The position numbers and the translations under genes are program-made. From an uncultured bacterium (GTDB lineage: Bacteria; Patescibacteriota; Gracilibacteria; Absconditabacterales; Absconditicoccaceae), in assembly GCA_963537415.1 (NCBI GenBank), contig CAUTDF010000002.1, positions 12,460 to 76,459 of the forward strand: a stretch of DNA of 64,000 nt. The letters are read 5' to 3'. Below the pieces are notes generated by a model, which saw only the letters and a list, made by a program, of their open reading frames with translations, searched no databases and was not told the DNA's origin. Below, one piece after another: positions 1-64,000 of the stretch. Positions within the stretch are counted from its first letter, which is position 1; every line of letters begins with the position of its first letter.

Positions 1-811
1 TAGCTTCTTTAGAGTTTTCATTAGCTGTCTTATTCGCTTTTTTGATAAGTTCTTTATTAGAGAGATTTTTTTTAATCTTATTAAAGGCATTGAGTTTATA
101 TTCTTGATTATTTTGTGTAGTACTGATGAGTGCATTTTTAAATCGGTTTGAATCTTTATTTGAAAATTTATCAATACAAAACTGTTCTCGTTGATCGTAG
201 ATTTCATCAACTGTTGCTTTTTCACTTACTGTAAATTCCTCAGATAAATAATCATCAATAAAAGCTTGGAAAGTTAATGTTCCTACGGCATTTCTTTTTG
301 CTTTGATTGGAGCTAGATCGGCCTCAGTAATTTCTTTCTTATTTTTTCATGTGATTTTTATAGCTAGCTCGCTAATTCCGTCATTAATATTTTGATTATT
401 GAGTTCTGCCCTTGCTTTTTCAAAACGAGTGTAGGATATAAAGTTATTGAATTCTTCTCGCCATTCATTGTTAAGTGGGTAGTTGTCTTTATTTCAAACG
501 GGTTGTTGGAGTTGTTTGATTCATTTAAGGAGTTTAACAAAATCAGGGTATTGATCTCTTTGACTAAAGTTGCTATTGATGTATCCAGAAACTCAAAGTT
601 TTCGGTAGTTGAAAATATTTTCTTCATTAAGGTTTCCGTTATCATCGAAAAATTCTTTTTTCTTTGGGTCTTCAGTGTTTTGTATCTCAATAAATTGATT
701 CAGATTGTTAATTATTTGTGGGTTATTTACACTTTCTTTCTCGTATGCTTGTAGCCCTGGAAATTTTTCTTTTAACTTGGTATAAGCTTCATCAAGTTCT
801 TGTTTTGTCAT
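1..811 (-). CDS. hypothetical protein (3' end runs off the window start)
   Basis: ATG at 809-811 (MTKQELDEAYTKLKEKFPGLQ...). Frame checked open down to about position 160 when in-frame TGAs (593-595, 521-523, 494-496, 347-349) are read as Gly, and assumed open to position 1. No recognisable motif. Confidence 0.5.
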
Positions 812-1065
812 TTCTGACTTTAATTCTTTTCAAGATTCAGCCCCTTGTTGTGCCGTATTTTTTTTGATTTTATTGTCGTCATATCTTTGGGATTCAATGC
901 TCATTGTACGATGCAAGGGGATATAAAAGTTTCACAGTTAATTTTAGTGATTTTTTTTGTTTTGTCAAATTTGGGCGTAAGATGCAATAGTAATCTTTTT
1001 CTTTTGCAATTGAGAGAAAAAACGATATAGTGAGTCAGAATTATTTACTTTTTAGCGATAATAGA

Positions 1066-2355
1066 ATGAAACTTAGAGAGGAATTAGAGGCTCGTGGATT
1101 GCTTTATCAGTATACTGATGAGAAATTTTTTGATTTGTATGAAAAGTGAGGCGAGAAATTCTATTGTGGCTATGATCCAACTGCAGATTCTCTTCATCTT
1201 GGGCATTTTTTGACCTTTATGGCTGCAGTAAATTTTATGAAGAGAGGAAATACTTTTGTGATGCTGATCTGAGGTGCAACTGGGATGATTGGTGATCCAA
1301 CTGGGAAAAGTGAGGCGAGAGCTTTTCTTTGACTCGATCAATTAAGGCATAATCAAGAGGCGATTACCAAACAAGTGGGTCAGATTTTGGAAAATTTAAA
1401 AAAACTGACAGGAAAGGATTTTCAATTTAAAGTCGTGAATAATTATGATTTTTACAAGGATTTGTCGGTCTTTGACTGGTATAGAACAGTTGGGAAATAT
1501 ATCACGCTAAATACTATGCTCAGTAAGGAATCAGTGAAAAAGAGGCTCGAGAATACTGAGTCTGGTATCAGTTATACTGAGTTTAGTTATATGCTTTTGC
1601 AAGGAAATGACTTTGTTCATTTATATGAAAATGAAGGTGTAAAGCTTCAGATTTGAGGATCTGATCAGCGAGGGAATATGGTGACTGGAACTGAAATGCT
1701 ACGTAAAAAGACGGAAGGTGAGTTAGAAAGTTATGTTATGACCTTGCCTTTGATGATGGACTCAACAGGAAAAAAATTTTGAAAATCTGAATGAAATGCA
1801 ATTTGGTTAGATCAGGAGAAAAATAGTCCATATTTTGTATATCAGTATTTTGTGAATACTGCGGATGCTGATGTAGAGAAATTTTTGAGGGCATTTACTT
1901 TGCTAGAGATTTCAGAAATAGAGGCGATTGTTTCACAACATGTTCAGCAACCAGAGCTCAGGTATGGACAGAGACAGTTAGCGAATTATGTGATTCAAAC
2001 CCTTTTTGGGAAGGAGGCTGCTCAGCAGGCTGAAAAGATTTCAGAATTCCTTTTTGGGGAAAGAGATAAAATGGAGTTACTTTCAGCTTTTTCTGTTGAT
2101 GAATTGCAGGCTTTAGCAAGAGAAACTGGAGGTTGTAGTGTTCAGGAAGATGAGATCAGAATTTTAGAACTTTTGGTGTTGGCTTGAGTTTGTGAATCTA
2201 ATGGAGATGCGAAGAAACTTATTGCTCAGGGGGCGATCTCTGTAAATGAGCAGCTTGTTTCTGATATTGGTCAGAAGTTTTCAAGGAGTGATGCGGTTAA
2301 TTGAGTTTTGCTTATTAGGAAAGGAAAGAAAAACTATAAAATTGCTCAGTTTTAA
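1066..2355 (+). CDS. tyrS: tyrosyl-tRNA synthetase
   Basis: [13 protein letters not shown] (HIGH), QI-G-GSDQ with TGA at 1654-1656, KF-G-KSE-G-NAIW (KMSKS region) with TGA at 1780 and 1792, C-terminal S4-like domain. 429 aa, about 8 in-frame TGA, TAA stop. Confidence 0.93.
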
Positions 2356-2372
2356 TTTTTTTCTTTACGCAA

Positions 2373-2648
2373 ATGCATACCTTCCAGCTTTTGCTCCCTA
2401 ATGATGGGAGAAAACTTAAAAATCTTTTTACAGCTCTTTTGAAAAAAGGGGTAATTTCTCAGGCGGTTGTGATGAATTATGCTAAGATTTATCAGCTTTC
2501 TGAGCCAAAAATCCAAAAATCTGAAAAAAAACTGGTTATGTTTCTTGGTGTGGCTGAGGAACAAGAAAAATTTCTTCACCTTGTATCTCAGATCAGTTCA
2601 TGGACTTTTGAGAATGGAGATTTGTTTCTTATGCCTGGACTTTCTTAA
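2373..2648 (+). CDS. hypothetical small protein
   Basis: 91-aa ORF with no TGA, TAA stop, directly followed by hairpin terminator 2647-2684. No motif recognised. Confidence 0.35.
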   Translation: MHTFQLLLPNDGRKLKNLFTALLKKGVISQAVVMNYAKIYQLSEPKIQKSEKKLVMFLGVAEEQEKFLHLVSQISSWTFENGDLFLMPGLS

Positions 2649-2934
2649 AAAAAGCCTCTTTGAGTGAAACTCAAGGAGGTTTTTGGGTCTCTCAGGATGC
2701 CTGGAGGGATAGTGGAGGATCTTCAGCATTTTCTTCCTCTTTTTCTGTCATGTCTTCTTTTAGTAGTTCATCACCTTCGGTGATAAAGAGTTTCGATGCT
2801 GCCATAATCGCATACATAATAAATCCACCGATTAAGGCAATTACTCCAATCGCACTATATGCGATTGTTGCTGGCTCTGTTTTGCAACTGACGAGTAATG
2901 TGCCTAAAAGCATAAGGGTAAAATACTTTTTCAT
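2629..2934 (-). CDS. small lipoprotein/membrane protein
   Basis: MKKYFTLMLLGTLLVSC lipobox plus one TM helix. TGA at 2692-2694 sits just before the terminator hairpin. Under table 25 the ORF reads through the hairpin to TAA at 2629-2631. Confidence 0.5.
2647..2684. terminator. bidirectional intrinsic terminator
   Basis: A-run, CCTCTTTGAG (2655-2664) tgaaa CTCAAGGAGG (2670-2679), T-run. Confidence 0.6.
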
Positions 2935-3019
2935 TGTTTTTATGTTTTTTTATTTTTCTGAGTGCTATGATAATTATTTTGTAATAAAAGTCAATATAAA
3001 TAAAAAAGAGAAATCTGAT

Positions 3020-3349
3020 TTATTCTTCCTTTTTTAGGTGGATTGCTAGTACTCAATATTCCTTTTCTTGAATTGCAGTGTAGAATTGATGATAGATTGC
3101 AATTCATTCTTGGATCTCAGAAATTCATGGAATGATCTTACTTATATCCTCTTGTTGGAGCATCGTTTGGAAGTTTTTGTAGTGAGCGATTCTTTTTACC
3201 AGAAATATCTGCCCAGTATTTTCGAGTTCTATTTTATCTCAGGGGATGAGTTTTGCAAATTTTCATTTATTGAGTCTTCATTCTATGCATTTTTCTCAGC
3301 TGAGGAGCTGAGATCTGTAAGGTTCTTGAACATTGAATGTTGTTTTCAT
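3020..3349 (-). CDS. ASCH (PUA-like) domain protein
   Basis: 109 aa. Hand-checked frame has no TAA/TAG and 8 TGA. LLSGEKCIEGRL...IPGDKIEL...GVLAIHLK pattern typical of ASCH domains. Starts 10 nt after the upstream GNAT gene ends. Confidence 0.6.
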
Positions 3350-3358
3350 TTAGTGCTC

Positions 3359-4237
3359 TTATTTACATTTAAATCCGTTAATTCAGTATCTCTTTATACT
3401 TTCTTCATTTCAAATGATTGAGTTATGCATTTTTATTATTTCTATTCAGGAGAGATTAGTTGCTGATATATTTTCAATATAGTCTTCAAGTGAGCTATAT
3501 TTAATATTATTTTTGATTTCTTTTTTCAGTGTTTTTCACTCCTGAGAAAAGGTGAGAAAATCTCAGATCTTATATTTTTGTGCTTCTTCTCCTGATATTC
3601 ATATTCGTGTTTCTTTATCTCCAAAAAGTTGTGGGAAATCAGATTTTCCCGTATCAATGTTCCAATTTCTAGGTTCTAATTTTTGAGATAGAGGACAATA
3701 TAGGTATACTTCGCTGTCTCAGTCTTTTTTGTATTTGTTATAGACTTCGTAGAGTGGTTGAAAGTTCATTTTTTTGAACATATGTAGTGACTTTGGTGCT
3801 TTCTTTTTAGACACTGAAGTATAGATCCCATCTGCATTTGGGTAGTTTTTTTGGATAGTATTTAGAAAGGTTTCCCAGAGCTTCCAAATATGTCCTTTTC
3901 AAAATTCATCAAAGAGGAACATACTTTTAAGCTCTATATATCAGTTTTTAGTCTCTATGCACGGTTCCTCGGATAGGAGTTGATTTTTGAAAACGAGGAT
4001 TCAAATTGGTTTTTCATTATGCTCTAGAAAAACATAGTCTCTGTCAGCTTTTTTTATAACTTTTAGAATATTGTCTTTGAGTTTACTATAAATCGGACTG
4101 AGTTGGCGATAATATGATCTTAGTACTGAAAAAATCTGTTGCTGAGAATACTCTGATCAAGTAGAGATTTTGTAGTCTGTGTCTTTATTTATCTTTGATG
4201 CTATCTGATTTTCCCGTAGTTCAAGAGTATTGTCCAT
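3359..4237 (-). CDS. GNAT-like acetyltransferase domain protein with C-terminal extension
   Basis: 292 aa, hand-checked open frame with 11 TGA. GYIELKSMFLFDEFGKGHIWKLWETF resembles the GNAT acetyl-CoA-binding Q/RxxGxG/A segment. C-terminal about 110 aa unknown. Confidence 0.5.
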
Positions 4238-4272
4238 TTTCGTTGTTTGAAAATGTAAACTAAAATCTTTTT

Positions 4273-5067
4273 CTAAGTTTGATCAAGAGGTATCTCCTGA
4301 TTATCGTTACATATAGGTCTGATGTCCCCATTCTCAATTACCTCACATCTACCATAGATTTTGTTATTGAAAATATAACTCCCATCTCGTAGACCGTAGA
4401 TTTTTCTCGTATAGGATTCTTGAAGTAGTATGTTCATTATTTCAGGATTCTCTCTTTTCTTTTCAAAGTGTGGTTCAATGCTGATTTTACTAAGTCCTAA
4501 TCCCTCCAAAAGCAGAGGTAAATCAGTTTTTTTGATTTTCTCAGAAGTATTTAAGACTGAGTAGGAACAATTCATCGCCCCAGCACTGATTCATACAATA
4601 GGGCAATCTAAATTGATAAGGTAATTTGCTAGGTCTATCTCATGAAAAAAGAGATTTTGCTGATAAGTATTGCCCCCGGCGAGTAAGATCAAAGAAGCCT
4701 GATTTAGGATATTTTTTATATTACCTCTTGTACGGTTATCAATGATTTGATATTCCTTAAAAGATAATCATGAGTATTCTAGAGCCTTTTTGTCTAACTC
4801 TAAGAAAAGATCATTTCCCTTATAATCGTTCGGGGTGCTTGAAATGAGAACAAATTTTTTGTTTCAAGTAACTTCTGATTTTAAATTTACTAAAAAATTA
4901 TTTTTCTCAGAAAACTTTGTTGCAGTATAAGTGTTATTGTCTTTCTTTATGCCTCAGATGTTACTTGTGAGGAAGAGTTTTCTATCTTGCGGTGTTTTAT
5001 TTTTATATGTTTTGAAATTACTATTAAGATCTTTTGTACTGACTGTTTGTTTTTTCAAACTTCCCAT
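4273..5067 (-). CDS. peptidase S51 (dipeptidase E-like) family protein
   Basis: LILLAGGNTYQQ and PIV-G-ISAGAMN (GxSAGA nucleophile elbow, G encoded by TGA at 4591-4593). 264 aa, TAG stop. Confidence 0.7.
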
Positions 5068-5108
5068 TTATACATAAATTTGAGACCTTAAAAACTATTT
5101 GAAAAGGA

Positions 5109-6500
5109 TTAAAACTCGCAATTCTTAGGAGTCCTTGGGAAAGGAATTGCGTCACGAATATTCTCCATACCAGTTACATACATTACGAGTCTCTCAAATC
5201 CAAGTCCAAAACCTGAATGTGGAACGCTTCCATATTTTCTGAGATCAAGATACCATTGATAGTCTTCTGTAGACATTTCGAGGTTTTCCATCTTTTTTGT
5301 TAATTTTTCGTAGTTATCTTCTCTTTGAGATCCTCAGATGAGTTCTCCGATTCCAGGTACGAGCATATCCATTGCTCTAACGGTTTTCCCATCTTCGTTG
5401 AGTTTCATATAGAAGGCTTTAATTTCTTGTGGATAATCGGTTACAAATACTGGTCCGTTAAAGACTTTTTCTGAGAGGAATCTCTCGTGTTCAGTCTGAA
5501 GATCAATTCCCCATTCTGGAGCGTATTCAAAATTTTGTCCTGATTTTTTAAGGAGTTCAATTGCTTCAGTATAGGTTACTCTCGCAAATGTTGAATTAAC
5601 TAGTTTTTCAGCTCTTTCTTTTACTCCTGGGAAAATAAATTGGTCAAAAAATTCCATCTCAGCAGGAGCTTCTTCTAGAACATATCTAAGAACATATTTG
5701 ATCATATCTTCTGCGATTTGCATATTTTCTTTGAGGTCAGCAAATGCGATTTCAGGTTCAATCATCCAAAATTCTGAAAGGTGTCTTGTTGTATTTGAAT
5801 TTTCCGCACGGAATGTTGGTCCGAAAGTGTAGATTTTTCCAAAGGCAGAGGCAAAAGTCTCTCCCTCAAGTTGTCCACTTACTGTCAAACCTGCCTTTTT
5901 TCAGAAGAAGTCTTTAGAAAAATCAACCTCTCCAGATTCAGTTTTGGGAGTATCTTTAAGGTCTAGAGTTGTGATTTGGAACATTTCTCCGGCTCCTTCA
6001 GCATCACTTGCGGTAATAATTGGCGTATGTACTCGGATGAAACCTCTTTCATTAAAGAACTTATGAATAGCGAAAGAAAGCAGACTTCTTACTCTGAATA
6101 CTGCTGAAAAAGTGTTTGTTCTTGGTCTGAGATGTGCGATAGTTCTGAGATATTCAAAAGAGTGTCTCTTTTTTTGGAGTGGGAATGTTTCATCTGCTGC
6201 TCCTAAAAGTGTTATTTTTGTAGCTTTGAGTTCAAAAGCTTGTTTTGCTCATTCGGATTTTATGAGATCTCCTTCAATCTGAAGGCTGCTCCCTGTTCCG
6301 TATTTTACGACTTCATTGAAATTTTCAAGTTCTTGTTCAAAAACGATCTGAAGATTTTTTAGATATGAACCATCATTGAGCTCGATAAATCCAAAAGTCT
6401 TTGAATCTCTGAGACTTCTTACTCGTCCGTTTACGATGATCTTGCTTCCGATAAGTGATTCGTAGCTTTTATAGATCGTTTTGATACTTGTCGTTTGCAT
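5109..6500 (-). CDS. asnS: asparaginyl-tRNA synthetase
   Basis: N-terminal OB fold, class II motifs ([36 protein letters not shown]), C-terminal ...[11 protein letters not shown]. 463 aa joined across TGAs at 5334 and 6249. Confidence 0.93.
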
Positions 6501-6577
6501 TTTGAATGAATATATGAAAAAGTAAATTATCTGATTTATAGTGTTTTTTATAGAGAATACAAGTCTTAACAAGAAAA

Positions 6578-6604
6578 AAAATCTGATTTTTATTCAGATT
6601 TTTC
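6578..6604 (-). terminator. terminator built from an inverted AAAATCTGA/TCAGATTTT pair (downstream of dus)
   Basis: aaaaaaaATCTGAtttttatTCAGATttttt. Confidence 0.5.
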
Positions 6605-6725
6605 TTGAGGCATTGTGGGGTGAAGCTGTGGACATCTTATAGTCAGCAAGTTTGATTTTCATCTAGATACCTTCACTGTCATTCCTAATGATAGCTGCAG
6701 TGAAACCTCGCAATGATAGTTGGTT

Positions 6726-7769
6726 TTATCTGTGAGAGGCTAACTCCTCTAATGCAGAGAAAAGTTCTCCTACAGTTTTGATAGGTATAACCTTTTGTTT
6801 TCGTTCACGAGTATCTGGTATTCCCTTTATGTATTGAAAGAGGTATTTTCTAAACTCTACGACTGAACGATATTCTTTTGAGAAATCAATCAGCTTTTTC
6901 AGCTTTTCTAAGTCTTCAAGTGTTGGTTGGTTGAGAGCGTAGTTATCTACCTTTTCTCACCATTCTTCAAATCGTAGATCACAGGCTATCATCATGAGTA
7001 GATGTTCTTGCATGGTCTCTAGTTTTTCGCTGAGTGATGGGAGATGTTGCGTGAAGATTCGTGGATTTCCTATAGCGCCTTGTCCAATCATGATTCCATC
7101 AAACTTTCATTGATCAAGTACTTCTTTGGCCATTTGATAAGAAGTGATGCCTCAGTTGGCGATAACCTTGCAGGGGAGGACTTCTTTGACTTGGTGGATA
7201 AATCAAAAATCAGCATCTCCTGTATAGAGTTGTTTGAGGGTTCTGCCGTGAATACTAATCAGATCGCAGCTTGGTGCGATACGTTTTAGGAAATCGAGTT
7301 GTTCAGGCTTGTCTTCTTCATGAAGTCCTGCTCTGGATTTTACAGAAAAAGATAAGTCAGAATTTTCTTTTACGATTTTTGAAAGATTTTGGATGATTGT
7401 GATAGTCTTTTCACGATGTCTAAGCATATCAGAGCCACCACCACATTTCATGACGGTATTTGATGGACATCAGGTATTGAGCTCTATCCCTGAGAATTGG
7501 TCGGCATATTTTTCAACTAAGATCTTGGCGGTTTGCAGGAGTGTTGCTTCATTTCCTCAGTAGATCTGAGCGATTGGGAGTTGTTTAGGTGTGGTCAAGA
7601 TATGCCTGATGACTTTGCTTGGATTGATGATAAAACCATCAGCATTCATAAACTCAGTTCGTAGCTGTAGGGTATCGTTTTGATTTTTATAATGATCAAA
7701 AATTTTTTTTGTGATCAGGCGGGTTGCACAATTTGTGATCCCATCCATCGGCGCAAAGCACAGTTGCAT
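6726..7769 (-). CDS. dus: tRNA-dihydrouridine synthase
   Basis: MQLCFAPMDGITN..., GIELNTGCPSNTVMKCGGGSDML, HGRT motif. 347 aa, TAA stop. Confidence 0.85.
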
Positions 7770-7804
7770 ATTGAGATTTTTCTAGGTTCTAAAAAAGAGG
7801 AGTT

Positions 7805-10105
7805 TTAACATTCTTCCAAAAATCTGAGTTCAACCTTTCTGAGTCAGAATTTTGGATTGTGAAATTTTACAATTCCGAGATTATTCCGTATTTCAAGTAC
7901 ATATCCAGTTCCAAAGAGCTTATGTCTTACAGTTGCTCATTCGGTGATTGAAGATTGATGTTGGGCTCCTCAACCTTTGGTGAGGTCGTAGAATTTGAGC
8001 AGATCATTTGGGATTTCCTGGAGAAATCTGCTGACAGGATTCATCTTGGTTTGCCCTCGAGTCATTCTGCTATTTGCATGCGAGATGAAGAGTGCGTCTT
8101 TGGCTCTAGTAATTGCGACATACATTAGTCTCCTTTCTTCTTCTAGCATTTTTGGTTCGAGAAGAGAGTTTGCGAGTGGAAAGATATTGTCCTCAGCACC
8201 TACGATAAATACAGCTGGGAACTCTAGTCCTTTACTAGAGTGGATCGTCATGAGTTTGACTGCGTCAGAATTTTCATCTGTATTTTCGATAGTATCTACC
8301 ATTAGGGTTACTTCTTCCAAAAATCGTCTCAGCAACTCTTCTCCAGAACTGATGATTTCTTCGTTTGCATTTGCGGTTCAAAATTCATATTTGCTCGCCA
8401 TGTTGATCAGTTGTCCAATGTTTTCGTACTTTTCTTCTGCAGTTTGTTCGCTGTCTTCTTCCTTGATAAGGTAGCCTTTATAGTCAATTTTTTTGACAAG
8501 ATATTCCGTGAGATCTGCTGGGTTAAGTGTTTTGATCGCTGTTGTTAATTGATTGAAAAGTTCAATAAAATCTTTGATCCCATCGAGTGCTGGAGTTGTT
8601 AGTTTGATTCAGCATTCTTGTTCAATTATTTTTGTCGTTCCCATTTCAGAAAGTGTGAGAAGTATTTCATAGAGGCTTACTCCCATTTCTAAGGCATAGG
8701 ATTCTAATCTTTCAAGTGAAGTTTTTCAGATTTTTCTATTTGGAATATTGAGTACTCTCTTGAGCGATACCGTATCAAATGGGTTATTGATGACTTTGAG
8801 ATAGGCAAGGATATCCTTGATTTCTTTTCTTTCAAAAAATTTAAATGCTCCATAGATTTTGTAGGGGATTCCTTCTTGGACAAAAAGAGATTCAAAATTC
8901 TGAGATTGAGAGTTTGTTCTATAAAGGATTGCTACCTGTCCTCGTGATTTCAGTTTCCCTTTATCTTTCATTTGTTTGATGAGATCAATTGTATTCGCTG
9001 CTTCATCAATATCGGTATTGTACGTGAGAACAGTAATTTTGTCGTTTCATTCTCTATACGCGATGATATTTTTTTCGTATTGGTTTTTATTCTGCTTGAT
9101 AACAGCATTACCTGCTGATACGATATGCGCTTTTGAACGATAATTGGTTTGGAGCTTAAACATTTGGATATCTGGCCAGTATTGTTTTACATTGAGAAAG
9201 TTCTCCATAAGTGCACCTCTTCGTCCATAGATACTCTGAAAATCATCTCCAATGAGCGTGATATTTGCTCATTCTCAGCTCATCATTTTCATCAGTTCAA
9301 ACTGGATCCAGTTGGTATCTTGCGCTTCATCTACGAGAATATAGTCAAAGCTGTTTTGCCATTTTTGAAGGACTTCAGGGTTTTTTTTGAAGAGTTGATA
9401 GGGGAGGAGCAGTAAATCATCAAAATCAAGGCTGTTTGATTTTTCGAGTTCCTTTTCGTATTCTTGGTAGAGTTTTCCCATCTGATCTTCATAGTTTCCG
9501 TTGCTATATTTGAGGAAAAGTTCTGCAGTTCTTCCTTCGTTTTTTTGCTTTGAAATAAAGCTTTTTACTTCTTGAGGTTTGAAGGTATCCGCCATTGCAT
9601 ATCTTTTGAGAATGTCTCTGATGATTTTTGCGCTATCATCGGCGTCTAAGATTCCAAAGTTTTTATTGTACTTCATCTCTAATTTTTCGATATCTTCCTT
9701 AAGAATTTTGAGGAAAATTGAGTGGAAAGTTCCAATCCATTTGAGTTTTCTTGGATCAAGGTGCTGCATTGAGCTCGGAGTAGTTGTATTCATTTCATTG
9801 AGAAAATCTCAAAAATCTGAGTCAGATTTTTGTTCTTCATTTGTAAATGATTGGCTAGAAATTTCGTCTCAAAGCTTGATCAGTCTTTCTTTCATCTCGT
9901 TTGCTGCTTTGTTGGTGAAGGTTACCGCTAAGATTCTCTCTACTTTGATATTTTTTCACCAGATTAGATATGCGATCTTGTAGGTAAGCACTCTCGTTTT
10001 TCAACTTCCAGCACCAGCAATAATCAGAGTTGATGTATTGGTATGGAGTGCAGCAGCGGTTTGTTCATCATTGAGATTTGAGGCGATATAGTCTTTGAGT
10101 TGCAT
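7805..10105 (-). CDS. pcrA: ATP-dependent DNA helicase PcrA/UvrD
   Basis: Walker A AGAGS-G-KT with the Gly encoded by TGA at 10001-10003, ILVDEAQDTN, TIHSSKGLEF, VAITRAKD, C-terminal Tudor-like tail. 766 aa. Confidence 0.92.
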
Positions 10106-10370
10106 ATTTATATTTTATCTCAAAAGTGGTAAAAATCTGATTTCAGATTGTATGAAATCTACTCTGAGTTTCAATTTCAAATGAGAGATTTTTTTATCAT
10201 TATTTTTCTCTTGATTTTATGTATAAAGAAAATGGCTAAAAATCTGATATATTCAGCTTTTTATTTGATGTTCTCTGCTGAAAATTAAAAACTGTGTTAT
10301 TTTCTCTTGATTATCTATCGCCAATCACTATAAAGGTCTTCAGTCAAATTTTTATATTGTTTGAGGAATA

Positions 10371-10778
10371 ATGGCACACAAAAAAGCCGCTGGTTCGGTT
10401 AAAAATCTAAAGGACTCACAACCAAAATATCGTGGAGTCAAGGTCTTTGGAGGACAGCCAGTTTTAGCTGGAAATATTATTATTAGACAAAAAGGTTCTA
10501 AATATGAATGCGGAAAAAATACTTATGAAGCTGCAGATTTTTCAGTACATGCTGCAATTGATGGAGTAGTTGCATTCAGAAAGAAGAACTTTAAGAAGTT
10601 CAACGGAAGAACTTATCTTAAGACTGTTGTTGAGGTAGTTTCTCCAGAAGATCTATTGAAGGTAAAAGAGGATGCACCAAAGGCTGAAAAAACAGCTAAG
10701 GCTCCTGCAAAAAAGGCTCCAGCTAAGAAAGCAGTAGCTCCAAAGAAGGCTCCTGCAAAAAAAGCAAAGGCTGAGTAA
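10371..10778 (+). CDS. rpmA: 50S ribosomal protein L27 with Lys/Ala/Pro-rich C-terminal extension
   Basis: MAHKKAAGS...RGVKVFGGQ...GNIIIRQKG core, then about 45-aa KAPAKKAPAKKAVAPKKAPAKKAKAE tail. No TGA. Confidence 0.9.
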   Translation: MAHKKAAGSVKNLKDSQPKYRGVKVFGGQPVLAGNIIIRQKGSKYECGKNTYEAADFSVHAAIDGVVAFRKKNFKKFNGRTYLKTVVEVVSPEDLLKVKEDAPKAEKTAKAPAKKAPAKKAVAPKKAPAKKAKAE

Positions 10779-10821
10779 TATTAAGTGATAATTTTTTAAT
10801 TTACTAATCACAACTTATCAA

Positions 10822-11052
10822 ATGACAATTGGTCCAAAGAAAAAGGTGAGTAAAGTGCAATCTCGTAAAAGACACTCAACTTGGAAATCTATTAATCTTA
10901 AGAGATTAGAAAATACTTATCAGACTGCAAAGTGTCCAAACTGTGGTGCTAATAGACTAAATCATAGAGTTTGTCCATCTTGTGGATATTATAATGGTAA
11001 GCAAGTTCTTACTATTAAGTCAAAGGCTAAGGATACTGTAGTAGACGCTTAG
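10822..11052 (+). CDS. rpmF: 50S ribosomal protein L32
   Basis: KKKVSKVQSRKRHS N-terminus, CPNCG...CPSCG zinc ribbon. 76 aa. Confidence 0.85.
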   Translation: MTIGPKKKVSKVQSRKRHSTWKSINLKRLENTYQTAKCPNCGANRLNHRVCPSCGYYNGKQVLTIKSKAKDTVVDA

Positions 11053-11086
11053 TCTCCTTATTATTTAGCTCTGGAAGATTATTCCT

Positions 11087-11698
11087 ATGGATATTAGAAA
11101 AAGAATCAATGCGAGGAAAGTGGTATTAGCCTATATTTACGAGCATTGTTTTTTTTCTGCAATGCAAAAAAATCTGATTGTTCAGCCATCTAAAGTTGCT
11201 GAAGCATGAGATCAGATTTCTTCTTCTGATACTCCAGTTGAAAACTCATTTTTTGATGCTGAATTTCTCAAACAAGTAGCATCAAAAAAACAGCAGCAAG
11301 AGCATATTGATGAGTATGTCCAGGCACAAGTTACTGAGTATTTGATCAATCAGAGTCCTGAGGAAGATGCTGGGTATTTGATGAAGTATGGTTTTGATCA
11401 GTGGCAACTTGAGGAGATTGATACAGATTATGTTTTTAAGGTGACTTCTGCTATTTCTCGTTATGAAGAGGAATTGATTGAGAAGGTTAATCAGAATACG
11501 CAAACTTTCCAATATGAGCAGATGGATATTATGGATCAGGTATGCCTTTTGCAGGGGTATTTAGAGGTAAAGGTGATGGATACGCCGCCTGCTGTGGTGA
11601 TCAATGAGATGGTTGAGCTGGCAAAGAGGTATTCTGATGATGGAGCTCCAAAATTAGTAAATGGGCTGTTGAATACTATTTTGATAGATAAGAAATAA
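11087..11698 (+). CDS. nusB: NusB-family antitermination protein
   Basis: C-terminal MDIMDQVCLLQGYLEV...VVINEMVELAKRYSDDGAPKLVNGLLN matches the NusB fold signature. 203 aa, one TGA. Confidence 0.7.
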
Positions 11699-11704
11699 CT
11701 AGAG

Positions 11705-11727
11705 ACCTGAATTTAAATCAGGTTTTT
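11705..11727 (+). terminator. nusB terminator
   Basis: ACCTGA atttaaa TCAGGT followed by T5. Confidence 0.6.
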
Positions 11728-11746
11728 ATATTTATGGTAGATTTTT

Positions 11747-12703
11747 ATGCAAAAAGACTTGAATAAATTTTTTTGAGTTCTCCTTTGAGGAGCGATAGGG
11801 GATGCACTTTGAGCTCCTGTAGAATTTCTCGCTAGAGGAGAGTTCCCTTGGGTAGATGAATATCTCTCTAATCCTGAATACGATCTCTATGAGGGTGAAC
11901 GAACTGATGATACTGCAATGACACTTCTCTTGGCTGAGAGTCTGATAAAAAAGAATGGATTTGATATTGAAGATCAACTTACTAATTATCTTAAGCGATC
12001 ATTGAGTGGGTATATGGGCTTGAGAGATTATCCTCAGGGAATGGGGAATCAAACTTTAAAAATGCTTCAAGCTTTTCTTAAGTATCGCCAGGCGAAGGAA
12101 AGATGAGAAGAGCATCATAAACCATGGGAAGTTGATTTAAGTGGGTGTGAACTTGATGGGAATGGTTCTTTGATGAGGATTTGATCGATTCCGCTTTTTT
12201 ACTTTGATGATGTAGAGAAAGCGATCTTCTATGCGGAAGAATCGAGTAAATCAACTCATAATACTGATATTTGCATTGCTGCTTGTAGGTATTATGTTGG
12301 ACTGATTTGGGCGATTTTGCATGGGGCAAGTAAAAAAGAGGTATTGAATTCAGCTTTTTCTCCTTTGGACTGATGTTGGGAGAAATATAAGATCCCTAAG
12401 GCATTACAAGCTATATTTGAAGGATCATATAAAGAAAAAACTGCTGAGGAGCTTCAAACTTTTTGATATGTGGCGAATAGTTTGGAAATTGCTCTTTGGT
12501 GATTTTATAATGCTGATAATTTTAAGAGTGGTATGGAGATGGTAGTTAACCTTGGTGGAGATAGTGATACAAATGCTTGTATTTATGGCTTTTTGGCTGG
12601 TGCATATTATGGGTATGAAAGTTTTCCGGAAGCTTGGAAACAAGGCTTGGTAGAGAAAGAAAAAATTATTGATTTTGCAGAGCAACTGTATATCTTAAAG
12701 TAG
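11747..12703 (+). CDS. ADP-ribosylglycohydrolase family protein
   Basis: LL-G-GAIGDAL-G-APVEF (both marked G are TGA), TDDT, GGDSDTNACIYG. 318 aa. Confidence 0.85.
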
Positions 12704-12708
12704 CAAAA

Positions 12709-12743
12709 TAAAAAAAGAAGTCTGATTTTAGACTTCTTTTTTT
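12709..12743. terminator. bidirectional terminator
   Basis: A-run, AGAAGTCT gatttt AGACTTCT, T7. Lies between convergent genes. Confidence 0.65.
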
Positions 12744-12765
12744 GTTGAAACAAGTAATATTTTTT

Positions 12766-13302
12766 TTACTGAAAGATTCTGAGGCTTGAACTTGCTTCAT
12801 TTACTGTTGGGAAAAGAGTTTCTCCATTGGTGATTTCCGTTTGAATCCCTTGCGATTGAAGGTCAGTCACTAACTGTATAAAGCAAGTATCTAGGATGAT
12901 TTTCAGATTTGTCTTTCGTTTTTCATAAGTTGCTGGGTTCGTTGTTTTTTTCTCAGTTAAGAGGCGAGCAAATTCACTCCAGAACATTTTCATTCCCAGT
13001 GTATTCATTACTCCTTTTGCGATAAAGTTTAGCGTGTCGATAAAGCTTGTTAGAAAGCTATCGTATACGATTCAGACCTTTTCATTGGTAAAAGAGAGTA
13101 GGTATTTTCAGTCAGCTTTTTGAGTTAAGAGTCCTGACGTGAAAATACTTTCAGCAACTTTAGGTGCAACTTTATGAGGAGTCTGGTCGTTTACTCATAG
13201 AGGAAGAAAAAACAGACTTCCATATTGGTTTTTGAAGTGATTGAGTAGTGTGGTTGCTGATTTTTCAATAGCGAACTGAACGACCTGTTGTAGTTGGCTC
13301 AT
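12766..13302 (-). CDS. hypothetical protein (apparently co-transcribed downstream of RuBisCO)
   Basis: 178 aa across 3 TGA. Starts 36 nt after the rbcL stop with no intervening terminator. No motif recognised. Confidence 0.5.
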
Positions 13303-13338
13303 TTTTGTTTTTCGTTGGTTTAAAAGTCAGATTTTTTA

Positions 13339-14799
13339 TTATGCTGCAATTCTAAGTGTTTTCATCTTTTCTTTTGTAGATGGTTTTTCAAAGAATGCAA
13401 TCGCTTCAGCGAGTTCAGGCTTATTTTTAGCATATTCATGAATATCTACTCCTTTCTGATATGCTTCACAGGCTTGCACAAGAGCCTTAGCGCCTGACTG
13501 AGTTCCCTTTGGATGAGCGTGACATCCTGCACCCATTGTTGTGATGAAATCTACATTTCCCATGAGATCAATGAAAGGTTTGAGAAGAGTTGGATTGAGA
13601 CCTCCAGAGATGATAGGGCAGCAGGTCTTGATTGCTCTCCAGCTATCATCGGTAAGTACTTCTTCATTATCTTCGTCTCTTTGTACGAGAGCTACGAAGT
13701 CTTTATCAGTTTCTGGGATTGTTCCCCAAGACTGTTCAAAGATATGTCCAGTCTTTTTCATATATCTGATACCTTCTGCTGCAGTTACATCTTCTGCTTT
13801 ATCTCCAGCCATTTTTCCAACTCCTGCGGTTCCTGTATGGATTCCAGAAGCTCCAGCGAGTCTTGCAAATTTTGAAAGGACTAAAACTGAGTATCCAATA
13901 GGGTTTTCTGGTCTAGTGAATGCACCATGCCCAGCTCTATGAAAGTGGATAAATACATCTGGATACTTTCTTCTCAAGGTCTGAACAGCCATCCAACCTG
14001 CTGTTGTTCCATCAATTAGGAAGGCATAAGATCCTGGTTCAAATCCTGCGTTTCTAATCATCTCACATCTTTCGATCATGGTATCGTAATCAGCAGCTGA
14101 TACATTGAAAGAGTGCACCTTTTTCTGTCCAGTTTCTTTTACTGCTTTGTCCATAGCTTCCTTTACATGCTTTACCATTTTATCATAAGGACAAAAATCC
14201 TGATTTGCCTGTGGTTCATCATTTTTTACAAAGTCTCCTCCTCATACCCAAAAATCATAACATACCTCAGCGTATTCAGCAGAAGTAAGTCCCATCTTTG
14301 GTTTGATGATGGTTCCGAGGATTGGTCTATTGTAAACATTGAGGTATTTTCTCATGTCTGCTAGGGTATAGCTTGGTCCATCGTATTGTTCAAGCATTGC
14401 AGGTGGAAACCATACATCAAGAATTTTTAATGCTTTTACTTCCTTCATTCCAAAGACATTTCCCGCAATATAGGTGAGGATATTCTGAATATTTCCACCT
14501 CTATCAAAAAGTCTCCATGGGTATGCGATCCAGATAAGTTCTTTTTCGGCATCTACCTTATATACGAGGGCATTCATTTCTTTTGAAAAGGCAGTTTCCG
14601 TCTCAACTAGGAAATTTGTTCCAGTAGAGGATTCAGCTGCAACTTCACAAGCTGCCTGGAGAATGTTCATTGATTTTCCAGGTTGAAAGTGCGCTGCAAC
14701 AAGCATATATTGTCCATTTTTTGGATTTGGGAGATCAAGATTGACATAGGCCAATTGATGATCATTGAGTGTTGGTAAAAGGTCTTTTACGTTTGACAT
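13339..14799 (-). CDS. rbcL: ribulose-1,5-bisphosphate carboxylase/oxygenase large subunit, form II/III-like
   Basis: IIKPKMGL, FWV-G-GGDFVKNDEPQ (TGA at 14242-14244), IHFHRAGHG, SGGLNP, plus an insertion before SGGLNP (EQSWGTIPETDKDFVALVQRDEDNEEVLTDDSW). 486 aa. Consensus promoter upstream. Confidence 0.93.
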
Positions 14800-14833
14800 A
14801 TTTTATTTGGTATAGAATATAAAGCTAAAGCTG

Positions 14834-14861
14834 ATTATATTCAGATTTTTTTATTTTGCAA
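14834..14861 (-). promoter_or_regulatory. sigma70-type promoter of rbcL
   Basis: TTGCAA (14856-14861)-N16-TATAAT (14834-14839) on the minus strand, about 35 nt upstream of the rbcL ATG. Confidence 0.6.
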
Positions 14862-14886
14862 CTTTTTGAAAGGATTTTAGAGAAAA

Positions 14887-14916
14887 AGAAAAAACCTGAG
14901 TTTGATTCAGGTTTTT
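14887..14916. terminator. rpsA terminator
   Basis: AACCTGA gtttgat TCAGGTT flanked by A-run and T-run. Confidence 0.6.
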
Positions 14917-14934
14917 CTATGATTTAATGACAGA

Positions 14935-16083
14935 TTATTCTGCATCTTCAGTAGCTTCTTTTGCTTTAGGAGCTTTTTTTGTAGTTTCTCCTTCAGCTTT
15001 TTCTTCCAAGTGTTTCATTGAAAGTCCGATCTTTCTATTTTTAGGATCGATGAGGATAAGCTTAGCCTTTACAATTTGTCCAAGTTTTACGATTTCATTT
15101 GGATTGTTAACTGCTTTTTGAGAAAGCTCGCTAAGGTGAACAAGTCCATTGATATCGTCAAATACTCTCACAAATACTCCATAAGGTACAAATCTGATGA
15201 TTTCTCCTTCGATAATATCTCCAACTTTGTACTTCTTTGGAAGTTCTGACCAAGGATCTCCTTTGAGCTGCTTGCTTGAAAGAGAGATCTTTCCGTTTTC
15301 AAGACCAATTACTTTAACTTGCATCTTGTCTCCGATCTTTCCAAGTCTATCGATATCATTTACGTGTCCGTAAGTAATTTCTGAGATGTGAACGAGACCT
15401 TCAACAGTACCTCCGATAGTCACGAAAAGTCCGTATGAAGAGATTCCTGAAACCACTCCGTCAAATACTTTTCCAACTTCAAGTTCAGCAAGAACCTTTT
15501 CTCTTTCTTCTTTGAGAGCTTCTCTTTCAGAAAGGATAATTCTTCTGTCTTCTTCATCGATATTGATTACTCTTACCTTGATTTCCTGTCCGATAAGTTC
15601 AAGAAGTTTATCAAAGATAGCTTCTTGATCTCCATCTTCTACTCTAGGGTAGTGGATAGGAGCAAGTTGAGACAATGGGATGAATCCCTTGATACCATGC
15701 ATATCGATCAAAAGTCCTCCAAGGTTTGCCTCAGTAGGAACAACAGTGATGATTTCATCTTTTTCGAACTTTGCAATAACTGACTTCCATACGTCGTATT
15801 GGAGGAGTCTAGTTACTGAAACGATGTAGTATCCATCTTCGTGTCTTACAGCTGGATTGATAATCTCAAGCTCAAGTTCTGTAGATGGGTTAAGATCAAA
15901 TTGTGATCTTTTAAGTTCCTTAGCTTCTTTTGAAAGGATGATACCAGTAAATGCACCGTTTTCGCAGTTTACAAGAACTCCGTTCTCAATTTCTTTAAGG
16001 ATTGTTCACTTTACTTTTTGCCCTTCCTTGATAAGAGGAACTGTGAACTGGCTTGCCGCTGGGGCAGTAGCTTTTTTAGCCAT
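14935..16083 (-). CDS. rpsA: 30S ribosomal protein S1
   Basis: Four S1/OB repeats (GxVxG...YGLFV..., GLVHISE/GLVHLSE). 382 aa, single TGA. Confidence 0.88.
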
Positions 16084-16120
16084 TAATGATGTAAAATTAA
16101 ATAAATAAAATTAAGAATAA

Positions 16121-16372
16121 TTAGACCTTAAGTCAGATTTTTTTACTGATTTTTGTGTAAGCATCTAGATCCTTTGCTTTTAGGTATCTCAAGAAAGATC
16201 TTCTCTTTGCTACCTTTTTCAAAAGACTTCTCTTTGCATCATAATCTTTTGCATTAGTTGCAACATGTGCTTGCAACATTGCGATTTGATCAGATAAAAG
16301 ACCGATTTGCATTTGTGGAGACCCAGTATCTCTCTCGTGTCTCTGAAATACATTTTCCTGTGTTTTTGCCAT
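16121..16372 (-). CDS. rpsO: 30S ribosomal protein S15
   Basis: MAKTQENVFQRHERDTGSPQ... The C-terminus ...KKI-G-LKV only matches the conserved S15 end (..LGLR.) if TGA 16133-16135 is Gly. Confidence 0.9.
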
Positions 16373-16448
16373 TAAACAAACCACTTATAAAAATAAAAAG
16401 AATTCTGAACAAACCCAAAAGCAAATTGCCTTTTTCGGAATGTCCACG

Positions 16449-16520
16449 TACTCTCGGTAGGAATCGAACCTACATCTAACCCTTAGGACGGGCCTATTCT
16501 ATCCATTGAACTACGAGAGC
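16449..16520 (-). tRNA. tRNA-Arg(CCU)
   Basis: 72-nt cloverleaf folded by hand: acceptor GCTCTCG/CGAGAGT, D stem GTTC/GAAT, anticodon stem GGCCC/GGGTT, loop GTCCTAA, T arm GTAGG-TTCGATT-CCTAC. No encoded CCA. Confidence 0.8.
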
Positions 16521-16604
16521 TTGAGCATACGCAAAAATTTCCTCCTCAAGGGGAATGCTGATCTTTTATATTTATTTGCGATATAAAATCAAGGAGAAAG
16601 AATC

Positions 16605-16647
16605 AGATTTTTTTGATTGAAAAAAGTCCTATGAGTTACATAGGACT
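16605..16647. repeat. direct repeat A (terminator module) flanking the lipoprotein islet
   Basis: agatttttttgattgaaaaaAGTCCTATGagttaCATAGGACT, about 85% identical to 18026-18067. Lies 85 bp from tRNA-Arg(CCU). Confidence 0.7.
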
Positions 16648-16653
16648 TTGGGA

Positions 16654-17178
16654 CTATTGTTCTTCTGATTTTGCGTTATTTGTTGGGAAAGTATTGAGTT
16701 CCCATTTTGCTTCTCTATACCAGATAGTACCTTTAACTTTTGCTCGAGGTTTTATTATACTAGTATTTTCTTTGTATCCACGGAATACATACTCTCCACG
16801 TAGTCGCATCGAATTTTTGTCAAAATACCATTTAAAGCTTTCATCAGATAGCTTGAATTTTCTTGTGCGATTACTTCCTATATTGTATTGAAATATTTCC
16901 CATTCTCCGATAAATTTTGGTATATTAGGAGTCGTTATTTCTGTCGGTTCAAACTCTATGATAAGAGCATATTCAACTTCGCCTTTGTGATATTCTGATT
17001 GTGCTTGAATATAGGTATCCCACATAAAGCCGTTTGAAACTATTACTTCTGATTCAGATTTTTGAGTAGAACTTTCTACAGAAGTAGTGTAGTAATTGTT
17101 AATGATTTCTTCCTTTCTGCAAGAGCTAAAAGAAAGACTTAGTGTAAGCATTGTGATGATAATAATATTTCTTTTCAT
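16654..17178 (-). CDS. lipoprotein, unknown function
   Basis: MKRNIIIITMLTLSLSFSSC lipobox. 174 aa, no TGA, TAG stop, own hairpin terminator (16625-16647). Confidence 0.7.
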   Translation of the reverse strand: MKRNIIIITMLTLSLSFSSCRKEEIINNYYTTSVESSTQKSESEVIVSNGFMWDTYIQAQSEYHKGEVEYALIIEFEPTEITTPNIPKFIGEWEIFQYNIGSNRTRKFKLSDESFKWYFDKNSMRLRGEYVFRGYKENTSIIKPRAKVKGTIWYREAKWELNTFPTNNAKSEEQ

Positions 17179-17295
17179 TGTTCTATAAGTTTAATTTGTT
17201 TTTTTAATCTTTGTGTTTGAGATGAAGGGGACTACTCAGGTTATTAAAATTTTCTCAGTAGAACCCCTTTACTCCTTTGTAATTATCAAGTATAA

Positions 17296-17949
17296 TTATT
17301 TTCTTATTTCTACAGATCTTCTTGGATAGGTATTGAATTTTAGATTGTCGTATGTTTCGTATTTTATACTACCATCAATCCATGCATCCTTTAATTTCCA
17401 TTTGTAAGATTTTTCAATGTTTGATAATTTATACTTGTACTCTAGATAGAGAAACGGACTTTCTCCTTCATTCTTTTCTCCTTCTTTTTGGAATAGGTCA
17501 AAAGATCTGTCGTTTGTTGAAAGATCAATTACTTTTTCAATCATATTCTCTGATCTTTCTCCAATGAGTGACCATTGTCCTTTTAATTGGATATCTCTTT
17601 GATCTTCTATTAGATAGTTTTTGAGGTCATTGTTTCCCTTTTTGCTTGGAATTTTTATCTGTATTATCAGATAACCTTGACTCTCATCTAGTGAAGTATA
17701 CCATTTTACACTGTTAGAGATTGTGACTCTAGGTGGGGTGAATGGTATTAGCGGAGCTTGTTGTTCAGGAGTTGGAGGAGGAAGAAGTGTTTCTCCAGAA
17801 TCTTCTTTTTTGCAAGAAGTTGTCAGAGATACTACTACAAGGGTTGCGAGAAACAAAGTTACTGTCTTCACTTTGTTTGTCATGAGTTGGATGATTTTTC
17901 TCATTTTTGTTAAAATTAATTTGATTATATTTTTTGTTAATGATCTCAA
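17296..17949 (-). CDS. lipoprotein, unknown function (distant paralog of 16654-17178)
   Basis: ...TLFLATLVVVSLTTSC lipobox. No TGA, TAA stop. The true start may be an internal ATG (17904 or 17883). C-terminal W..L...(F/Y)P pattern shared with its neighbour. Confidence 0.65.
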   Translation of the reverse strand: MRSLTKNIIKLILTKMRKIIQLMTNKVKTVTLFLATLVVVSLTTSCKKEDSGETLLPPPTPEQQAPLIPFTPPRVTISNSVKWYTSLDESQGYLIIQIKIPSKKGNNDLKNYLIEDQRDIQLKGQWSLIGERSENMIEKVIDLSTNDRSFDLFQKEGEKNEGESPFLYLEYKYKLSNIEKSYKWKLKDAWIDGSIKYETYDNLKFNTYPRRSVEIRK

Positions 17950-18025
17950 ATCTTAAAGAAATATTTTTTCTTTAGATTTATGTTTTATCTTATATATAAT
18001 TTCTATAAAAAGTCAATATAAAATT

Positions 18026-18067
18026 AGATCTTTTTTGATTAAAAAAATCCTATGAGTTACATAGGAT
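18026..18067. repeat. direct repeat B (terminator module) flanking the lipoprotein islet
   Basis: agatcttttttgattaaaaaaATCCTATGagttaCATAGGAT. Also serves as the mraY terminator. Confidence 0.7.
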
Positions 18068-18092
18068 AGTAATTGAGCTTTTTGATTAGTAT

Positions 18093-19181
18093 CTAAGAAA
18101 TATAGATGATAGGATGTTTAAGAGTTAAGTATTGCACAAGAATGAAAATAACTCAGATAATACCTAGGATTGCTTGGATGAGCCAGATTTTCATTACGAT
18201 TGTAGACTCTTGCATTCCTTTGTATTCAAGTAGATGATGAAAAGGCGCGACCGCAAAGAGTTTTCTTTTGAGGATTTTTTTCCAGAAGATTTGCAGCCCG
18301 CTTGAGAGGAATTCTAAGATAAAAACTCAGAAAATTATGATAAAGGGGATAATGATTCAAAATCTCATATTGAGTAGGTAGAGGAGTGATGCAACAATTC
18401 CTCCTAGTGCGAAAGCTCAGCTATCACCCATAAAAACTTTTGCTGGATTGATATTGTAGAAGAGGAAAGCTACTAAAACTGAAATGAGAATTGAGATAAT
18501 TGTCGTCGCGATATAGGTTCCATTGAGGAAGGTTGAGATACCAAGGCATCAGAGGACGATGATGATGAGTCCACCAGCTAGTCCATCAAGCCCATCTGTG
18601 ATATTGATGGCATTAACGATTCCAATTGTCGTGAGGAAGGTTAAAATTGGGAAGAAGATTCAGATTTCTATTTTTCATCAAAGGGGTCGTAGATTGATAT
18701 AGTTGATACCTAGTTTTACATAAAACCAATACGAGATGAATGCGGAAAATAGGATCATCCCTGTCATTTTTGCCTTTGCGCTTAATCATTTGATCTTTCA
18801 GAAATTTTTGATATTAAGCCAGTCATCAACTAGTCCAATCAATCACATACTAAAGAAACCAAAGAGAATAATATAGGTTTCTTTGCTATTTCGCAGTGAG
18901 TAGGTGATGATCCCTTTTTTTTGTAGGATAAAGGAAAGTCAGATCATGATTAGCATAATCACCATAAAGAGTCCTCATCCCATTGTTGGAGTTCCTGCTT
19001 TGTGAGAGTGGAGTTTTGCAAATATTTCAGACTTTTCTCCAGTGGCGTTGTTTTCACGGATAGTTTTTCCTGCCTTGAGTTTTCTAAGGAGCTTGATATA
19101 CAGCGGATAGAGGAGCATGGCCAGCCCAATACTGATTAAGGAATAGGTTAGAATTCAGATTATGTTTGCTAATGTTGACAT
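18093..19181 (-). CDS. mraY: phospho-N-acetylmuramoyl-pentapeptide transferase
   Basis: HSHKAGTPTMGG, NAINITDGLDGLAGG, PAKVFMGDSGAFALGG, APFHHLLE. 362 aa with about 14 TGA (invisible in the ORF track). Confidence 0.92.
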
Positions 19182-19244
19182 TTTTCCTGAGAGGAATTAA
19201 ATCACAAGAGTTTTCTTGAGTTTTTTTGTTCAAAACTGACTCTG

Positions 19245-19273
19245 AGTATATTTTTTCTCAGGAGAGATTGCAA
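19245..19273 (-). promoter_or_regulatory. sigma70-type promoter of mraY
   Basis: TTGCAA (19268-19273)-N17-TATACT (19245-19250) on the minus strand. Confidence 0.55.
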
Positions 19274-19407
19274 GTCAATTATAATGCTCTAATCATAAAA
19301 AATAAAAATGTCAAGCTATAAACAAGAGAAACAAAAGTCAGAATTTTATTTTTTTTGTACTTTTATGTATACTTATATGGAGAATTTTTATTTCTATTTT
19401 TGTAGTT

Positions 19408-22400
19408 ATGGTTCAAAATTCTATTGATGTTTTAAAGAGTTTGCAGTCTGAGACTGATAAGATCAAGGCAGATCTTGATGCTTTAAAAAAGCTGACAGAA
19501 AGCAAGGAAAAGGCTCAGAAAAAGCTTGAACTTTACCAATCTATTCAGGTTGTTCAGGAGCTTGCAAAAGTTCAGTTTGAGAGGGAGAAAGATCAAAATG
19601 TAAAAGAGAAGATTGCAGAGGTGCAATCTAAGGTTTCTGATTTTTCAAAAGAGCTTTGAAAACTAGAAGATGTGGTTTCTCAAGGGAAAGATCAAGCGGA
19701 TCAGGATTCTAGGACTATGAATCCAGATAATGGGAAAGATAAAACATCAACTCAGAAAAAAGAGGAGTGAACTTGGGCATCTCTCAAACATTTTACTGGA
19801 GAGCAGCGAGATGCGGTTCGTAGTAAGGAAACTTGGAGTAAAGAACCTGGGAAAAATATTCTTCGTACCGCTGGTTTTGTAGCTACAGGAGTTGGTGCTG
19901 CTGCTCTTGTGTATAAGGGGGTTAAGTGGCTCTTTGGTAGTGATGAGGAAGAAGAAAAGGAGGAAAATAGCAAAGAAGAATCAAAGTCAAAAAAAGAGAA
20001 AAAAGGCTGATTTTGGAATAGTTGGTTTTGAAAGGCTTTGAAATGGGGAGGAATAACTGCTGGTTCAATTTGGGGGATTAGTAAGCTCTGGAACTGGTTT
20101 AATGGCGATGTTGAGCCATCAAGGGGAGCTTCATGAGAAGATAAATACAATGGTTATGATAAGTTTCACTCTAATCCAGAAAATAAGGAAAAGGCTGAAA
20201 ATTATGAGAGGATTGGAGAGAATATCGATGTATTATATTCAACTTTTTATCAAAAGGAACTTGATGCTGGATATCAGGATGAGTTAGAAATGCAGAGAAT
20301 TTCTAATGAAATGAAAAAATCTAATCCTGATGCTAAAAATTATAAGTGAATCATCCCATTTTGTCTAGATAATCAATACGGAAGTGTTGCAGCTATTTTG
20401 GAGCAAAATAGTTCATTTAAGAGCTTGTTAGGAGAGGGATTTGCCAAGATGAAGAATCATATTCTCAGCTGGAGTACCGAGAAACTTGCTGTTTTGGTGG
20501 AATCATTTTTTAGTAAGTTGCCGTCTTGGAAATTGGTTGAAAATATTGAAGGATCAATCGTTGATAAAATTAAGGCGTGGGGAGAGAATAGTGAGGAAGC
20601 TCAGAATGAATTAAAATATTTTTTTAGGCAAGGGATCAGAGTTCAGACTTTCCTTTTTGAAAAGAAGGATCAGCTTGCTGATGCTATCGCGGAGAAAAAA
20701 TCTAAAACCCTTAATATTTCTAAGAAAGAGCTTCTATCTGATAGTGATAATTTTGAAAAATATATTGCAAAGGATCCTGATTATCAGGCTTTTGTCGATG
20801 CTCCAATTGCTGGTGCGATGAATATTCTCAAAAAATATGGGCTTGATTCAGCAGATGTTTCACAAGATCTTAAAGATGAGATTCAGAAACTTGATCAGAG
20901 AAGAGATGAGCTTTTGGATGCTCAGAGTGGGCAATCAGATATTTTGCAAGTAGCATATAATAAAAAGTCTGGAGAAGTATTTAGTCCAGATGAGAAAAAG
21001 AATCTTCAATCAGCATGTGAGAATGTTGCCAAAGATATTGATGAAGAATTGATTGATGCTGTTGAGGAGAGTGTATTAAATATGTATGGAGATCTATTTG
21101 CAACAGATAATGCATGTTTAAGAGAATATATTGAAAAATCTGGTCTTCATGAGATCCTTCGTGGTTCTCAGACTTTTCTCCAGCAACAAAAGCAGCGTTT
21201 GGCGAATTGAGAGGAAATTCCTACAGAGGAACTCAAGGCTACAGCTCAGGTGATGAATGATCTTTTAGCACTCAAAAAGGAATGTTTTCTCGGGCAGATG
21301 ACTATCCAAAAAGATATCGATGAGAACTGAAATATTATCTATAGAGTGCCAGGATTTTTGCTTGGATCAATAAAGAATTTATGAAAGAGTCTCAAACAAG
21401 TGTATAACTGAGAATATCTGTCAGGTTTTTCTACTTTTATGGGTTCGCTTTTGGGAACTGGAATTGTGATTAGTGCCGCAGGAGTGCTTATGAGAAGTAA
21501 TAAAACTGTGATTTTGGGACTTAAAACAGCGGGTGCTCCGTTGACAGTACCGCTTTTTGTGCTGAATAAATTGATGGAAAAAACCGCGATTGGAAGTAGA
21601 CTGAGAAATAAGATGATCTATGGATCTCCAAGCTGGGTACAGTCAAATCTTTTCTTTAGAGGTGAACTTGGACAAGAAAAATTGCTTACAGCACTTGATA
21701 ACTGAGATATTTCTCTTGAAAAAGTTGAGCGTATTTTGAGCAGAAAGAGCCATGCTCCGTTTATGGATGTAGATAAAAGAGAAGAGTGGCTCAAGATGTT
21801 CAATATATCCAAAGATACCAAGAAAGAGGACTATCTTGCTAAAATCTTTGATACCTATGTAACAAGAAAGAACGGGCAACAATATCTTTTTGATCTGAGA
21901 AATAATCATAGAAATCTGTATGATGATCTTGTAAAATACTTTGATCATTCTTCAGATATTAGAGAGGCGGTGAGGACCGGTGTAAGTCCAGATGCACTGC
22001 AGATCGGAGTTGATAAATTCAATAAGGGATTGCCTGTTGATTTTAAAGGTATTCAGCAGCTCTTGGATAGTCCTGAGTATAAGGGACTTGTGCAAAGAAC
22101 TCTTAATTCAAAAGCTTCCTTGTCAAAGCAGTTAAAAAAAACTAGTTCAGATGCTGGTAAGCTAAAAATCAAGCAACAACTTGATTCTTATGATGAACTT
22201 TTAGATATGTTGTCTTGAAAAACGAGTTCAGAAGTTGCTCAAATAGTTGATGTTTTAGATATGTTTTGACCATCTCAAGATGCTGGGCTCTCTGTTGCAG
22301 CGATCAAAAAGTTAAAAACTCTTTCTCGTCTTCAGGATGCGGTAGATGCTAATTGAAATAAACTGGTTTCTAATTTTGATGATATTTTGAAAAATCTTGA

Positions 22401-22584
22401 TACTGATGAATTAGTTAAATTGCTTAACAAAAAAATCGGTTGAGTGCTGGATTCAGAATTAGATAGTTTGATTAAAACTTTCAAAACTATTAAAGCTGAT
22501 GGATTTAAAAAGGCAATAAAAAATGCTGATGAGTTTGCAATTTGTGTGAAATCCCTCTTTAAGTTTGCAGCTAAGATTAGCTAA
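19408..22584 (+). CDS. giant orphan membrane-associated coiled-coil protein A (1058 aa)
   Basis: Single frame joins track ORFs 19408, 20398, 21439 and 21736. Gaps translated by hand contain only TGA (15 in total). Glycine-zipper/hydrophobic segments at about 19858-19935, 20011-20100 and 21436-21570. TAA stop. Confidence 0.75.
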
Positions 22585-22612
22585 TTTTATGTAATGAAAT
22601 AAAAAAAGTCTT

Positions 22613-25600
22613 ATGTCAACTCAGGTAGAAACACTTAAACAGGAAATTTCCGGGTATTATCTTGAGGATTTCAAAAAAGAGCTTTGATGGTTTAAATCAA
22701 TAGCACTTTTACCTATTGAGAACAAAGTGAAGGATATTATTGTTGGGAAAACTGAGCTACCAAAGCACTTTGATGAGGCAAAGGAGTTTGGTTGGTGGAG
22801 ATATATTATTGATTTTGTAGCGCCTTCGACTGCAAAGGAGATTTTCGAATTTATGAAAGCAAAAAGAATAGAGATTGAAAAAAGAAATACTCAAGAGGAA
22901 CTTTCCAGACTTAAAGCTGAAATTCTCTGAGAAGCTCCTGTAGCTGATGGGACAGAAAATATAGATCAGAATTCTGATCTTTCTTGAACTTCACATTCTA
23001 CTTCACATTCCGCAGATCAACAGTCTTGAAATACTTCTTCAGGTGCCGGTCTAGAGGGGCAGACTAGTGGAAGCTCTCCTGAGAGTTCTACAAATACTTT
23101 AGGAAATTCTTGGCATAATATTGGGTATGGAGCTTCAACTTCTATGCTTGGAGTTGGGGGAATTGAGACTGTGGATAGGTTGATTAAGCAGGCTGAGGCT
23201 CGCAATCTGAATAATATTGATGCAGCAAAGATGAAATCAGGAATGCATAATCTTATTGAGAACTTGGAAAATCAGAAAAAAGCGTTGAGCTCTCGTTTGA
23301 GTAAAAGACAAATCAAAAATATTGATAAAACGATTCAAAAGATGAGTTCAGGATTCGAATCTTTGGATGATGAAGGACTCGCGGCATTCAAACAGTGGAA
23401 TAGTCTTAAAGGACAGATTCCAGATGAGTTATTGACTGCTGCTGGAATGCATCCTAGGCAATTTTCAAAGCTTGCTCCCTATGCAGATGAATTGATTGGA
23501 AAAACGCCTGCAGAGATCCGTGAGATTATGAAACTGAAAAAAGTTGATATGGAACTCAGCGATGATGTCCTGAAGCTTTTAGGATCGGCTAAGGATGCTC
23601 AGGAGTTTCAAGCGATGAGTAATGTCCTCTCAAAAGGTAAAAAACTCACGCAGTGGGCAAAAAGTTTGAAAGCTGCTATGATGATTGATGTGGCATTTCT
23701 TGGACTAGATGTGTGGACTTACCTTGAGACGATGGATGAAGCGGAATTGATCGCAAAGGTTAATCAAACAAGGGCAGAGAACAAGAAAAATCAGGCAACT
23801 TTTCAGCTTGCAGTTTGACTTTCTTCTTTTGCGATAGAGGCGATTATTATCTGTGGTGGAATTGGAGCCGTAGGTGGTGCTCCTGGAGTGGTCGTTTGAC
23901 TTGCGGTTTGAGTAGTGACTGCTGCTGTGAGTATTGGAGCTGATGCCTTGTATTTTGATACGCATGATTTTTATCTGCAGAATAGGGAGGATTTCTTGAG
24001 GCAGAGTAGAGCTGAGCTTAGGCAAGCAGTTTTGCAAGGTTTACATAGTCAAAAGTTTTGAAACCAGTCTTGGAATGAGAAAATTGGTGCTCCTGCAGAT
24101 AATATAAAATCTAAAAACCTGGATGAAGCCTTGTATTCGCTTCTTTTTATTGAAGAGATGAGAGATAGTACAGATGAGATGCTTCATTATTATATCGCTT
24201 CTAGGAAGTCTGAGTCAGATTTTTTGAAAGATTTATCACCAGAGCAGGCTGAGGCATTTACTACTTCTCTGAAAAAAATCAAGGAGAAAATTGCTGTTAG
24301 GACTAAATATTTAACTGAGCAGTTTAAAAAGCCGAATCTGATGAATAAGCTAAAAAGCTGAGTAGGTACCTCAGGTTTGATTGATCTGGTCGCAGAGTCT
24401 GCTGGATATTTGAAGATGTTTGAAGCAAAAAAATGGGATGAGAATCTTGATTATGCCAAGAATCTGGCACAGTTTAAATCAGAATTTTTTGCAGATTTTC
24501 CGAGAGAGAAAGTTAAAAAACTTGAGGATTTGAGCAAGAATAATTGTTTCCTTTTTGAGGAACTGATTTCGGTTGCTGATTTTGATTCTTTGATGGCTGA
24601 GGGAGATTCTCCTGAGTATAGTCAGAATTTACACCTTATCAAAAAATATAGGGAATGGCTCAGTCTTGAGCAGAGAAGTGAGGAAGTATCATATTTTTCT
24701 CCTCAGGATACTAATAGAAATATGGCTATGCTTGAAAAGTTGATTGAGAATGGCTTTGATGAGCAGAAATTACAGTTTGAAACTTTGAATAAGAATGAAT
24801 TAGTTGATATTGTTCAGTTTGCTAAAGAGAGGAATTCAGATTTAGAGTATTCTGATGATGTAAGTCAAAATGTAAAGTATCAACTAGCCAAGAGGCTTTA
24901 TGGCTATGAGGGAGCGAATTCAGCGGAGGAGTTGATGGCTTTCTTTTCGGAGGATAAGTGAGGAGTTCATGGTATTTACTATACTAGTGAGTGGAAGATC
25001 AATAGAGATTGGCTGATAGATCGTGCATTATCCCAGCAGCTTCCCAAGGAAATAAAATCAGCGGATGTGCCTGGATTGGTTGATCGTTTGATTAGTGCTA
25101 TTCGTGGCTCAAATATTGATACGAAGACTGAGGCGATTGATCCTTATTTACAACAAGAGTTTGAGAAAGTGCTCAGAGGGATTTTGACTGAGGAGCTTGC
25201 AGCTAGAACGCTAGAGGAGCAAACAAGGGTCAAAAACCAGATTTCTACTTTTGTTAAAAATCATGTCTCTAATGGAGAGTATTTAGAATTGCCATATTAT
25301 CTGATTATTGAGGCGAAAAGAGCTGGACTTGGTGATCTGCAGAGAAAGTTTTTCACTTGGGAAGGAGGAAAAATGAAGATTTGTTCGATGAGTTCAGAAA
25401 TATGAGGTTTGGATGCTTTTGCTGGAGTTGAGAAGCAATATCTAGTATCTGATAGAACAAAATATAGTCCTGAACAGCAGAAGTGTATTGATCGTGTTGA
25501 ACTGGCACATAAAAAGTTAGAGGACTTGAGGGGAGTCGACTGAAGCTTTGGCTTTGAGGATGATTTAGATTTGCCTAGGGAACTTGAGCTTATGATCAGT

Positions 25601-26659
25601 CAGAAATATAAAGATCGAGAGCAAGTTAAGGCAAATCTATTGGTGTATGCTCCGTGAACTGCGGCGTCTTTGACATTGAGGCAGTCAGAGGAATATGCTC
25701 AGTATTTTGAAAATTTATATAAAGGTTTACTTTTGAGAGTGAGTCAGTTTAAGTTGACTAATGATATTGATGATTTTGGAAGTTTTCAAGAAGCAGTTAG
25801 GCTTGGTCAACAGAATATTTTTGATAAAGATGGAAATCTGAATGTAGAAAAGGATTCTCCGTTAGATCAGCAACCAATTAAAGCGTATTATGCGAAGAAG
25901 TTAGAAAGTCTTAAACTTAAGGTCAATGGAGAAGAGAAGTTGCTTAAATCACTTTGGTCCTCTGATAAATCTGAGGAACGTAAGTTGGCTTTGCGCGCTT
26001 CAAATCTTGTGATTGAAAAGATTTTAGAGTGATGGATGCTGAGAAATATTTGAACTACGAAGATGAATATTACTAAAATGAATCTAAATCAGTGACTTTT
26101 CGCTCAAATTGATAGGCGTATTCAGGAGCAGATTTCTTCTCTTGAGATAGTTGCGTATATTGATGATACAAAAATTCCTGAATGTACCTATGAAATCAAA
26201 ACACTTTCTCAGCCTGAGAAAGCGGTTATTGGAGGACTTGGAGAGTTGCAAAATCAGATTGAAAATCAGAAAGATACTGTCGTTTGGCAGGGGAAAAGAT
26301 GAAATATCGAGTATCTACCAAAAAGTTCAGAGATTAAAAGTCGAGGTCATAAGGTAAAATTTGAACAAAAGGCTGATAAATTTATGCTGTCAGGTTTATC
26401 TTTGGAGCTTTCTTTAGATGAGATGCTTTGGCTGGCGAACTTTAGAAATCGATGTGTGTCGAAATATCATGGGCAAAAGGTAGGATTTAAGACGGATTTT
26501 ACAAGCTTAGAGATTTTGAAGTTTAGATTTCAGCCGACGCTCGTTATTGATGGTACAACACTCGTGAAGAGATCAGATTTGGAAGCAAAATGTTGAGCAC
26601 TAAAAGATGATGCAAAGATGCAGAAGTTGGCAGATTGGCTGACAAAAGAGCTTTCATAA
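22613..26659 (+). CDS. giant orphan membrane-associated protein B (1348 aa)
   Basis: Single frame joins track ORFs 22727, 23144, 24131, 24377, 25067, 25670 and 26384. All gaps hand-checked (TGA only). S/T/G-rich linker 22931-23143. Glycine zipper IICGGIGAVGGAPGVVVGLAVGVVTAAVSIGA at about 23819-23945. Confidence 0.75.
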
Positions 26660-26665
26660 TTTTAT

Positions 26666-27757
26666 ATGCTTATATTACAAAGAATGTGAACATTAGATCA
26701 TTTAGGGCAGTTTATTGATGCTGTGAGCTGAGAGGCTAGTTCTACTCAGGAAGAACTTGTTGAACTCAAAACTGACTTAGCAAAAGCTGTTGTTGAAAAG
26801 ATGAAGGAGAAAGATCCGCTTTCTATCGTTGGAATCGCAGATGATATGGTAGTTGATTATCTGGTTTCTGAGTGATTTTTTGATGCGATCAAGGATAATA
26901 TGATGGGGAAGGCGCTTGAGCTAAGTTCTTTACATGGGTTGCTATCAGAGATTAGGGAAAAACTAAAAAAAGTTGATACTAAGGAACAACTTGATCAGCT
27001 TAGAGCTGAGGTTTTGAGTAAAATAGATGAAAAATCTGAAGGAAGCCAAGATTCTGCTTGAGAGACTGAGGAGAATACTTCTCAAGATCAGAAAAATAAA
27101 GAAAATCAGAATTCTTCAGCTTCTTCCACTACTGGGGGAGTTTCTCCACAGGAACATAAGGTGCAATCTCTAGATTCTCATCATGAGATCAAGAATCGAC
27201 CGAGTGAGCAGATTCCATACATTGAGGCGACAATCAAGTTTGCAGAGGGGCAAATTGGAAAGCCATATCAATGGTGAGCTACAGGTCCAAGTGGATTTGA
27301 TTGTTCAGGACTTTGGAATTGGGCGTTTCAGGAGCAGGGGATTAAGTTTGATTCTCGTTTTACGGCAGCGGCTTTTGAAGCCAGTGATGTTAATATTCCA
27401 AAAGAAGAAGTCAGAGTTTGAGATTTTATGTATTGGGATGAACAGCCAGGTAAGAAGAGACATAATCCAATCTATCATATTGAGATGGTCGTTGGACAGC
27501 CGTATCAGGAGAATGGGAAATGGTATGTGAAAACAATCGGCTCTTCAACTGATAAGTGAGTTTTAGATCTCAATGGACAAAAGACTGCTAAGAGTTGAGT
27601 TTGATATAGAGTGAGAGAGATTACTGGATATCGTCATTTTGGGCGTCCACCGTATTATCTGCAGTTGGCTAAGCATCAGGCTTCTGGTGATAGGCAGCAG
27701 CTTGTTGCTTCAGCAGGTAGAGTTTCTCCAGATACAAAGAAGGAACTGGTGGCTTAA
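26666..27757 (+). CDS. NlpC/P60-family cell-wall hydrolase with a helical/disordered N-terminal domain and no signal peptide
   Basis: GKPYQW-G-ATGPSGFDCSGLWNWAF (TGA at 27275-27277), GDFMYW, IYHIEMVVG. 363 aa, whole frame hand-checked. Starts 6 nt after the protein B stop. Confidence 0.85.
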
Positions 27758-27772
27758 TTTTATTTTATATAA

Positions 27773-27806
27773 AAAAAGAAAAGAGAAATCTGATTTCTCT
27801 TTTTTA
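27773..27806. terminator. bidirectional terminator closing the giant-protein operon and miaA
   Basis: A-run, AGAGAAAT ctg ATTTCTCT (27782-27800), T5. Confidence 0.65.
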
Positions 27807-28757
27807 TAATTCCCAAACTTTGTATTGAACTCAAGCTTTTGGTGTTTGAATTCCCTCAGCAATATATCTTCTAAACCGAGTCCTTTGTTTTTTTGCCAGA
27901 TGATGCGTGTTCCTTTTTAGGAGTTCCTCCATCTTTTCGCGTCCGTAGTCTCAGTTGAGGTAGTTTACTACTTCTTTGTATCAGATTCCTTGCATAGATT
28001 GAAGGTTTGGACTATAGCCTTCTTTGAGTAAGCCTTCTACCTCTTCGATGAGTCCATCCTTGAACATTTGTTTGATTCTTTGATTGATGAGTTGGTTTGT
28101 GGATTCTTTGTCTCTTCGGAGTCCTAGCATAAGGAGCGGATGTGAAACTGGTTGCTGAATATATCCTTCAGTTTTTGTTTTTCCTGTGAGATAAAAGATT
28201 TCTAGAGCTCTAATGAGGTATCTGGTAGAATTTGGATGTAATTTTTGAGCTTCTTCTGGATCGATGGCTTTAAGTTGTTCGTGGAGAAAACCAGGTTTTT
28301 CAGCTTCTTTTTTTTCTAAGTCTGCTCTGAGAGTATAGTCAGGAGCACATTCAGGCATAGAGAAATTTTTATAAATTGTGTCGATATAGAGTCAGGTTCC
28401 TCCTACGATAAATGGGGTCTTTCCTTTTGCTAAAATTTGATTGAGGAGCTGATCTGTTGTTTCTTTTCGTTCTCATGCAGTATAAGTTTCGTCTGGATTT
28501 ACAATATCTATCTGATGATGGGGAAGTTTTTCTCTAATTTCTTTGCTGATTTTATCAGTTCAGATGTCCATTTTTCTGAAGATTTGTCTACTGTCGCTTG
28601 AGATCACCTCAATATCAAAAAAATCTGATAATAAAACAGAAAGCTTGGTCTTCCCTGTTGCAGTTGCTCACCAGATAATGACCGTTCCGTCAGGATTTTG
28701 ATCTTTGAAATCGCTGATTGTGGTTTTTGCCTCAGCGAGGATTGTAGAGATATCCAT
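27804..28757 (-). CDS. miaA: tRNA dimethylallyltransferase
   Basis: P-loop IIW-G-ATATGKT (TGA at 28668-28670), VGGTGLY, AKKQRTRFRR. 317 aa. Confidence 0.9.
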
Positions 28758-28965
28758 TATAGTTTCGCTTGGTTAAAGTTTTTTATGATAATAAGGAAAG
28801 GGTATTTGGTTTCAATTGAAAATGAGAATTATTCTGCTATGCTTAAAATCTATTGTTACAAATAGGCTCCTTTTATATGAATTTGATTTTTTTAGATATT
28901 TATCATGAGAGAGAAAACAAAAAATCTGACTTTTGTAGTCAGTTTTTTCTTTTATTCAAAATATT

Positions 28966-29036
28966 CAAGAGCAGTAGGAATCGAACCTACACCTCCAACT
29001 TCGGAGATTGGCGTGCTACCACTGCACTATGCTCTT
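28966..29036 (-). tRNA. tRNA-Arg(CCG)
   Basis: 71-nt cloverleaf: acceptor AAGAGCA/TGCTCTT, D stem GTGC/GCAC, anticodon stem CCAAT/GTTGG, loop CTCCGAA, T arm GTAGG-TTCGATT-CCTAC. Own promoter (29049-29076) and terminator. Confidence 0.8.
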
Positions 29037-29048
29037 TTGCAGAGTGAA

Positions 29049-29076
29049 ATATTAGTCAATCAGTCTGAAAATGCAA
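29049..29076 (-). promoter_or_regulatory. promoter of tRNA-Arg(CCG)
   Basis: TTGCAT (29071-29076)-N16-TAATAT (29049-29054) on the minus strand. The -10 ends 12 nt before the tRNA 5' end. Confidence 0.55.
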
Positions 29077-29104
29077 GGATATCTAGAGTCCTCTTGTTCA
29101 ACCA

Positions 29105-29347
29105 TTATTTTTTACTCTTCTGTTTTGCCCAAAGTATGGTACTTTGTGCGGCATTTTTTGCCTGTGGACTATTTTTATAGCAGGAACTTCATGTTATTTC
29201 TGCTCAGCGGGTAACTATTTGTTCCGTAGAGGTATTTTTAAGTTTTTCCACTGATCAGAAGCCCATTTCTTCTAAACGATCTATGAAAGTGTTACCGATT
29301 CACTTGATAGCAAGGAGCTTTTCTCTTTCTTCCTTTGTGAATGCCAT
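29105..29347 (-). CDS. small helix-hairpin-helix protein
   Basis: 80 aa. LLAIK-G-IGNTFIDRLEEMGF-G-SVEKL looks like an HhH motif with GIG and G encoded by TGA. Last gene of the murE-comF string. Confidence 0.45.
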
Positions 29348-29412
29348 GCTTATCTCTCAAACAGTGATAAAATAAAGATGCTTTGAAAAATAATTAGATG
29401 CGTTGAATAAAG

Positions 29413-30117
29413 TTATCAGGTATGCCTTGCGAGAACGCCTCATCGAATCTTGAGATCAGGTCTATTTGATTTAATACAAGTTGCGACCTCTTTGAGTGTG
29501 GATGCGGTAGTCGTGACATCATCAACTAGGAGGATGTGGGAGCTTATCGGTATTTTTTCAAGGTGTAATGGAGAGAAGGCTGAATTCAGATTTTTTTGTC
29601 TTTGTGATCTAGAAAGTTTGAGTTGAGATGCAGTGTATTTGCCCTTTTTTGCAAGTTGCAAAACTGGGATATTAAGCTCTTTAGCGAGATGCTTTGCTAA
29701 AAGTTCAGATTGATTGTATCCTTTCTCAAAGTAGTGTCTCCATCGATGTGAAGGGATAAAAGAGATGATGAGATTTCCCTGGTTTAATGCTTCACTTAGA
29801 GTTTGGTGTGTCTGAGTCAAAAGGCTGAGTCTCTGAGCCAAGAAAGGTCCAATATCTTTTTTATGATAAAATTTGAGCTTAAGGATTAGTTTTTTGATGA
29901 GTGTTTGATAGGAGAAACAGATAAGTACTCATTCAAGAGCAGTTTCTCAGTTGGATTTGCAGAGTTGGCAGGTCTTGAAATCTTTTTGAGGGCTATGGCA
30001 GAAAGGACATAGTTCTGGGTGGGGAGTGAGTTTCTTTTTGCACTCAAAACAGAGATAGGATCCCTGTTTACCGCAACCAAGGCATTCACGCGGGAAAATC
30101 AGATCAATCAGCGACAT
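29413..30117 (-). CDS. comF: ComF-family phosphoribosyltransferase (competence protein F-like)
   Basis: N-terminal double CxxC zinc ribbon (CLGCG...CFEC...CPFC...CQLC), PRTase motif ILLVDDVTTTASTL. 234 aa. Confidence 0.8.
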
Positions 30118-30142
30118 TATTCAGTTTTGGACTCTTTAAAAA

Positions 30143-30703
30143 TTAGAGAGTTGGCTCGTCTTTTGAGATAGTAAGTTTGATATTGATATGAGAAGAACAG
30201 ATGATTACTAGCAGTCCAACGACACAACAAAAAAGTGGCAAATACTGTGTGTAAGTCAGAATTTCTGGGTTCATAAAGAGCCATTCATAAATGCCTCCTT
30301 TAAAATAGCTTAGGGTGAAAAAAAGATAAGAAATCAGACTTCCAATGCAGAGTGGTAGCCAAACTAAAGCTTGTAATTTTCAACTAATCATTGAGAATGA
30401 GATTTGCAAATGTGAGTTTTGTGCAAAGAACCATAATAAAAGACCGGAAAGTACGAGAATGATTGTTGGTTGTGCATTGATGAGAAAATTTGCGTATGCT
30501 CCGTAGCGGATTCCTAAAAATATTAGTTCTGGATTGGTATTAAGTGTTCAGGAATACGTGATCAGCATTGTTCCTAGTGCAAGCGAAATTGCAAGCATAA
30601 CATAGCTCGCAAACGTGATTTTGATCAGTTTTTCTGCTGATAGAAGTCCTAAGAGAATAATTGCTATCAGAATGACAACCAAATATAGCAAAGGAATTGG
30701 CAT
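30143..30703 (-). CDS. polytopic membrane protein, unknown function
   Basis: 186 aa, about 5 hydrophobic helices (MPIPLLYLVVILIAIILLGLL...). Sits between murE and comF on the same strand. Confidence 0.55.
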
Positions 30704-30734
30704 CTTTGTAAAAAAGATAAAAAGTCAGATTTTT

Positions 30735-32057
30735 TTATTGGTTTGTATTTTGTGCAAAAGATTTGACTACAACTTGGTCACTTCGTTCTCTTTTCCCAAA
30801 ATTTGTGAGTTGGATTTTTTCGTGTCCTTTCCCAGCGATCAAGACGATATCTCATGGTTTTGCCAGATCTCTAGCGAGTTTAATAGCATAGAGTCTTTCT
30901 GGAATGATAAAGAGTTCTTTCCCTTGTGAAAAGAGTTTTGTCTGGATTTGACTTGTGAGCTGATCGAGGATCTCAAGTCTATTTTCGCTACTTGGATCAT
31001 CATCAGTTGCGATCAGGATATCCGAATATTGGCCTGCGATTTCTCACATGATCGGTCTTTTTGCTTTGTCTCTATTTCCTGGAGCACCAAAAACAGTAAT
31101 CAGCTTTCAGTCTCCTTTTTGGTTATGAAGAAATGTAAGTGTTTTTTCCAGTCCATCAGGTGTGTGTGCAAAATCAACAAAATACTGAACCCCATTGATC
31201 GTAAAGTTTTGCATTCTTCATTCAATACCTTCAAACCTTTCTACTGAAGCGAGGATACTCTCCATACTTAGTCAGATCTGAATACCAACTGATATTGCAG
31301 CAAGGATATTGCTGATATTGTAGGTTCAGAGTAATTTTGTAGAGCTACGATAAAGTTTTCCTAGGTATGAAAAAGTGAATTCGGTATGATCTATGTACTC
31401 GATGATTTGAGTAGCTTTGAGGATAGCAGATGCTTGGAGGGCATAATTGATCTTTTTATCAAAAGGCATTTCTTCAAACCATTTTCTTCCATAACTGTCA
31501 TCGCTTGGGAAAATTCAGAATTTATTCTGTTTTTTATTGTTGAGCACTCATTTGAAAAGTTTTTTTTTGCTCTCAGCGTAGTTTTCCATAGTCCCATGAT
31601 AGTCGAGATGATCGTGGGTAATATTCGTTAATACTGCTACATCAAAATCTACCCCTTCAAATCTGTGTTGATCGAGACCTTGAGAACTGGCTTCTAGGAT
31701 TGCTATTTTGCAGCCATTATTTTTTGCAGTAGAGAGAAGCGCTTGAAGGTCAAAAGCATCTAGAGAGGTCATTTTTTTGAGGTTATTGAGATTTTTATTT
31801 CAGATTTTTATATTTGCTGTGCTTACTGCGACAGCGGGTGCAAGGTTATCATTGAGAATTTGGTGAATGAGATTTACTGTGGTTGTTTTTCCGTTTGTTC
31901 AGGTTACACCGATAAGAAAAAATCCCTCAGCTGGGTTTCCGTAGAGGCTACGAGCGACTGATGCCTGAGTCTTTTTAAAAAAGTGGTAAAAGGCTGAATT
32001 TTGTAAAAGTGGGTAGAGTTTGTCATAAGCGATGAGTTTTTTTAGGAGGGCTTTCAT
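30735..32057 (-). CDS. murE: Mur ligase, MurE-like (UDP-MurNAc-tripeptide synthetase)
   Basis: GVT-G-TNGKTT (TGA at 31899-31901), LEASSQGL, TNITHDHLDYHGTMENY, IAGKGHE. 440 aa. Confidence 0.85.
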
Positions 32058-32216
32058 TTTTTTGAAAATGAGAGATAAATTTTCAGAAAAACTATAGTGA
32101 ATTTATGCATATTTACAAGGGAAATCGTAATATTGGATTTTTATTGCTTGGTGGATATTCTCGATAATGTGAAAATTTTTATTTGCTAAGTAGGCAAATA
32201 AATTCTTTTTTGTTTT

Positions 32217-32244
32217 TTGACAAATTAAAAAAACTGAGTATACT
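32217..32244 (+). promoter_or_regulatory. promoter of the 32279-33607 small-gene string
   Basis: TTGACA (32217-32222)-N16-TATACT (32239-32244). Confidence 0.55.
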
Positions 32245-32278
32245 TAGTAAAAACCTTTATTTTACTTCTTGGTATTCT

Positions 32279-32557
32279 ATGACAAAAAAGGAATTTATGC
32301 TTCAAGTGATTGCTTTTCTTCCTGATTGGAAGATGGGATGGGGACTTAAGCCTCTTATTGAAAATAATCAGCTAGAGCCTGATGTTTTTGAGAAATTGTA
32401 TCAGATTTTTAGGGAAAATGTCCATTCGACCTATTCTCAATACGAGAAACTTCAATTTAAGGAGAGACTTTTGAATTCTGAGGCTTTGAAACTTCAGGAA
32501 AGAGCTCAAAATGAATCAGATCAGGTTGATTTAGAAGCAATGTTTGAAACATTGTAG
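32279..32557 (+). CDS. hypothetical small protein
   Basis: 92 aa from ATG 32279, downstream of promoter TTGACA-N16-TATACT (32217-32244). No motif. Confidence 0.45.
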   Translation: MTKKEFMLQVIAFLPDWKMGWGLKPLIENNQLEPDVFEKLYQIFRENVHSTYSQYEKLQFKERLLNSEALKLQERAQNESDQVDLEAMFETL

Positions 32558-32578
32558 TTTTTAGTTCCTAACAAGAAA

Positions 32579-33100
32579 ATGCAAATGAGTGAAGAAAAGC
32601 AGACAATCCTTGGAGGAACTCAGCCTTCAAATATGAACTTAGATCAAGGGATCTTGGATCTGATCCAAAATTCTAAGTCTGGAAGCGGATTAGAGGGGCT
32701 TTTGGATTTTGAATCTAAGTTGACAAAAAATGAGAAAAAACTCAGTCCATCAGAGATAAAGGCTCTTTTGGAAAGGACAAAAAAAGATATTCAAAATCCA
32801 GATTTTTTGTCTTTTGAAAGTGGAAAAAAAGATGATAAGGATTTTGGTTTTGAGGGACTTGGTGTAGACGTGATCCCGACTTTAACTCCGAATGGAGACT
32901 GTATTATCCCAGTGAATTTCTGGTATGATGGGCAGAGGAGAACGATTCTGCTTGTTCTCAATGTGCAGTCTGATGGAGAGGCGAATATTTATGAACTCCC
33001 AGAGTGAGATAATCATTATAAGCTTGCGATCAATAATATTGAATTTACCTACCAATTGATCCAAGAAAATAAAACTTTTAAGATGCATTATGATCATTAA
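32579..33100 (+). CDS. hypothetical protein
   Basis: 173 aa (the track ORF extended through TGA 33005 to TAA 33098). No motif. Confidence 0.5.
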
Positions 33101-33127
33101 TATTTTATTTGCTGATATAAAAAGAAG

Positions 33128-33607
33128 ATGAGTGGAGAAAATCCAGATATGAAAACAGATATATATAAGTATCCAAACGAGACTGTTAACCATTATGAGC
33201 AACCAGTTGGTAAGAATGAAGAAAATGCGCTTCGCACTCTTGGTAGGCTCTTCCATTGGAAAGAGTATAAGGATGCTAATACCTTTGTTTCAAATGTTAT
33301 AGATGGTCCGAAAACTTTGGGAGGAACTATTTCTCAGGAAATTATGGATTTGAGAGAGCAATTTGTGAGTCTCAAAAAAGAAGTAGAAACTCTTAAATGA
33401 AATCTCTCAATTAACTTGGAAAATAAAATTTTGGATACTCCAACTATTGCTAGTGTTCTTCAAAAAAATTGATATATAAATTATGATCCATCTGCTCAAT
33501 GAAAGATGTTTAATACTCAAAGTAAGGAGCTAACACCTGAAGCTTCAGATAAATCAATTGAATGAAAGAATCCTCTTCCAGCATGAGGAGCTACTAAGAT
33601 AGCTTAA
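33128..33607 (+). CDS. hypothetical protein
   Basis: 159 aa (the track ORF extended through 5 TGA to TAA 33605, hand-checked). No motif. Confidence 0.5.
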
Positions 33608-33681
33608 TTAAAAATCTGGCTTGCATTTTTTTGACTGATCTTTAGTATGAGTCGCTAGAATTTTTATATTGATATTGTACT

Positions 33682-34326
33682 ATGAGAGATCTTATTTTGG
33701 CGGGAATTCAGTGAAGTGGAAAGGGGACACAAGCTCAGCTTTTGCTTGAAGAATTTTGAAATCAGATTCAGTACTTTGAGACAGGGAATATTCTAAGAGC
33801 ACTGATGAGCAATGAAAATGCTATTGGTCAGTATCTAAAAGAGCTTGTGAATGCAGGACGTTTGGTAAAAGATGAGGTTGTAGTCTGACTTTTTAAGGTT
33901 TTTTTGGAGACCTTGGATAATAAGTCTGTTTTATGAGATGGAAGTCTGAGGAGGGTAGGTCAGACAAAGGGAATCCTTGACGCTCTGCTAGAAAAAGGCA
34001 GAAAGCCGATTGTTGTTCAGCTTGAAATCCCTGAAGAGGAAGTATATAAAAGGCTCTCTCATCGTAAAATGTGTAAAAACTGCGGGAAAATTCACTCAAC
34101 GCTCTTAAGTCCAGAAATTCAACAGTGTCAGAAATGCTGATGAGAACTCTATGTTCGTGCTGATGACGCAGATAGTACTGCCGTTGAGACGAGAATCTCT
34201 GAGTATAAGAAAGAAACTATCCCAGCTTTGGATTATGTGAACGAGCTTTGATTGCTTGTAAAGATTGATGGGATGCAGAGTATAGAAGCTATCTATGCAC
34301 AAATTAAGGAATTAATTTTGAATTAA
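33682..34326 (+). CDS. adk: adenylate kinase (zinc-lid type)
   Basis: GIQ-G-SGKGTQ P-loop (TGA), CKNCG...CQKC-G lid. 214 aa. Confidence 0.9.
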
Positions 34327-34394
34327 CAAAACTCTCTGGAAAGAAAAACTTCCAGAGAGTTGAATAATTTAAAAAACATATACGAAAAAACTGT
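34325..34394 (-). ncRNA. candidate sRNA unit 1 (orphan promoter-to-terminator unit)
   Basis: Minus-strand TTGACT (34423-34428)-N16-TATACT (34401-34406), then about 70 nt ending in a perfect 12-bp hairpin AACTCTCTGGAA/TTCCAGAGAGTT (34330-34361) plus U-run. Lies in the adk/dprA convergent spacer. Confidence 0.35.
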
Positions 34395-34481
34395 ACTTGC
34401 AGTATATGGTTTCTTTAGAAAAAGTCAAGATAAACATAGAAATGAAATATCTACAACGCAATCTGAGTATCGATCTTAAAT

Positions 34482-34558
34482 CAAAAAACTCTCTAGGAGA
34501 ATACTCCGAGAGAGTTAGATAATCAATTCTAAAATTTAATAATTATGAGAAATATCGT
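34482..34558 (-). ncRNA. candidate sRNA unit 2
   Basis: Minus-strand TTGACA (34587-34592)-N16-TATACT (34565-34570), then about 77 nt ending in hairpin AACTCTCTAGGAG/CTCCGAGAGAGTT (34487-34516) plus T6. The hairpin is related to unit 1. Confidence 0.4.
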
Positions 34559-34619
34559 ACCGGGAGTATACACATCTTTTCTAAAATGTCAAGTAAAAAT
34601 CTGAGAGAATCAGATTTTT

Positions 34620-35615
34620 TTATTTTTGTAGAGAATAGTATCCAGGACTAGTTTCTTTAATAGTGCTGTTGAGTAGGAGGAGGGTTATTTCTTGCAAGAG
34701 TGAAGAATACTCGAGTTCTGTGCTTACTAATAACTCCTCAAAGGAGGCAGGAGTAGTATTGAGATGATTGTAAATTTTGAGTTGGGATGGAGTGAGTTCT
34801 GAGATAGTAGCTGCTGGAATACAAGAGGGAGAAAAATCAGATTTTTTTTGAAAGTGCTGCGAGAGATGATAGTCAAAATCTGATATCAGCTCGATTTTAT
34901 TTTCAGTCACTTTTTGGAAAATACCAGCACTAGAGGAGCTGAAAAGCTGCGCAGGTACAGAGTAGACTTTTTTGTGATATTGGTTGGCGAAATCTGTTGT
35001 AATAAGGCTTCAAGATTTTTCTTTTGCCTCTGGGAGAAAGAGGATATCTGCAAGTTGAGCTAAAAGTTTATTTCTCTGTGGGAAACTTCGTTTTGTTGGT
35101 TCAAATCAGATTTTGAATTGTGAAATAATCAGTCCTCAGTTTTCTAGGATTTTTTCTAGAAATAGGCGGTCCTTAGATTTATGATAATGTTGAAATCCTC
35201 AGCCAAGTACTGCGATTGTTGGGAGTTTGTATTTAAGGGAGAGTTCATGTGCTAATTGGTCTATTCCCCTAGCAAATCCAGAAATTGTGGCAATTTGGTA
35301 TTTTTCTGCAGATTTGAAGAAAAGTTCCATCACTTCTAGTGCATAGGAAGAGGGGAGTCTTGGTCATACGATTCAGAGTTTTTTTTCTTTGAGGAGATCC
35401 AGGTTTCCTTGGTAATAAAAAAGGTAGGGACTATCTCTATAATTTCTGAGTTGAGCAGGGTATCAGCTGTCTTTTTGCGTGAGTCCTAAAATATTGTGCT
35501 CTTGGCAGTAGTCAATCAGTTTCTGGTCTAAGTTTTGTATATCATAGTTGCCTTTTTTGAAGTCTGAGAGTTTGAGTTCTGGTTGACTACTGTAGGTGAT
35601 GAGTTCTGGTAGCAT
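34620..35615 (-). CDS. dprA: DNA processing protein DprA
   Basis: SPYLFYYQGNL, L-G-IV-G-PR, SGFARGIDQLAH, TIAVLGGG, FPQRNKLLA, EKS-G-SLITT, C-terminal winged helix. 331 aa. Confidence 0.88.
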
Positions 35616-35812
35616 GATGTATTTGTTTGATAAAGGTTATTTTTTTGTATTCTTTTCTTTTTGAAAATCAAGTAAAAATCTGATAATATTCTTTTGTCAA
35701 AAAAATATTTGATGATTTTTGGGTTTGGTTTTGCGACAGGATTTTGGATTTATCCGTTGCTTTTTAGGATGATTTCAGTACAAGTAGAGTCAGTTTTTTT
35801 AGATTTTTTGGT

Positions 35813-37135
35813 ATGATGGCAGAGCTTCGTCCAAGTGGTTTTCCTGAGTATAGTCCAGCAGAGCAGCTGGTTTTTGATCAGATTGTGGGTATTATTCAGG
35901 CGCAGTATCAGCAATTTTGATATACTCATATTCATACTCCAGCAGTGGAAAAAAATGATGTTCTACTCGCAAAAAACTGAGAAGAAACAGGGAAACAGAT
36001 TTTTTGACTGTATGGAATGGCTCAAGGAGCTGAAGATTTGAAAGAGTACGGTTTGCATTTTGATCTGACAGTGCCATTTGCAAGATATACGCTAGATTGG
36101 GAACATCAGCTTACTTTTCCGTTCAAGAGGTATCAGATTCAACCTGTTTGGAGATGAGAAAGGGCACAGAAGGGGAGATTTAGAGAGTTCTTTCAGTGTG
36201 ATATTGATGCTATCTGGAAGGGAGAAAAGGATTATTTTTATTATGATGCAGAAATTATTGCTGTATTAGGTAAGACTTTGACTGAGGTTTTAGCTGCAGT
36301 TAATATTCAGGATTCGGTATGTTTTCATATCAATAATAAAAAGATTATTAGAGCTTTTTTGCAGGAAATTGCTTGAGATAAAGCTCAAGATCTATGAAAT
36401 CTAATTGATAAATATGCAAAGATTGGTCAGGAGAAGTTTTTGGCAAGTTTGCAGGAGGATTTTTGATTTGACGCGGAAAAACAGCAAAAAATTCTGAAAT
36501 TTATTCAGCTGTCTTCTGATAAAATTGAGGATTTGGATCAGCTTTTGCTTTTTTCTCAGAATGAGGATTTTTTGGTATGAATTTTTGAATTAAGATCAGT
36601 TTTGACCTTGATTCAGGATTTTCAAAAGAGTCTTTGATTGGTCTTTCACTGGGTATTTGATATGCAGATCATTAGAGGGCTAGACTATTATACTGGTACT
36701 ATTTTTGAGGCGCTTTTTGAAAATGAACCGCAGCTTGGATCCATTTGTTGAGGTGGAAGATATCAGAATCTAACTGGTTATATTGATCCAAAGAGAAATG
36801 AATATTGTGGGGTCTGAGGTAGTATCTGAATTAGTAGGATTCTTAGTAGGGTTTTCTCTGTTCAAGAGACAAGAAAACAGACTGTTGCGGATTACTTGAT
36901 CCTACAGTTTGAGGTAGGAATGGCTGATTCACTTGCTGTAGGAGCTAGATTTTTAGCAGAGGGGAAAAGTTTTGAAGTTTATCCTTATGCAGAAAAGCTT
37001 TGAAAGCAGTTTGCCTATGCGGATAAAAAGGGGATTCCTTTTGTCGTTATTTATGGGGAGTGAGAAAGGGAAAAATGAATCTATAAGCTCAAAAATATGC
37101 AGAGCTGAGAAGAGCAAGAAGTTCCTTTACATTAG
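35813..37135 (+). CDS. hisS: histidyl-tRNA synthetase
   Basis: [49 protein letters not shown]. Whole frame hand-checked (only TGA interruptions). 440 aa. Confidence 0.9.
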
Positions 37136-37181
37136 TATGTTGAGATAGTCAGTATTTTATTTATTTTGAACGTTGAGAAGA

Positions 37182-37628
37182 ATGAATTATGATGATTTTT
37201 TGAAGGAGCAGTCTGCAAGTCCATGTTTTTTTTGTGGATTCCCATCTGAACCTTTTGTAGATGAAAATGAACATTGCTATGTGGTTTTGGCGAGGGCTCC
37301 TTATACGGCGGATCATTTGTTGGTCGTGCCAAAGGATCATGTGATTTTCCTTAATGAACTTAGTTCTGCTCAGCTAGATGCTGCGATGGCATTGATTACA
37401 AAATGGACCGCAAAACTTCATGAGACATATCCTTGATTGACGTTACTTTTGAGGGATGGATTAACTGGTTGAGAATTGGGGAAAAGTGTTAATCATCTTC
37501 ATTTTCATTTGATTCCTAAAGTTGCAGTCACTGCTATTGGAAATAGAGATGATCGCGAGTATTTTGATAATGAGACGTTTAGCTTGAAGACTGAGGAATT
37601 TAAAGAGAAGTTTAAAGTTGAAAATTAG
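37182..37628 (+). CDS. HIT-family nucleotide hydrolase/transferase
   Basis: Histidine triad NHLHFHLIP. 148 aa from ATG 37182 (the track ORF starts at TTG 37173). Confidence 0.8.
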
Positions 37629-37650
37629 GCTTTATGATAAAAAAAACAAA

Positions 37651-37676
37651 AACCTGAATATATCAGGTTTTTTTTG
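37651..37676 (+). terminator. HIT gene terminator
   Basis: AACCTGA atata TCAGGTT followed by T8. Confidence 0.65.
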
Positions 37677-37685
37677 ATTTGAGGA

Positions 37686-39251
37686 TTATTTTCTCTTTGA
37701 TTTTTTCTTATTATTCTTTTTCTTTGCTTTAGATTTGTTTCACTGCGTTGGTTTTGTTCAGGAATTTTTTTCTAAAGTAGGTGGGGTAGGATTCTCGAGA
37801 GATTCCCACTTGAAGGCTTGAGGATCTGCTAACCTTTGTCCATATCGAATTCAGAAGATGAGCATAAATGGATAGACGATCATTCTATCAACAAAGGAAT
37901 GAAGTACCAGTCCTTCAATAGCCAGTCCCAAGAGTCAGAGTCCAAGCCCGATTGCTATGAGTATTTGAGTTAGCTTTTTTTGATCAGCTTTTTTTCATTT
38001 TTTGACTTCTATTAGGTAGGTTCTGATTTCTTTGAGTCCTTGCCAAAGGAGTCGTCCAAAACAAAATATCCATGGAATAAAGCCGAGTATTCCATATTCC
38101 ATAAAAATCTGGACATATTGGTTTTCTGGATTGAAGCCTGGAGTATCCATGCTATATTTTTGGTTGATTTCAGTGATAGTAGCACATCTTGTGTCTGTAG
38201 TTGCGTTTAGGCAGAGCTGATGCGAGGCTGGTCCAGAGTATCCTGCTCCTCGTCCAAAGAAAGGCTTTTGTAATCCTAGTTCAATACCAGCTTCGAGGAG
38301 TTTAATATGTCAGGTATTGCTGTGCTCTCTGGCGAATGCTCCTCTAAAGTAGAAAAATGCTCAAAGTAAGAGGATAAAAGCTGGAATTCAGATTTTTATA
38401 ATAATTTTTTTTGCGTCTTTTCGATGAAAAATGAGGATAAGGACTGCTGTTTGAAGGATCCATACTCCGATAGCGGCTCTTGAATAGGTTGAAAGAACGA
38501 TTGCTCCTGTTGCGATAGTTCGTCAGATCTGGGTTTTTCTAGACTGTTTTCTAAGGTAGGTGAGAGCAAAAAGTGGCCAGAATGCGATCAACCAGAATCC
38601 AAAACTGATAGGTCTCTCAAAGAGGAATTGATTTCTGGCGAGTCATTGGTTGATCTGTGTGTAGTAGACGGCAGGAGGATTTCCAGTCAGCGTTCCCTCA
38701 AAACTATCGCGAGAATAACCAAAGAGTTTAAGAAAGCTCGGAAGCAGTCCAATGATTGCCCACCAAATTACTCCTCCATAGATTGCTCATTTAAAAAGGT
38801 TTTCGTATCGCTTGTGAAATTTTGTATTGATAGGGAGGGCTCGGGCGAGTAGTCCTCAGAGAATAAATATGAGGAATCAGATCAGGTCATACTTTGCTGA
38901 GAGAATATAGGTTGAGATACTGACTTTTTGAACAATGACTGCGAGGAATGCTGTAACTATGCAGAGGATTAGAAATCAGCAAATAAATCTGAAAAAAGAG
39001 GTCTGTAAGAGTTGTTTTTGAGATAGGTTTTCAGATTTTTCTGATGATAAAAGGTATTTTTGTACCAGGAGTCGTCCAGCAATTAGCATAAAGATGAAAA
39101 TGAGTGCTTCTTTTCGTAGTCGGACTCGGTTTCGTATACCTTCGCTTCGTCAGAACTTGTAAGTGAAGAGCGTATGGAGAAAAAATTGGAGAAAGAGTCC
39201 AATCAGGAAGACTTTGATTAAAATATTAACGATTTTTGTGAGAGTTTTCAT
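37686..39251 (-). CDS. O-antigen ligase/polymerase-like (Wzy_C) polytopic membrane protein
   Basis: 521 aa. Frame hand-checked codon by codon (no TAA/TAG, about 19 TGA). More than 10 hydrophobic helices, STYSRAAIG and NPENQYVQIFMEYGILGF resemble the Wzy_C loop. Basic K-rich tail. Confidence 0.65.
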
Positions 39252-39287
39252 ACAAAATTGACTAGAAATAAAGCTGGATATTTTGGA

Positions 39288-40343
39288 TTAGATGAGTTTT
39301 TCATCTTTTTGTATGGTGGTTCGTATTTTTGTTGAGAAAAGTTTTTTGAAAGCTGGTGAGTATTCGCAAATTCATTTTGTGATTGGAGACTTATTGATCT
39401 CTAGGATATATCCATCAGCTAGTTCTCCCTCTGAGATGATATCAATTCAGAAGTATCTTGCTCAGAAAGCTGCTGCGATCTTTCTTAGAAAGATGGTATC
39501 ACGGTCTGTATATTTGATCTCTCTGATTGCCCCTCAGGTTGCAATGTTTGCGGTTGGTAGGAGAGGGAGTGTTTTATTTTTTTCTAAGATAGATTCTGTA
39601 TTAATCCCTTGGATTTCGAGGTAGTGTTCAACTTTTTTCTGCTTGATCGTTGGAAAGTTTGTCTCAATCAGGTTTTTAATTGTATTTTCTCCGTCTCCTG
39701 TAATGGCTGGTGGGATTCTATCGTAGGCAACTAGGATTTCTCCATCCAAATAGAGTACTCTATAATCTCTACCTGGAATGTAGGTTTGTAAGAGATGCAT
39801 ATTTTTATTGCTCTGATTGAAATGAGAAAGCGTAGCTAACAACTGATTATTATCAAATATCTTTGAAACTCAAGATCAGAGGCTTCCATCATTTGGCTTG
39901 AAGATTAGTGGATATCCGTATTTTTCTGCAAATTGGATGCAGGCAGAAGTAGTATTTTCTTGGTTGCTATATCTTGTATTTTCTCTAGCAACGAGCATAT
40001 CTTCCGCGACTAAAAATCAGTTTTTTCTAAGAATTTTTGAGGTGTAGATTTTGTCTTCAAAGATTCTTCTCAGTGTCGAACTATCAAAACCATAGTCTGC
40101 ATGATAAATGATCCTATTTTGTCCGTTTGGAAGATGTATAGTTAGCATAAATCAGTATTCATCTATGGTATAAGGAGTTTGAGATTTTTCTATTTCATCA
40201 ATCAAGATCCAAATCCCATGTTGGACTTGATATTCGCTTTTCATGAGGGATGATTTGTTCGTGAGATAGTTGAGCTGTGTTATTTTTTCCTTTTGAGTAG
40301 CTGTGATATTTATGTAGCTATTTTCTGAGGTGATAATTCACAT
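39288..40343 (-). CDS. ATP-grasp protein (cyanophycin synthetase/RimK-like)
   Basis: FKPNDGSL-G-S-G-V, RVLYLDGE, ITGDGENTIKNLIE, TANIAT-G-GAIREI, FGIDII...ILEINKSP. 351 aa. Start uncertain (the ATG is followed directly by TGA). Confidence 0.6.
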
Positions 40344-40424
40344 CTTAGGTATTCAAAAGCTAAAACCAAGCGATCTGATTTCGAAAAAAGAATGAAGTCA
40401 GATTTTTGATTTAGTTTTTTATTT

Positions 40425-42005
40425 TTATTCAACAGAAGCCATATCTTCAAAGAGATGCTGGAGCTCACTTGAGTTTTGTTCTTCAGTTGGAGGTGTCTCT
40501 AGATAGGTATTTAAGTGCGGCTTCTTTTTGAGAAGAGGATTTAGAGAGTCTATCAGCATCCCGTAATCTCAAGATTTTGGATAGACATAGGTGATTGGAT
40601 CAAGCAATCCTGTTGGCCTAATAATCTGCTCCACAACTTGTTCAGAAAGCTCTAATTCATATTCAGCTGGAGTTGCTGAAAGGAAGATGGCCTTTGATCA
40701 GCTTTTTATTTTTTGTTTGAGGCTAGAGTAGTGATTTGCTTTTCTTGCCTCGCTTTTGATGATTGATGAGGTATCAAGCACCTGCTGATGAGCGGTTGAA
40801 ACAAGCTCTAGGTCTTGAGTAGCTTGATCAAGTTTTACCGTATCTAGAGATTTTCGTCAAAGAGAAACCTCAAGTTCCTCAAATCTTAGTGGTCTATGGT
40901 CAATTGCTGAAGGGAGGCGGAATCCGTAGCGGATAAGATTATTTTTTCTCGCTCTATCTCCTTCAGCCATTGCTCTGAGCTGAGGGATTGTCATATGAGA
41001 CTCGTCTACAATCATCAAGAAATCATCTGGGAAATAATCAAAAATTGTATTCGGTGGTTCTCCAGGCAGTCTCTGGTCAAAGTAGAGAGAGTAGTTTTCG
41101 ATTCCGTTGACAAATCAGGTTTCTCTGATCATTCTAATGTCATATTCTACTTTTTTCTTGATCCTTTCTGCCTCTAGAGCCATCCCCATTTTCTCAAATT
41201 CTTTAACTCTGAGCTCTTTTTCGGCATCCATTTGTTGAAGGATTTTTTCTAGGTCTGATACATCTTGGAGGTATTGGGTAGCTGGCCAGAGCATAGTTTT
41301 TTGGACTGGCTCTAGGAGTTCATAGCTTAATGAATCTCTCTTTTCTATTCTCTCAAGTGTCTCTTCATCAAAAAAACAGCGATAGAGGCATTTTTCTGTA
41401 GAGGAGAAAATATCAAGGATATCTCCTTTGATTTCAAACATTCCTGCTTCTATTTTCCCTTGGATAGGTTTGTATTGCATATGAAGGAGCTGTTTTTTGA
41501 TCGCATCAAAGCTGTATTTGTGGTTTACATAGAGCTGGAGACAGTTTTCTTCAAAGAATCTGCTTTGTCAAAGTCCATAGAGTGATGATGCAGATGCAAC
41601 CACGATCACATCTGGTCTACTGAGGAGAGATGCCATTGTTGCGAGTCTGTACATCTCGATTTCTTGGTTGATGGTAGCTTCTTTTTCAATGTAGGTTCCA
41701 GAGCTTGGAAGGTAGCTTTCTGGTTGGTAATAATCAAAGTAGGAAACAAAATAATGTACTGCGTTATCAGGAAAAAATGATTTGAATTCGGTTGCGAGCT
41801 GAGCAGCTAGGGTTTTGTTGTGAGAAATCACCAGAGTCGGCTTTTGAACTTTTTGAATAATATTTGCCATGGTAAAGGTTTTTCCCGTTCCTGTCGCTCA
41901 TAGTAGAGTCAGATGATGTTTCCCCTCATCAAAGGCACGAGAAATCTGATCAATCGCTTTGGGTTGGTCTCCAGCAGGAAGGTAGCTCGCCTTGAGTTGA
42001 AACAT
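40425..42005 (-). CDS. uvrB: excinuclease ABC subunit B, N-terminal two thirds only (C-terminal helicase and UVR domains absent)
   Basis: [60 protein letters not shown]. It then ends after about 55 more residues (TAA 40425). No LREGLD or QTIGRAAR motifs. Confidence 0.85.
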
Positions 42006-42035
42006 CAGCTTGATAAGTAAGTAAATCAGTTTCTG

Positions 42036-42063
42036 AGTATAAAAAAATGTTTTCAGATTTCAA
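42036..42063 (-). promoter_or_regulatory. promoter of uvrB
   Basis: TTGAAA (42058-42063)-N16-TATACT (42036-42041) on the minus strand. Confidence 0.5.
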
Positions 42064-42072
42064 CTGATAATC

Positions 42073-42144
42073 AAAAAAATCCTCAAGTATTCTTGAGGAT
42101 TTTGTCTGAAAACTACAAAAATCAAACATATGATCAATTACGTA
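42073..42144 (-). ncRNA. candidate sRNA unit 3 (could also be the 3'UTR and terminator of 42187-42579)
   Basis: TTGATT (42174-42179)-N17-TATCTT (42151-42156) on the minus strand. Hairpin ATCCTCAAG/CTTGAGGAT (42079-42100) plus T6. Confidence 0.25.
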
Positions 42145-42186
42145 GTATATAAGATATATGAAATTGGTACAAAAATCAAGTCAGGT

Positions 42187-42579
42187 TTATTTGTTTTTGA
42201 AGATGTCTTCATAAACTCATTCCTCAAACCATTTTTTTTGAAGTTCCATAAATTCTTCTGGTTCCGATCTGTTTTCTTCTAGAGTTTGCTCTGGAAACTT
42301 TTCTCCCGTGAAGCCTTTGGTATAGTTTTTATCGTATTGAGCATAGGTGGGATCAAGGATGGTTTCCTTGTCTCAGTCTTTTTCTACTACAAAGCGGTGA
42401 CCTTCCCCTTTTTCAATATATGAAAACTGAAGTCTGACCTCTTTCCCTTGAGTTTTAAGAATGTCAAAAAGTTCTTTGCTTGCAACATTGCAGTAGTCTT
42501 CAGGAAAGCCTTTCTCTTTTGAGAATTTTTCGATAACTTGATGCATAATTTCTTCCGAACTCTGAGCTGTGTTTATCAT
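42187..42579 (-). CDS. hypothetical protein
   Basis: 130 aa (the track ORF extended through 2 TGA). Consensus promoter TTGCAA-N17-TATAAT at 42610-42638. Confidence 0.5.
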
Positions 42580-42609
42580 GAGTATCCAAGCAAATAAAAG
42601 TTTACTTTA

Positions 42610-42638
42610 ATTATATCGGTATTGCCTTTGTTTTGCAA
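42610..42638 (-). promoter_or_regulatory. promoter of 42187-42579
   Basis: TTGCAA (42633-42638)-N17-TATAAT (42610-42615) on the minus strand. Confidence 0.55.
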
Positions 42639-42671
42639 GTTTTTAGGTTTAGAATTTTGTTTTTTTAATAA

Positions 42672-42751
42672 AGAAAAACTTCTCAAGAATACTTGAGAAG
42701 TTCAACTGTTTTTAATGTACTAATTTACTTAATTTATGTATGGATCATTGT
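42672..42751 (-). ncRNA. candidate sRNA unit 4
   Basis: TTGACT (42780-42785)-N16-TATATT (42758-42763) on the minus strand, then about 80 nt to hairpin AACTTCTCAAG/CTTGAGAAGTT (42677-42702) plus U-run. Lies in a divergent spacer, upstream of the separate promoter of 42579. Confidence 0.4.
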
Positions 42752-42831
42752 TTGATGAATATATAAAATTTCTTTTAAAAGTCAAGTAAAAAAATACTTG
42801 AATTTGATTTTGTCTTTTTGGGACTGATTTG

Positions 42832-42916
42832 AAAAAAAATCCTCAGTAGAAAACTGAGGATTCTCGTGAATAGGTAACTCTTTTAGAATGTTGTGATTAG
42901 AAAAAACTTCATTCCG
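42832..42916 (-). ncRNA. candidate sRNA unit 5
   Basis: TTGACA (42945-42950)-N16-TATCTT (42923-42928) on the minus strand, then about 85 nt to hairpin ATCCTCAGT/ACTGAGGAT (42839-42861) plus T7. Only a 9-codon ORF inside. Confidence 0.4.
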
Positions 42917-43026
42917 TTCTTTAAGATAAAGAATTACTTTGAAATGTCAAGATATTTTTTGCCCTTGATTTATTGAGAGGAAATAGTAGACTGAAATTCA
43001 GAATTTTTATCTTTTTTTCTTGCAGG

Positions 43027-43632
43027 ATGAGGCAAATTGTATTTATTCACGGGTGAAATTTGATAAAAGATAATGATGAACTTCTAAAAGTCATGCAAAC
43101 TTGGGAAGTGAATCCTTTTGAAGAAAAAAAGAGACGAAGACTGGTTTTACAGGAAAGGTTGCCTGAGTTTGTCGTTATAAAACCTGAAATGCCAAATAAA
43201 GATATGGCACGTTATAGTACTTGGAAGCTTTGGTTTGAGAAGTATTTTCAGTTTCTGGATGATGAAGAGCTGATTTTGATTGGGCATTCGCTTGGGGCGA
43301 TGTTTTTGGTGAAGTATTTTGCTGAAAATCAGTTTCCAAAAAAAGTAGCTCAGTTGCATTTGGTAGCTCCTGTGCTGGATGCTGAGGGATTACCAGAGGG
43401 GGATAATTATCTATGAGATTTTGCCTATGATTTTGCAGCAGTGAAAAATATCTCATCAAAAGCAGAGAAAGTCGTGATTTGGAGTTCAAAGGATGATCCA
43501 ACCGTTCCCTATCAGCATAGTGTGCGTATTCAGTCTCAGATTGCTGGTTCTCAGCTGAAAATGTTTGAAGATAGGGGACATTTTAATCAGGCTGAGTTTC
43601 CTGAGTTGATCGAAGAAATTAAGAAAAAATAG
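43027..43632 (+). CDS. alpha/beta hydrolase (YdeN/RBBP9-like serine hydrolase)
   Basis: VFIHG-G-N, GHSLG nucleophile elbow, late D and H (DDP..., GHF). 201 aa. Confidence 0.7.
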
Positions 43633-43655
43633 GGGAAAAACCAGATTCCCCTTTT

Positions 43656-43973
43656 TTATTTGGATAAGACTCGGTTTGCGAGCTGATTGAGCTGTTCTTG
43701 CAGGGCTTTTCACTCTGGACTGAGATAGTAATTAATTTTTAGCGGTTTTGACTGTGAAACTTCCCTGATAATCAGGTTTTTTTCTAATAGAAGGTCCAAT
43801 CTCTCAGTGAGCACTTTTGAGTTTATTTGTGGGAGCCTTCTCATGATTCCTGAGAAGCTGGAAATCCCCTCAGATAGTGTTTGGAGAATATGGAGGGTCC
43901 GCTTTTTACCAAAGGTTTCAAAAAGCTGATAAATTGGACATTCGCTTGATCGTGCTTGAATAGAGGATTCCAT
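43656..43973 (-). CDS. HxlR-family winged-helix transcriptional regulator
   Basis: CPIYQLFETFGKKRTLHILQTL...FSGIMRRLPQINSKVLTERLDLLLEKNLI. 105 aa. Divergent from an NAD(P)-binding gene (the classic HxlR arrangement). Confidence 0.75.
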
Positions 43974-44175
43974 CAGATTTTTCTTTTTTGAACTAAAAGA
44001 TAGTTACTTGACTATAGTAATTTAGTGTAAAAAGTAAAGTTGTTTTTCTCGTGCTTACTTTTTGGTAAGTAGATTGTCTTTCGCCTATTGAAAATTTTAT
44101 TTTTTTCACTATAAGTACGCCAACACTTAACTTTATAAAAGAAAGTGATTTACTTTATTAAAGAATATTAAAATA

Positions 44176-44805
44176 ATGAAAATTGCAGTAATTGGAGCGA
44201 ATGGGAAAGCTGGTAAATTGATCGCAAATGAGGCGGTAAAAAGAGGATTTGATGTAACGGCTATTGTCCGCAGTGAAAATCAGTCTCAAGCACAGCATGT
44301 TTTACAAAAGGATCTTTTTGCCTTGACCCGTGAGGATTTGCAGGGATTTGATGCTGTTGTAGATGCTTTCGGTGTGTGGAATGAGGAACAATTTCCTTTT
44401 CATATTACTTCTCTTAGACACCTTGCAGATCTTGTGGAGTGACAAAATGGTAAGTTATTCATAGTTTGATGAGCAGGAAGTTTGATTGTAGATAAGGAAA
44501 AGGGAGTTAGATTGGTTGACTCTCCAGATTTCCCAGCTGAATTTAAGGTTTTAGCTGATGTTGAGGCAGAAGCTTTTCTAGAGCTTAGAGAAAGGGCTAA
44601 TGTAAATTGGATTTATGTTTGCCCACCAGCTGACTTTAGACCTGAGATTGAGAATAGAGGAGCTTATAGCCTCTGAAATGGTGAATTTGCATTGAATAGC
44701 AGAGGAGAAAGTGCTATTAGTTATGCAGATTATGCATTAGCAATGGTCGATTTAATTGAGCAGAATAAATACAACCAGCAGATTGTTTCAGTAAATGGGA
44801 AATAA
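44176..44805 (+). CDS. NAD(P)H-binding (atypical SDR/NmrA-like) protein
   Basis: MKIAVIGANGKAGKLI Rossmann start. FIV-G-G-AGSL, where the GG is a tandem TGA-TGA (44467-44472). 209 aa. Confidence 0.8.
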
Positions 44806-44867
44806 GTAAACAGAGGAGGAAAGTCAGATTTCTTTCTTCTTAATCAGAAAAGTCTACAGCGAAAACG

Positions 44868-45170
44868 CTATAGACTTTTTTTGGAGAATCTTATTTCCAT
44901 GATTGAGATAAATCTACTATGGAGCTCGTTTGCTTTAACAAATGTATCTGCTATTTTTATAATGACTATAATAGTACAAAGCAAGATCGGTACTAGGAGG
45001 ATATCAGGCGATCTTGAGGGATTTTCTGCGTTTTCAATTAAGAACATCAGAGTAATCAAGCTACCAGATACTAGTGATGCCCACCATAATCTTACTTTAA
45101 AGCAATGAACTTTTAACTGTCTCCAAACACAAATCCAGTAAAGGATCTCTTTTTTTGATTTAGTGATCAT
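44868..45170 (-). CDS. hypothetical membrane protein
   Basis: 100-aa ORF, two hydrophobic helices, no TGA, TAG stop. Weak support. Confidence 0.4.
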   Translation of the reverse strand: MITKSKKEILYWICVWRQLKVHCFKVRLWWASLVSGSLITLMFLIENAENPSRSPDILLVPILLCTIIVIIKIADTFVKANELHSRFISIMEIRFSKKSL

Positions 45171-45298
45171 AATACATTATTTTTTATTTTGTTAATAATG
45201 TATATGTATTTATTTAATAATGTCAATACTTTCTTTGTGGAATTTGTTGATATTGTGGTGCTTCGTGTTGTGGAGGATTAAAAATAAAAAAAATCAGA

Positions 45299-45345
45299 CT
45301 TTTTTGAGTTTTCATTTGAAGTTTTGATATAAAACGATATAATGA
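45299..45345 (+). repeat. duplicated promoter block, copy 1 (drives 45384-45989)
   Basis: cttttttgagttttcatTTGAAGttttgatataaaacgaTATAATga. -35 at 45316-45321, -10 at 45338-45343. Confidence 0.7.
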
Positions 45346-45383
45346 TGTTAACAATTTTTACAATTGTATTAAATTTTTTATAC

Positions 45384-45989
45384 ATGAGAAAAAAAATTAT
45401 TGGGCTTCTATTTTTGCTATTTTCTTTTTTTTGCTTCTTCCAAAATCAAAGATTGTTTCAAAAAAAGGACGCTTTATTTCATTTGAAGGGGTTAGTTGAA
45501 AGTTGAATTCCTTTAACATTTTCAGTCTCTCAGACATGAGAAATATTATATCAATTAGGAGATTGGTATTTAAGAGTTATAACAAGATGAGAACAAACTT
45601 ATTTGCTACAAATAAAAAAATGGGGTGAAAATCGACAAATATTACAGGAATTTGAAACAGATGTCGTAGATAGGGTTCCCTTTCTTTTGAGAATAAAAGA
45701 CAAAAAACTAAATTTTCTTTTTTGAAAGAAGTCAGGAGGTGGATCTATGGAATATATGATTTCTTCTTTTATTTTAGATCAAAGTCTAGTTTTCCAAGAA
45801 GAAAACTGCTGATATATTTACCCTGCAGAACTTTCTTATTCAAGTCCTATTTGTAATTTAGATTTTTCTGGGAAACAATTTGATGAGGCTCTACTTGAAA
45901 ACTGTAAAGCATTATCTATTTTAAGAGAGAAAGAATCTTATTATCTTCATCTGCAATACTTGAAATTTAACAAGAAATTTTGCGAGTAA
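45384..45989 (+). CDS. hypothetical secreted protein
   Basis: MRKKIIGLLFLLFSFFCFF signal-like N-terminus. 201 aa with 5 TGA. Driven by a duplicate of the serS promoter. Confidence 0.5.
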
Positions 45990-46219
45990 AAAATAATAAA
46001 ATTTATGTTGTATTTTATTTCTATATTCTTATGGTAACTCAGGATTCATCGTATTCTTTAAGTGGTGATGAAAGAAATGTCCCAACTTATTTAGTAGTTA
46101 AAGATTCTAAATAAGTTGTGATGAAAAAATGTAGAACATGAACACATGAAAAAAAGGAGGAGTATTGTACTCTACCTTTTTTGTTTTGTTTTTGAGAGGA
46201 TTCCATTTTATGAAATCTA

Positions 46220-46267
46220 ACTTTTTTGAATTTTCATTTGAAGTTTGAGTATAAAACTGTACAATCA
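46220..46267 (+). repeat. duplicated promoter block, copy 2 (drives serS)
   Basis: acttttttgaattttcatTTGAAGtttgagtataaaactgTACAATca. -35 at 46238-46243, -10 at 46260-46265. About 85% identical to copy 1. Confidence 0.7.
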
Positions 46268-46309
46268 CTAGTGTATTTCAGATTTTTTTATCTTTTAAAG
46301 ATATGTTCC

Positions 46310-47545
46310 ATGATTGATATCAAAAAAATTCGCGATGATGTAGCTGCTTACAAGCTTATTTGTCAGAAGAGAAACATGAATATTGATGTAGACTGAGTAC
46401 TTGCACTTGATGATGAGAGAAAACAGTTGCAATTTTCTATTGATCAGGCAAAAGCTGAGCAAAAGCAATTGGCAAGTCAACAGGACTATGAATGAGCTAA
46501 AAACCTCAAGGTTAAGATTCAGGAACTTGAGGCTCAACATACTGAAATTGCGGCTCAACTTGAGAAGATGCTTTTGAAGATGCCAAATACGAGTCTTGAT
46601 CCAAAAATTCCTGTTGGAAAGGATGATAGTGAAAATGTGGTAGCTGAGGTATTTTGAGAAATTCCTCAATTTTGATTTGAGCCACAGAGTCATATTGATT
46701 TGATGAAAAAACTTGATTTGGTTGATTTTGAGAGAGGAGTGAAGATCGGAGGAGCGAGGAGTTATTTTCTGAAATGAGATGGAATGCTTTTGGAGCAGGC
46801 TGTTTTGCAATATACTTTGAAAAAATTGGTAGAAAGAGGATTTACTCCACTTCAGGTGCCAAATATTGTGAATCCTGAATGTCTTATGGGGACTGGATAT
46901 TTCCCTGGAGGAGAGGAAGATGCTTACTGGATGGAGAGAGATAATCAGTGGTTGATTGGAACTTCTGAGATTTCAGTTACTGCCTATCATATGGGAGAGG
47001 TTTTGGAAGAAAATGAACTTCCAAAGAAGTATTGTGGATATTCTGCGTGTTATCGTCGTGAAGCTTGAAGTTATGGTAGAGATACCGCAGGTCTTTATAG
47101 GGTACATCAGTTTATGAAGGTAGAGCAGGTTGTGATCTTACCAGCTGACCTCAAGATGACTGAACAATATTATCAGCAGATTCTCCAGAATGCGATGGAC
47201 GTTTTGAGTGACTGTGAGGTGCCATATCGTCTTTTACAGCTTTGTACTGGGGATTTAGCAATTGGTAAGTATATGTCTCATGATCTAGAGTGTTGGATGC
47301 CATCTAGAAATAGCTATGGAGAGACGCATTCAGTGTCTGCGTTCCTAGATTTTCAGGCTCGTAGGCTTAATCTAAGATATCGTGATCAAGAAGGAAAGCT
47401 CCAGTATTGTTATACTATGAATAATACTGCGATTGCGACTCCAAGATTTTTGATCGCATTGATAGAAAATCATCAAACAGCAGATGGAAGAATTAGGATT
47501 CCAAAGGTGCTTCAGCCGTATATGGGTAAAGAGTTTATAGGATAA
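46310..47545 (+). CDS. serS: seryl-tRNA synthetase
   Basis: MIDIKKIR start, coiled-coil arm, GARSYFLK-G, YRREA-G-SYGRDT.GLYRVHQF, TMNNTAIATPR. 411 aa. The frame stays open 63 codons further upstream, but homology sets the start. Confidence 0.93.
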
Positions 47546-47625
47546 AAGTACTTGATTTTTTGAGATGTTTGTTTATAGTTGACTCCAATCCTGATATTGG
47601 GAGAAAAAATAAAAATAGTTTGATT

Positions 47626-47772
47626 ATGGCAGAACACACAAAAAATGCTAGACCGTCTACTTATGACAAACACACCTCTCGTTCGAAAAAACTTAACAAA
47701 CAAGAAAAAGTTAAGAATGGAAGTTATACTTCTGGAGGTAGTCCCAAGGGACGGCACAGGAAGGATAAGTAA
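47626..47772 (+). CDS. hypothetical small basic protein
   Basis: 48 aa from ATG 47626 (MAEHTKNARPSTYDKHTSRSKKLNKQEK...GRHRKDK). Possible promoter TTGATT-N16-TATAGT upstream. Weak. Confidence 0.3.
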   Translation: MAEHTKNARPSTYDKHTSRSKKLNKQEKVKNGSYTSGGSPKGRHRKDK

Positions 47773-47849
47773 ATACACTATCCTCATTCTTTAGGGTGAT
47801 TGAGTTTTTACTCTTTCACCTTTATTTTTTAACTTGATTGGATCAGCTG

Positions 47850-48764
47850 ATGCAAATCTATATAAAAACAGCTCCTTATAATCAAAATAGTTATTTTCAA
47901 CATCTCATTGAACATTTAGTTATTGGGGGATATTGAAGCCTACAACAGTATTTTAAGGTTGCTTATGGTGTTCAGTGAACAAGTTGGCTTAACTACTCAA
48001 GTTATTTTCTGCCTCCAACTATTAAGCTACAAGATATGTTGAAACAGATTTTTTCTCCTTTGGATATGTCTATTGCTAATAGAGAAGTTGAAATGATAAA
48101 AGAGGAATTATCTGGAAACATTTCAGATGTGACACTTCTTGTAAATCGTATTGGAAGATCTTTGTACTGAAGTACATTTTGACGAGCACAATTTTGAACT
48201 AAATTTTCAAAAAAAACTATACAGCTAGAACATCAAAAATATTATAATGAGGATCATCTTCGAATCGCTGATGATGATTTTTTGATTTTACAGAGGCCAT
48301 CTAATATTCTACAATCAGTGAAGTTTGATGAATTGGAGTATTTAGTTTCCTCTAGAAAATATCATGTAAGATGAGATTCTTATTTTGTTAAGATATTTAA
48401 TGAAACACCTTCATCTTATGTTTTGTGTTATTTCCTTGACTGGTTGATGGGAGTTCGAGGAGAATATTCCTCTAACTATATAGGTAGACAATATATGTCT
48501 CCAGTTTTTAGGGAGTTCTTTGAGTATCCTAGACATTTTTTGCTGGTTGTAGATAGAGAAACAAGAGCATTTTTATCTAGTACGCCGATTGATCAAGAGT
48601 TTTTTGTTTTAGCAAAAAAAAGATTTCTTGAAACATCTGTACTTTTGCAAGAGATTTCTTTAATATTAGAGATTAGAACTGGGAAGATAGTAGAAATTTT
48701 TGATTTGAAAAAAACTATTAATTCTTTAAAAGTAGAATATATTAGACAATTGTTATTCTTTTAA
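47850..48764 (+). CDS. short M16 (insulinase)-like HxxEH protein
   Basis: FQHLIEHLVIGG contains the inverted zincin HxxEH motif near the N-terminus. 304 aa, shorter than typical M16 peptidases. Confidence 0.45.
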
Positions 48765-48781
48765 AACTGCTCCACTAAACT

Positions 48782-49996
48782 ATGCTCCTAATCTGAGATA
48801 TTCATATCAATAGTAAAATTAAGACAGATTTGCTTTTTACACTTCGTGAGTTTGTGCAGGCTCATCCAGAAGAAAAAAATCTGATTTTTCTGTGAGATTT
48901 TGTGTATCATTTTAGTTATGATAGGTCTGCATTATTGTCTCTCTTTGAATGGTTTTTGGAACTCTATGCTCAAGGGAGATCGCTCTATATTTTGGCGGGA
49001 AATCATGATTGGCTTGGGAATTCGTTTGTTTTTGAAGAGGGGAAGAGAGTTTTTGATCTCTTAGAGTCTAGTTCATCAGCTGGGAAACTTAACTTTATTA
49101 CAGAGCCGATGTTGACCGAGATTGAGGGAGAGAAGATTTTGTTTTTGCCGTTTTGCTTAGATATTGATGAAAGTAAATATCCTGAATATCAGCTAGGAAG
49201 CTCACTATTGACTGAGGCTCTTTTGCAGTCAAAGGATAAAAATGAAGTTTTCTCAGGGAAGATCAATCAGCTTTTGAACTGATATATCAAGCAAGAAAAA
49301 AAGCTGACAATTATTCACCACTATTACACCAATAAACAGCAGTTCCCATGATATCTTTCGAGTTTTTCATTTAAGGATATTGCACTTTCTGAGCAACTTT
49401 TGGATAATCCAGATATTAAGCTGATTTCTGGGCATCTGCATGCGCCATTTGTTTTCAAAAATTGTTTTTGTGCAGGAAGTGTTTGGGCGACTTCCCCTCT
49501 GGAGATGAATCAGGTAAAGGGGCTTTGGACTTGGAGAGATGGGCAGCTTTGATTTTTTGAGCAGCAGGTTAATTCGTATTTTCAGATTGAACAATCAAGA
49601 CCTGTTGTTGCTCAAGATGTTGAGAAGATTCATGAGGAATGTTTAGAGTTTTTGAAAAAGCAGTTTGAAAATCAGAATTTTTTTCCTTTGTGAGCTTTTG
49701 AAAAACAAGCTCTTAATCTTAAAAAAACAACTTTGAATCTTAAGGTTGAACAGCTCAATTATGATCAAGTAAATAGTGTGATTGATGATCAGCTTAGGGA
49801 GCAATTGGCTGATTTTAGGCTTAAAAAATCAACGAAAAAGGTCAATGATCTTTTGGAAAAGTTGGAGACTCCTGACAAGGATAGTCTTTTGACCTTTGGA
49901 TGATGGAAGGAGTTATTGAGAGACTTTCTCAATAAGCAATATCCAGAGGAATATTCAGCTTATGAGAAAGCGCTCAAGGAACTTAAGATTTTATAG
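48782..49996 (+). CDS. calcineurin-like metallophosphoesterase with helical C-terminal domain
   Basis: LI-G-DIH, L-G-DFV, AGNHD, SGHLH motifs in order. 404 aa. The 3' half of the frame was hand-checked. Confidence 0.75.
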
Positions 49997-50017
49997 CTTT
50001 TATTTGCCTGAAATCAG

Positions 50018-50581
50018 ATGGAAAACGCTGAATCTCCCAAGAGAGTTTGGAAATACCTTAAGCCAACTTTGCAATCAATGTCTTGTTTACAGCGTATTAG
50101 AGCGGAGATTTCGAACTTTTTGCAGGAGAGATGAATTGAACATAGGGCTTTAGAAAATCCTCATTTGACTCTGGCGTATCTAACTGGGATTGCTCAAGAT
50201 CAGATTTCTCAGTTATTTATTGCTAATGAGGGGAGGTTGCAGGGGAGAGGTGATCCTTCGATTCAAGAGAAGTCTCTTTTAGAAAAGAAGTCAGAAATCT
50301 GGTTTTCTCAGTTGAAAGTTCGGAGATTGTTTGTTGATAATCAGGTATATTTGGTGCTCGTTCAAGAGCAAGAAAATTATGAGCTTCGTGTGAAAATGAT
50401 GAATTCTCAGAGTGAACCTCATATTAGTTTATTTTGTCTTTGAGAGATGACCGAGGAGGATTATTTCAGGTTTGAAAAAGAGGTTTTCCCACAGCTTAAG
50501 AAGAAAATTTGAAGTTATTTACAGAGAGATCAGATACAGATTGATTTGGTAAATGAATATATTGATATTAAGGATATTTAG
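50018..50581 (+). CDS. 2H phosphoesterase (LigT/2'-5' RNA ligase-like)
   Basis: Two HxT/S motifs: PHLTLAY and PHISLF. 187 aa. Confidence 0.65.
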
Positions 50582-50612
50582 TCAGAATTTTATTTTTAGT
50601 CTTATTATAAAG

Positions 50613-51140
50613 ATGGCAAAACTCTTATTTGTCGTAGCTAATGTATGATTTCAGGATGATGAATTCTGAATTCCTTACGACGTTCTCTCTGATCAGGGGC
50701 ATGATATAGATGTTGCCTCAGGACTTGGATGAAGGTGTAGAGGAGTTTTTATGAAGTCGATTGATGAAACAAAGGCGTTTTCTGAGGTGAATACTGAGGA
50801 GTATGATATGGTCGTGTTTGTTGGTGGAGGAGGTGCTTATGATCAGTATTATAAAAATTCTGATTATCTTGAGCTTGCTAAAAAAGCTAAATCAATAGCG
50901 GCAATTTGTATTGCTCCAACATTACTCTCGGATAGTGGGCTCTTTGTTGGCAAGCAAGTGACTGGTCGAGATGATGGGTTTTGAACGCAGATTACTTATC
51001 TTAAGAATCAGGGGGCTATCTATAAAGATCAGCCCGTAGTTCAGGATTGAAATTTGATTACAGCAAATGGACCACAAGCAGCGCCGCAATTTGCTCGGAT
51101 GATTGCAGATTATTTACAAGAGAAAAAATCAGCCTTTTAG
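50613..51140 (+). CDS. DJ-1/PfpI-family protein
   Basis: VVFVGGGGA, nucleophile elbow AAICIAP, LITANGP. 175 aa. Confidence 0.8.
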
Positions 51141-51173
51141 ACTGATTTTTTTGTATTTGAAAGATTATATTTT

Positions 51174-52532
51174 TTAGAGTTTGAAGAGGTCATTTAGTGC
51201 TTCACTCATTGTTGGATGAGTAAAAATATGATTACTAAGTGCAGTGTATGGGAGATTTCGCTTCATAGCTAGAGATATGATATTTATCATTTCATGCGCT
51301 TCTGAGCAATACAGTGATGCTCCAAGGATGAGTCCAGTTTTCTCGTCGATAACTGCTTTTAAGAGTCATTGTGCTTTTCCAAGGATTCTTGCTTTGGGAA
51401 TTGCTGCTCATTCTAGTTTTCAAACTTTTATAGTATATCCTTGTTCAATTGCTTGTTTTTCGGTAAGTCCAATTCTCGCGAAAGGTGGGTTGAGAAAAGA
51501 GCAATAAGCAAATGTTGCTCTGTCTTTTGTCGATCTCTGAGCGTTCCCAAAGAGCTGATCTGTGATGATTCTAAAGTCATCAAGAGAAATATAGGTAAAT
51601 TGAGGATTTCCTGTTACGTCTCCTATTGCATAGATATTAGGAGCAGAAGTCTGAAGGTGTTCATTGACCTTTATCGCACCTTTGGCTGTGGTTTCAATTT
51701 TTGTGTTTTCTAGGTGGAGATCTTTGATATTAGGGCTTCTTCCAACGGCAAGAAGAAGTGCATCAGCTGTCAGATTTTTTGTCTGATCTTCAGTCTCAAG
51801 TGTAAGATTGAGTTTATTGTTTTCCTCGTTGATTTCGGTGAGCTTTGTTGAGTCGAGAAACTGGATACCTCTTTGTTCAAAATCGGCTCTAATTCTTGCT
51901 ACGACTTCTTCATCTTCATTAGGAAGAATATTTGGATGGGTATTGATGATAGTAACTTTGCATCAAAAGTCTGCATAAATTGAAGCAAATTCTAGTCCAA
52001 TAAATCCGGCACCTAGGATTGCTAAGTGTTCAGGGTATTCTCTGGTTTTCATGAGTTCTGTACTGGTATAGACTTTTGTTGTGTTTTCAATTCATGGGAT
52101 TTCTGGGCGGTTGCTTGTTGCTCAGGTATTGATAAAGATTTTCTCTCCTGAGATTGTTCTTTCTCATTCTGGACTAGTTATTTTGATTTCATGATCAGAA
52201 ATAAAGCTAGCAGTTCCATCAATGATTTGAATATTTTCAAAGGCTGCAAGCATTGCATAATTTTTTTCTCTCAGAAAAGCTGTTAGCTTAGTTGTCTCAT
52301 CTATAGCTTGCTCGTAGTATTCAGATTTCTCTTGAAGTGTTGTTGGATGTTTTTCCTGAGAAAGTGTGAGGAGTTTTTTTGATGGAATACATCAAATATT
52401 GATACATGTTCCTCCGTACATTTCCGGATTTTGCTCAATAAGAGCTACAGTTTCTCATTTTTTTGCGAGCGCAACTGCGAGGGTTTTCCCTCCTTTTCAG
52501 AATCAAATAATAATATTATCAAAGGTATTCAT
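51174..52532 (-). CDS. class I pyridine nucleotide-disulfide oxidoreductase (dihydrolipoamide dehydrogenase/glutathione reductase family)
   Basis: II-G-F-G-KGG (both Gly are TGA, 52497-52499 and 52503-52505), redox centre GGTCINI-G-CIPSK, second GAGFIGLE, C-terminal HPTMSE. 452 aa. Confidence 0.88.
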
Positions 52533-52598
52533 TGGTATAATAAAAAAAGATAAAATACTGAGTTCAGAATTTTATCTTTTTGCCTTGAGAGGTCAAGT

Positions 52599-53291
52599 TT
52601 AGTTGATATGTTTTCTGAAACTTTCCTCAATACGGTAGAAAAGACTTATTATATCATGTTTAAGCCTCGAGTCCTTGCTTCGAAATTCTCAGAGGTATTT
52701 ATGGATTACTTCTTCATGTACTGATATTCTAGGACCATAGAGATCTTGTGCGTCTGAGGATTCTGGTTCTTGGGTGTCTTTATACTCGAGATAACACTCA
52801 TAAAAAAGATCTACAACAACCTTTTTCCCTTTATGTTTTTTGCATATTTTTTCAAATAGCTTTTGCTCATCAGCTGTTAGGTCTAAAGCTGCTTTCCCTA
52901 TTTTTAGAAGTCTGATATATTCTGGTTGATCGTTAGTTTTTGTATTAAGATTTCCGATGAGTTGGCTCTGAGTCGTCTCTTTCTGTGATTTCTGCGCTTT
53001 ACGAAAAGCAAGATACGTTGAGAAAAAGGAGCTTATTTCTTTTGCTGAAGCTTGTCGTCCTACCAATTTCACTGCAGATTGGAAATTGTGCCCAGCTCTA
53101 TTCCGTATTTCATCTAGAAAACGGATGAAGTTCATTTGTTTAAGCTCTAAGCTCTGTCAAAATGGAGTAGTTTGACAGAAATTGTTAAAAAAGAGAGAAA
53201 ATTCAGATTGTTTATTTTTCTCCTTGAAAAAATTCCTTAATTCTTGATATCCGCTTGGAGGCAATTCCGGTCCACTACCTGGAGTATTCAT
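52599..53291 (-). CDS. hypothetical protein
   Basis: 230 aa (the track ORF 52689-53135 extended at both ends across TGA). No motif. Confidence 0.5.
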
Positions 53292-53421
53292 CTTTTTATG
53301 AGAAATGGTGCTAAATTGCTTATAGTATACTTAAAGCTCAAGAGATGTCAAATTTTTTAATTTTTTATTGTATCTATAGGGAAAATTACTAGACTTGGAT
53401 TGTTTTATATTGCAATGGAAA

Positions 53422-55329
53422 ATGGCTTGGGAGTTAAAGGTAGATCAGTTGACAAAAATTTATACTGGGAGACCAATTATTGATCATCTAAGTTTTACTG
53501 TAGAGCAGGGGCAAAAGATTGCTCTTGTTGCCAAGAATGGTGGCGGGAAGACCACACTTTTGAGGCTTCTTATTTGAGAACTAGATAAAACTGATGGAAA
53601 GATTGAATGGAGAAAGGGGCTTAAAATCTGATATTTGCCTCAGGATTTTCGTGGAGATCTGAATCATACGATAGCAGAGGAGTTGTTTGCGATTTCTCAT
53701 CCAGCTGCAAGTCTGATTAGGGAATATGAATGACTTGTGCAAAATCCAGATACTGATCCTGAGCGTTTTCGGCAGCTTTTTGATGAAATTGATGCGATCC
53801 AGGCGTGGGACTATGAGTCTAAGGTAAACACTATTATTTCTAGATTACAGTTGACGTCTCTTCTTCAGCAACCGCTTTCAACGCTCTCGGGGTGAGAGTT
53901 GAAAAGAGTAGCCTTAGCAAAAACACTGATTGATGAACCAGATTTTTTGGTACTTGATGAACCAACTAATCACTTGGATTTACAGATGATTGAGTGGCTT
54001 GAAAATTATCTCAAAAATCAGCATTCTACCTTGTTTATGATAACGCATGATAGGTATTTTTTGGAAAGTGTATGTGATGAGATTTATGAGCTAGATAGAT
54101 GAAAATTGTACTTTTATCCGTGAAATTATAGTTATTTTTTGCAGAAGCAAGCTGAGAGGAGAGAAAATGAATCGATTGCCACAGAAAAGCTTCGTCAGCT
54201 CCTCAAAAGGGAACTCGTTTGGATGCGTAAATCGCCAAGGGCAAGAGCGACCAAACAAAATTATAGACAAAAAGAATTTTATCAGTTAGAAAGTCAGTAT
54301 GATGAGCAAAAAGAGCTTTTGTATTCGGAATCTGGTACGCTTGATATCCCAGTGCAGGAGAGGAGACTTTGAACTAAGATTCTTAAAATAAAAAATCTGA
54401 AAAAAGCTTTCGGTCAAAAAATGATTTTAGATCAGTTTTCTTATGATTTTAAGTTTCAGGAGCGTATTTGAATTATTGGGAAAAATGGAGTTGGAAAGTC
54501 GACTTTTATAAAACTTTTGCTCTGAGAGGAGCAGCCTGATAGTGGAGTGCTTCAAGTTGGGCAGACTGTAGTGTTTTGACATTATCAGCAGGGTGAGATT
54601 GAGTTTCCAGAGTGAAAAAGAGTGATTGATGTGATTAGAGATGTTGGTGAATATCTGGTTTTGGCTGGTGGAGAGAAGATATCGGCTTCAATGCTTTTAG
54701 AAAGGTTTTTGTTTCCTGCTCAGCAACAGTATCAGTTTGCTACTTCCCTTAGCTGAGGTGAGAAAAGGAGGCTCTTTCTTTTAAAAACGTTGATGGCAAA
54801 TCCAAATTTTTTGATTTTAGATGAACCAACAAATGATTTAGATCTTTTGACGATCAGAATTTTAGAGGATTTTTTGTTGCAATTCCGTGGATGTTTACTG
54901 ATTGTCTCTCATGATAGAGCATTTATGGATAGATTGGTTGATCATTTGTTTGTTTTTGAGGGGGAGGGAAAGGTAACTGATTTTCGAGGAACATACACAG
55001 AGCGAAATCATCTCCAAACTCAGCAAAAAGAACAAAAAACTGATCTTTCTCATCAGGTTTCAGTTGATCTTTCCTCAAAAGCTTCTGAGTCATCCACTTC
55101 AATAAAAAAGCTCTCATATGCAGAAAATATTGAGCTTCAGCAATTGATCAAGGAGCTTGAAGAACTTGAAGATGAAAAGCAACAAATTAGTCGCATCTTT
55201 GATAATAAGGATTTGCCTTATGATGAGATTGCTTTGCTTTCCGAACACTTGTGAGGTATTATTAAAACTATTGAACTCAAAGAGGCCAGGTGTTTTGAAT
55301 TGATGGAGAGACAAGAGGCTACTTTATAA
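53422..55329 (+). CDS. ABC-F family ATPase (Uup/EttA-like translation factor)
   Basis: Two ABC cassettes: AKNGGGKTT / LSG-G-E / LVLDEPTNHLD and -G-IIGKNGVGKST / LS-G-GEKRR / LILDEPTNDLD, plus a C-terminal coiled coil. Gaps hand-checked. 635 aa. Confidence 0.9.
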
Positions 55330-55418
55330 ATAGGGAGAAAAGTCTGATTTTTTTGACTTTTTATAAAAAAGAACTATACTTAGATATGAAGACTTTTAGT
55401 TCTTTATAAAAACAAAAG

Positions 55419-56714
55419 ATGCCAGAAGCAGTAGTTGCTCAAAATATTACTACGGTTCCGCTTTCTGAGGTGAATCCACCAGAGCAAAAGAAACCTTCTT
55501 TTTTTGATAGAACGCTTGGAAAGCTTGTCGGATTTATTGCTAAGGCGACTGGACAGCCTGATCCTATTACTGGGATTAAAAATGGAGAATCTGCTCCAGC
55601 TCAGCAGGGGATGAATCAAGAATGAGTAGCGCAAATGCCTATTGAGGGGCAACAAGTTCCTCAGCAGGAGCCTTGATTTTTCCAAAAATTGGTTGCGAGT
55701 ACACAAAACCTGCTCAATAAGACAAATTCTGTAGCTAGCAGTATTACCAGCACGACCTCAAATATTGCTGGAAAGATTACTGAGAAAACGAATGCTGTTG
55801 CAGGTGCGATAACCTCAGCTCCAACAATGGTTGCAAATCAGGCAACAAACCTGATCAATAAGGGGGTTGATATGTGAGGTCAGCTTAAGGACTCTATCCA
55901 GACTAATGCACAAAGTCTTGCTGGGAATGTTCAAAATTTTGCAAGTAATCCAGTTTGAGGAGTGCAAAATTTTGTAGCTAATCCAATAGCTGGAGTCCAA
56001 AACATAGGAAATCAAGTTATGCAATCAGGTCAACAGGTGATGGCTTCTGCTCAACAGATGTGAGGTCAAGTAGTACATGGCGTTCAAAATGCTGGAGGTC
56101 AGGTAATGAACGGTGTTCAGAATGTTTGATGAGGAGTAGTTTCGAATATGCAAAATATGTGAGGACAGATGATGAATGGGGTTTCGCAGTTTGCAAGTAA
56201 TCCAGTTTGATGAGTTCAGAATTTTGTAGCTAATCCAATGGCTGGAGTCCAAAATATAGGAAATCAAGTAATGCAATCAGGGCAGCAAGTTGTTACTTCT
56301 GCTCAGCAGATGTGAGGACAAGTTGTGAATTCAGTTCAGGGTGTAGGAGTTCAGGTTCCTTTTCAAGTTCCAGTTCAGGCGACTGAATCTGTTCCTGTAC
56401 AAACTCAAGATGCGGTTGCTGTTCAAATACCTGAGAATGCTTCTCAGACTCAGGTAGTGGCGCAATCAGTTCCTGTTCAGCTTAATCCTATTGAAAATGT
56501 TTTCTCAGGAATCAAACAGGGGGCAACTAACTTTGTTGAGAAAACCAAGCAGTTTGTCCAAAATCCTGTTGAAAGTATTGATGGTTTTGCTGGATCTGGT
56601 GCTCAAACTGACCAAGTTTCAGTTCAAACAGAAACTGAGAATACAACCAGCTTAGATCAATTAGGAAATGGAAATCAGATAGAAAAATCTGAATCAGTTC
56701 CTGTGCAAATGTAG
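55419..56714 (+). CDS. Q/N/V/G-rich repeat protein, unknown function
   Basis: 431 aa in one frame with about 13 TGA, including two tandem TGA-TGA. 138-nt internal direct repeat (55938-56075 / 56190-56327) encoding FASNPVGGVQNFVANP.AGVQNIGNQVMQSGQQV..SAQQMGGQVV. Confidence 0.65.
55938..56327 (+). repeat. intragenic 138-nt direct repeat pair (55938-56075 and 56190-56327, offset 252 nt)
   Basis: The two copies align codon for codon with about 15 substitutions. Both contain TGA-encoded Gly. Confidence 0.8.
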
Positions 56715-56784
56715 CGAATTTAATGTATCAAATAGTGAAAAAAGAGCCAGATTTTTGGCTCTTTTTTTATTATCTTGAGAGAAA

Positions 56785-57282
56785 CTATTGCAAAGTCTCA
56801 ACTGTGAAAGTCCAGTTTTGTTCTTGAATTGTATATGCAGGATTTGGATCAAGAACAGCTTTTTCTACCCCTTCTTCGTTAATGATGCTCGTGATGGTAT
56901 ATGGTGTATCATCAAGAGTCACTACAGTTCCAATTGTTGTGTCTGTGCTCATCTGTGAGAGGAGCATCGTTGGCATCTTTTGAACGAGGCTATCATCGTG
57001 GAGAGAAAGTGGGTCAGTTAGTAGCGCGGTTTTGCTTTCTCATTTTTTGGCTCCTAAAAGGGTATTGAAAACTTGAGCTACATTTGAACTGTATTGAAGA
57101 TGTTCAACTACTCCAGAGAATTTTTCTTCAGTATTTTGAGTGTTTAGATATGGTGTAGTATACCTTACGGTAATGATTGATTTTTCAGTGATGGTGTCTG
57201 ATTTGAAAGGATTTTTTCGGAGGAGGAAAACTCCAGCAGCTATAATGAGTATAGCAAGTAGTCCTTTGAGTAGGGATTTCAT
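56785..57282 (-). CDS. hypothetical membrane-anchored protein
   Basis: 165 aa. N-terminal anchor MKSLLKGLLAILIIAAGVFLL. Two track ORFs joined across TGA 57040. Confidence 0.5.
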
Positions 57283-57510
57283 CTTTTATTTCTGATAAGA
57301 AAATAAATGTTTTCTCAAAGTGTATGAAATATTTGTCTGTTTTCAAGGAAAAATTGTGATTCTCATTAGATTTATTTTTTTGATGGAGTGTAAAAAGGAT
57401 GAAAAATCAGATTTTTTTGTTTTTTTGAAGAAAAAATGCGAAATCACTCTTGCTTTTTAAGAGGATTTTAATACAAGTAAGATTGATTTTATATTCTATA
57501 CATTAGCAAA

Positions 57511-57861
57511 ATGACACAAGAATTGCTTCAAGTGAGTGATGTTAAGTTTAAGTTTGTAAACGTATCAGAGGTGATGGAGGCTGATATTAAGAAGGCTGTA
57601 GATCATCAGATCGCCAATAAAGGGCAGACTATCCTTAAAAAGATTTACGCTAAAAATATTGATGCAGAGGTAATTATTGATTATACTATTACAAAAAATA
57701 AGAGCGGACTTTATGAGGCTACTTTTGCTTTCCTTTACAATGGAGAGAGATTTGTAGTTGAAAATCATAAAGGATTCAAGGTTGCAACTGATCTTGTTTC
57801 TCATGCATTTGATAAACGAAAGAGAAAAGTACTTGGTTTCTGGGGAATCTTCTCTAGATAG
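57511..57861 (+). CDS. possible ribosome hibernation factor (HPF/RaiA-like)
   Basis: 116 aa. Beta-alpha-beta-beta-beta-alpha spacing and a C-terminal basic helix (DLVSHAFDKRKRKV) resemble HPF. Weak, by eye only. Confidence 0.35.
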   Translation: MTQELLQVSDVKFKFVNVSEVMEADIKKAVDHQIANKGQTILKKIYAKNIDAEVIIDYTITKNKSGLYEATFAFLYNGERFVVENHKGFKVATDLVSHAFDKRKRKVLGFWGIFSR

Positions 57862-57912
57862 TGCACAGTAGTTTAGGAGTACTTTGTTTCTTTATATTGC
57901 ATTCAAATAATT

Positions 57913-58392
57913 ATGAGTAAAAATTTTCTTACCAGAGAGTGATATGATAAGTTGATTAATGAACTTCAGGAGCTAAAACAGGAGAAATTGCCCGCGGTCT
58001 TAGAAAGACTTGCTGAGGCAAAGGCTATGGGAGATCTTTCGGAAAACTTTGAGTACAAATCAGCTATGGAAGATAAGGATTTTATCAATTCAAGAATTGC
58101 TGAAATTACTAATCTTATCGCTGATGTTGAGATTGTAGAAAAGGAAAAAGATATCAAAAAATCTGACAAAGTCGTTGATTTTGGATCAAAAGTGACTGTG
58201 AGAATTGAAGATGATGATAAAGAATATCAGGTTTCTATTGTTGGTACCTGAGAAATCGGTATCGAGGATGGTTTAAAGATATCATTTGAATCTCCGCTTG
58301 GTCAGGCAATCAGAGGAAAAAAGGTTGGAGATACGGTGAAAATGAGACATGAAGGTGGAAGAAAAGATGTGAAAATTATAGCGGTAGACTAA
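57913..58392 (+). CDS. greA: transcription elongation factor GreA
   Basis: LT.E-G-Y.KL..EL..L, GDLSENFEYKSA, C-terminal FKBP-like domain SPLGQAIRGKKVGD. 159 aa. Confidence 0.9.
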
Positions 58393-58445
58393 AACTCTAC
58401 TGTTTTTGCTTTTTTAGTGTGCTTTGATTTTTGATATAAGACGAG

Positions 58446-59057
58446 ATGTATAATCCCTATGATTTCTATTTTAAAAAGGCGAAAAAAGAGTGATATAAGG
58501 CGAGGAGTGCTTTCAAGCTTCAGGAGATACAGGATAAATTCTGACTAATTACTAAAAGCACTCGTAGTGTCTTGGATATTGGATGTGCACCATGAAGTTG
58601 GCTTCAGTATACTATTGGGCAACTTAAGAAATTTGGAGTGCAACAATATCAAGTAATCGGTTTTGATCTTAAAAAGGTTGAGCTAAACTTTCCAGGATTG
58701 AGTACGTATGTGCAGGATATTACAGAGCAGGAAAAAGTACATTCAATCCTTAGGCAACATCAGCTTTCTCAGTTTGATTTTATTCAGTCTGATATAGCTC
58801 CAAATACTATTGGGCTTAAGGACATTGATGCCATGAGATCAATTGATCTGTTAGAGCAAACATATTGGATGTATGATGAATTGCTGAGGGATGATGGTAC
58901 CTTTGTAATCAAAATCTTTATGTGACCTGGTTTTGATGAGTTCGTTGCAAAGATAAAAAAGAGATTTTGAGCAAAAACAATCAAGCTTTTTAAGCCTCAG
59001 AGTTGTCGTGCTAATAGTAAAGAGACCTATATTGTGAGAGTTTCTCCTCAAAAATAA
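58446..59057 (+). CDS. rlmE: 23S rRNA (uridine-2'-O)-methyltransferase RlmE/FtsJ
   Basis: ARSAFKLQEI, VLDIGCAP-G-SW, SDIAPN, FVIKIFM-G. 203 aa. Confidence 0.88.
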
Positions 59058-59139
59058 AAACAGCACTCTTCAAGGGAGGCTGCTTTTATCGCGAAATACA
59101 GAGCTGTCTCTTTATTTCACTTACAAGGTTCTACTACAC
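59058..59139 (-). ncRNA. candidate sRNA unit 6 (antisense to the rlmE-rpoD spacer)
   Basis: Perfect TTGACA (59168-59173)-N16-TATAAT (59146-59151) on the minus strand, then about 80 nt to the bidirectional hairpin at 59061-59083. No ORF. Confidence 0.35.
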
Positions 59140-59239
59140 AACAATATTATATGTATTTTTTGAAAAATGTCAAAAATGGCGAGAGATTTTTGATTTTAGG
59201 TTTTTGATAGTTGAGGACTACTTTATTTGCTAGTTGAGT

Positions 59240-60547
59240 ATGATGGCTATGGATTCGACAAAAAAACAGTTGCGAGATAAGTTGCAAGATGATATTAATG
59301 AGCTTACTCCCGGTTTGCAGGCTCTTTTAGAGACTGGGGCGAATAGGGGTATGATCGAGGAAGAAGAAGTGATCTCTGAAATTGATGATATGGAAGGAAA
59401 TATCAAGCTTCTTGAAAAGTTCTATGATCTCTCAGAAAAACTTGGAATCAAAATTGTAACGATTGAAGAGTTGCTTGAAAAAGAGCAGGAGTCTTTGAAA
59501 AAAGAGACTAAGCTTTGAAAAATTACGCTTTATGGTAAGGCGGATTATGCAGTTGATAATCAGTATAAGGATTATATCAAACTTTATTTTAATGATATCT
59601 CAAAAATTCCACTTCTGAACTATGAAGAGGAGAAGGAGGTTGCAAGAAGAATTAAAAAGTGAGATGAAGAAGCAAAGAAAAAGCTGATTGAGTCAAATTT
59701 AAGACTTGTGATTTCTATTGCTAAGAGATATTTGGGTTCTCGTTTGACGTTTTCTGATTTGATTCAGGAGGGGAATATCGGGCTTATTAAGGCTATTGAA
59801 AAATTTGATCCAGATAAGGAGTTTAAGTTTTCAACTTATGCGACTTGGTGGATTAAACAGTCGATCACAAAAGCGATTGCTGATATGACGAGACATGTGA
59901 GAATTCCAGTTCATTTGATTGATGAGATCAATTCCTATAATAAAACTTATCAGCTTCTTTTTCAAAAACTTGGTCGTGAACCGACAAGTAAAGAAATCGG
60001 ACAAAAGCTTTGATTCCCGATTAAAAAGATTAAAAAGCTGGAAGAAGTGATCTTTTGAAATGTTTCTCTGGATAGAGAAGTTGGGGATGAGGGAAGAGAT
60101 ACGCTTGCAGATCTTCTAGAGGATGGAAATACTCTTAGACCAGATCAGTTAGCCGAGAGAGCTGCTCTTAGAAATAACTTAGATAGTATTCTGGCTATGC
60201 TCGATGATAGAGAGGCAAAGATCGTGAAGATGAGATATGGAATTGATGGTCCGAAATTTACTCTTGAACAAGTTGGAGAAGAGTTTGATGTAACGAGGGA
60301 AAGAGTGAGACAAATTGAGCAAAAGGTTATTCAAAAACTGAAAGAACATCAGGGGCTTCAAAAAATGCTCGGAATTGAAGATGATATCGAAAAGCTTAAT
60401 AGTGAGTGAGGAAAGAAGAAAAGATGAAGAAAGCCAGCTCAGAAGCAGAAAGATGAATATCTTGATGATGAGGATTATGGAAGAGATGACTATGATGATA
60501 ATGATGATTTTGAGGAGTATAATTTTGATGAAGATGATGAGAGTTAG
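59240..60547 (+). CDS. rpoD: RNA polymerase sigma-70 factor with basic/acidic C-terminal tail
   Basis: [37 protein letters not shown], region 4 [20 protein letters not shown]. After TGA 60407 the frame continues with [46 protein letters not shown]. Start ATG 59240 (TTG 59234 also possible). Confidence 0.9.
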
Positions 60548-60582
60548 AGGCAAGGCTTCTAACTTTTTCTTAAAAAAATATC

Positions 60583-60610
60583 TTGACTTTCATAAAAAAA
60601 TCGTTATTTT
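60583..60610 (+). promoter_or_regulatory. cassette 1 promoter
   Basis: TTGACT (60583-60588)-N16-TATTTT (60605-60610). The block aaaaatcgtTATTTT is shared with cassette 2. Confidence 0.5.
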
Positions 60611-60654
60611 GTATTTTACAAATAAAAAAGTTGTACTAATTAAATTGTTTTTTT

Positions 60655-61179
60655 ATGGAAAAGATTTATCCTTCCGTAGGAGATGTTATCTCCCCAGTTG
60701 TTCCTAAAGCAACATTGTCAGCGTCAATAGAACTTTCTTATGCTGATCTCAAAGAAATTTCTAAAGCATTTTCTAGAGTTAATAAAGCTCTGGATAAAAA
60801 GATGAAAAGTTTGGGACCGGACTCTGGCGTTTCTCAAGAAGAGATCGTTGGAGATGTGGTTGATACACTTGCATCATCTGGGCGTCTTGCTGGGCTCGCT
60901 GCAGCTCCTGTAAAGGAGCTTGTGCTGAGTGATGATTTCTCGCTCTTCAAGCGGAATCTTGATGCTGAGATTAAACGCTATGGAGCTGAATGTAGAGATA
61001 AGGGGCAACCTCTGGTAACTTTTTATGCCCTCAACGGTAAAAAAGTTAGATCTAGGTTGGAAACTTGGATCCCTAAGTTGTTCGCAATTGAAAGCTGATG
61101 AACATTGCATCTTTTAGATGCGAAAACAGTACCTATATACAGGTGCTGTTTTTTGTTTAAAAAATATTGACTTTTATAG
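60655..61179 (+). CDS. orphan paralog cassette protein 1
   Basis: 147-aa core with no TGA, ending ...WIPKLFAIES. It is then followed by TGA-TGA (61096-61101). Strict table-25 translation runs through the terminator hairpin into the next promoter (TAG 61177). Confidence 0.6.
61125..61155 (+). terminator. cassette 1 terminator
   Basis: AACAGTACCT atatac AGGTGCTGTT plus T-run. Starts 24 nt after the TGA-TGA. Confidence 0.6.
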
Positions 61180-61194
61180 AAAAATCGTTATTTT
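61167..61194 (+). promoter_or_regulatory. cassette 2 promoter
   Basis: TTGACT (61167-61172)-N16-TATTTT (61189-61194). Confidence 0.5.
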
Positions 61195-61241
61195 ATAGAT
61201 TATATAAATAAAAGTAATCATTACTAAAAACATCATTTTTT

Positions 61242-61757
61242 ATGAGACAAAAAGGTCAAAATCAGATTGGGAGTTCTCTTTTCTCAGTCGAACTTCGGAA
61301 AATTATGCTGCCATTTATCGTGCTGTCTTACAATGATCTCAAAGAGCTTTCAAAAGCAATTACTAGAGTGAATAAACTTCTTAAGAAGTATAAAGATCAG
61401 AATCTTGAACTTGATTTATTCTCTAATGATTGTGAATCTTCCTTTTTGGGAGATGGGCTTGCTCAATTGGCAAATGAGCAAAAGCTTGCGCGCATGAAGC
61501 CTATGATTTTAAAAGAGTTGATGCTTTCTGATGACTTCTTGGAGTTTAAAAAAGGTCTTAAGGTTTATTTAGAATCTGCATCTTATCTGTTCCGAGATTC
61601 TGAGCAACCTGAGTTTCTTTTCTCAGATTCTCAAATCCTTCCTCCTGGAGTTTCTAAGTTTGAGCTTTGGGTTCCCAAGCTTTTATCTTTAGAAAGTTGA
61701 GGAAGATTGTATTCACTTTGAATAGGAAACAGTATCTGTCTCAGATACTGTTTTTAA
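61242..61757 (+). CDS. orphan paralog cassette protein 2
   Basis: 152-aa core, LSYNDLKELSKAITRVNKLL and ...WVPKLLSLES shared with cassette 1. TGA at 61698, then read-through of the hairpin to TAA 61755. Confidence 0.6.
61728..61756 (+). terminator. cassette 2 terminator
   Basis: Perfect 11-bp AACAGTATCTG tct CAGATACTGTT plus T-run. Confidence 0.65.
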
Positions 61758-61762
61758 ATTTC

Positions 61763-61790
61763 TTGACTTTTTCTTAAAAATGTTTATCTA
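61763..61790 (+). promoter_or_regulatory. cassette 3 promoter
   Basis: TTGACT (61763-61768)-N16-TATCTA (61785-61790). Confidence 0.45.
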
Positions 61791-61817
61791 TATATTCACA
61801 ATTAAATAAAAAAGGAT

Positions 61818-62237
61818 ATGGGAACAAAAGAAAAAAATCTGATTTTTGTCGCTCGTTGTCTAGGTAATGGAAAGATTATTCATTATTCTTTAGATGAGGT
61901 TAGTATTTTGGCTGAAGATGTTTTAGTCTATGCTCAGGCGCTTAAAGAGAAGAAGGACAACCGTTTGAAGAATGGTTTGTATCGTTATGATTATGCGAAT
62001 ATCGCACCAGATATTCTCTACAAATTAAAAGAGGAAAATAAGCTTAAGCTTGCAAATTCTCAAGTTTTATTAGCACTTGGGCGAGGCGCAGATTTCTTTC
62101 CACTAGTTTGTGAAATCAAGAATATTCAGTCTAAACTAGGAATGGGTAAAATAGGTAATTCTGGTCAACTTGAGCTTTCATCTGAAGCTCCTCTTTTTAA
62201 TACTTGGATTACTCGACTTCTACCCAAGCGGAATTAA
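61818..62237 (+). CDS. orphan paralog cassette protein 3 (divergent)
   Basis: 139 aa, no TGA. C-terminal FNTWITRLLPKRN aligns with cassettes 1 and 2, and its TAA falls exactly where they have TGA. Confidence 0.6.
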   Translation: MGTKEKNLIFVARCLGNGKIIHYSLDEVSILAEDVLVYAQALKEKKDNRLKNGLYRYDYANIAPDILYKLKEENKLKLANSQVLLALGRGADFFPLVCEIKNIQSKLGMGKIGNSGQLELSSEAPLFNTWITRLLPKRN

Positions 62238-62248
62238 AAAATTAGAAA

Positions 62249-62277
62249 AACAGCACCTGTATGAGGTCGCTGTTTTA
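62249..62277. terminator. cassette 3 / ruvX bidirectional terminator
   Basis: AACAGCACCT gtatg AGGTCGCTGTT plus T-run. Same AACAG...CTGTT stem family as cassettes 1 and 2. Confidence 0.6.
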
Positions 62278-62679
62278 GTTTTCAGATTTTTTTGATTGTT
62301 TTCGTCTTTCAAGGATAATCATTGCACTGATGGTGTCTGTCGTTGCATTTTTTTTGAAGTCAGAAACGATTTCTCCTGATTGCACACTACTGAAATCTTC
62401 ATCTATAGTTTCGATTTCAATCCTTTGATTTTCAATGATATAATTAAGAGATTCCATAAATTTTGTGATATGTTCTTGGATATCTTTTTGTTTCTGGGGC
62501 CATCAGAGAATGATTTTTCTAATGTGATATCTCTGGATGAGATCTGCTATATAGTAATAGGTCATTGCATCATTCATTACATATCCAATCGGAAAAACGA
62601 CATCTGCATTGAGCGGAGTATAGGCGAGGCCAATATATTTACTACCTCGATCAATACCAAGAGCATGAGAAACTTTCAT
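62275..62679 (-). CDS. ruvX: YqgF/RuvX-family nuclease (pre-16S rRNA nuclease)
   Basis: LGIDRGSKYIGLAY, IIL-G-WPQ, IDEDFSSVQS, DTISAMIILE. 134 aa. Confidence 0.75.
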
Positions 62680-62918
62680 TGTTTATCTATCGAAAATAAA
62701 GAAAAAGAAATCAGAATTTATTGTCTTTTTTCTGTCTATAATCCTAAGAATATGCTTGATAAAAGCAAGGGCATTTCTTTCACTGGGCTTTTAGATCTTT
62801 GGGAGTGGGGGAGGGGAGGAACAGTAGATTTTTTCTCTTGAAAACAAGGAGCGAATAGCTAGACTTAATTTCGGTTTCAAATTTTTTATTATTTCATTAT
62901 TTTGGACAATGGATAAGA

Positions 62919-64000
62919 AATTAGCAAAAGCTCAACAGAGCAATTATACTATTACGATTTCGTTTTCTGATGAGGAAAAAAATGGAGTGAGAAGTCATGT
63001 TTTGCAACATTTTGCAAAGGATATGAATGTTCCAGGTTTTAGAGCTGGGAAAGTGCCTTTGCATATTGTAGAGCAGAAGGTTTCTCCTGAATATATCAGT
63101 ATGGCAATCAATGAACATTTGATCAATAAGGGACTTCAGGCTTTATTAGCTGAAAATGCTGATATTAAGTTTATCGGAGAGCCTTACGCTTTTGATACTA
63201 AAGATGAGAAGGGAACTACAACGGTAACTTTTTCTCTTGATGCATATCCTGAGGTTGATGTAAAGGGAAAGAACTGGTCTGCAGTTAAAATGGATGGAAT
63301 TAGCGTAGAAGCTACAGAGCAGGAAGTAGAGGATTCTTTGCTCAATATTCAGAAGAATTATGCTGATTATAAGGATGCTGAAGTTGTAGCTTTGGATACT
63401 ATTTCAAAGCTTGGGCTTGAATTTTTTGATGCTGAGGATAAGAGTATTGAAAAGGGGACAACATATCTTGGAGAAGTAGAGTTTGCTGAGGATAAGTTTT
63501 GGGCAAAGACCTTTGAGGGAAAAAAGAAAGGAGAAGTGATTGAGCTTAAGTATGATGAGAAGAAACTTCCTGCTGTTCTTAAAGCAAAGCATGAAGGAGC
63601 AAAAGTTTTGAAGGTAACTATTCAAGATGTGAAGCAGATTGTACTTCCTGAACTTAATGATGAAATGATCGTAAAGCTTTTTGGGAAGGATGCAGAGGTA
63701 AAGACTAATGCTGAGCTTAGAGAATATATTAAAAAGGAGATTCTTAAACAAAAGCAGGAAAATAGTTTGATTCAGACTGTTGAGAACTATCTTTCTGAGG
63801 TAAAGAAGAGTGGGGTTGAGGTAATTATCCCTAAGACTATGGTTGATCAAGAATTAAAGGTAAGAATGCAGAATTTGGAAAAGAGGTTTGGATCTGCTGA
63901 GAAGGTTGCTGAATATTTCTCTCAGATCGGAGAAGAAAAGGCAAAGGAATTTATAGAAGGAATTCAATCAGCAGCTAAGGAGAGTCTTGAAAAGTTCTTT
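62919..64000 (+). CDS. tig: trigger factor (3' end beyond window)
   Basis: NVPGFRAGKVPL, PELNDEM... Open frame with no stop of any kind, and no TGA, over 360 codons to the window edge. Confidence 0.9.

Follow-up and report, generated by a model that had tools for sequence, protein, structure and literature searches.

Conserved reading frames that end on TGA upstream of terminator hairpins in an oral SR1 genome with genetic code 25

Three small genes raise the question of where a protein ends when the conserved part of its reading frame runs up to a TGA codon in a genome in which TGA encodes glycine. The initial annotation had placed TGA exactly at the ancestral stop position of the first two genes, with hairpin-encoded tails or non-stop mRNAs as the consequence under table 25. 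The genes were analysed in the window (the whole stretch of 64 000 nucleotides) and in 33 related loci, in which the cassette locus lies between rpoD and ruvX/tig.

Genetic code and layout of the cassettes

The genome behind the window belongs to candidate division SR1 (Absconditabacteria) of the human mouth. Throughout the window, and in its relatives, TGA is read as a sense codon for Gly. Reading frames of ≥150 aa from stop to stop covered 80.5 kb with TAA and TAG as stops versus 13.6 kb when TGA was added, and TGA made up 1.7–1.8% of all codons and ∼27% of the Gly codons. Ortholog codon differences involving TGA in the flanking housekeeping genes were TGA/GGA (n = 47) and TGA/GGT (n = 6); an in-frame recount that included tig gave 16 polymorphic TGA columns, with exchanges between TGA and GGN only. 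In rpsO a TGA codon is aligned with a conserved Gly of S15, three codons before the stop of the gene. Positions 19408–26659, which were considered as RpoB plus RpoC, encode two very large hypothetical proteins instead.

The assignment agrees with the code 25 literature (Rinke et al., 2013, cited through PMC8629427 and PMC13462651), in which TGA is likewise given as Gly and the loss of RF2 together with a tRNA-Gly(UCA) is described as the signature of this code (PMC13462651, PMC8629427). The reassignment of UGA is common to all known Absconditabacteria and Gracilibacteria and is thus ancient (PMC13462651, PMC8629427). Codetta had predicted CGA and CGG to encode Trp, and the window genes behave alike: CGA/CGG codons of the housekeeping genes alternate with TGG and occupy sites at which Trp is invariant. 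Two tRNAs (anticodons CCU and CCG) were found in the window, and no tmRNA gene was found in these 64 kb, which are only a part of the genome.

The three cassettes (c1–c3) lie on the plus strand, each with its own promoter and terminator. A promoter-like site of c1 (60583–60610; TTGACT, 16 nt, TATTTT) was detected by a promoter scan; the 70 nt promoter/5' UTR block of c1 recurs before c2, and a shorter version of it is found before c3 (repeats D1 and D2). The conserved ORF of c1 (60655–61095; ATG at 60655, 147 codons, no TGA) ends with ...TWIPKLFAIES and is followed by its putative functional end, TGA TGA (61096–61101). The spacer behind it (61102–61126) contains a small hairpin (GCATC 61107–61111, loop TTTTA, GATGC 61117–61121) located 11 nt downstream of position 61096, where the TGA pair opens. 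The intrinsic terminator (61127–61154) consists of a stem-loop at 61127–61148 (RNAfold ΔG of −10.2 kcal/mol) and a T6 run at 61149–61154; it is conserved in all loci, with indels of the stem or the T-run in some of them. The rest of the table-25 tail (61155–61179) reaches to TAG 61177–61179. As had been proposed, the c1 frame is read into the −35 box of c2: it crosses TTGACT 61167–61172, with the TAG just beyond.

The c2 promoter-like site (61167–61194; promoter scan and repeats) begins with this −35 box. The conserved c2 ORF (61242–61697; ATG at 61242, 152 codons, no TGA) ends with ...LWVPKLLSLES, and the c2 protein is 38% identical to that of c1. Its putative functional end TGA (61698–61700) is followed by GGA, and the terminator (61730–61757) comprises a stem-loop at 61730–61750 (−10.0 kcal/mol) and a T-run at 61751–61755; the next in-frame stop, TAA 61755–61757, stands at the end of the T-run, again as annotated. 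Cassette c3 has a −35-like TTGACT at 61763–61768 (read from the sequence; repeat D2), and its ORF (61818–62237; ATG at 61818, 139 codons, no TGA) ends with ...TWITRLLPKRN and a TAA (62235–62237). A terminator that is predicted to act in both directions (62251–62276; stem 62251–62272, −9.3 kcal/mol) serves c3 and the minus-strand ruvX (62275–62679). The coordinates and sequences of all of the cassette ends in the initial annotation were verified. Its estimate of about 25 nt between TGA and hairpin was roughly right, the stop-like codons being found 31 (c1), 32 (c2) and 16 nt (c3) upstream of the stem; the predicted stems of −9.3 to −10.2 kcal/mol, each followed by T4–T6, are kept in the 33 loci. 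The count of glycine codons by eye (25–30, none of them TGA) was likewise accurate, with 27 GGN and 0 TGA codons among the 438 codons of the three cores.

The cassette proteins are real and constrained. The ORFs have dN/dS values of 0.3–0.35 (0.31 for the 24 unique orthologous cores of c1) and are intact in 83 copies, and the AF2 model of c1 has a pLDDT of 80 and a pTM of 0.73. They constitute a fast-evolving orphan family with paralogs that are 20–38% identical and an allelic dS of up to 1.3, found only in five closely related species-level genomes (GTDB). Searches of Pfam, PHROGs (none below E = 0.005), phage DNA (BLAST) and PDB folds gave no informative cassette match, Rfam gave no match, and neither 1.84 billion representative proteins, searched with a profile, nor a collection of 5.8 billion proteins yielded a homolog outside the family. 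Matches to eukaryotic TPR repeats were discarded as false positives; they align to a helical 'SY.DLKEISKA' stretch.

The stop position and the sequence behind it

The codon ten positions after the conserved Trp was compared among the 33 loci. It is TGA in c1 (33/33) and in c2 (6/6, this cassette being present in only six of the 33 loci), TAG in a fourth paralog, c2' (11/11), and in c3 TGA (28 loci), TAA (four loci) or, after a frameshift, TAG (one locus). The c3 TAA codons go back to at least two independent events, and in each of the two c3 allele groups most sequences carry TGA. No other sense codon was found at this position in any of the 33 loci. The codon directly after the first TGA of c1 varies among the loci (TGA, CGA or CAA), and no part of the flank is as variable as the first 9 nt 3' of the c1 TGA. 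These comparisons support the view that TGA occupies what was probably the ancestral, or is the functional, stop position of the cassettes.

The four paralog types comprise 65 unique cores, none of which contains a TGA, and 13 Gly columns of the cores vary among GGN codons. Fourfold-degenerate sites are variable in 42% of cases among ∼30 genomes; for the terminal TGAs of c1 and c3 together at least 2.7 sense-creating changes were expected and 0 were seen (P at most 0.07). Over more than 80 unique sequences from four gene families, the terminal TGA exchanges with TAA or TAG only. In the alignments, the same genomes thus exchange TGA with GGN inside the neighbouring genes and TGA with TAA and TAG at the cassette ends.

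Behind the TGA the picture changes. The c1 tail has accumulated at least four independent indels of 1–2 nt within ∼60 nt, none being found in the cores; a 1 nt indel in the hairpin loop shifts the reading frame of the tail, and nine different tail lengths occur among the c1 orthologs. The c1 spacer is homologous to the spacer behind the TAG of c2', a genuine 3' UTR. In-frame TAA or TAG codons are found 3–63 nt past the T-run in 66/67 TGA-ended cassettes (18–46 nt past it for c2 at the other loci), so that 66/67 cassette mRNAs would lack an in-frame stop if the transcripts end in the T-run. The next in-frame stop lies 19 to at least 38 codons after the TGA, and the tails exceed the 19 codons expected at random. 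The sequence after the cassette TGA evolves as 3' UTR, without coding constraint. The c2' TAG, the TGA-ended orthologs of c3, the tail indels and the 66/67 count bear out the expectation of hairpin-encoded tails or non-stop messages under table 25.

The tails are part of the public gene calls made with tables 25 and 4, as they would be if they were working extensions of the C-terminus and the models of 174 and 171 aa from table 25 were right. The initial annotation had named a tail conserved among homologs as the observation that would speak for this reading; no such conservation was found. The tails of the orthologs are read in different frames (TLHLLDAKTVPIYRCCF versus TLHLCRCQNSTYIQVLFFVF) and vary in length, the c3 tail is missing in four loci and c2' has none. 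The similarity of the c1 and c2 tails (...R-C/Y-C-F) stems from their shared terminator sequence. Functional tails are refuted at the level of sequence conservation, and we regard this reading as scarcely credible. Two recoding signals were also considered. A SECIS-like hairpin ∼11 nt 3' of the UGA is not common to the members, since c3 lacks the c1 hairpin and the c2 variants do not preserve it; +1/−1 frameshifting at the TGA was rejected because sequence inspection revealed no conserved nearby stop.

The lipoprotein gene on the minus strand shares the geometry of the cassettes, as the initial annotation had pointed out. Its core (2695–2934; ATG at 2934, 80 codons, lipobox LLVSC, no TGA) ends with ...PPLSLQAS, and the TGA that follows (2692–2694) stands 15 nt before a bidirectional terminator (2655–2679). 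The table-25 tail (2629–2691) holds this terminator, with a second TGA inside the hairpin; the sole in-frame TAA (2629–2631) is located past the hairpin and the tail overlaps the 3' end of a convergent gene (2373–2648). Looking up the exact proteins around the gene yielded short, nearly identical contigs only and was uninformative. Among wider orthologs with 65–98% identity the TGA is kept throughout and never replaced, being rendered as W in table-4 calls and as G in table-25 calls; table-11 calls end there. In some strains GAA stands in place of this TAA, which gives gene calls of 131–132 aa and a tail that varies by 31 residues, a further point against functional tails.

Some 21 gene-end terminators were recognized in the window. 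TAA or TAG precedes the hairpin in 18 of them, and TGA alone does so in c1, c2 and the lipoprotein gene. A scan of nine further loci for TGA-only terminator ends returned the cassettes only, plus spurious antisense ORFs. Genes with a TGA in the last ∼12 codons (miaA, a comF-like gene, an ASCH gene and others) were rejected as candidates; their ends are normal when compared with Pfam profiles. The initial annotation had suggested a census of TGA near terminators, with an enrichment expected: this gave four observed versus ∼4 expected. The real anomaly is the lack of a canonical stop after the terminal TGA and not an excess of TGA.

Read-through, stop-like UGA and foreign origin

The most conservative reading of these data is that the terminal UGA of the cassettes is subject to tolerated read-through with ribosome rescue, which we prefer tentatively and hold to be not far short of an even chance. 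Promoter, small ORF, spacer and intrinsic terminator would form a separate transcription unit. The selected part of the reading frame ends nine residues after the conserved Trp, the next codon being the stop position of the family. Here UGA would most likely be read as Gly, the organism being expected to lack RF2. On transcripts that end at the terminator the ribosome would run off the 3' end after ∼17 more codons and would have to be rescued, and on transcripts that continue past the terminator the protein would gain an unconstrained tail, 19 to at least 38 residues in length. We infer that the cell tolerates such read-through, and that an occasional G-to-A change (TGA → TAA) restores a proper stop.

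A change between TAA and TGA is a classic stop-loss or stop-gain transition. Slow repair of the stop fits the data because TGA predominates in the two c3 groups and TAA was derived at least twice. A simple equation of the terminal UGA with Gly is weakened because the drift to GGA, CGA and AGA that would be expected is absent (P at most 0.07, as above). The TGA-free cores would mean that selection is efficient; the seemingly much costlier terminal TGA is nonetheless found in 33/33 copies of c1. Trans-translation normally tags non-stop products for degradation. Tolerance is hard to reconcile with this, because tagged products would be degraded, yet the cassette proteins are constrained and probably well expressed.

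A rival reading is that UGA is stop-like before a hairpin, either because some ribosomes terminate or are released there or because slow decoding by tRNA-Gly(UCA) pauses the ribosome. In the pausing version the terminator hairpin would form behind the RNA polymerase; TGA would then be equivalent to TAA and TAG at this position and the fast GGN codons would not. The exclusive exchange of the terminal TGA with TAA and TAG next to 9 nt of highly variable sequence points in this direction, as do the lack of TGA from cores in which 13 Gly columns vary among GGN, and tails that exceed the random 19 codons, with no selection for backup stops. In addition, the TGA-to-hairpin distance (15–32 nt) matches that between canonical stops and hairpins in the same genome (2–32 nt). 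Several observations argue against it. Just before genuine stops, sense TGA shows no depletion (eight versus 9.5 expected in the last ten codons, 17 versus 19 in the last 20), and it occurs close to the gene end both in rpsO and in miaA, in the latter 30 nt before its terminator. Neither a +4 base nor a sequence context is common to the terminal TGAs, and the small c1 hairpin is not kept in c2 and c3. The TGA-free cores have counterparts elsewhere in the genome: TGA use among genes is bimodal, and one class, probably highly expressed, also has ∼0 TGA. For columns polymorphic between TGA and GGN, a Fisher test gave P = 0.11. The argument that the initial annotation drew from the TGA-free cores is weaker to this extent, its count being right. 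Moreover, no bacterial factor is known to read UGA without RF2 (PMC13462651). For the context-dependent termination that had been suggested, the exchange with TAA and TAG only speaks in favour; the missing depletion near stops and the rpsO TGA, which is Gly, speak against it. Stop-like UGA is a possible but somewhat unlikely explanation.

The absence of TGA from the cores of four paralog types and a stop set of TGA, TAA and TAG are also what would be expected if the cassettes, and separately the lipoprotein gene, came from a standard-code bacterium, phage or other element and were incompletely adapted. The restriction of the family to a narrow clade and the existence of 'code-11-compatible' Absconditabacteria phages (PMC10746230) are consistent with such a source. 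The sole positive hint is an excess of CGA/CGG, which are enriched 3.4 times in the cassettes (six in 438 codons versus 40 per 10 000 in the genome) and interchange there with AGA, CGC, CAA/CAG and GGA, unlike the Trp sites of the housekeeping genes. This is suggestive of CGA as Arg in the cassettes, but the evidence is ambiguous: every alternate to the cassette CGA can be reached by one nucleotide change, and alleles with AGA differ from those with CGA in adjacent residues too. Cassette CGA codons stand in c1 in the context EC[CGA]D and in c3 in WIT[CGA]L, where Trp would agree with native decoding and Arg would be very surprising. Against a foreign source stand the absence of any homolog outside the family in the two large protein collections and of any PHROG, Pfam or phage DNA match; the synteny greA-ftsJ-rpoD-cassettes-ruvX-tig, held in all 33 loci, with mobility genes absent; and a composition (GC, GC3 and leave-one-out codon-usage likelihood) within the genome range (z of −0.6 to −1.6), with promoters and terminators like those of the native neighbours. 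Paralogs that are 20–38% identical and a dS of up to 1.3 indicate a long residence, after which amelioration would be due. The donor or mobile element that had been put forward is thus decidedly unlikely; a donor origin is in any case compatible with read-through as the present-day decoding.

The remaining explanation offered in the initial annotation was that these genes already ended on TGA before UGA became Gly and have kept it ever since. Only where the TGA stands favours such a relic. UGA is Gly in every known member of the Absconditabacteria and Gracilibacteria (PMC13462651, PMC8629427), which makes the reassignment old, the family was found in no more than five GTDB species, all closely related, and with a dS of up to 1.3 an unselected codon would not last so long. 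We consider a relic to be very improbable.

Comparison with known systems and meaning

In the code 25 literature the reassignment is presented as clean, with TAA and TAG as the only stops; here, conserved ORFs end on TGA. No published report of code 25 genes that end a conserved ORF on TGA was found in the literature searched. The code-11-compatible phages of Absconditabacteria and Gracilibacteria (Liu et al., 2023; PMC10746230) resemble the cassettes in having genes that contain no in-frame TGA and may end on one, which makes them readable under either code. Their TGA stops are closely backed by other stops, however, whereas here the next stop follows after 19 to at least 38 codons and past the terminator, and the cassettes are chromosomal and syntenic, with no phage context.

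Attenuation is similar, by inference, in that a slowly decoded codon would stand 15–32 nt before a terminator hairpin inside the translated frame; the cassette element lies instead at the 3' end of a gene and involves no leader peptide and no antiterminator structure. Position-dependent stop and sense codons, a subject touched on in PMC13092985, are known from ciliates (Condylostoma) and from Blastocrithidia. There the same codon has a sense meaning inside genes and marks the end of an ORF near the transcript 3' end. The mechanisms are eukaryotic (eRF1, poly(A) and PABP), and the codon is depleted upstream of real stops. The position-dependent codon is alike in the cassettes, but the upstream depletion was not seen in the SR1 genome, where termination at these UGAs is hypothetical. 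Non-stop messages and their rescue (tmRNA–SmpB, ArfA/ArfB) are alike if transcription ends at the hairpin, with 66/67 messages lacking a stop. Such messages are normally accidents, whereas here they would be fixed in many strains and in constrained, probably well-expressed genes.

When bacteria reassign a stop codon, the change is usually seen as total, with RF2 gone and UGA always encoding an amino acid. Genes with a terminal UGA run counter to this picture. We regard as unlikely the alternative that, at certain gene ends upstream of terminator hairpins, UGA has retained a stop-like meaning besides Gly, where either peptide release or programmed ribosome pausing or rescue would define the C-terminus, the latter also allowing the terminator to form. 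If true, the product would have the free C-terminus ...LETWIPKLFAIES, UGA would be the first dual-meaning codon of its kind in bacteria and table-25 annotation would systematically over-extend some genes. Table-25 and table-4 calls append 20–45 spurious residues (174 versus 147 aa for c1, and 101 or 132 versus 80 aa for the lipoprotein gene), and table-11 calls happen to end correctly for the cassettes and the lipoprotein gene. The choice lies between organisms that routinely make non-stop or tailed products and rely on rescue and a reassignment of UGA that is incomplete in some contexts. Independently of this choice, a hypervariable orphan gene family of variable copy number that adjoins rpoD in oral SR1 is newly defined, and it may be relevant to their episymbiotic lifestyle.

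Genetic code of the window and its relatives

The window has a G+C content of ~35%, and its ORFs of at least 150 aa (stop-to-stop) cover 80.5 kb with TGA as sense and 13.6 kb with TGA as stop, so that the long frames are open only when TGA is read as sense. The relatives of the locus in GTDB genomes and metagenomes are entries named 'candidate division SR1 bacterium ... ORAL' and MAGs. By sequence comparison, TGA away from the cassette ends is established as Gly, not Trp, in the window and these relatives. When the window was compared with 12 related loci, TGA codons of hyp431, hyp165 (hypothetical genes), greA, ftsJ and rpoD differed as TGA/GGA (47 cells) and TGA/GGT (six cells) and in no other way; a recount over ~30 loci gave 16 TGA/GGN polymorphic columns, three of them in tig, and the TGA three codons before the rpsO stop aligns to a conserved Gly of S15 ('kkiXlk' versus 'nklGlr'). 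The signature of the UGA = Gly code is loss of RF2 together with a tRNA-Gly(UCA) (PMC13462651; PMC8629427).

TGA makes up ~27% of Gly codons on genome average. Its use is bimodal, with a low class at ~0–3% of Gly codons (tig, an S1-like gene, 13339–14799, two tandem lipoprotein genes, the cassettes and others) and a bulk at 17–43%, which probably reflects expression-linked avoidance of UGA; example regions of low or high use are 13339–14799, 14935–16083, 16654–17178, 17296–17904 and 62909–64000. Fisher's test of TGA/GGN versus GGN-only polymorphic columns gave P = 0.11. An ASCH-domain gene and its neighbour [3020–3349 (−) and 3359–4237 (−)] are extremely TGA-rich (TGA 7 versus GGN 1, and 11 versus 6). 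Many TGA codons also occur in two adjacent, very large ORFs [19408–22584 (+), 1058 aa, and 22613–26659 (+), 1348 aa, the latter with one hydrophobic segment]; their identification as RNA polymerase subunits was rejected and both look like lineage-specific giant proteins.

CGA/CGG behaves as Trp in the window [regions 28966–29036, 5109–6662, 7805–10105, 62275–62679 and 37686–39251, all (−)], in agreement with the Codetta prediction for Absconditabacteria. In an AsnRS-like gene (G[X]VR..RD, GFI[X]VHTP) and in motif III of UvrD/PcrA (QSIYG[X]RGA) these codons occupy places where Trp is invariant, and they swap with TGG among orthologs of ruvX, hyp230 and tig. Trp-type identity elements (A1:U72 and G73) are present in the tRNA called Arg(CCG) by ARAGORN, and one membrane-protein gene contains 13 CGA codons.

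Cassette genes and their stop position

Each of the three tandem cassettes (c1, c2 and c3) carries a TTGACT-type promoter-like site and a hairpin plus T-run, a predicted terminator. The conserved ORF, or core, of c1 [60655–61095 (+)] is followed by TGA TGA (61096–61101), and its frame crosses the −35 box of c2 before the next stop, TAG 61177–61179. The c2 core [61242–61697 (+)] is followed by TGA 61698–61700, the next stop being TAA 61755–61757 at the end of the T-run, and the c3 core [61818–62234 (+)] by TAA 62235–62237. A lipoprotein gene [ATG at 2934 (−), lipobox LLVSC] ends ...PPLSLQAS-TGA (2692–2694); its table-25 tail, the read-through stretch up to the next in-frame TAA/TAG, is a bidirectional terminator (2655–2679), and its TAA (2629–2631) overlaps the end of the convergent gene. 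Re-reading of all four sequences bore out every coordinate of the initial annotation, including read-through of c1 into the −35 box, a c2 stop only within the T-run and the same geometry in the lipoprotein gene. It had also counted no TGA among some 25–30 Gly codons of the cores; the three together hold 0 TGA and 27 GGN. The count holds. Since other low-TGA genes exist, TGA-free cores are compatible with high expression and alone do not prove a foreign or special code.

In the cassette genes (60655–62234; loci L001–L012 and L023–L042) CGA/CGG is 3.4-fold enriched, with AGA, CGC, CAA/CAG and GGA rather than TGG as exchange partners, as in EC[AGA/CGA]D of c1 and in W-I-T-[CGA]-L of c3, where paralogs have K or Q. 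The evidence is ambiguous, and this usage could be Arg-like, as in the standard code. A standard-code origin of the genes, for which this hint is the one point in favour, is considered improbable.

The order greA-ftsJ-rpoD-[cassettes]-ruvX(−)-tig is found in every relative. Cassette copy number varies: many loci have c1 and c3 only, six (the window among them) have c2 besides, and in 11 a fourth paralog, c2' (MTKL.QIS...), replaces c2. Across 33 loci, window included, the codon ten positions after the conserved Trp (Trp+10), which is the stop position of the family, is TGA in c1 (33/33) and c2 (6/6) and TAG in c2' (11/11); in c3 it is TGA in 28 loci and TAA in four, with one frameshift. No other sense codon occurs there in any of the 33 loci, and the observation, and with it the ORF boundary, is real and reproducible. 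Three of the c3 TAA carriers (window, L023 and L024) belong to the RLLPKRN allele group, while the TAA of L042 arose independently in the RLYPKGD group; the last ten c3 codons of L005–L007 differ from those of the window solely in T-G-A versus T-A-A. In L011 a 1-nt insertion moves the c3 TGA out of frame and TAG lies three codons on, still upstream of the terminator; the extra G, in a GGGG run before the TGA (L011 4960–5001, orthologous to window 62205–62237), may be real or an assembly error.

Terminal TGA is kept in all lipoprotein orthologs (65–98% identity); in some strains the downstream TAA is GAA, which lengthens the product by a further 31 residues, encoded antisense to the adjacent gene. 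Public calls of the lipoprotein [2629–2934 (−); P0035–P0062] are 80 aa under table 11, 101 aa under table 4/25 and 131–132 aa where TAA is GAA, and the terminator-encoded tail is included in the NCBI table-25 annotation. The c1 calls split likewise (147–148 versus 169–186 aa).

The cassette genes are real, with a core dN/dS of 0.3–0.35 and no disrupted copies. Pairwise dS of the cores averages 0.42–0.50 (maximum 1.3), compared with 0.16–0.23 in the flanking genes (dN/dS ~0.025). Over the array (60560–62300) and 32 related loci, the cores are far more diverged than rpoD, ruvX and tig, but similarity persists in the promoters, 3' spacers and terminators, as if the alleles were old or had recombined between conserved flanks. 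The AlphaFold2 model of c1 is confident and mainly helical (pLDDT 80, pTM 0.73; first 20 residues disordered), and no PDB neighbour of it was found. The family is an orphan limited to the oral SR1 clade of the window, since Pfam, PHROGs and phage DNA gave no match and, among 1.84 billion representative proteins, profile searching returned only family members and TPR false positives.

Non-coding character of the cassette tails

Judged from its sequence, the stretch downstream of the cassette TGA behaves as non-coding. Variation in the flank peaks in the 9 nt directly after TGA (TGA/CGA/CAA, ACA/CTA, TTG/TCG/CTG), indels of 1–2 nt occur in the small-hairpin loop, the terminator stem and loop and the T-run, and orthologous tail peptides are in different frames (TLHLLDAKTVPIYRCCF versus TLHLCRCQNSTYIQVLFFVF); the c1 tail has nine different lengths among orthologs. 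The spacer is homologous to that 3' of the genuine TAG stop of c2'. In 66 of the 67 TGA-ended cassettes the first in-frame TAA/TAG lies 3–63 nt past the T-run, and as tail length ranges from 19 to at least 38 codons where chance predicts 19, backup stops are not selected. That the tails are functional is disfavoured and hardly credible. A small hairpin (GCATC-TTTTA-GATGC, 61107–61121) begins 11 nt downstream of the initial T of the first c1 TGA. It recurs in almost all of the 23 unique c1 flanks, its variants being a 1-nt indel in the loop and a single T-to-C substitution that converts a G-U pair to G-C; neither c2 nor c3 retains it.

Translation at the terminal UGA

TAA/TAG stands 2–32 nt before the hairpin at 18 of the ~21 gene-end terminators of the window, and TGA alone (15–32 nt) only in c1, c2 and the lipoprotein gene; nine further loci yielded no new TGA-only gene end before a terminator. 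Genes of the window that have TGA within their final few codons look normal. The literature searched contained no description of ORFs ending on TGA in code-25 genomes. The nearest published idea, the 'code-11-compatible' phages of these bacteria (PMC10746230), involves nearby backup stops and a phage context, and the cassettes differ in both. The dual-meaning stops of ciliates and Blastocrithidia offer an analogy only: one of their hallmarks is depletion of the codon upstream of real stops, whereas sense TGA near canonical stops in the window is not depleted (8 observed versus 9.5 expected in the last ten codons, 17 versus 19 in the last 20).

Of the fourfold sites of rpoD, ruvX and tig, 42% vary across the genomes compared, which implies at least 0.50 events per site. 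Had the c1 and c3 TGA evolved freely as sense codons, they should hence have undergone at least 2.7 sense-creating changes. None was seen (P ≤ 0.07, a value that would shrink under a deeper cassette genealogy), the only changes being two G-to-A switches to TAA. Part of this invariance is, however, explained by shared ancestry or gene conversion, as the 3' flanks are better conserved than the cores, and these comparisons are suggestive of selection on the terminal TGA, not conclusive. Retention of TGA as a relic of the pre-reassignment stop set is disfavoured and regarded as very improbable.

We tentatively favour, at slightly less than an even chance, a model in which ribosomes of an RF2-less cell would read through the terminal UGA. 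On terminated transcripts they would run off the 3' end and need rescue, on transcripts reading through the terminator an unconstrained tail would be added, and the gene would occasionally be repaired by a TGA-to-TAA change. The weak points of this model are that the terminal TGA does not drift to other sense codons and that a seemingly costly state persists in genes from which TGA is otherwise purged. The leading alternative, judged rather unlikely, is that UGA acts in a stop-like manner in this context, through either release or a slow-decoding pause that lets the hairpin form and makes TGA equivalent to TAA/TAG but not to GGN. No factor is known for such a role, however, the terminal TGAs share no sequence context, and sense TGAs lie near other gene ends (rpsO, miaA). 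How translation ends on the TGA-ended cassettes is an experimentally tractable question.
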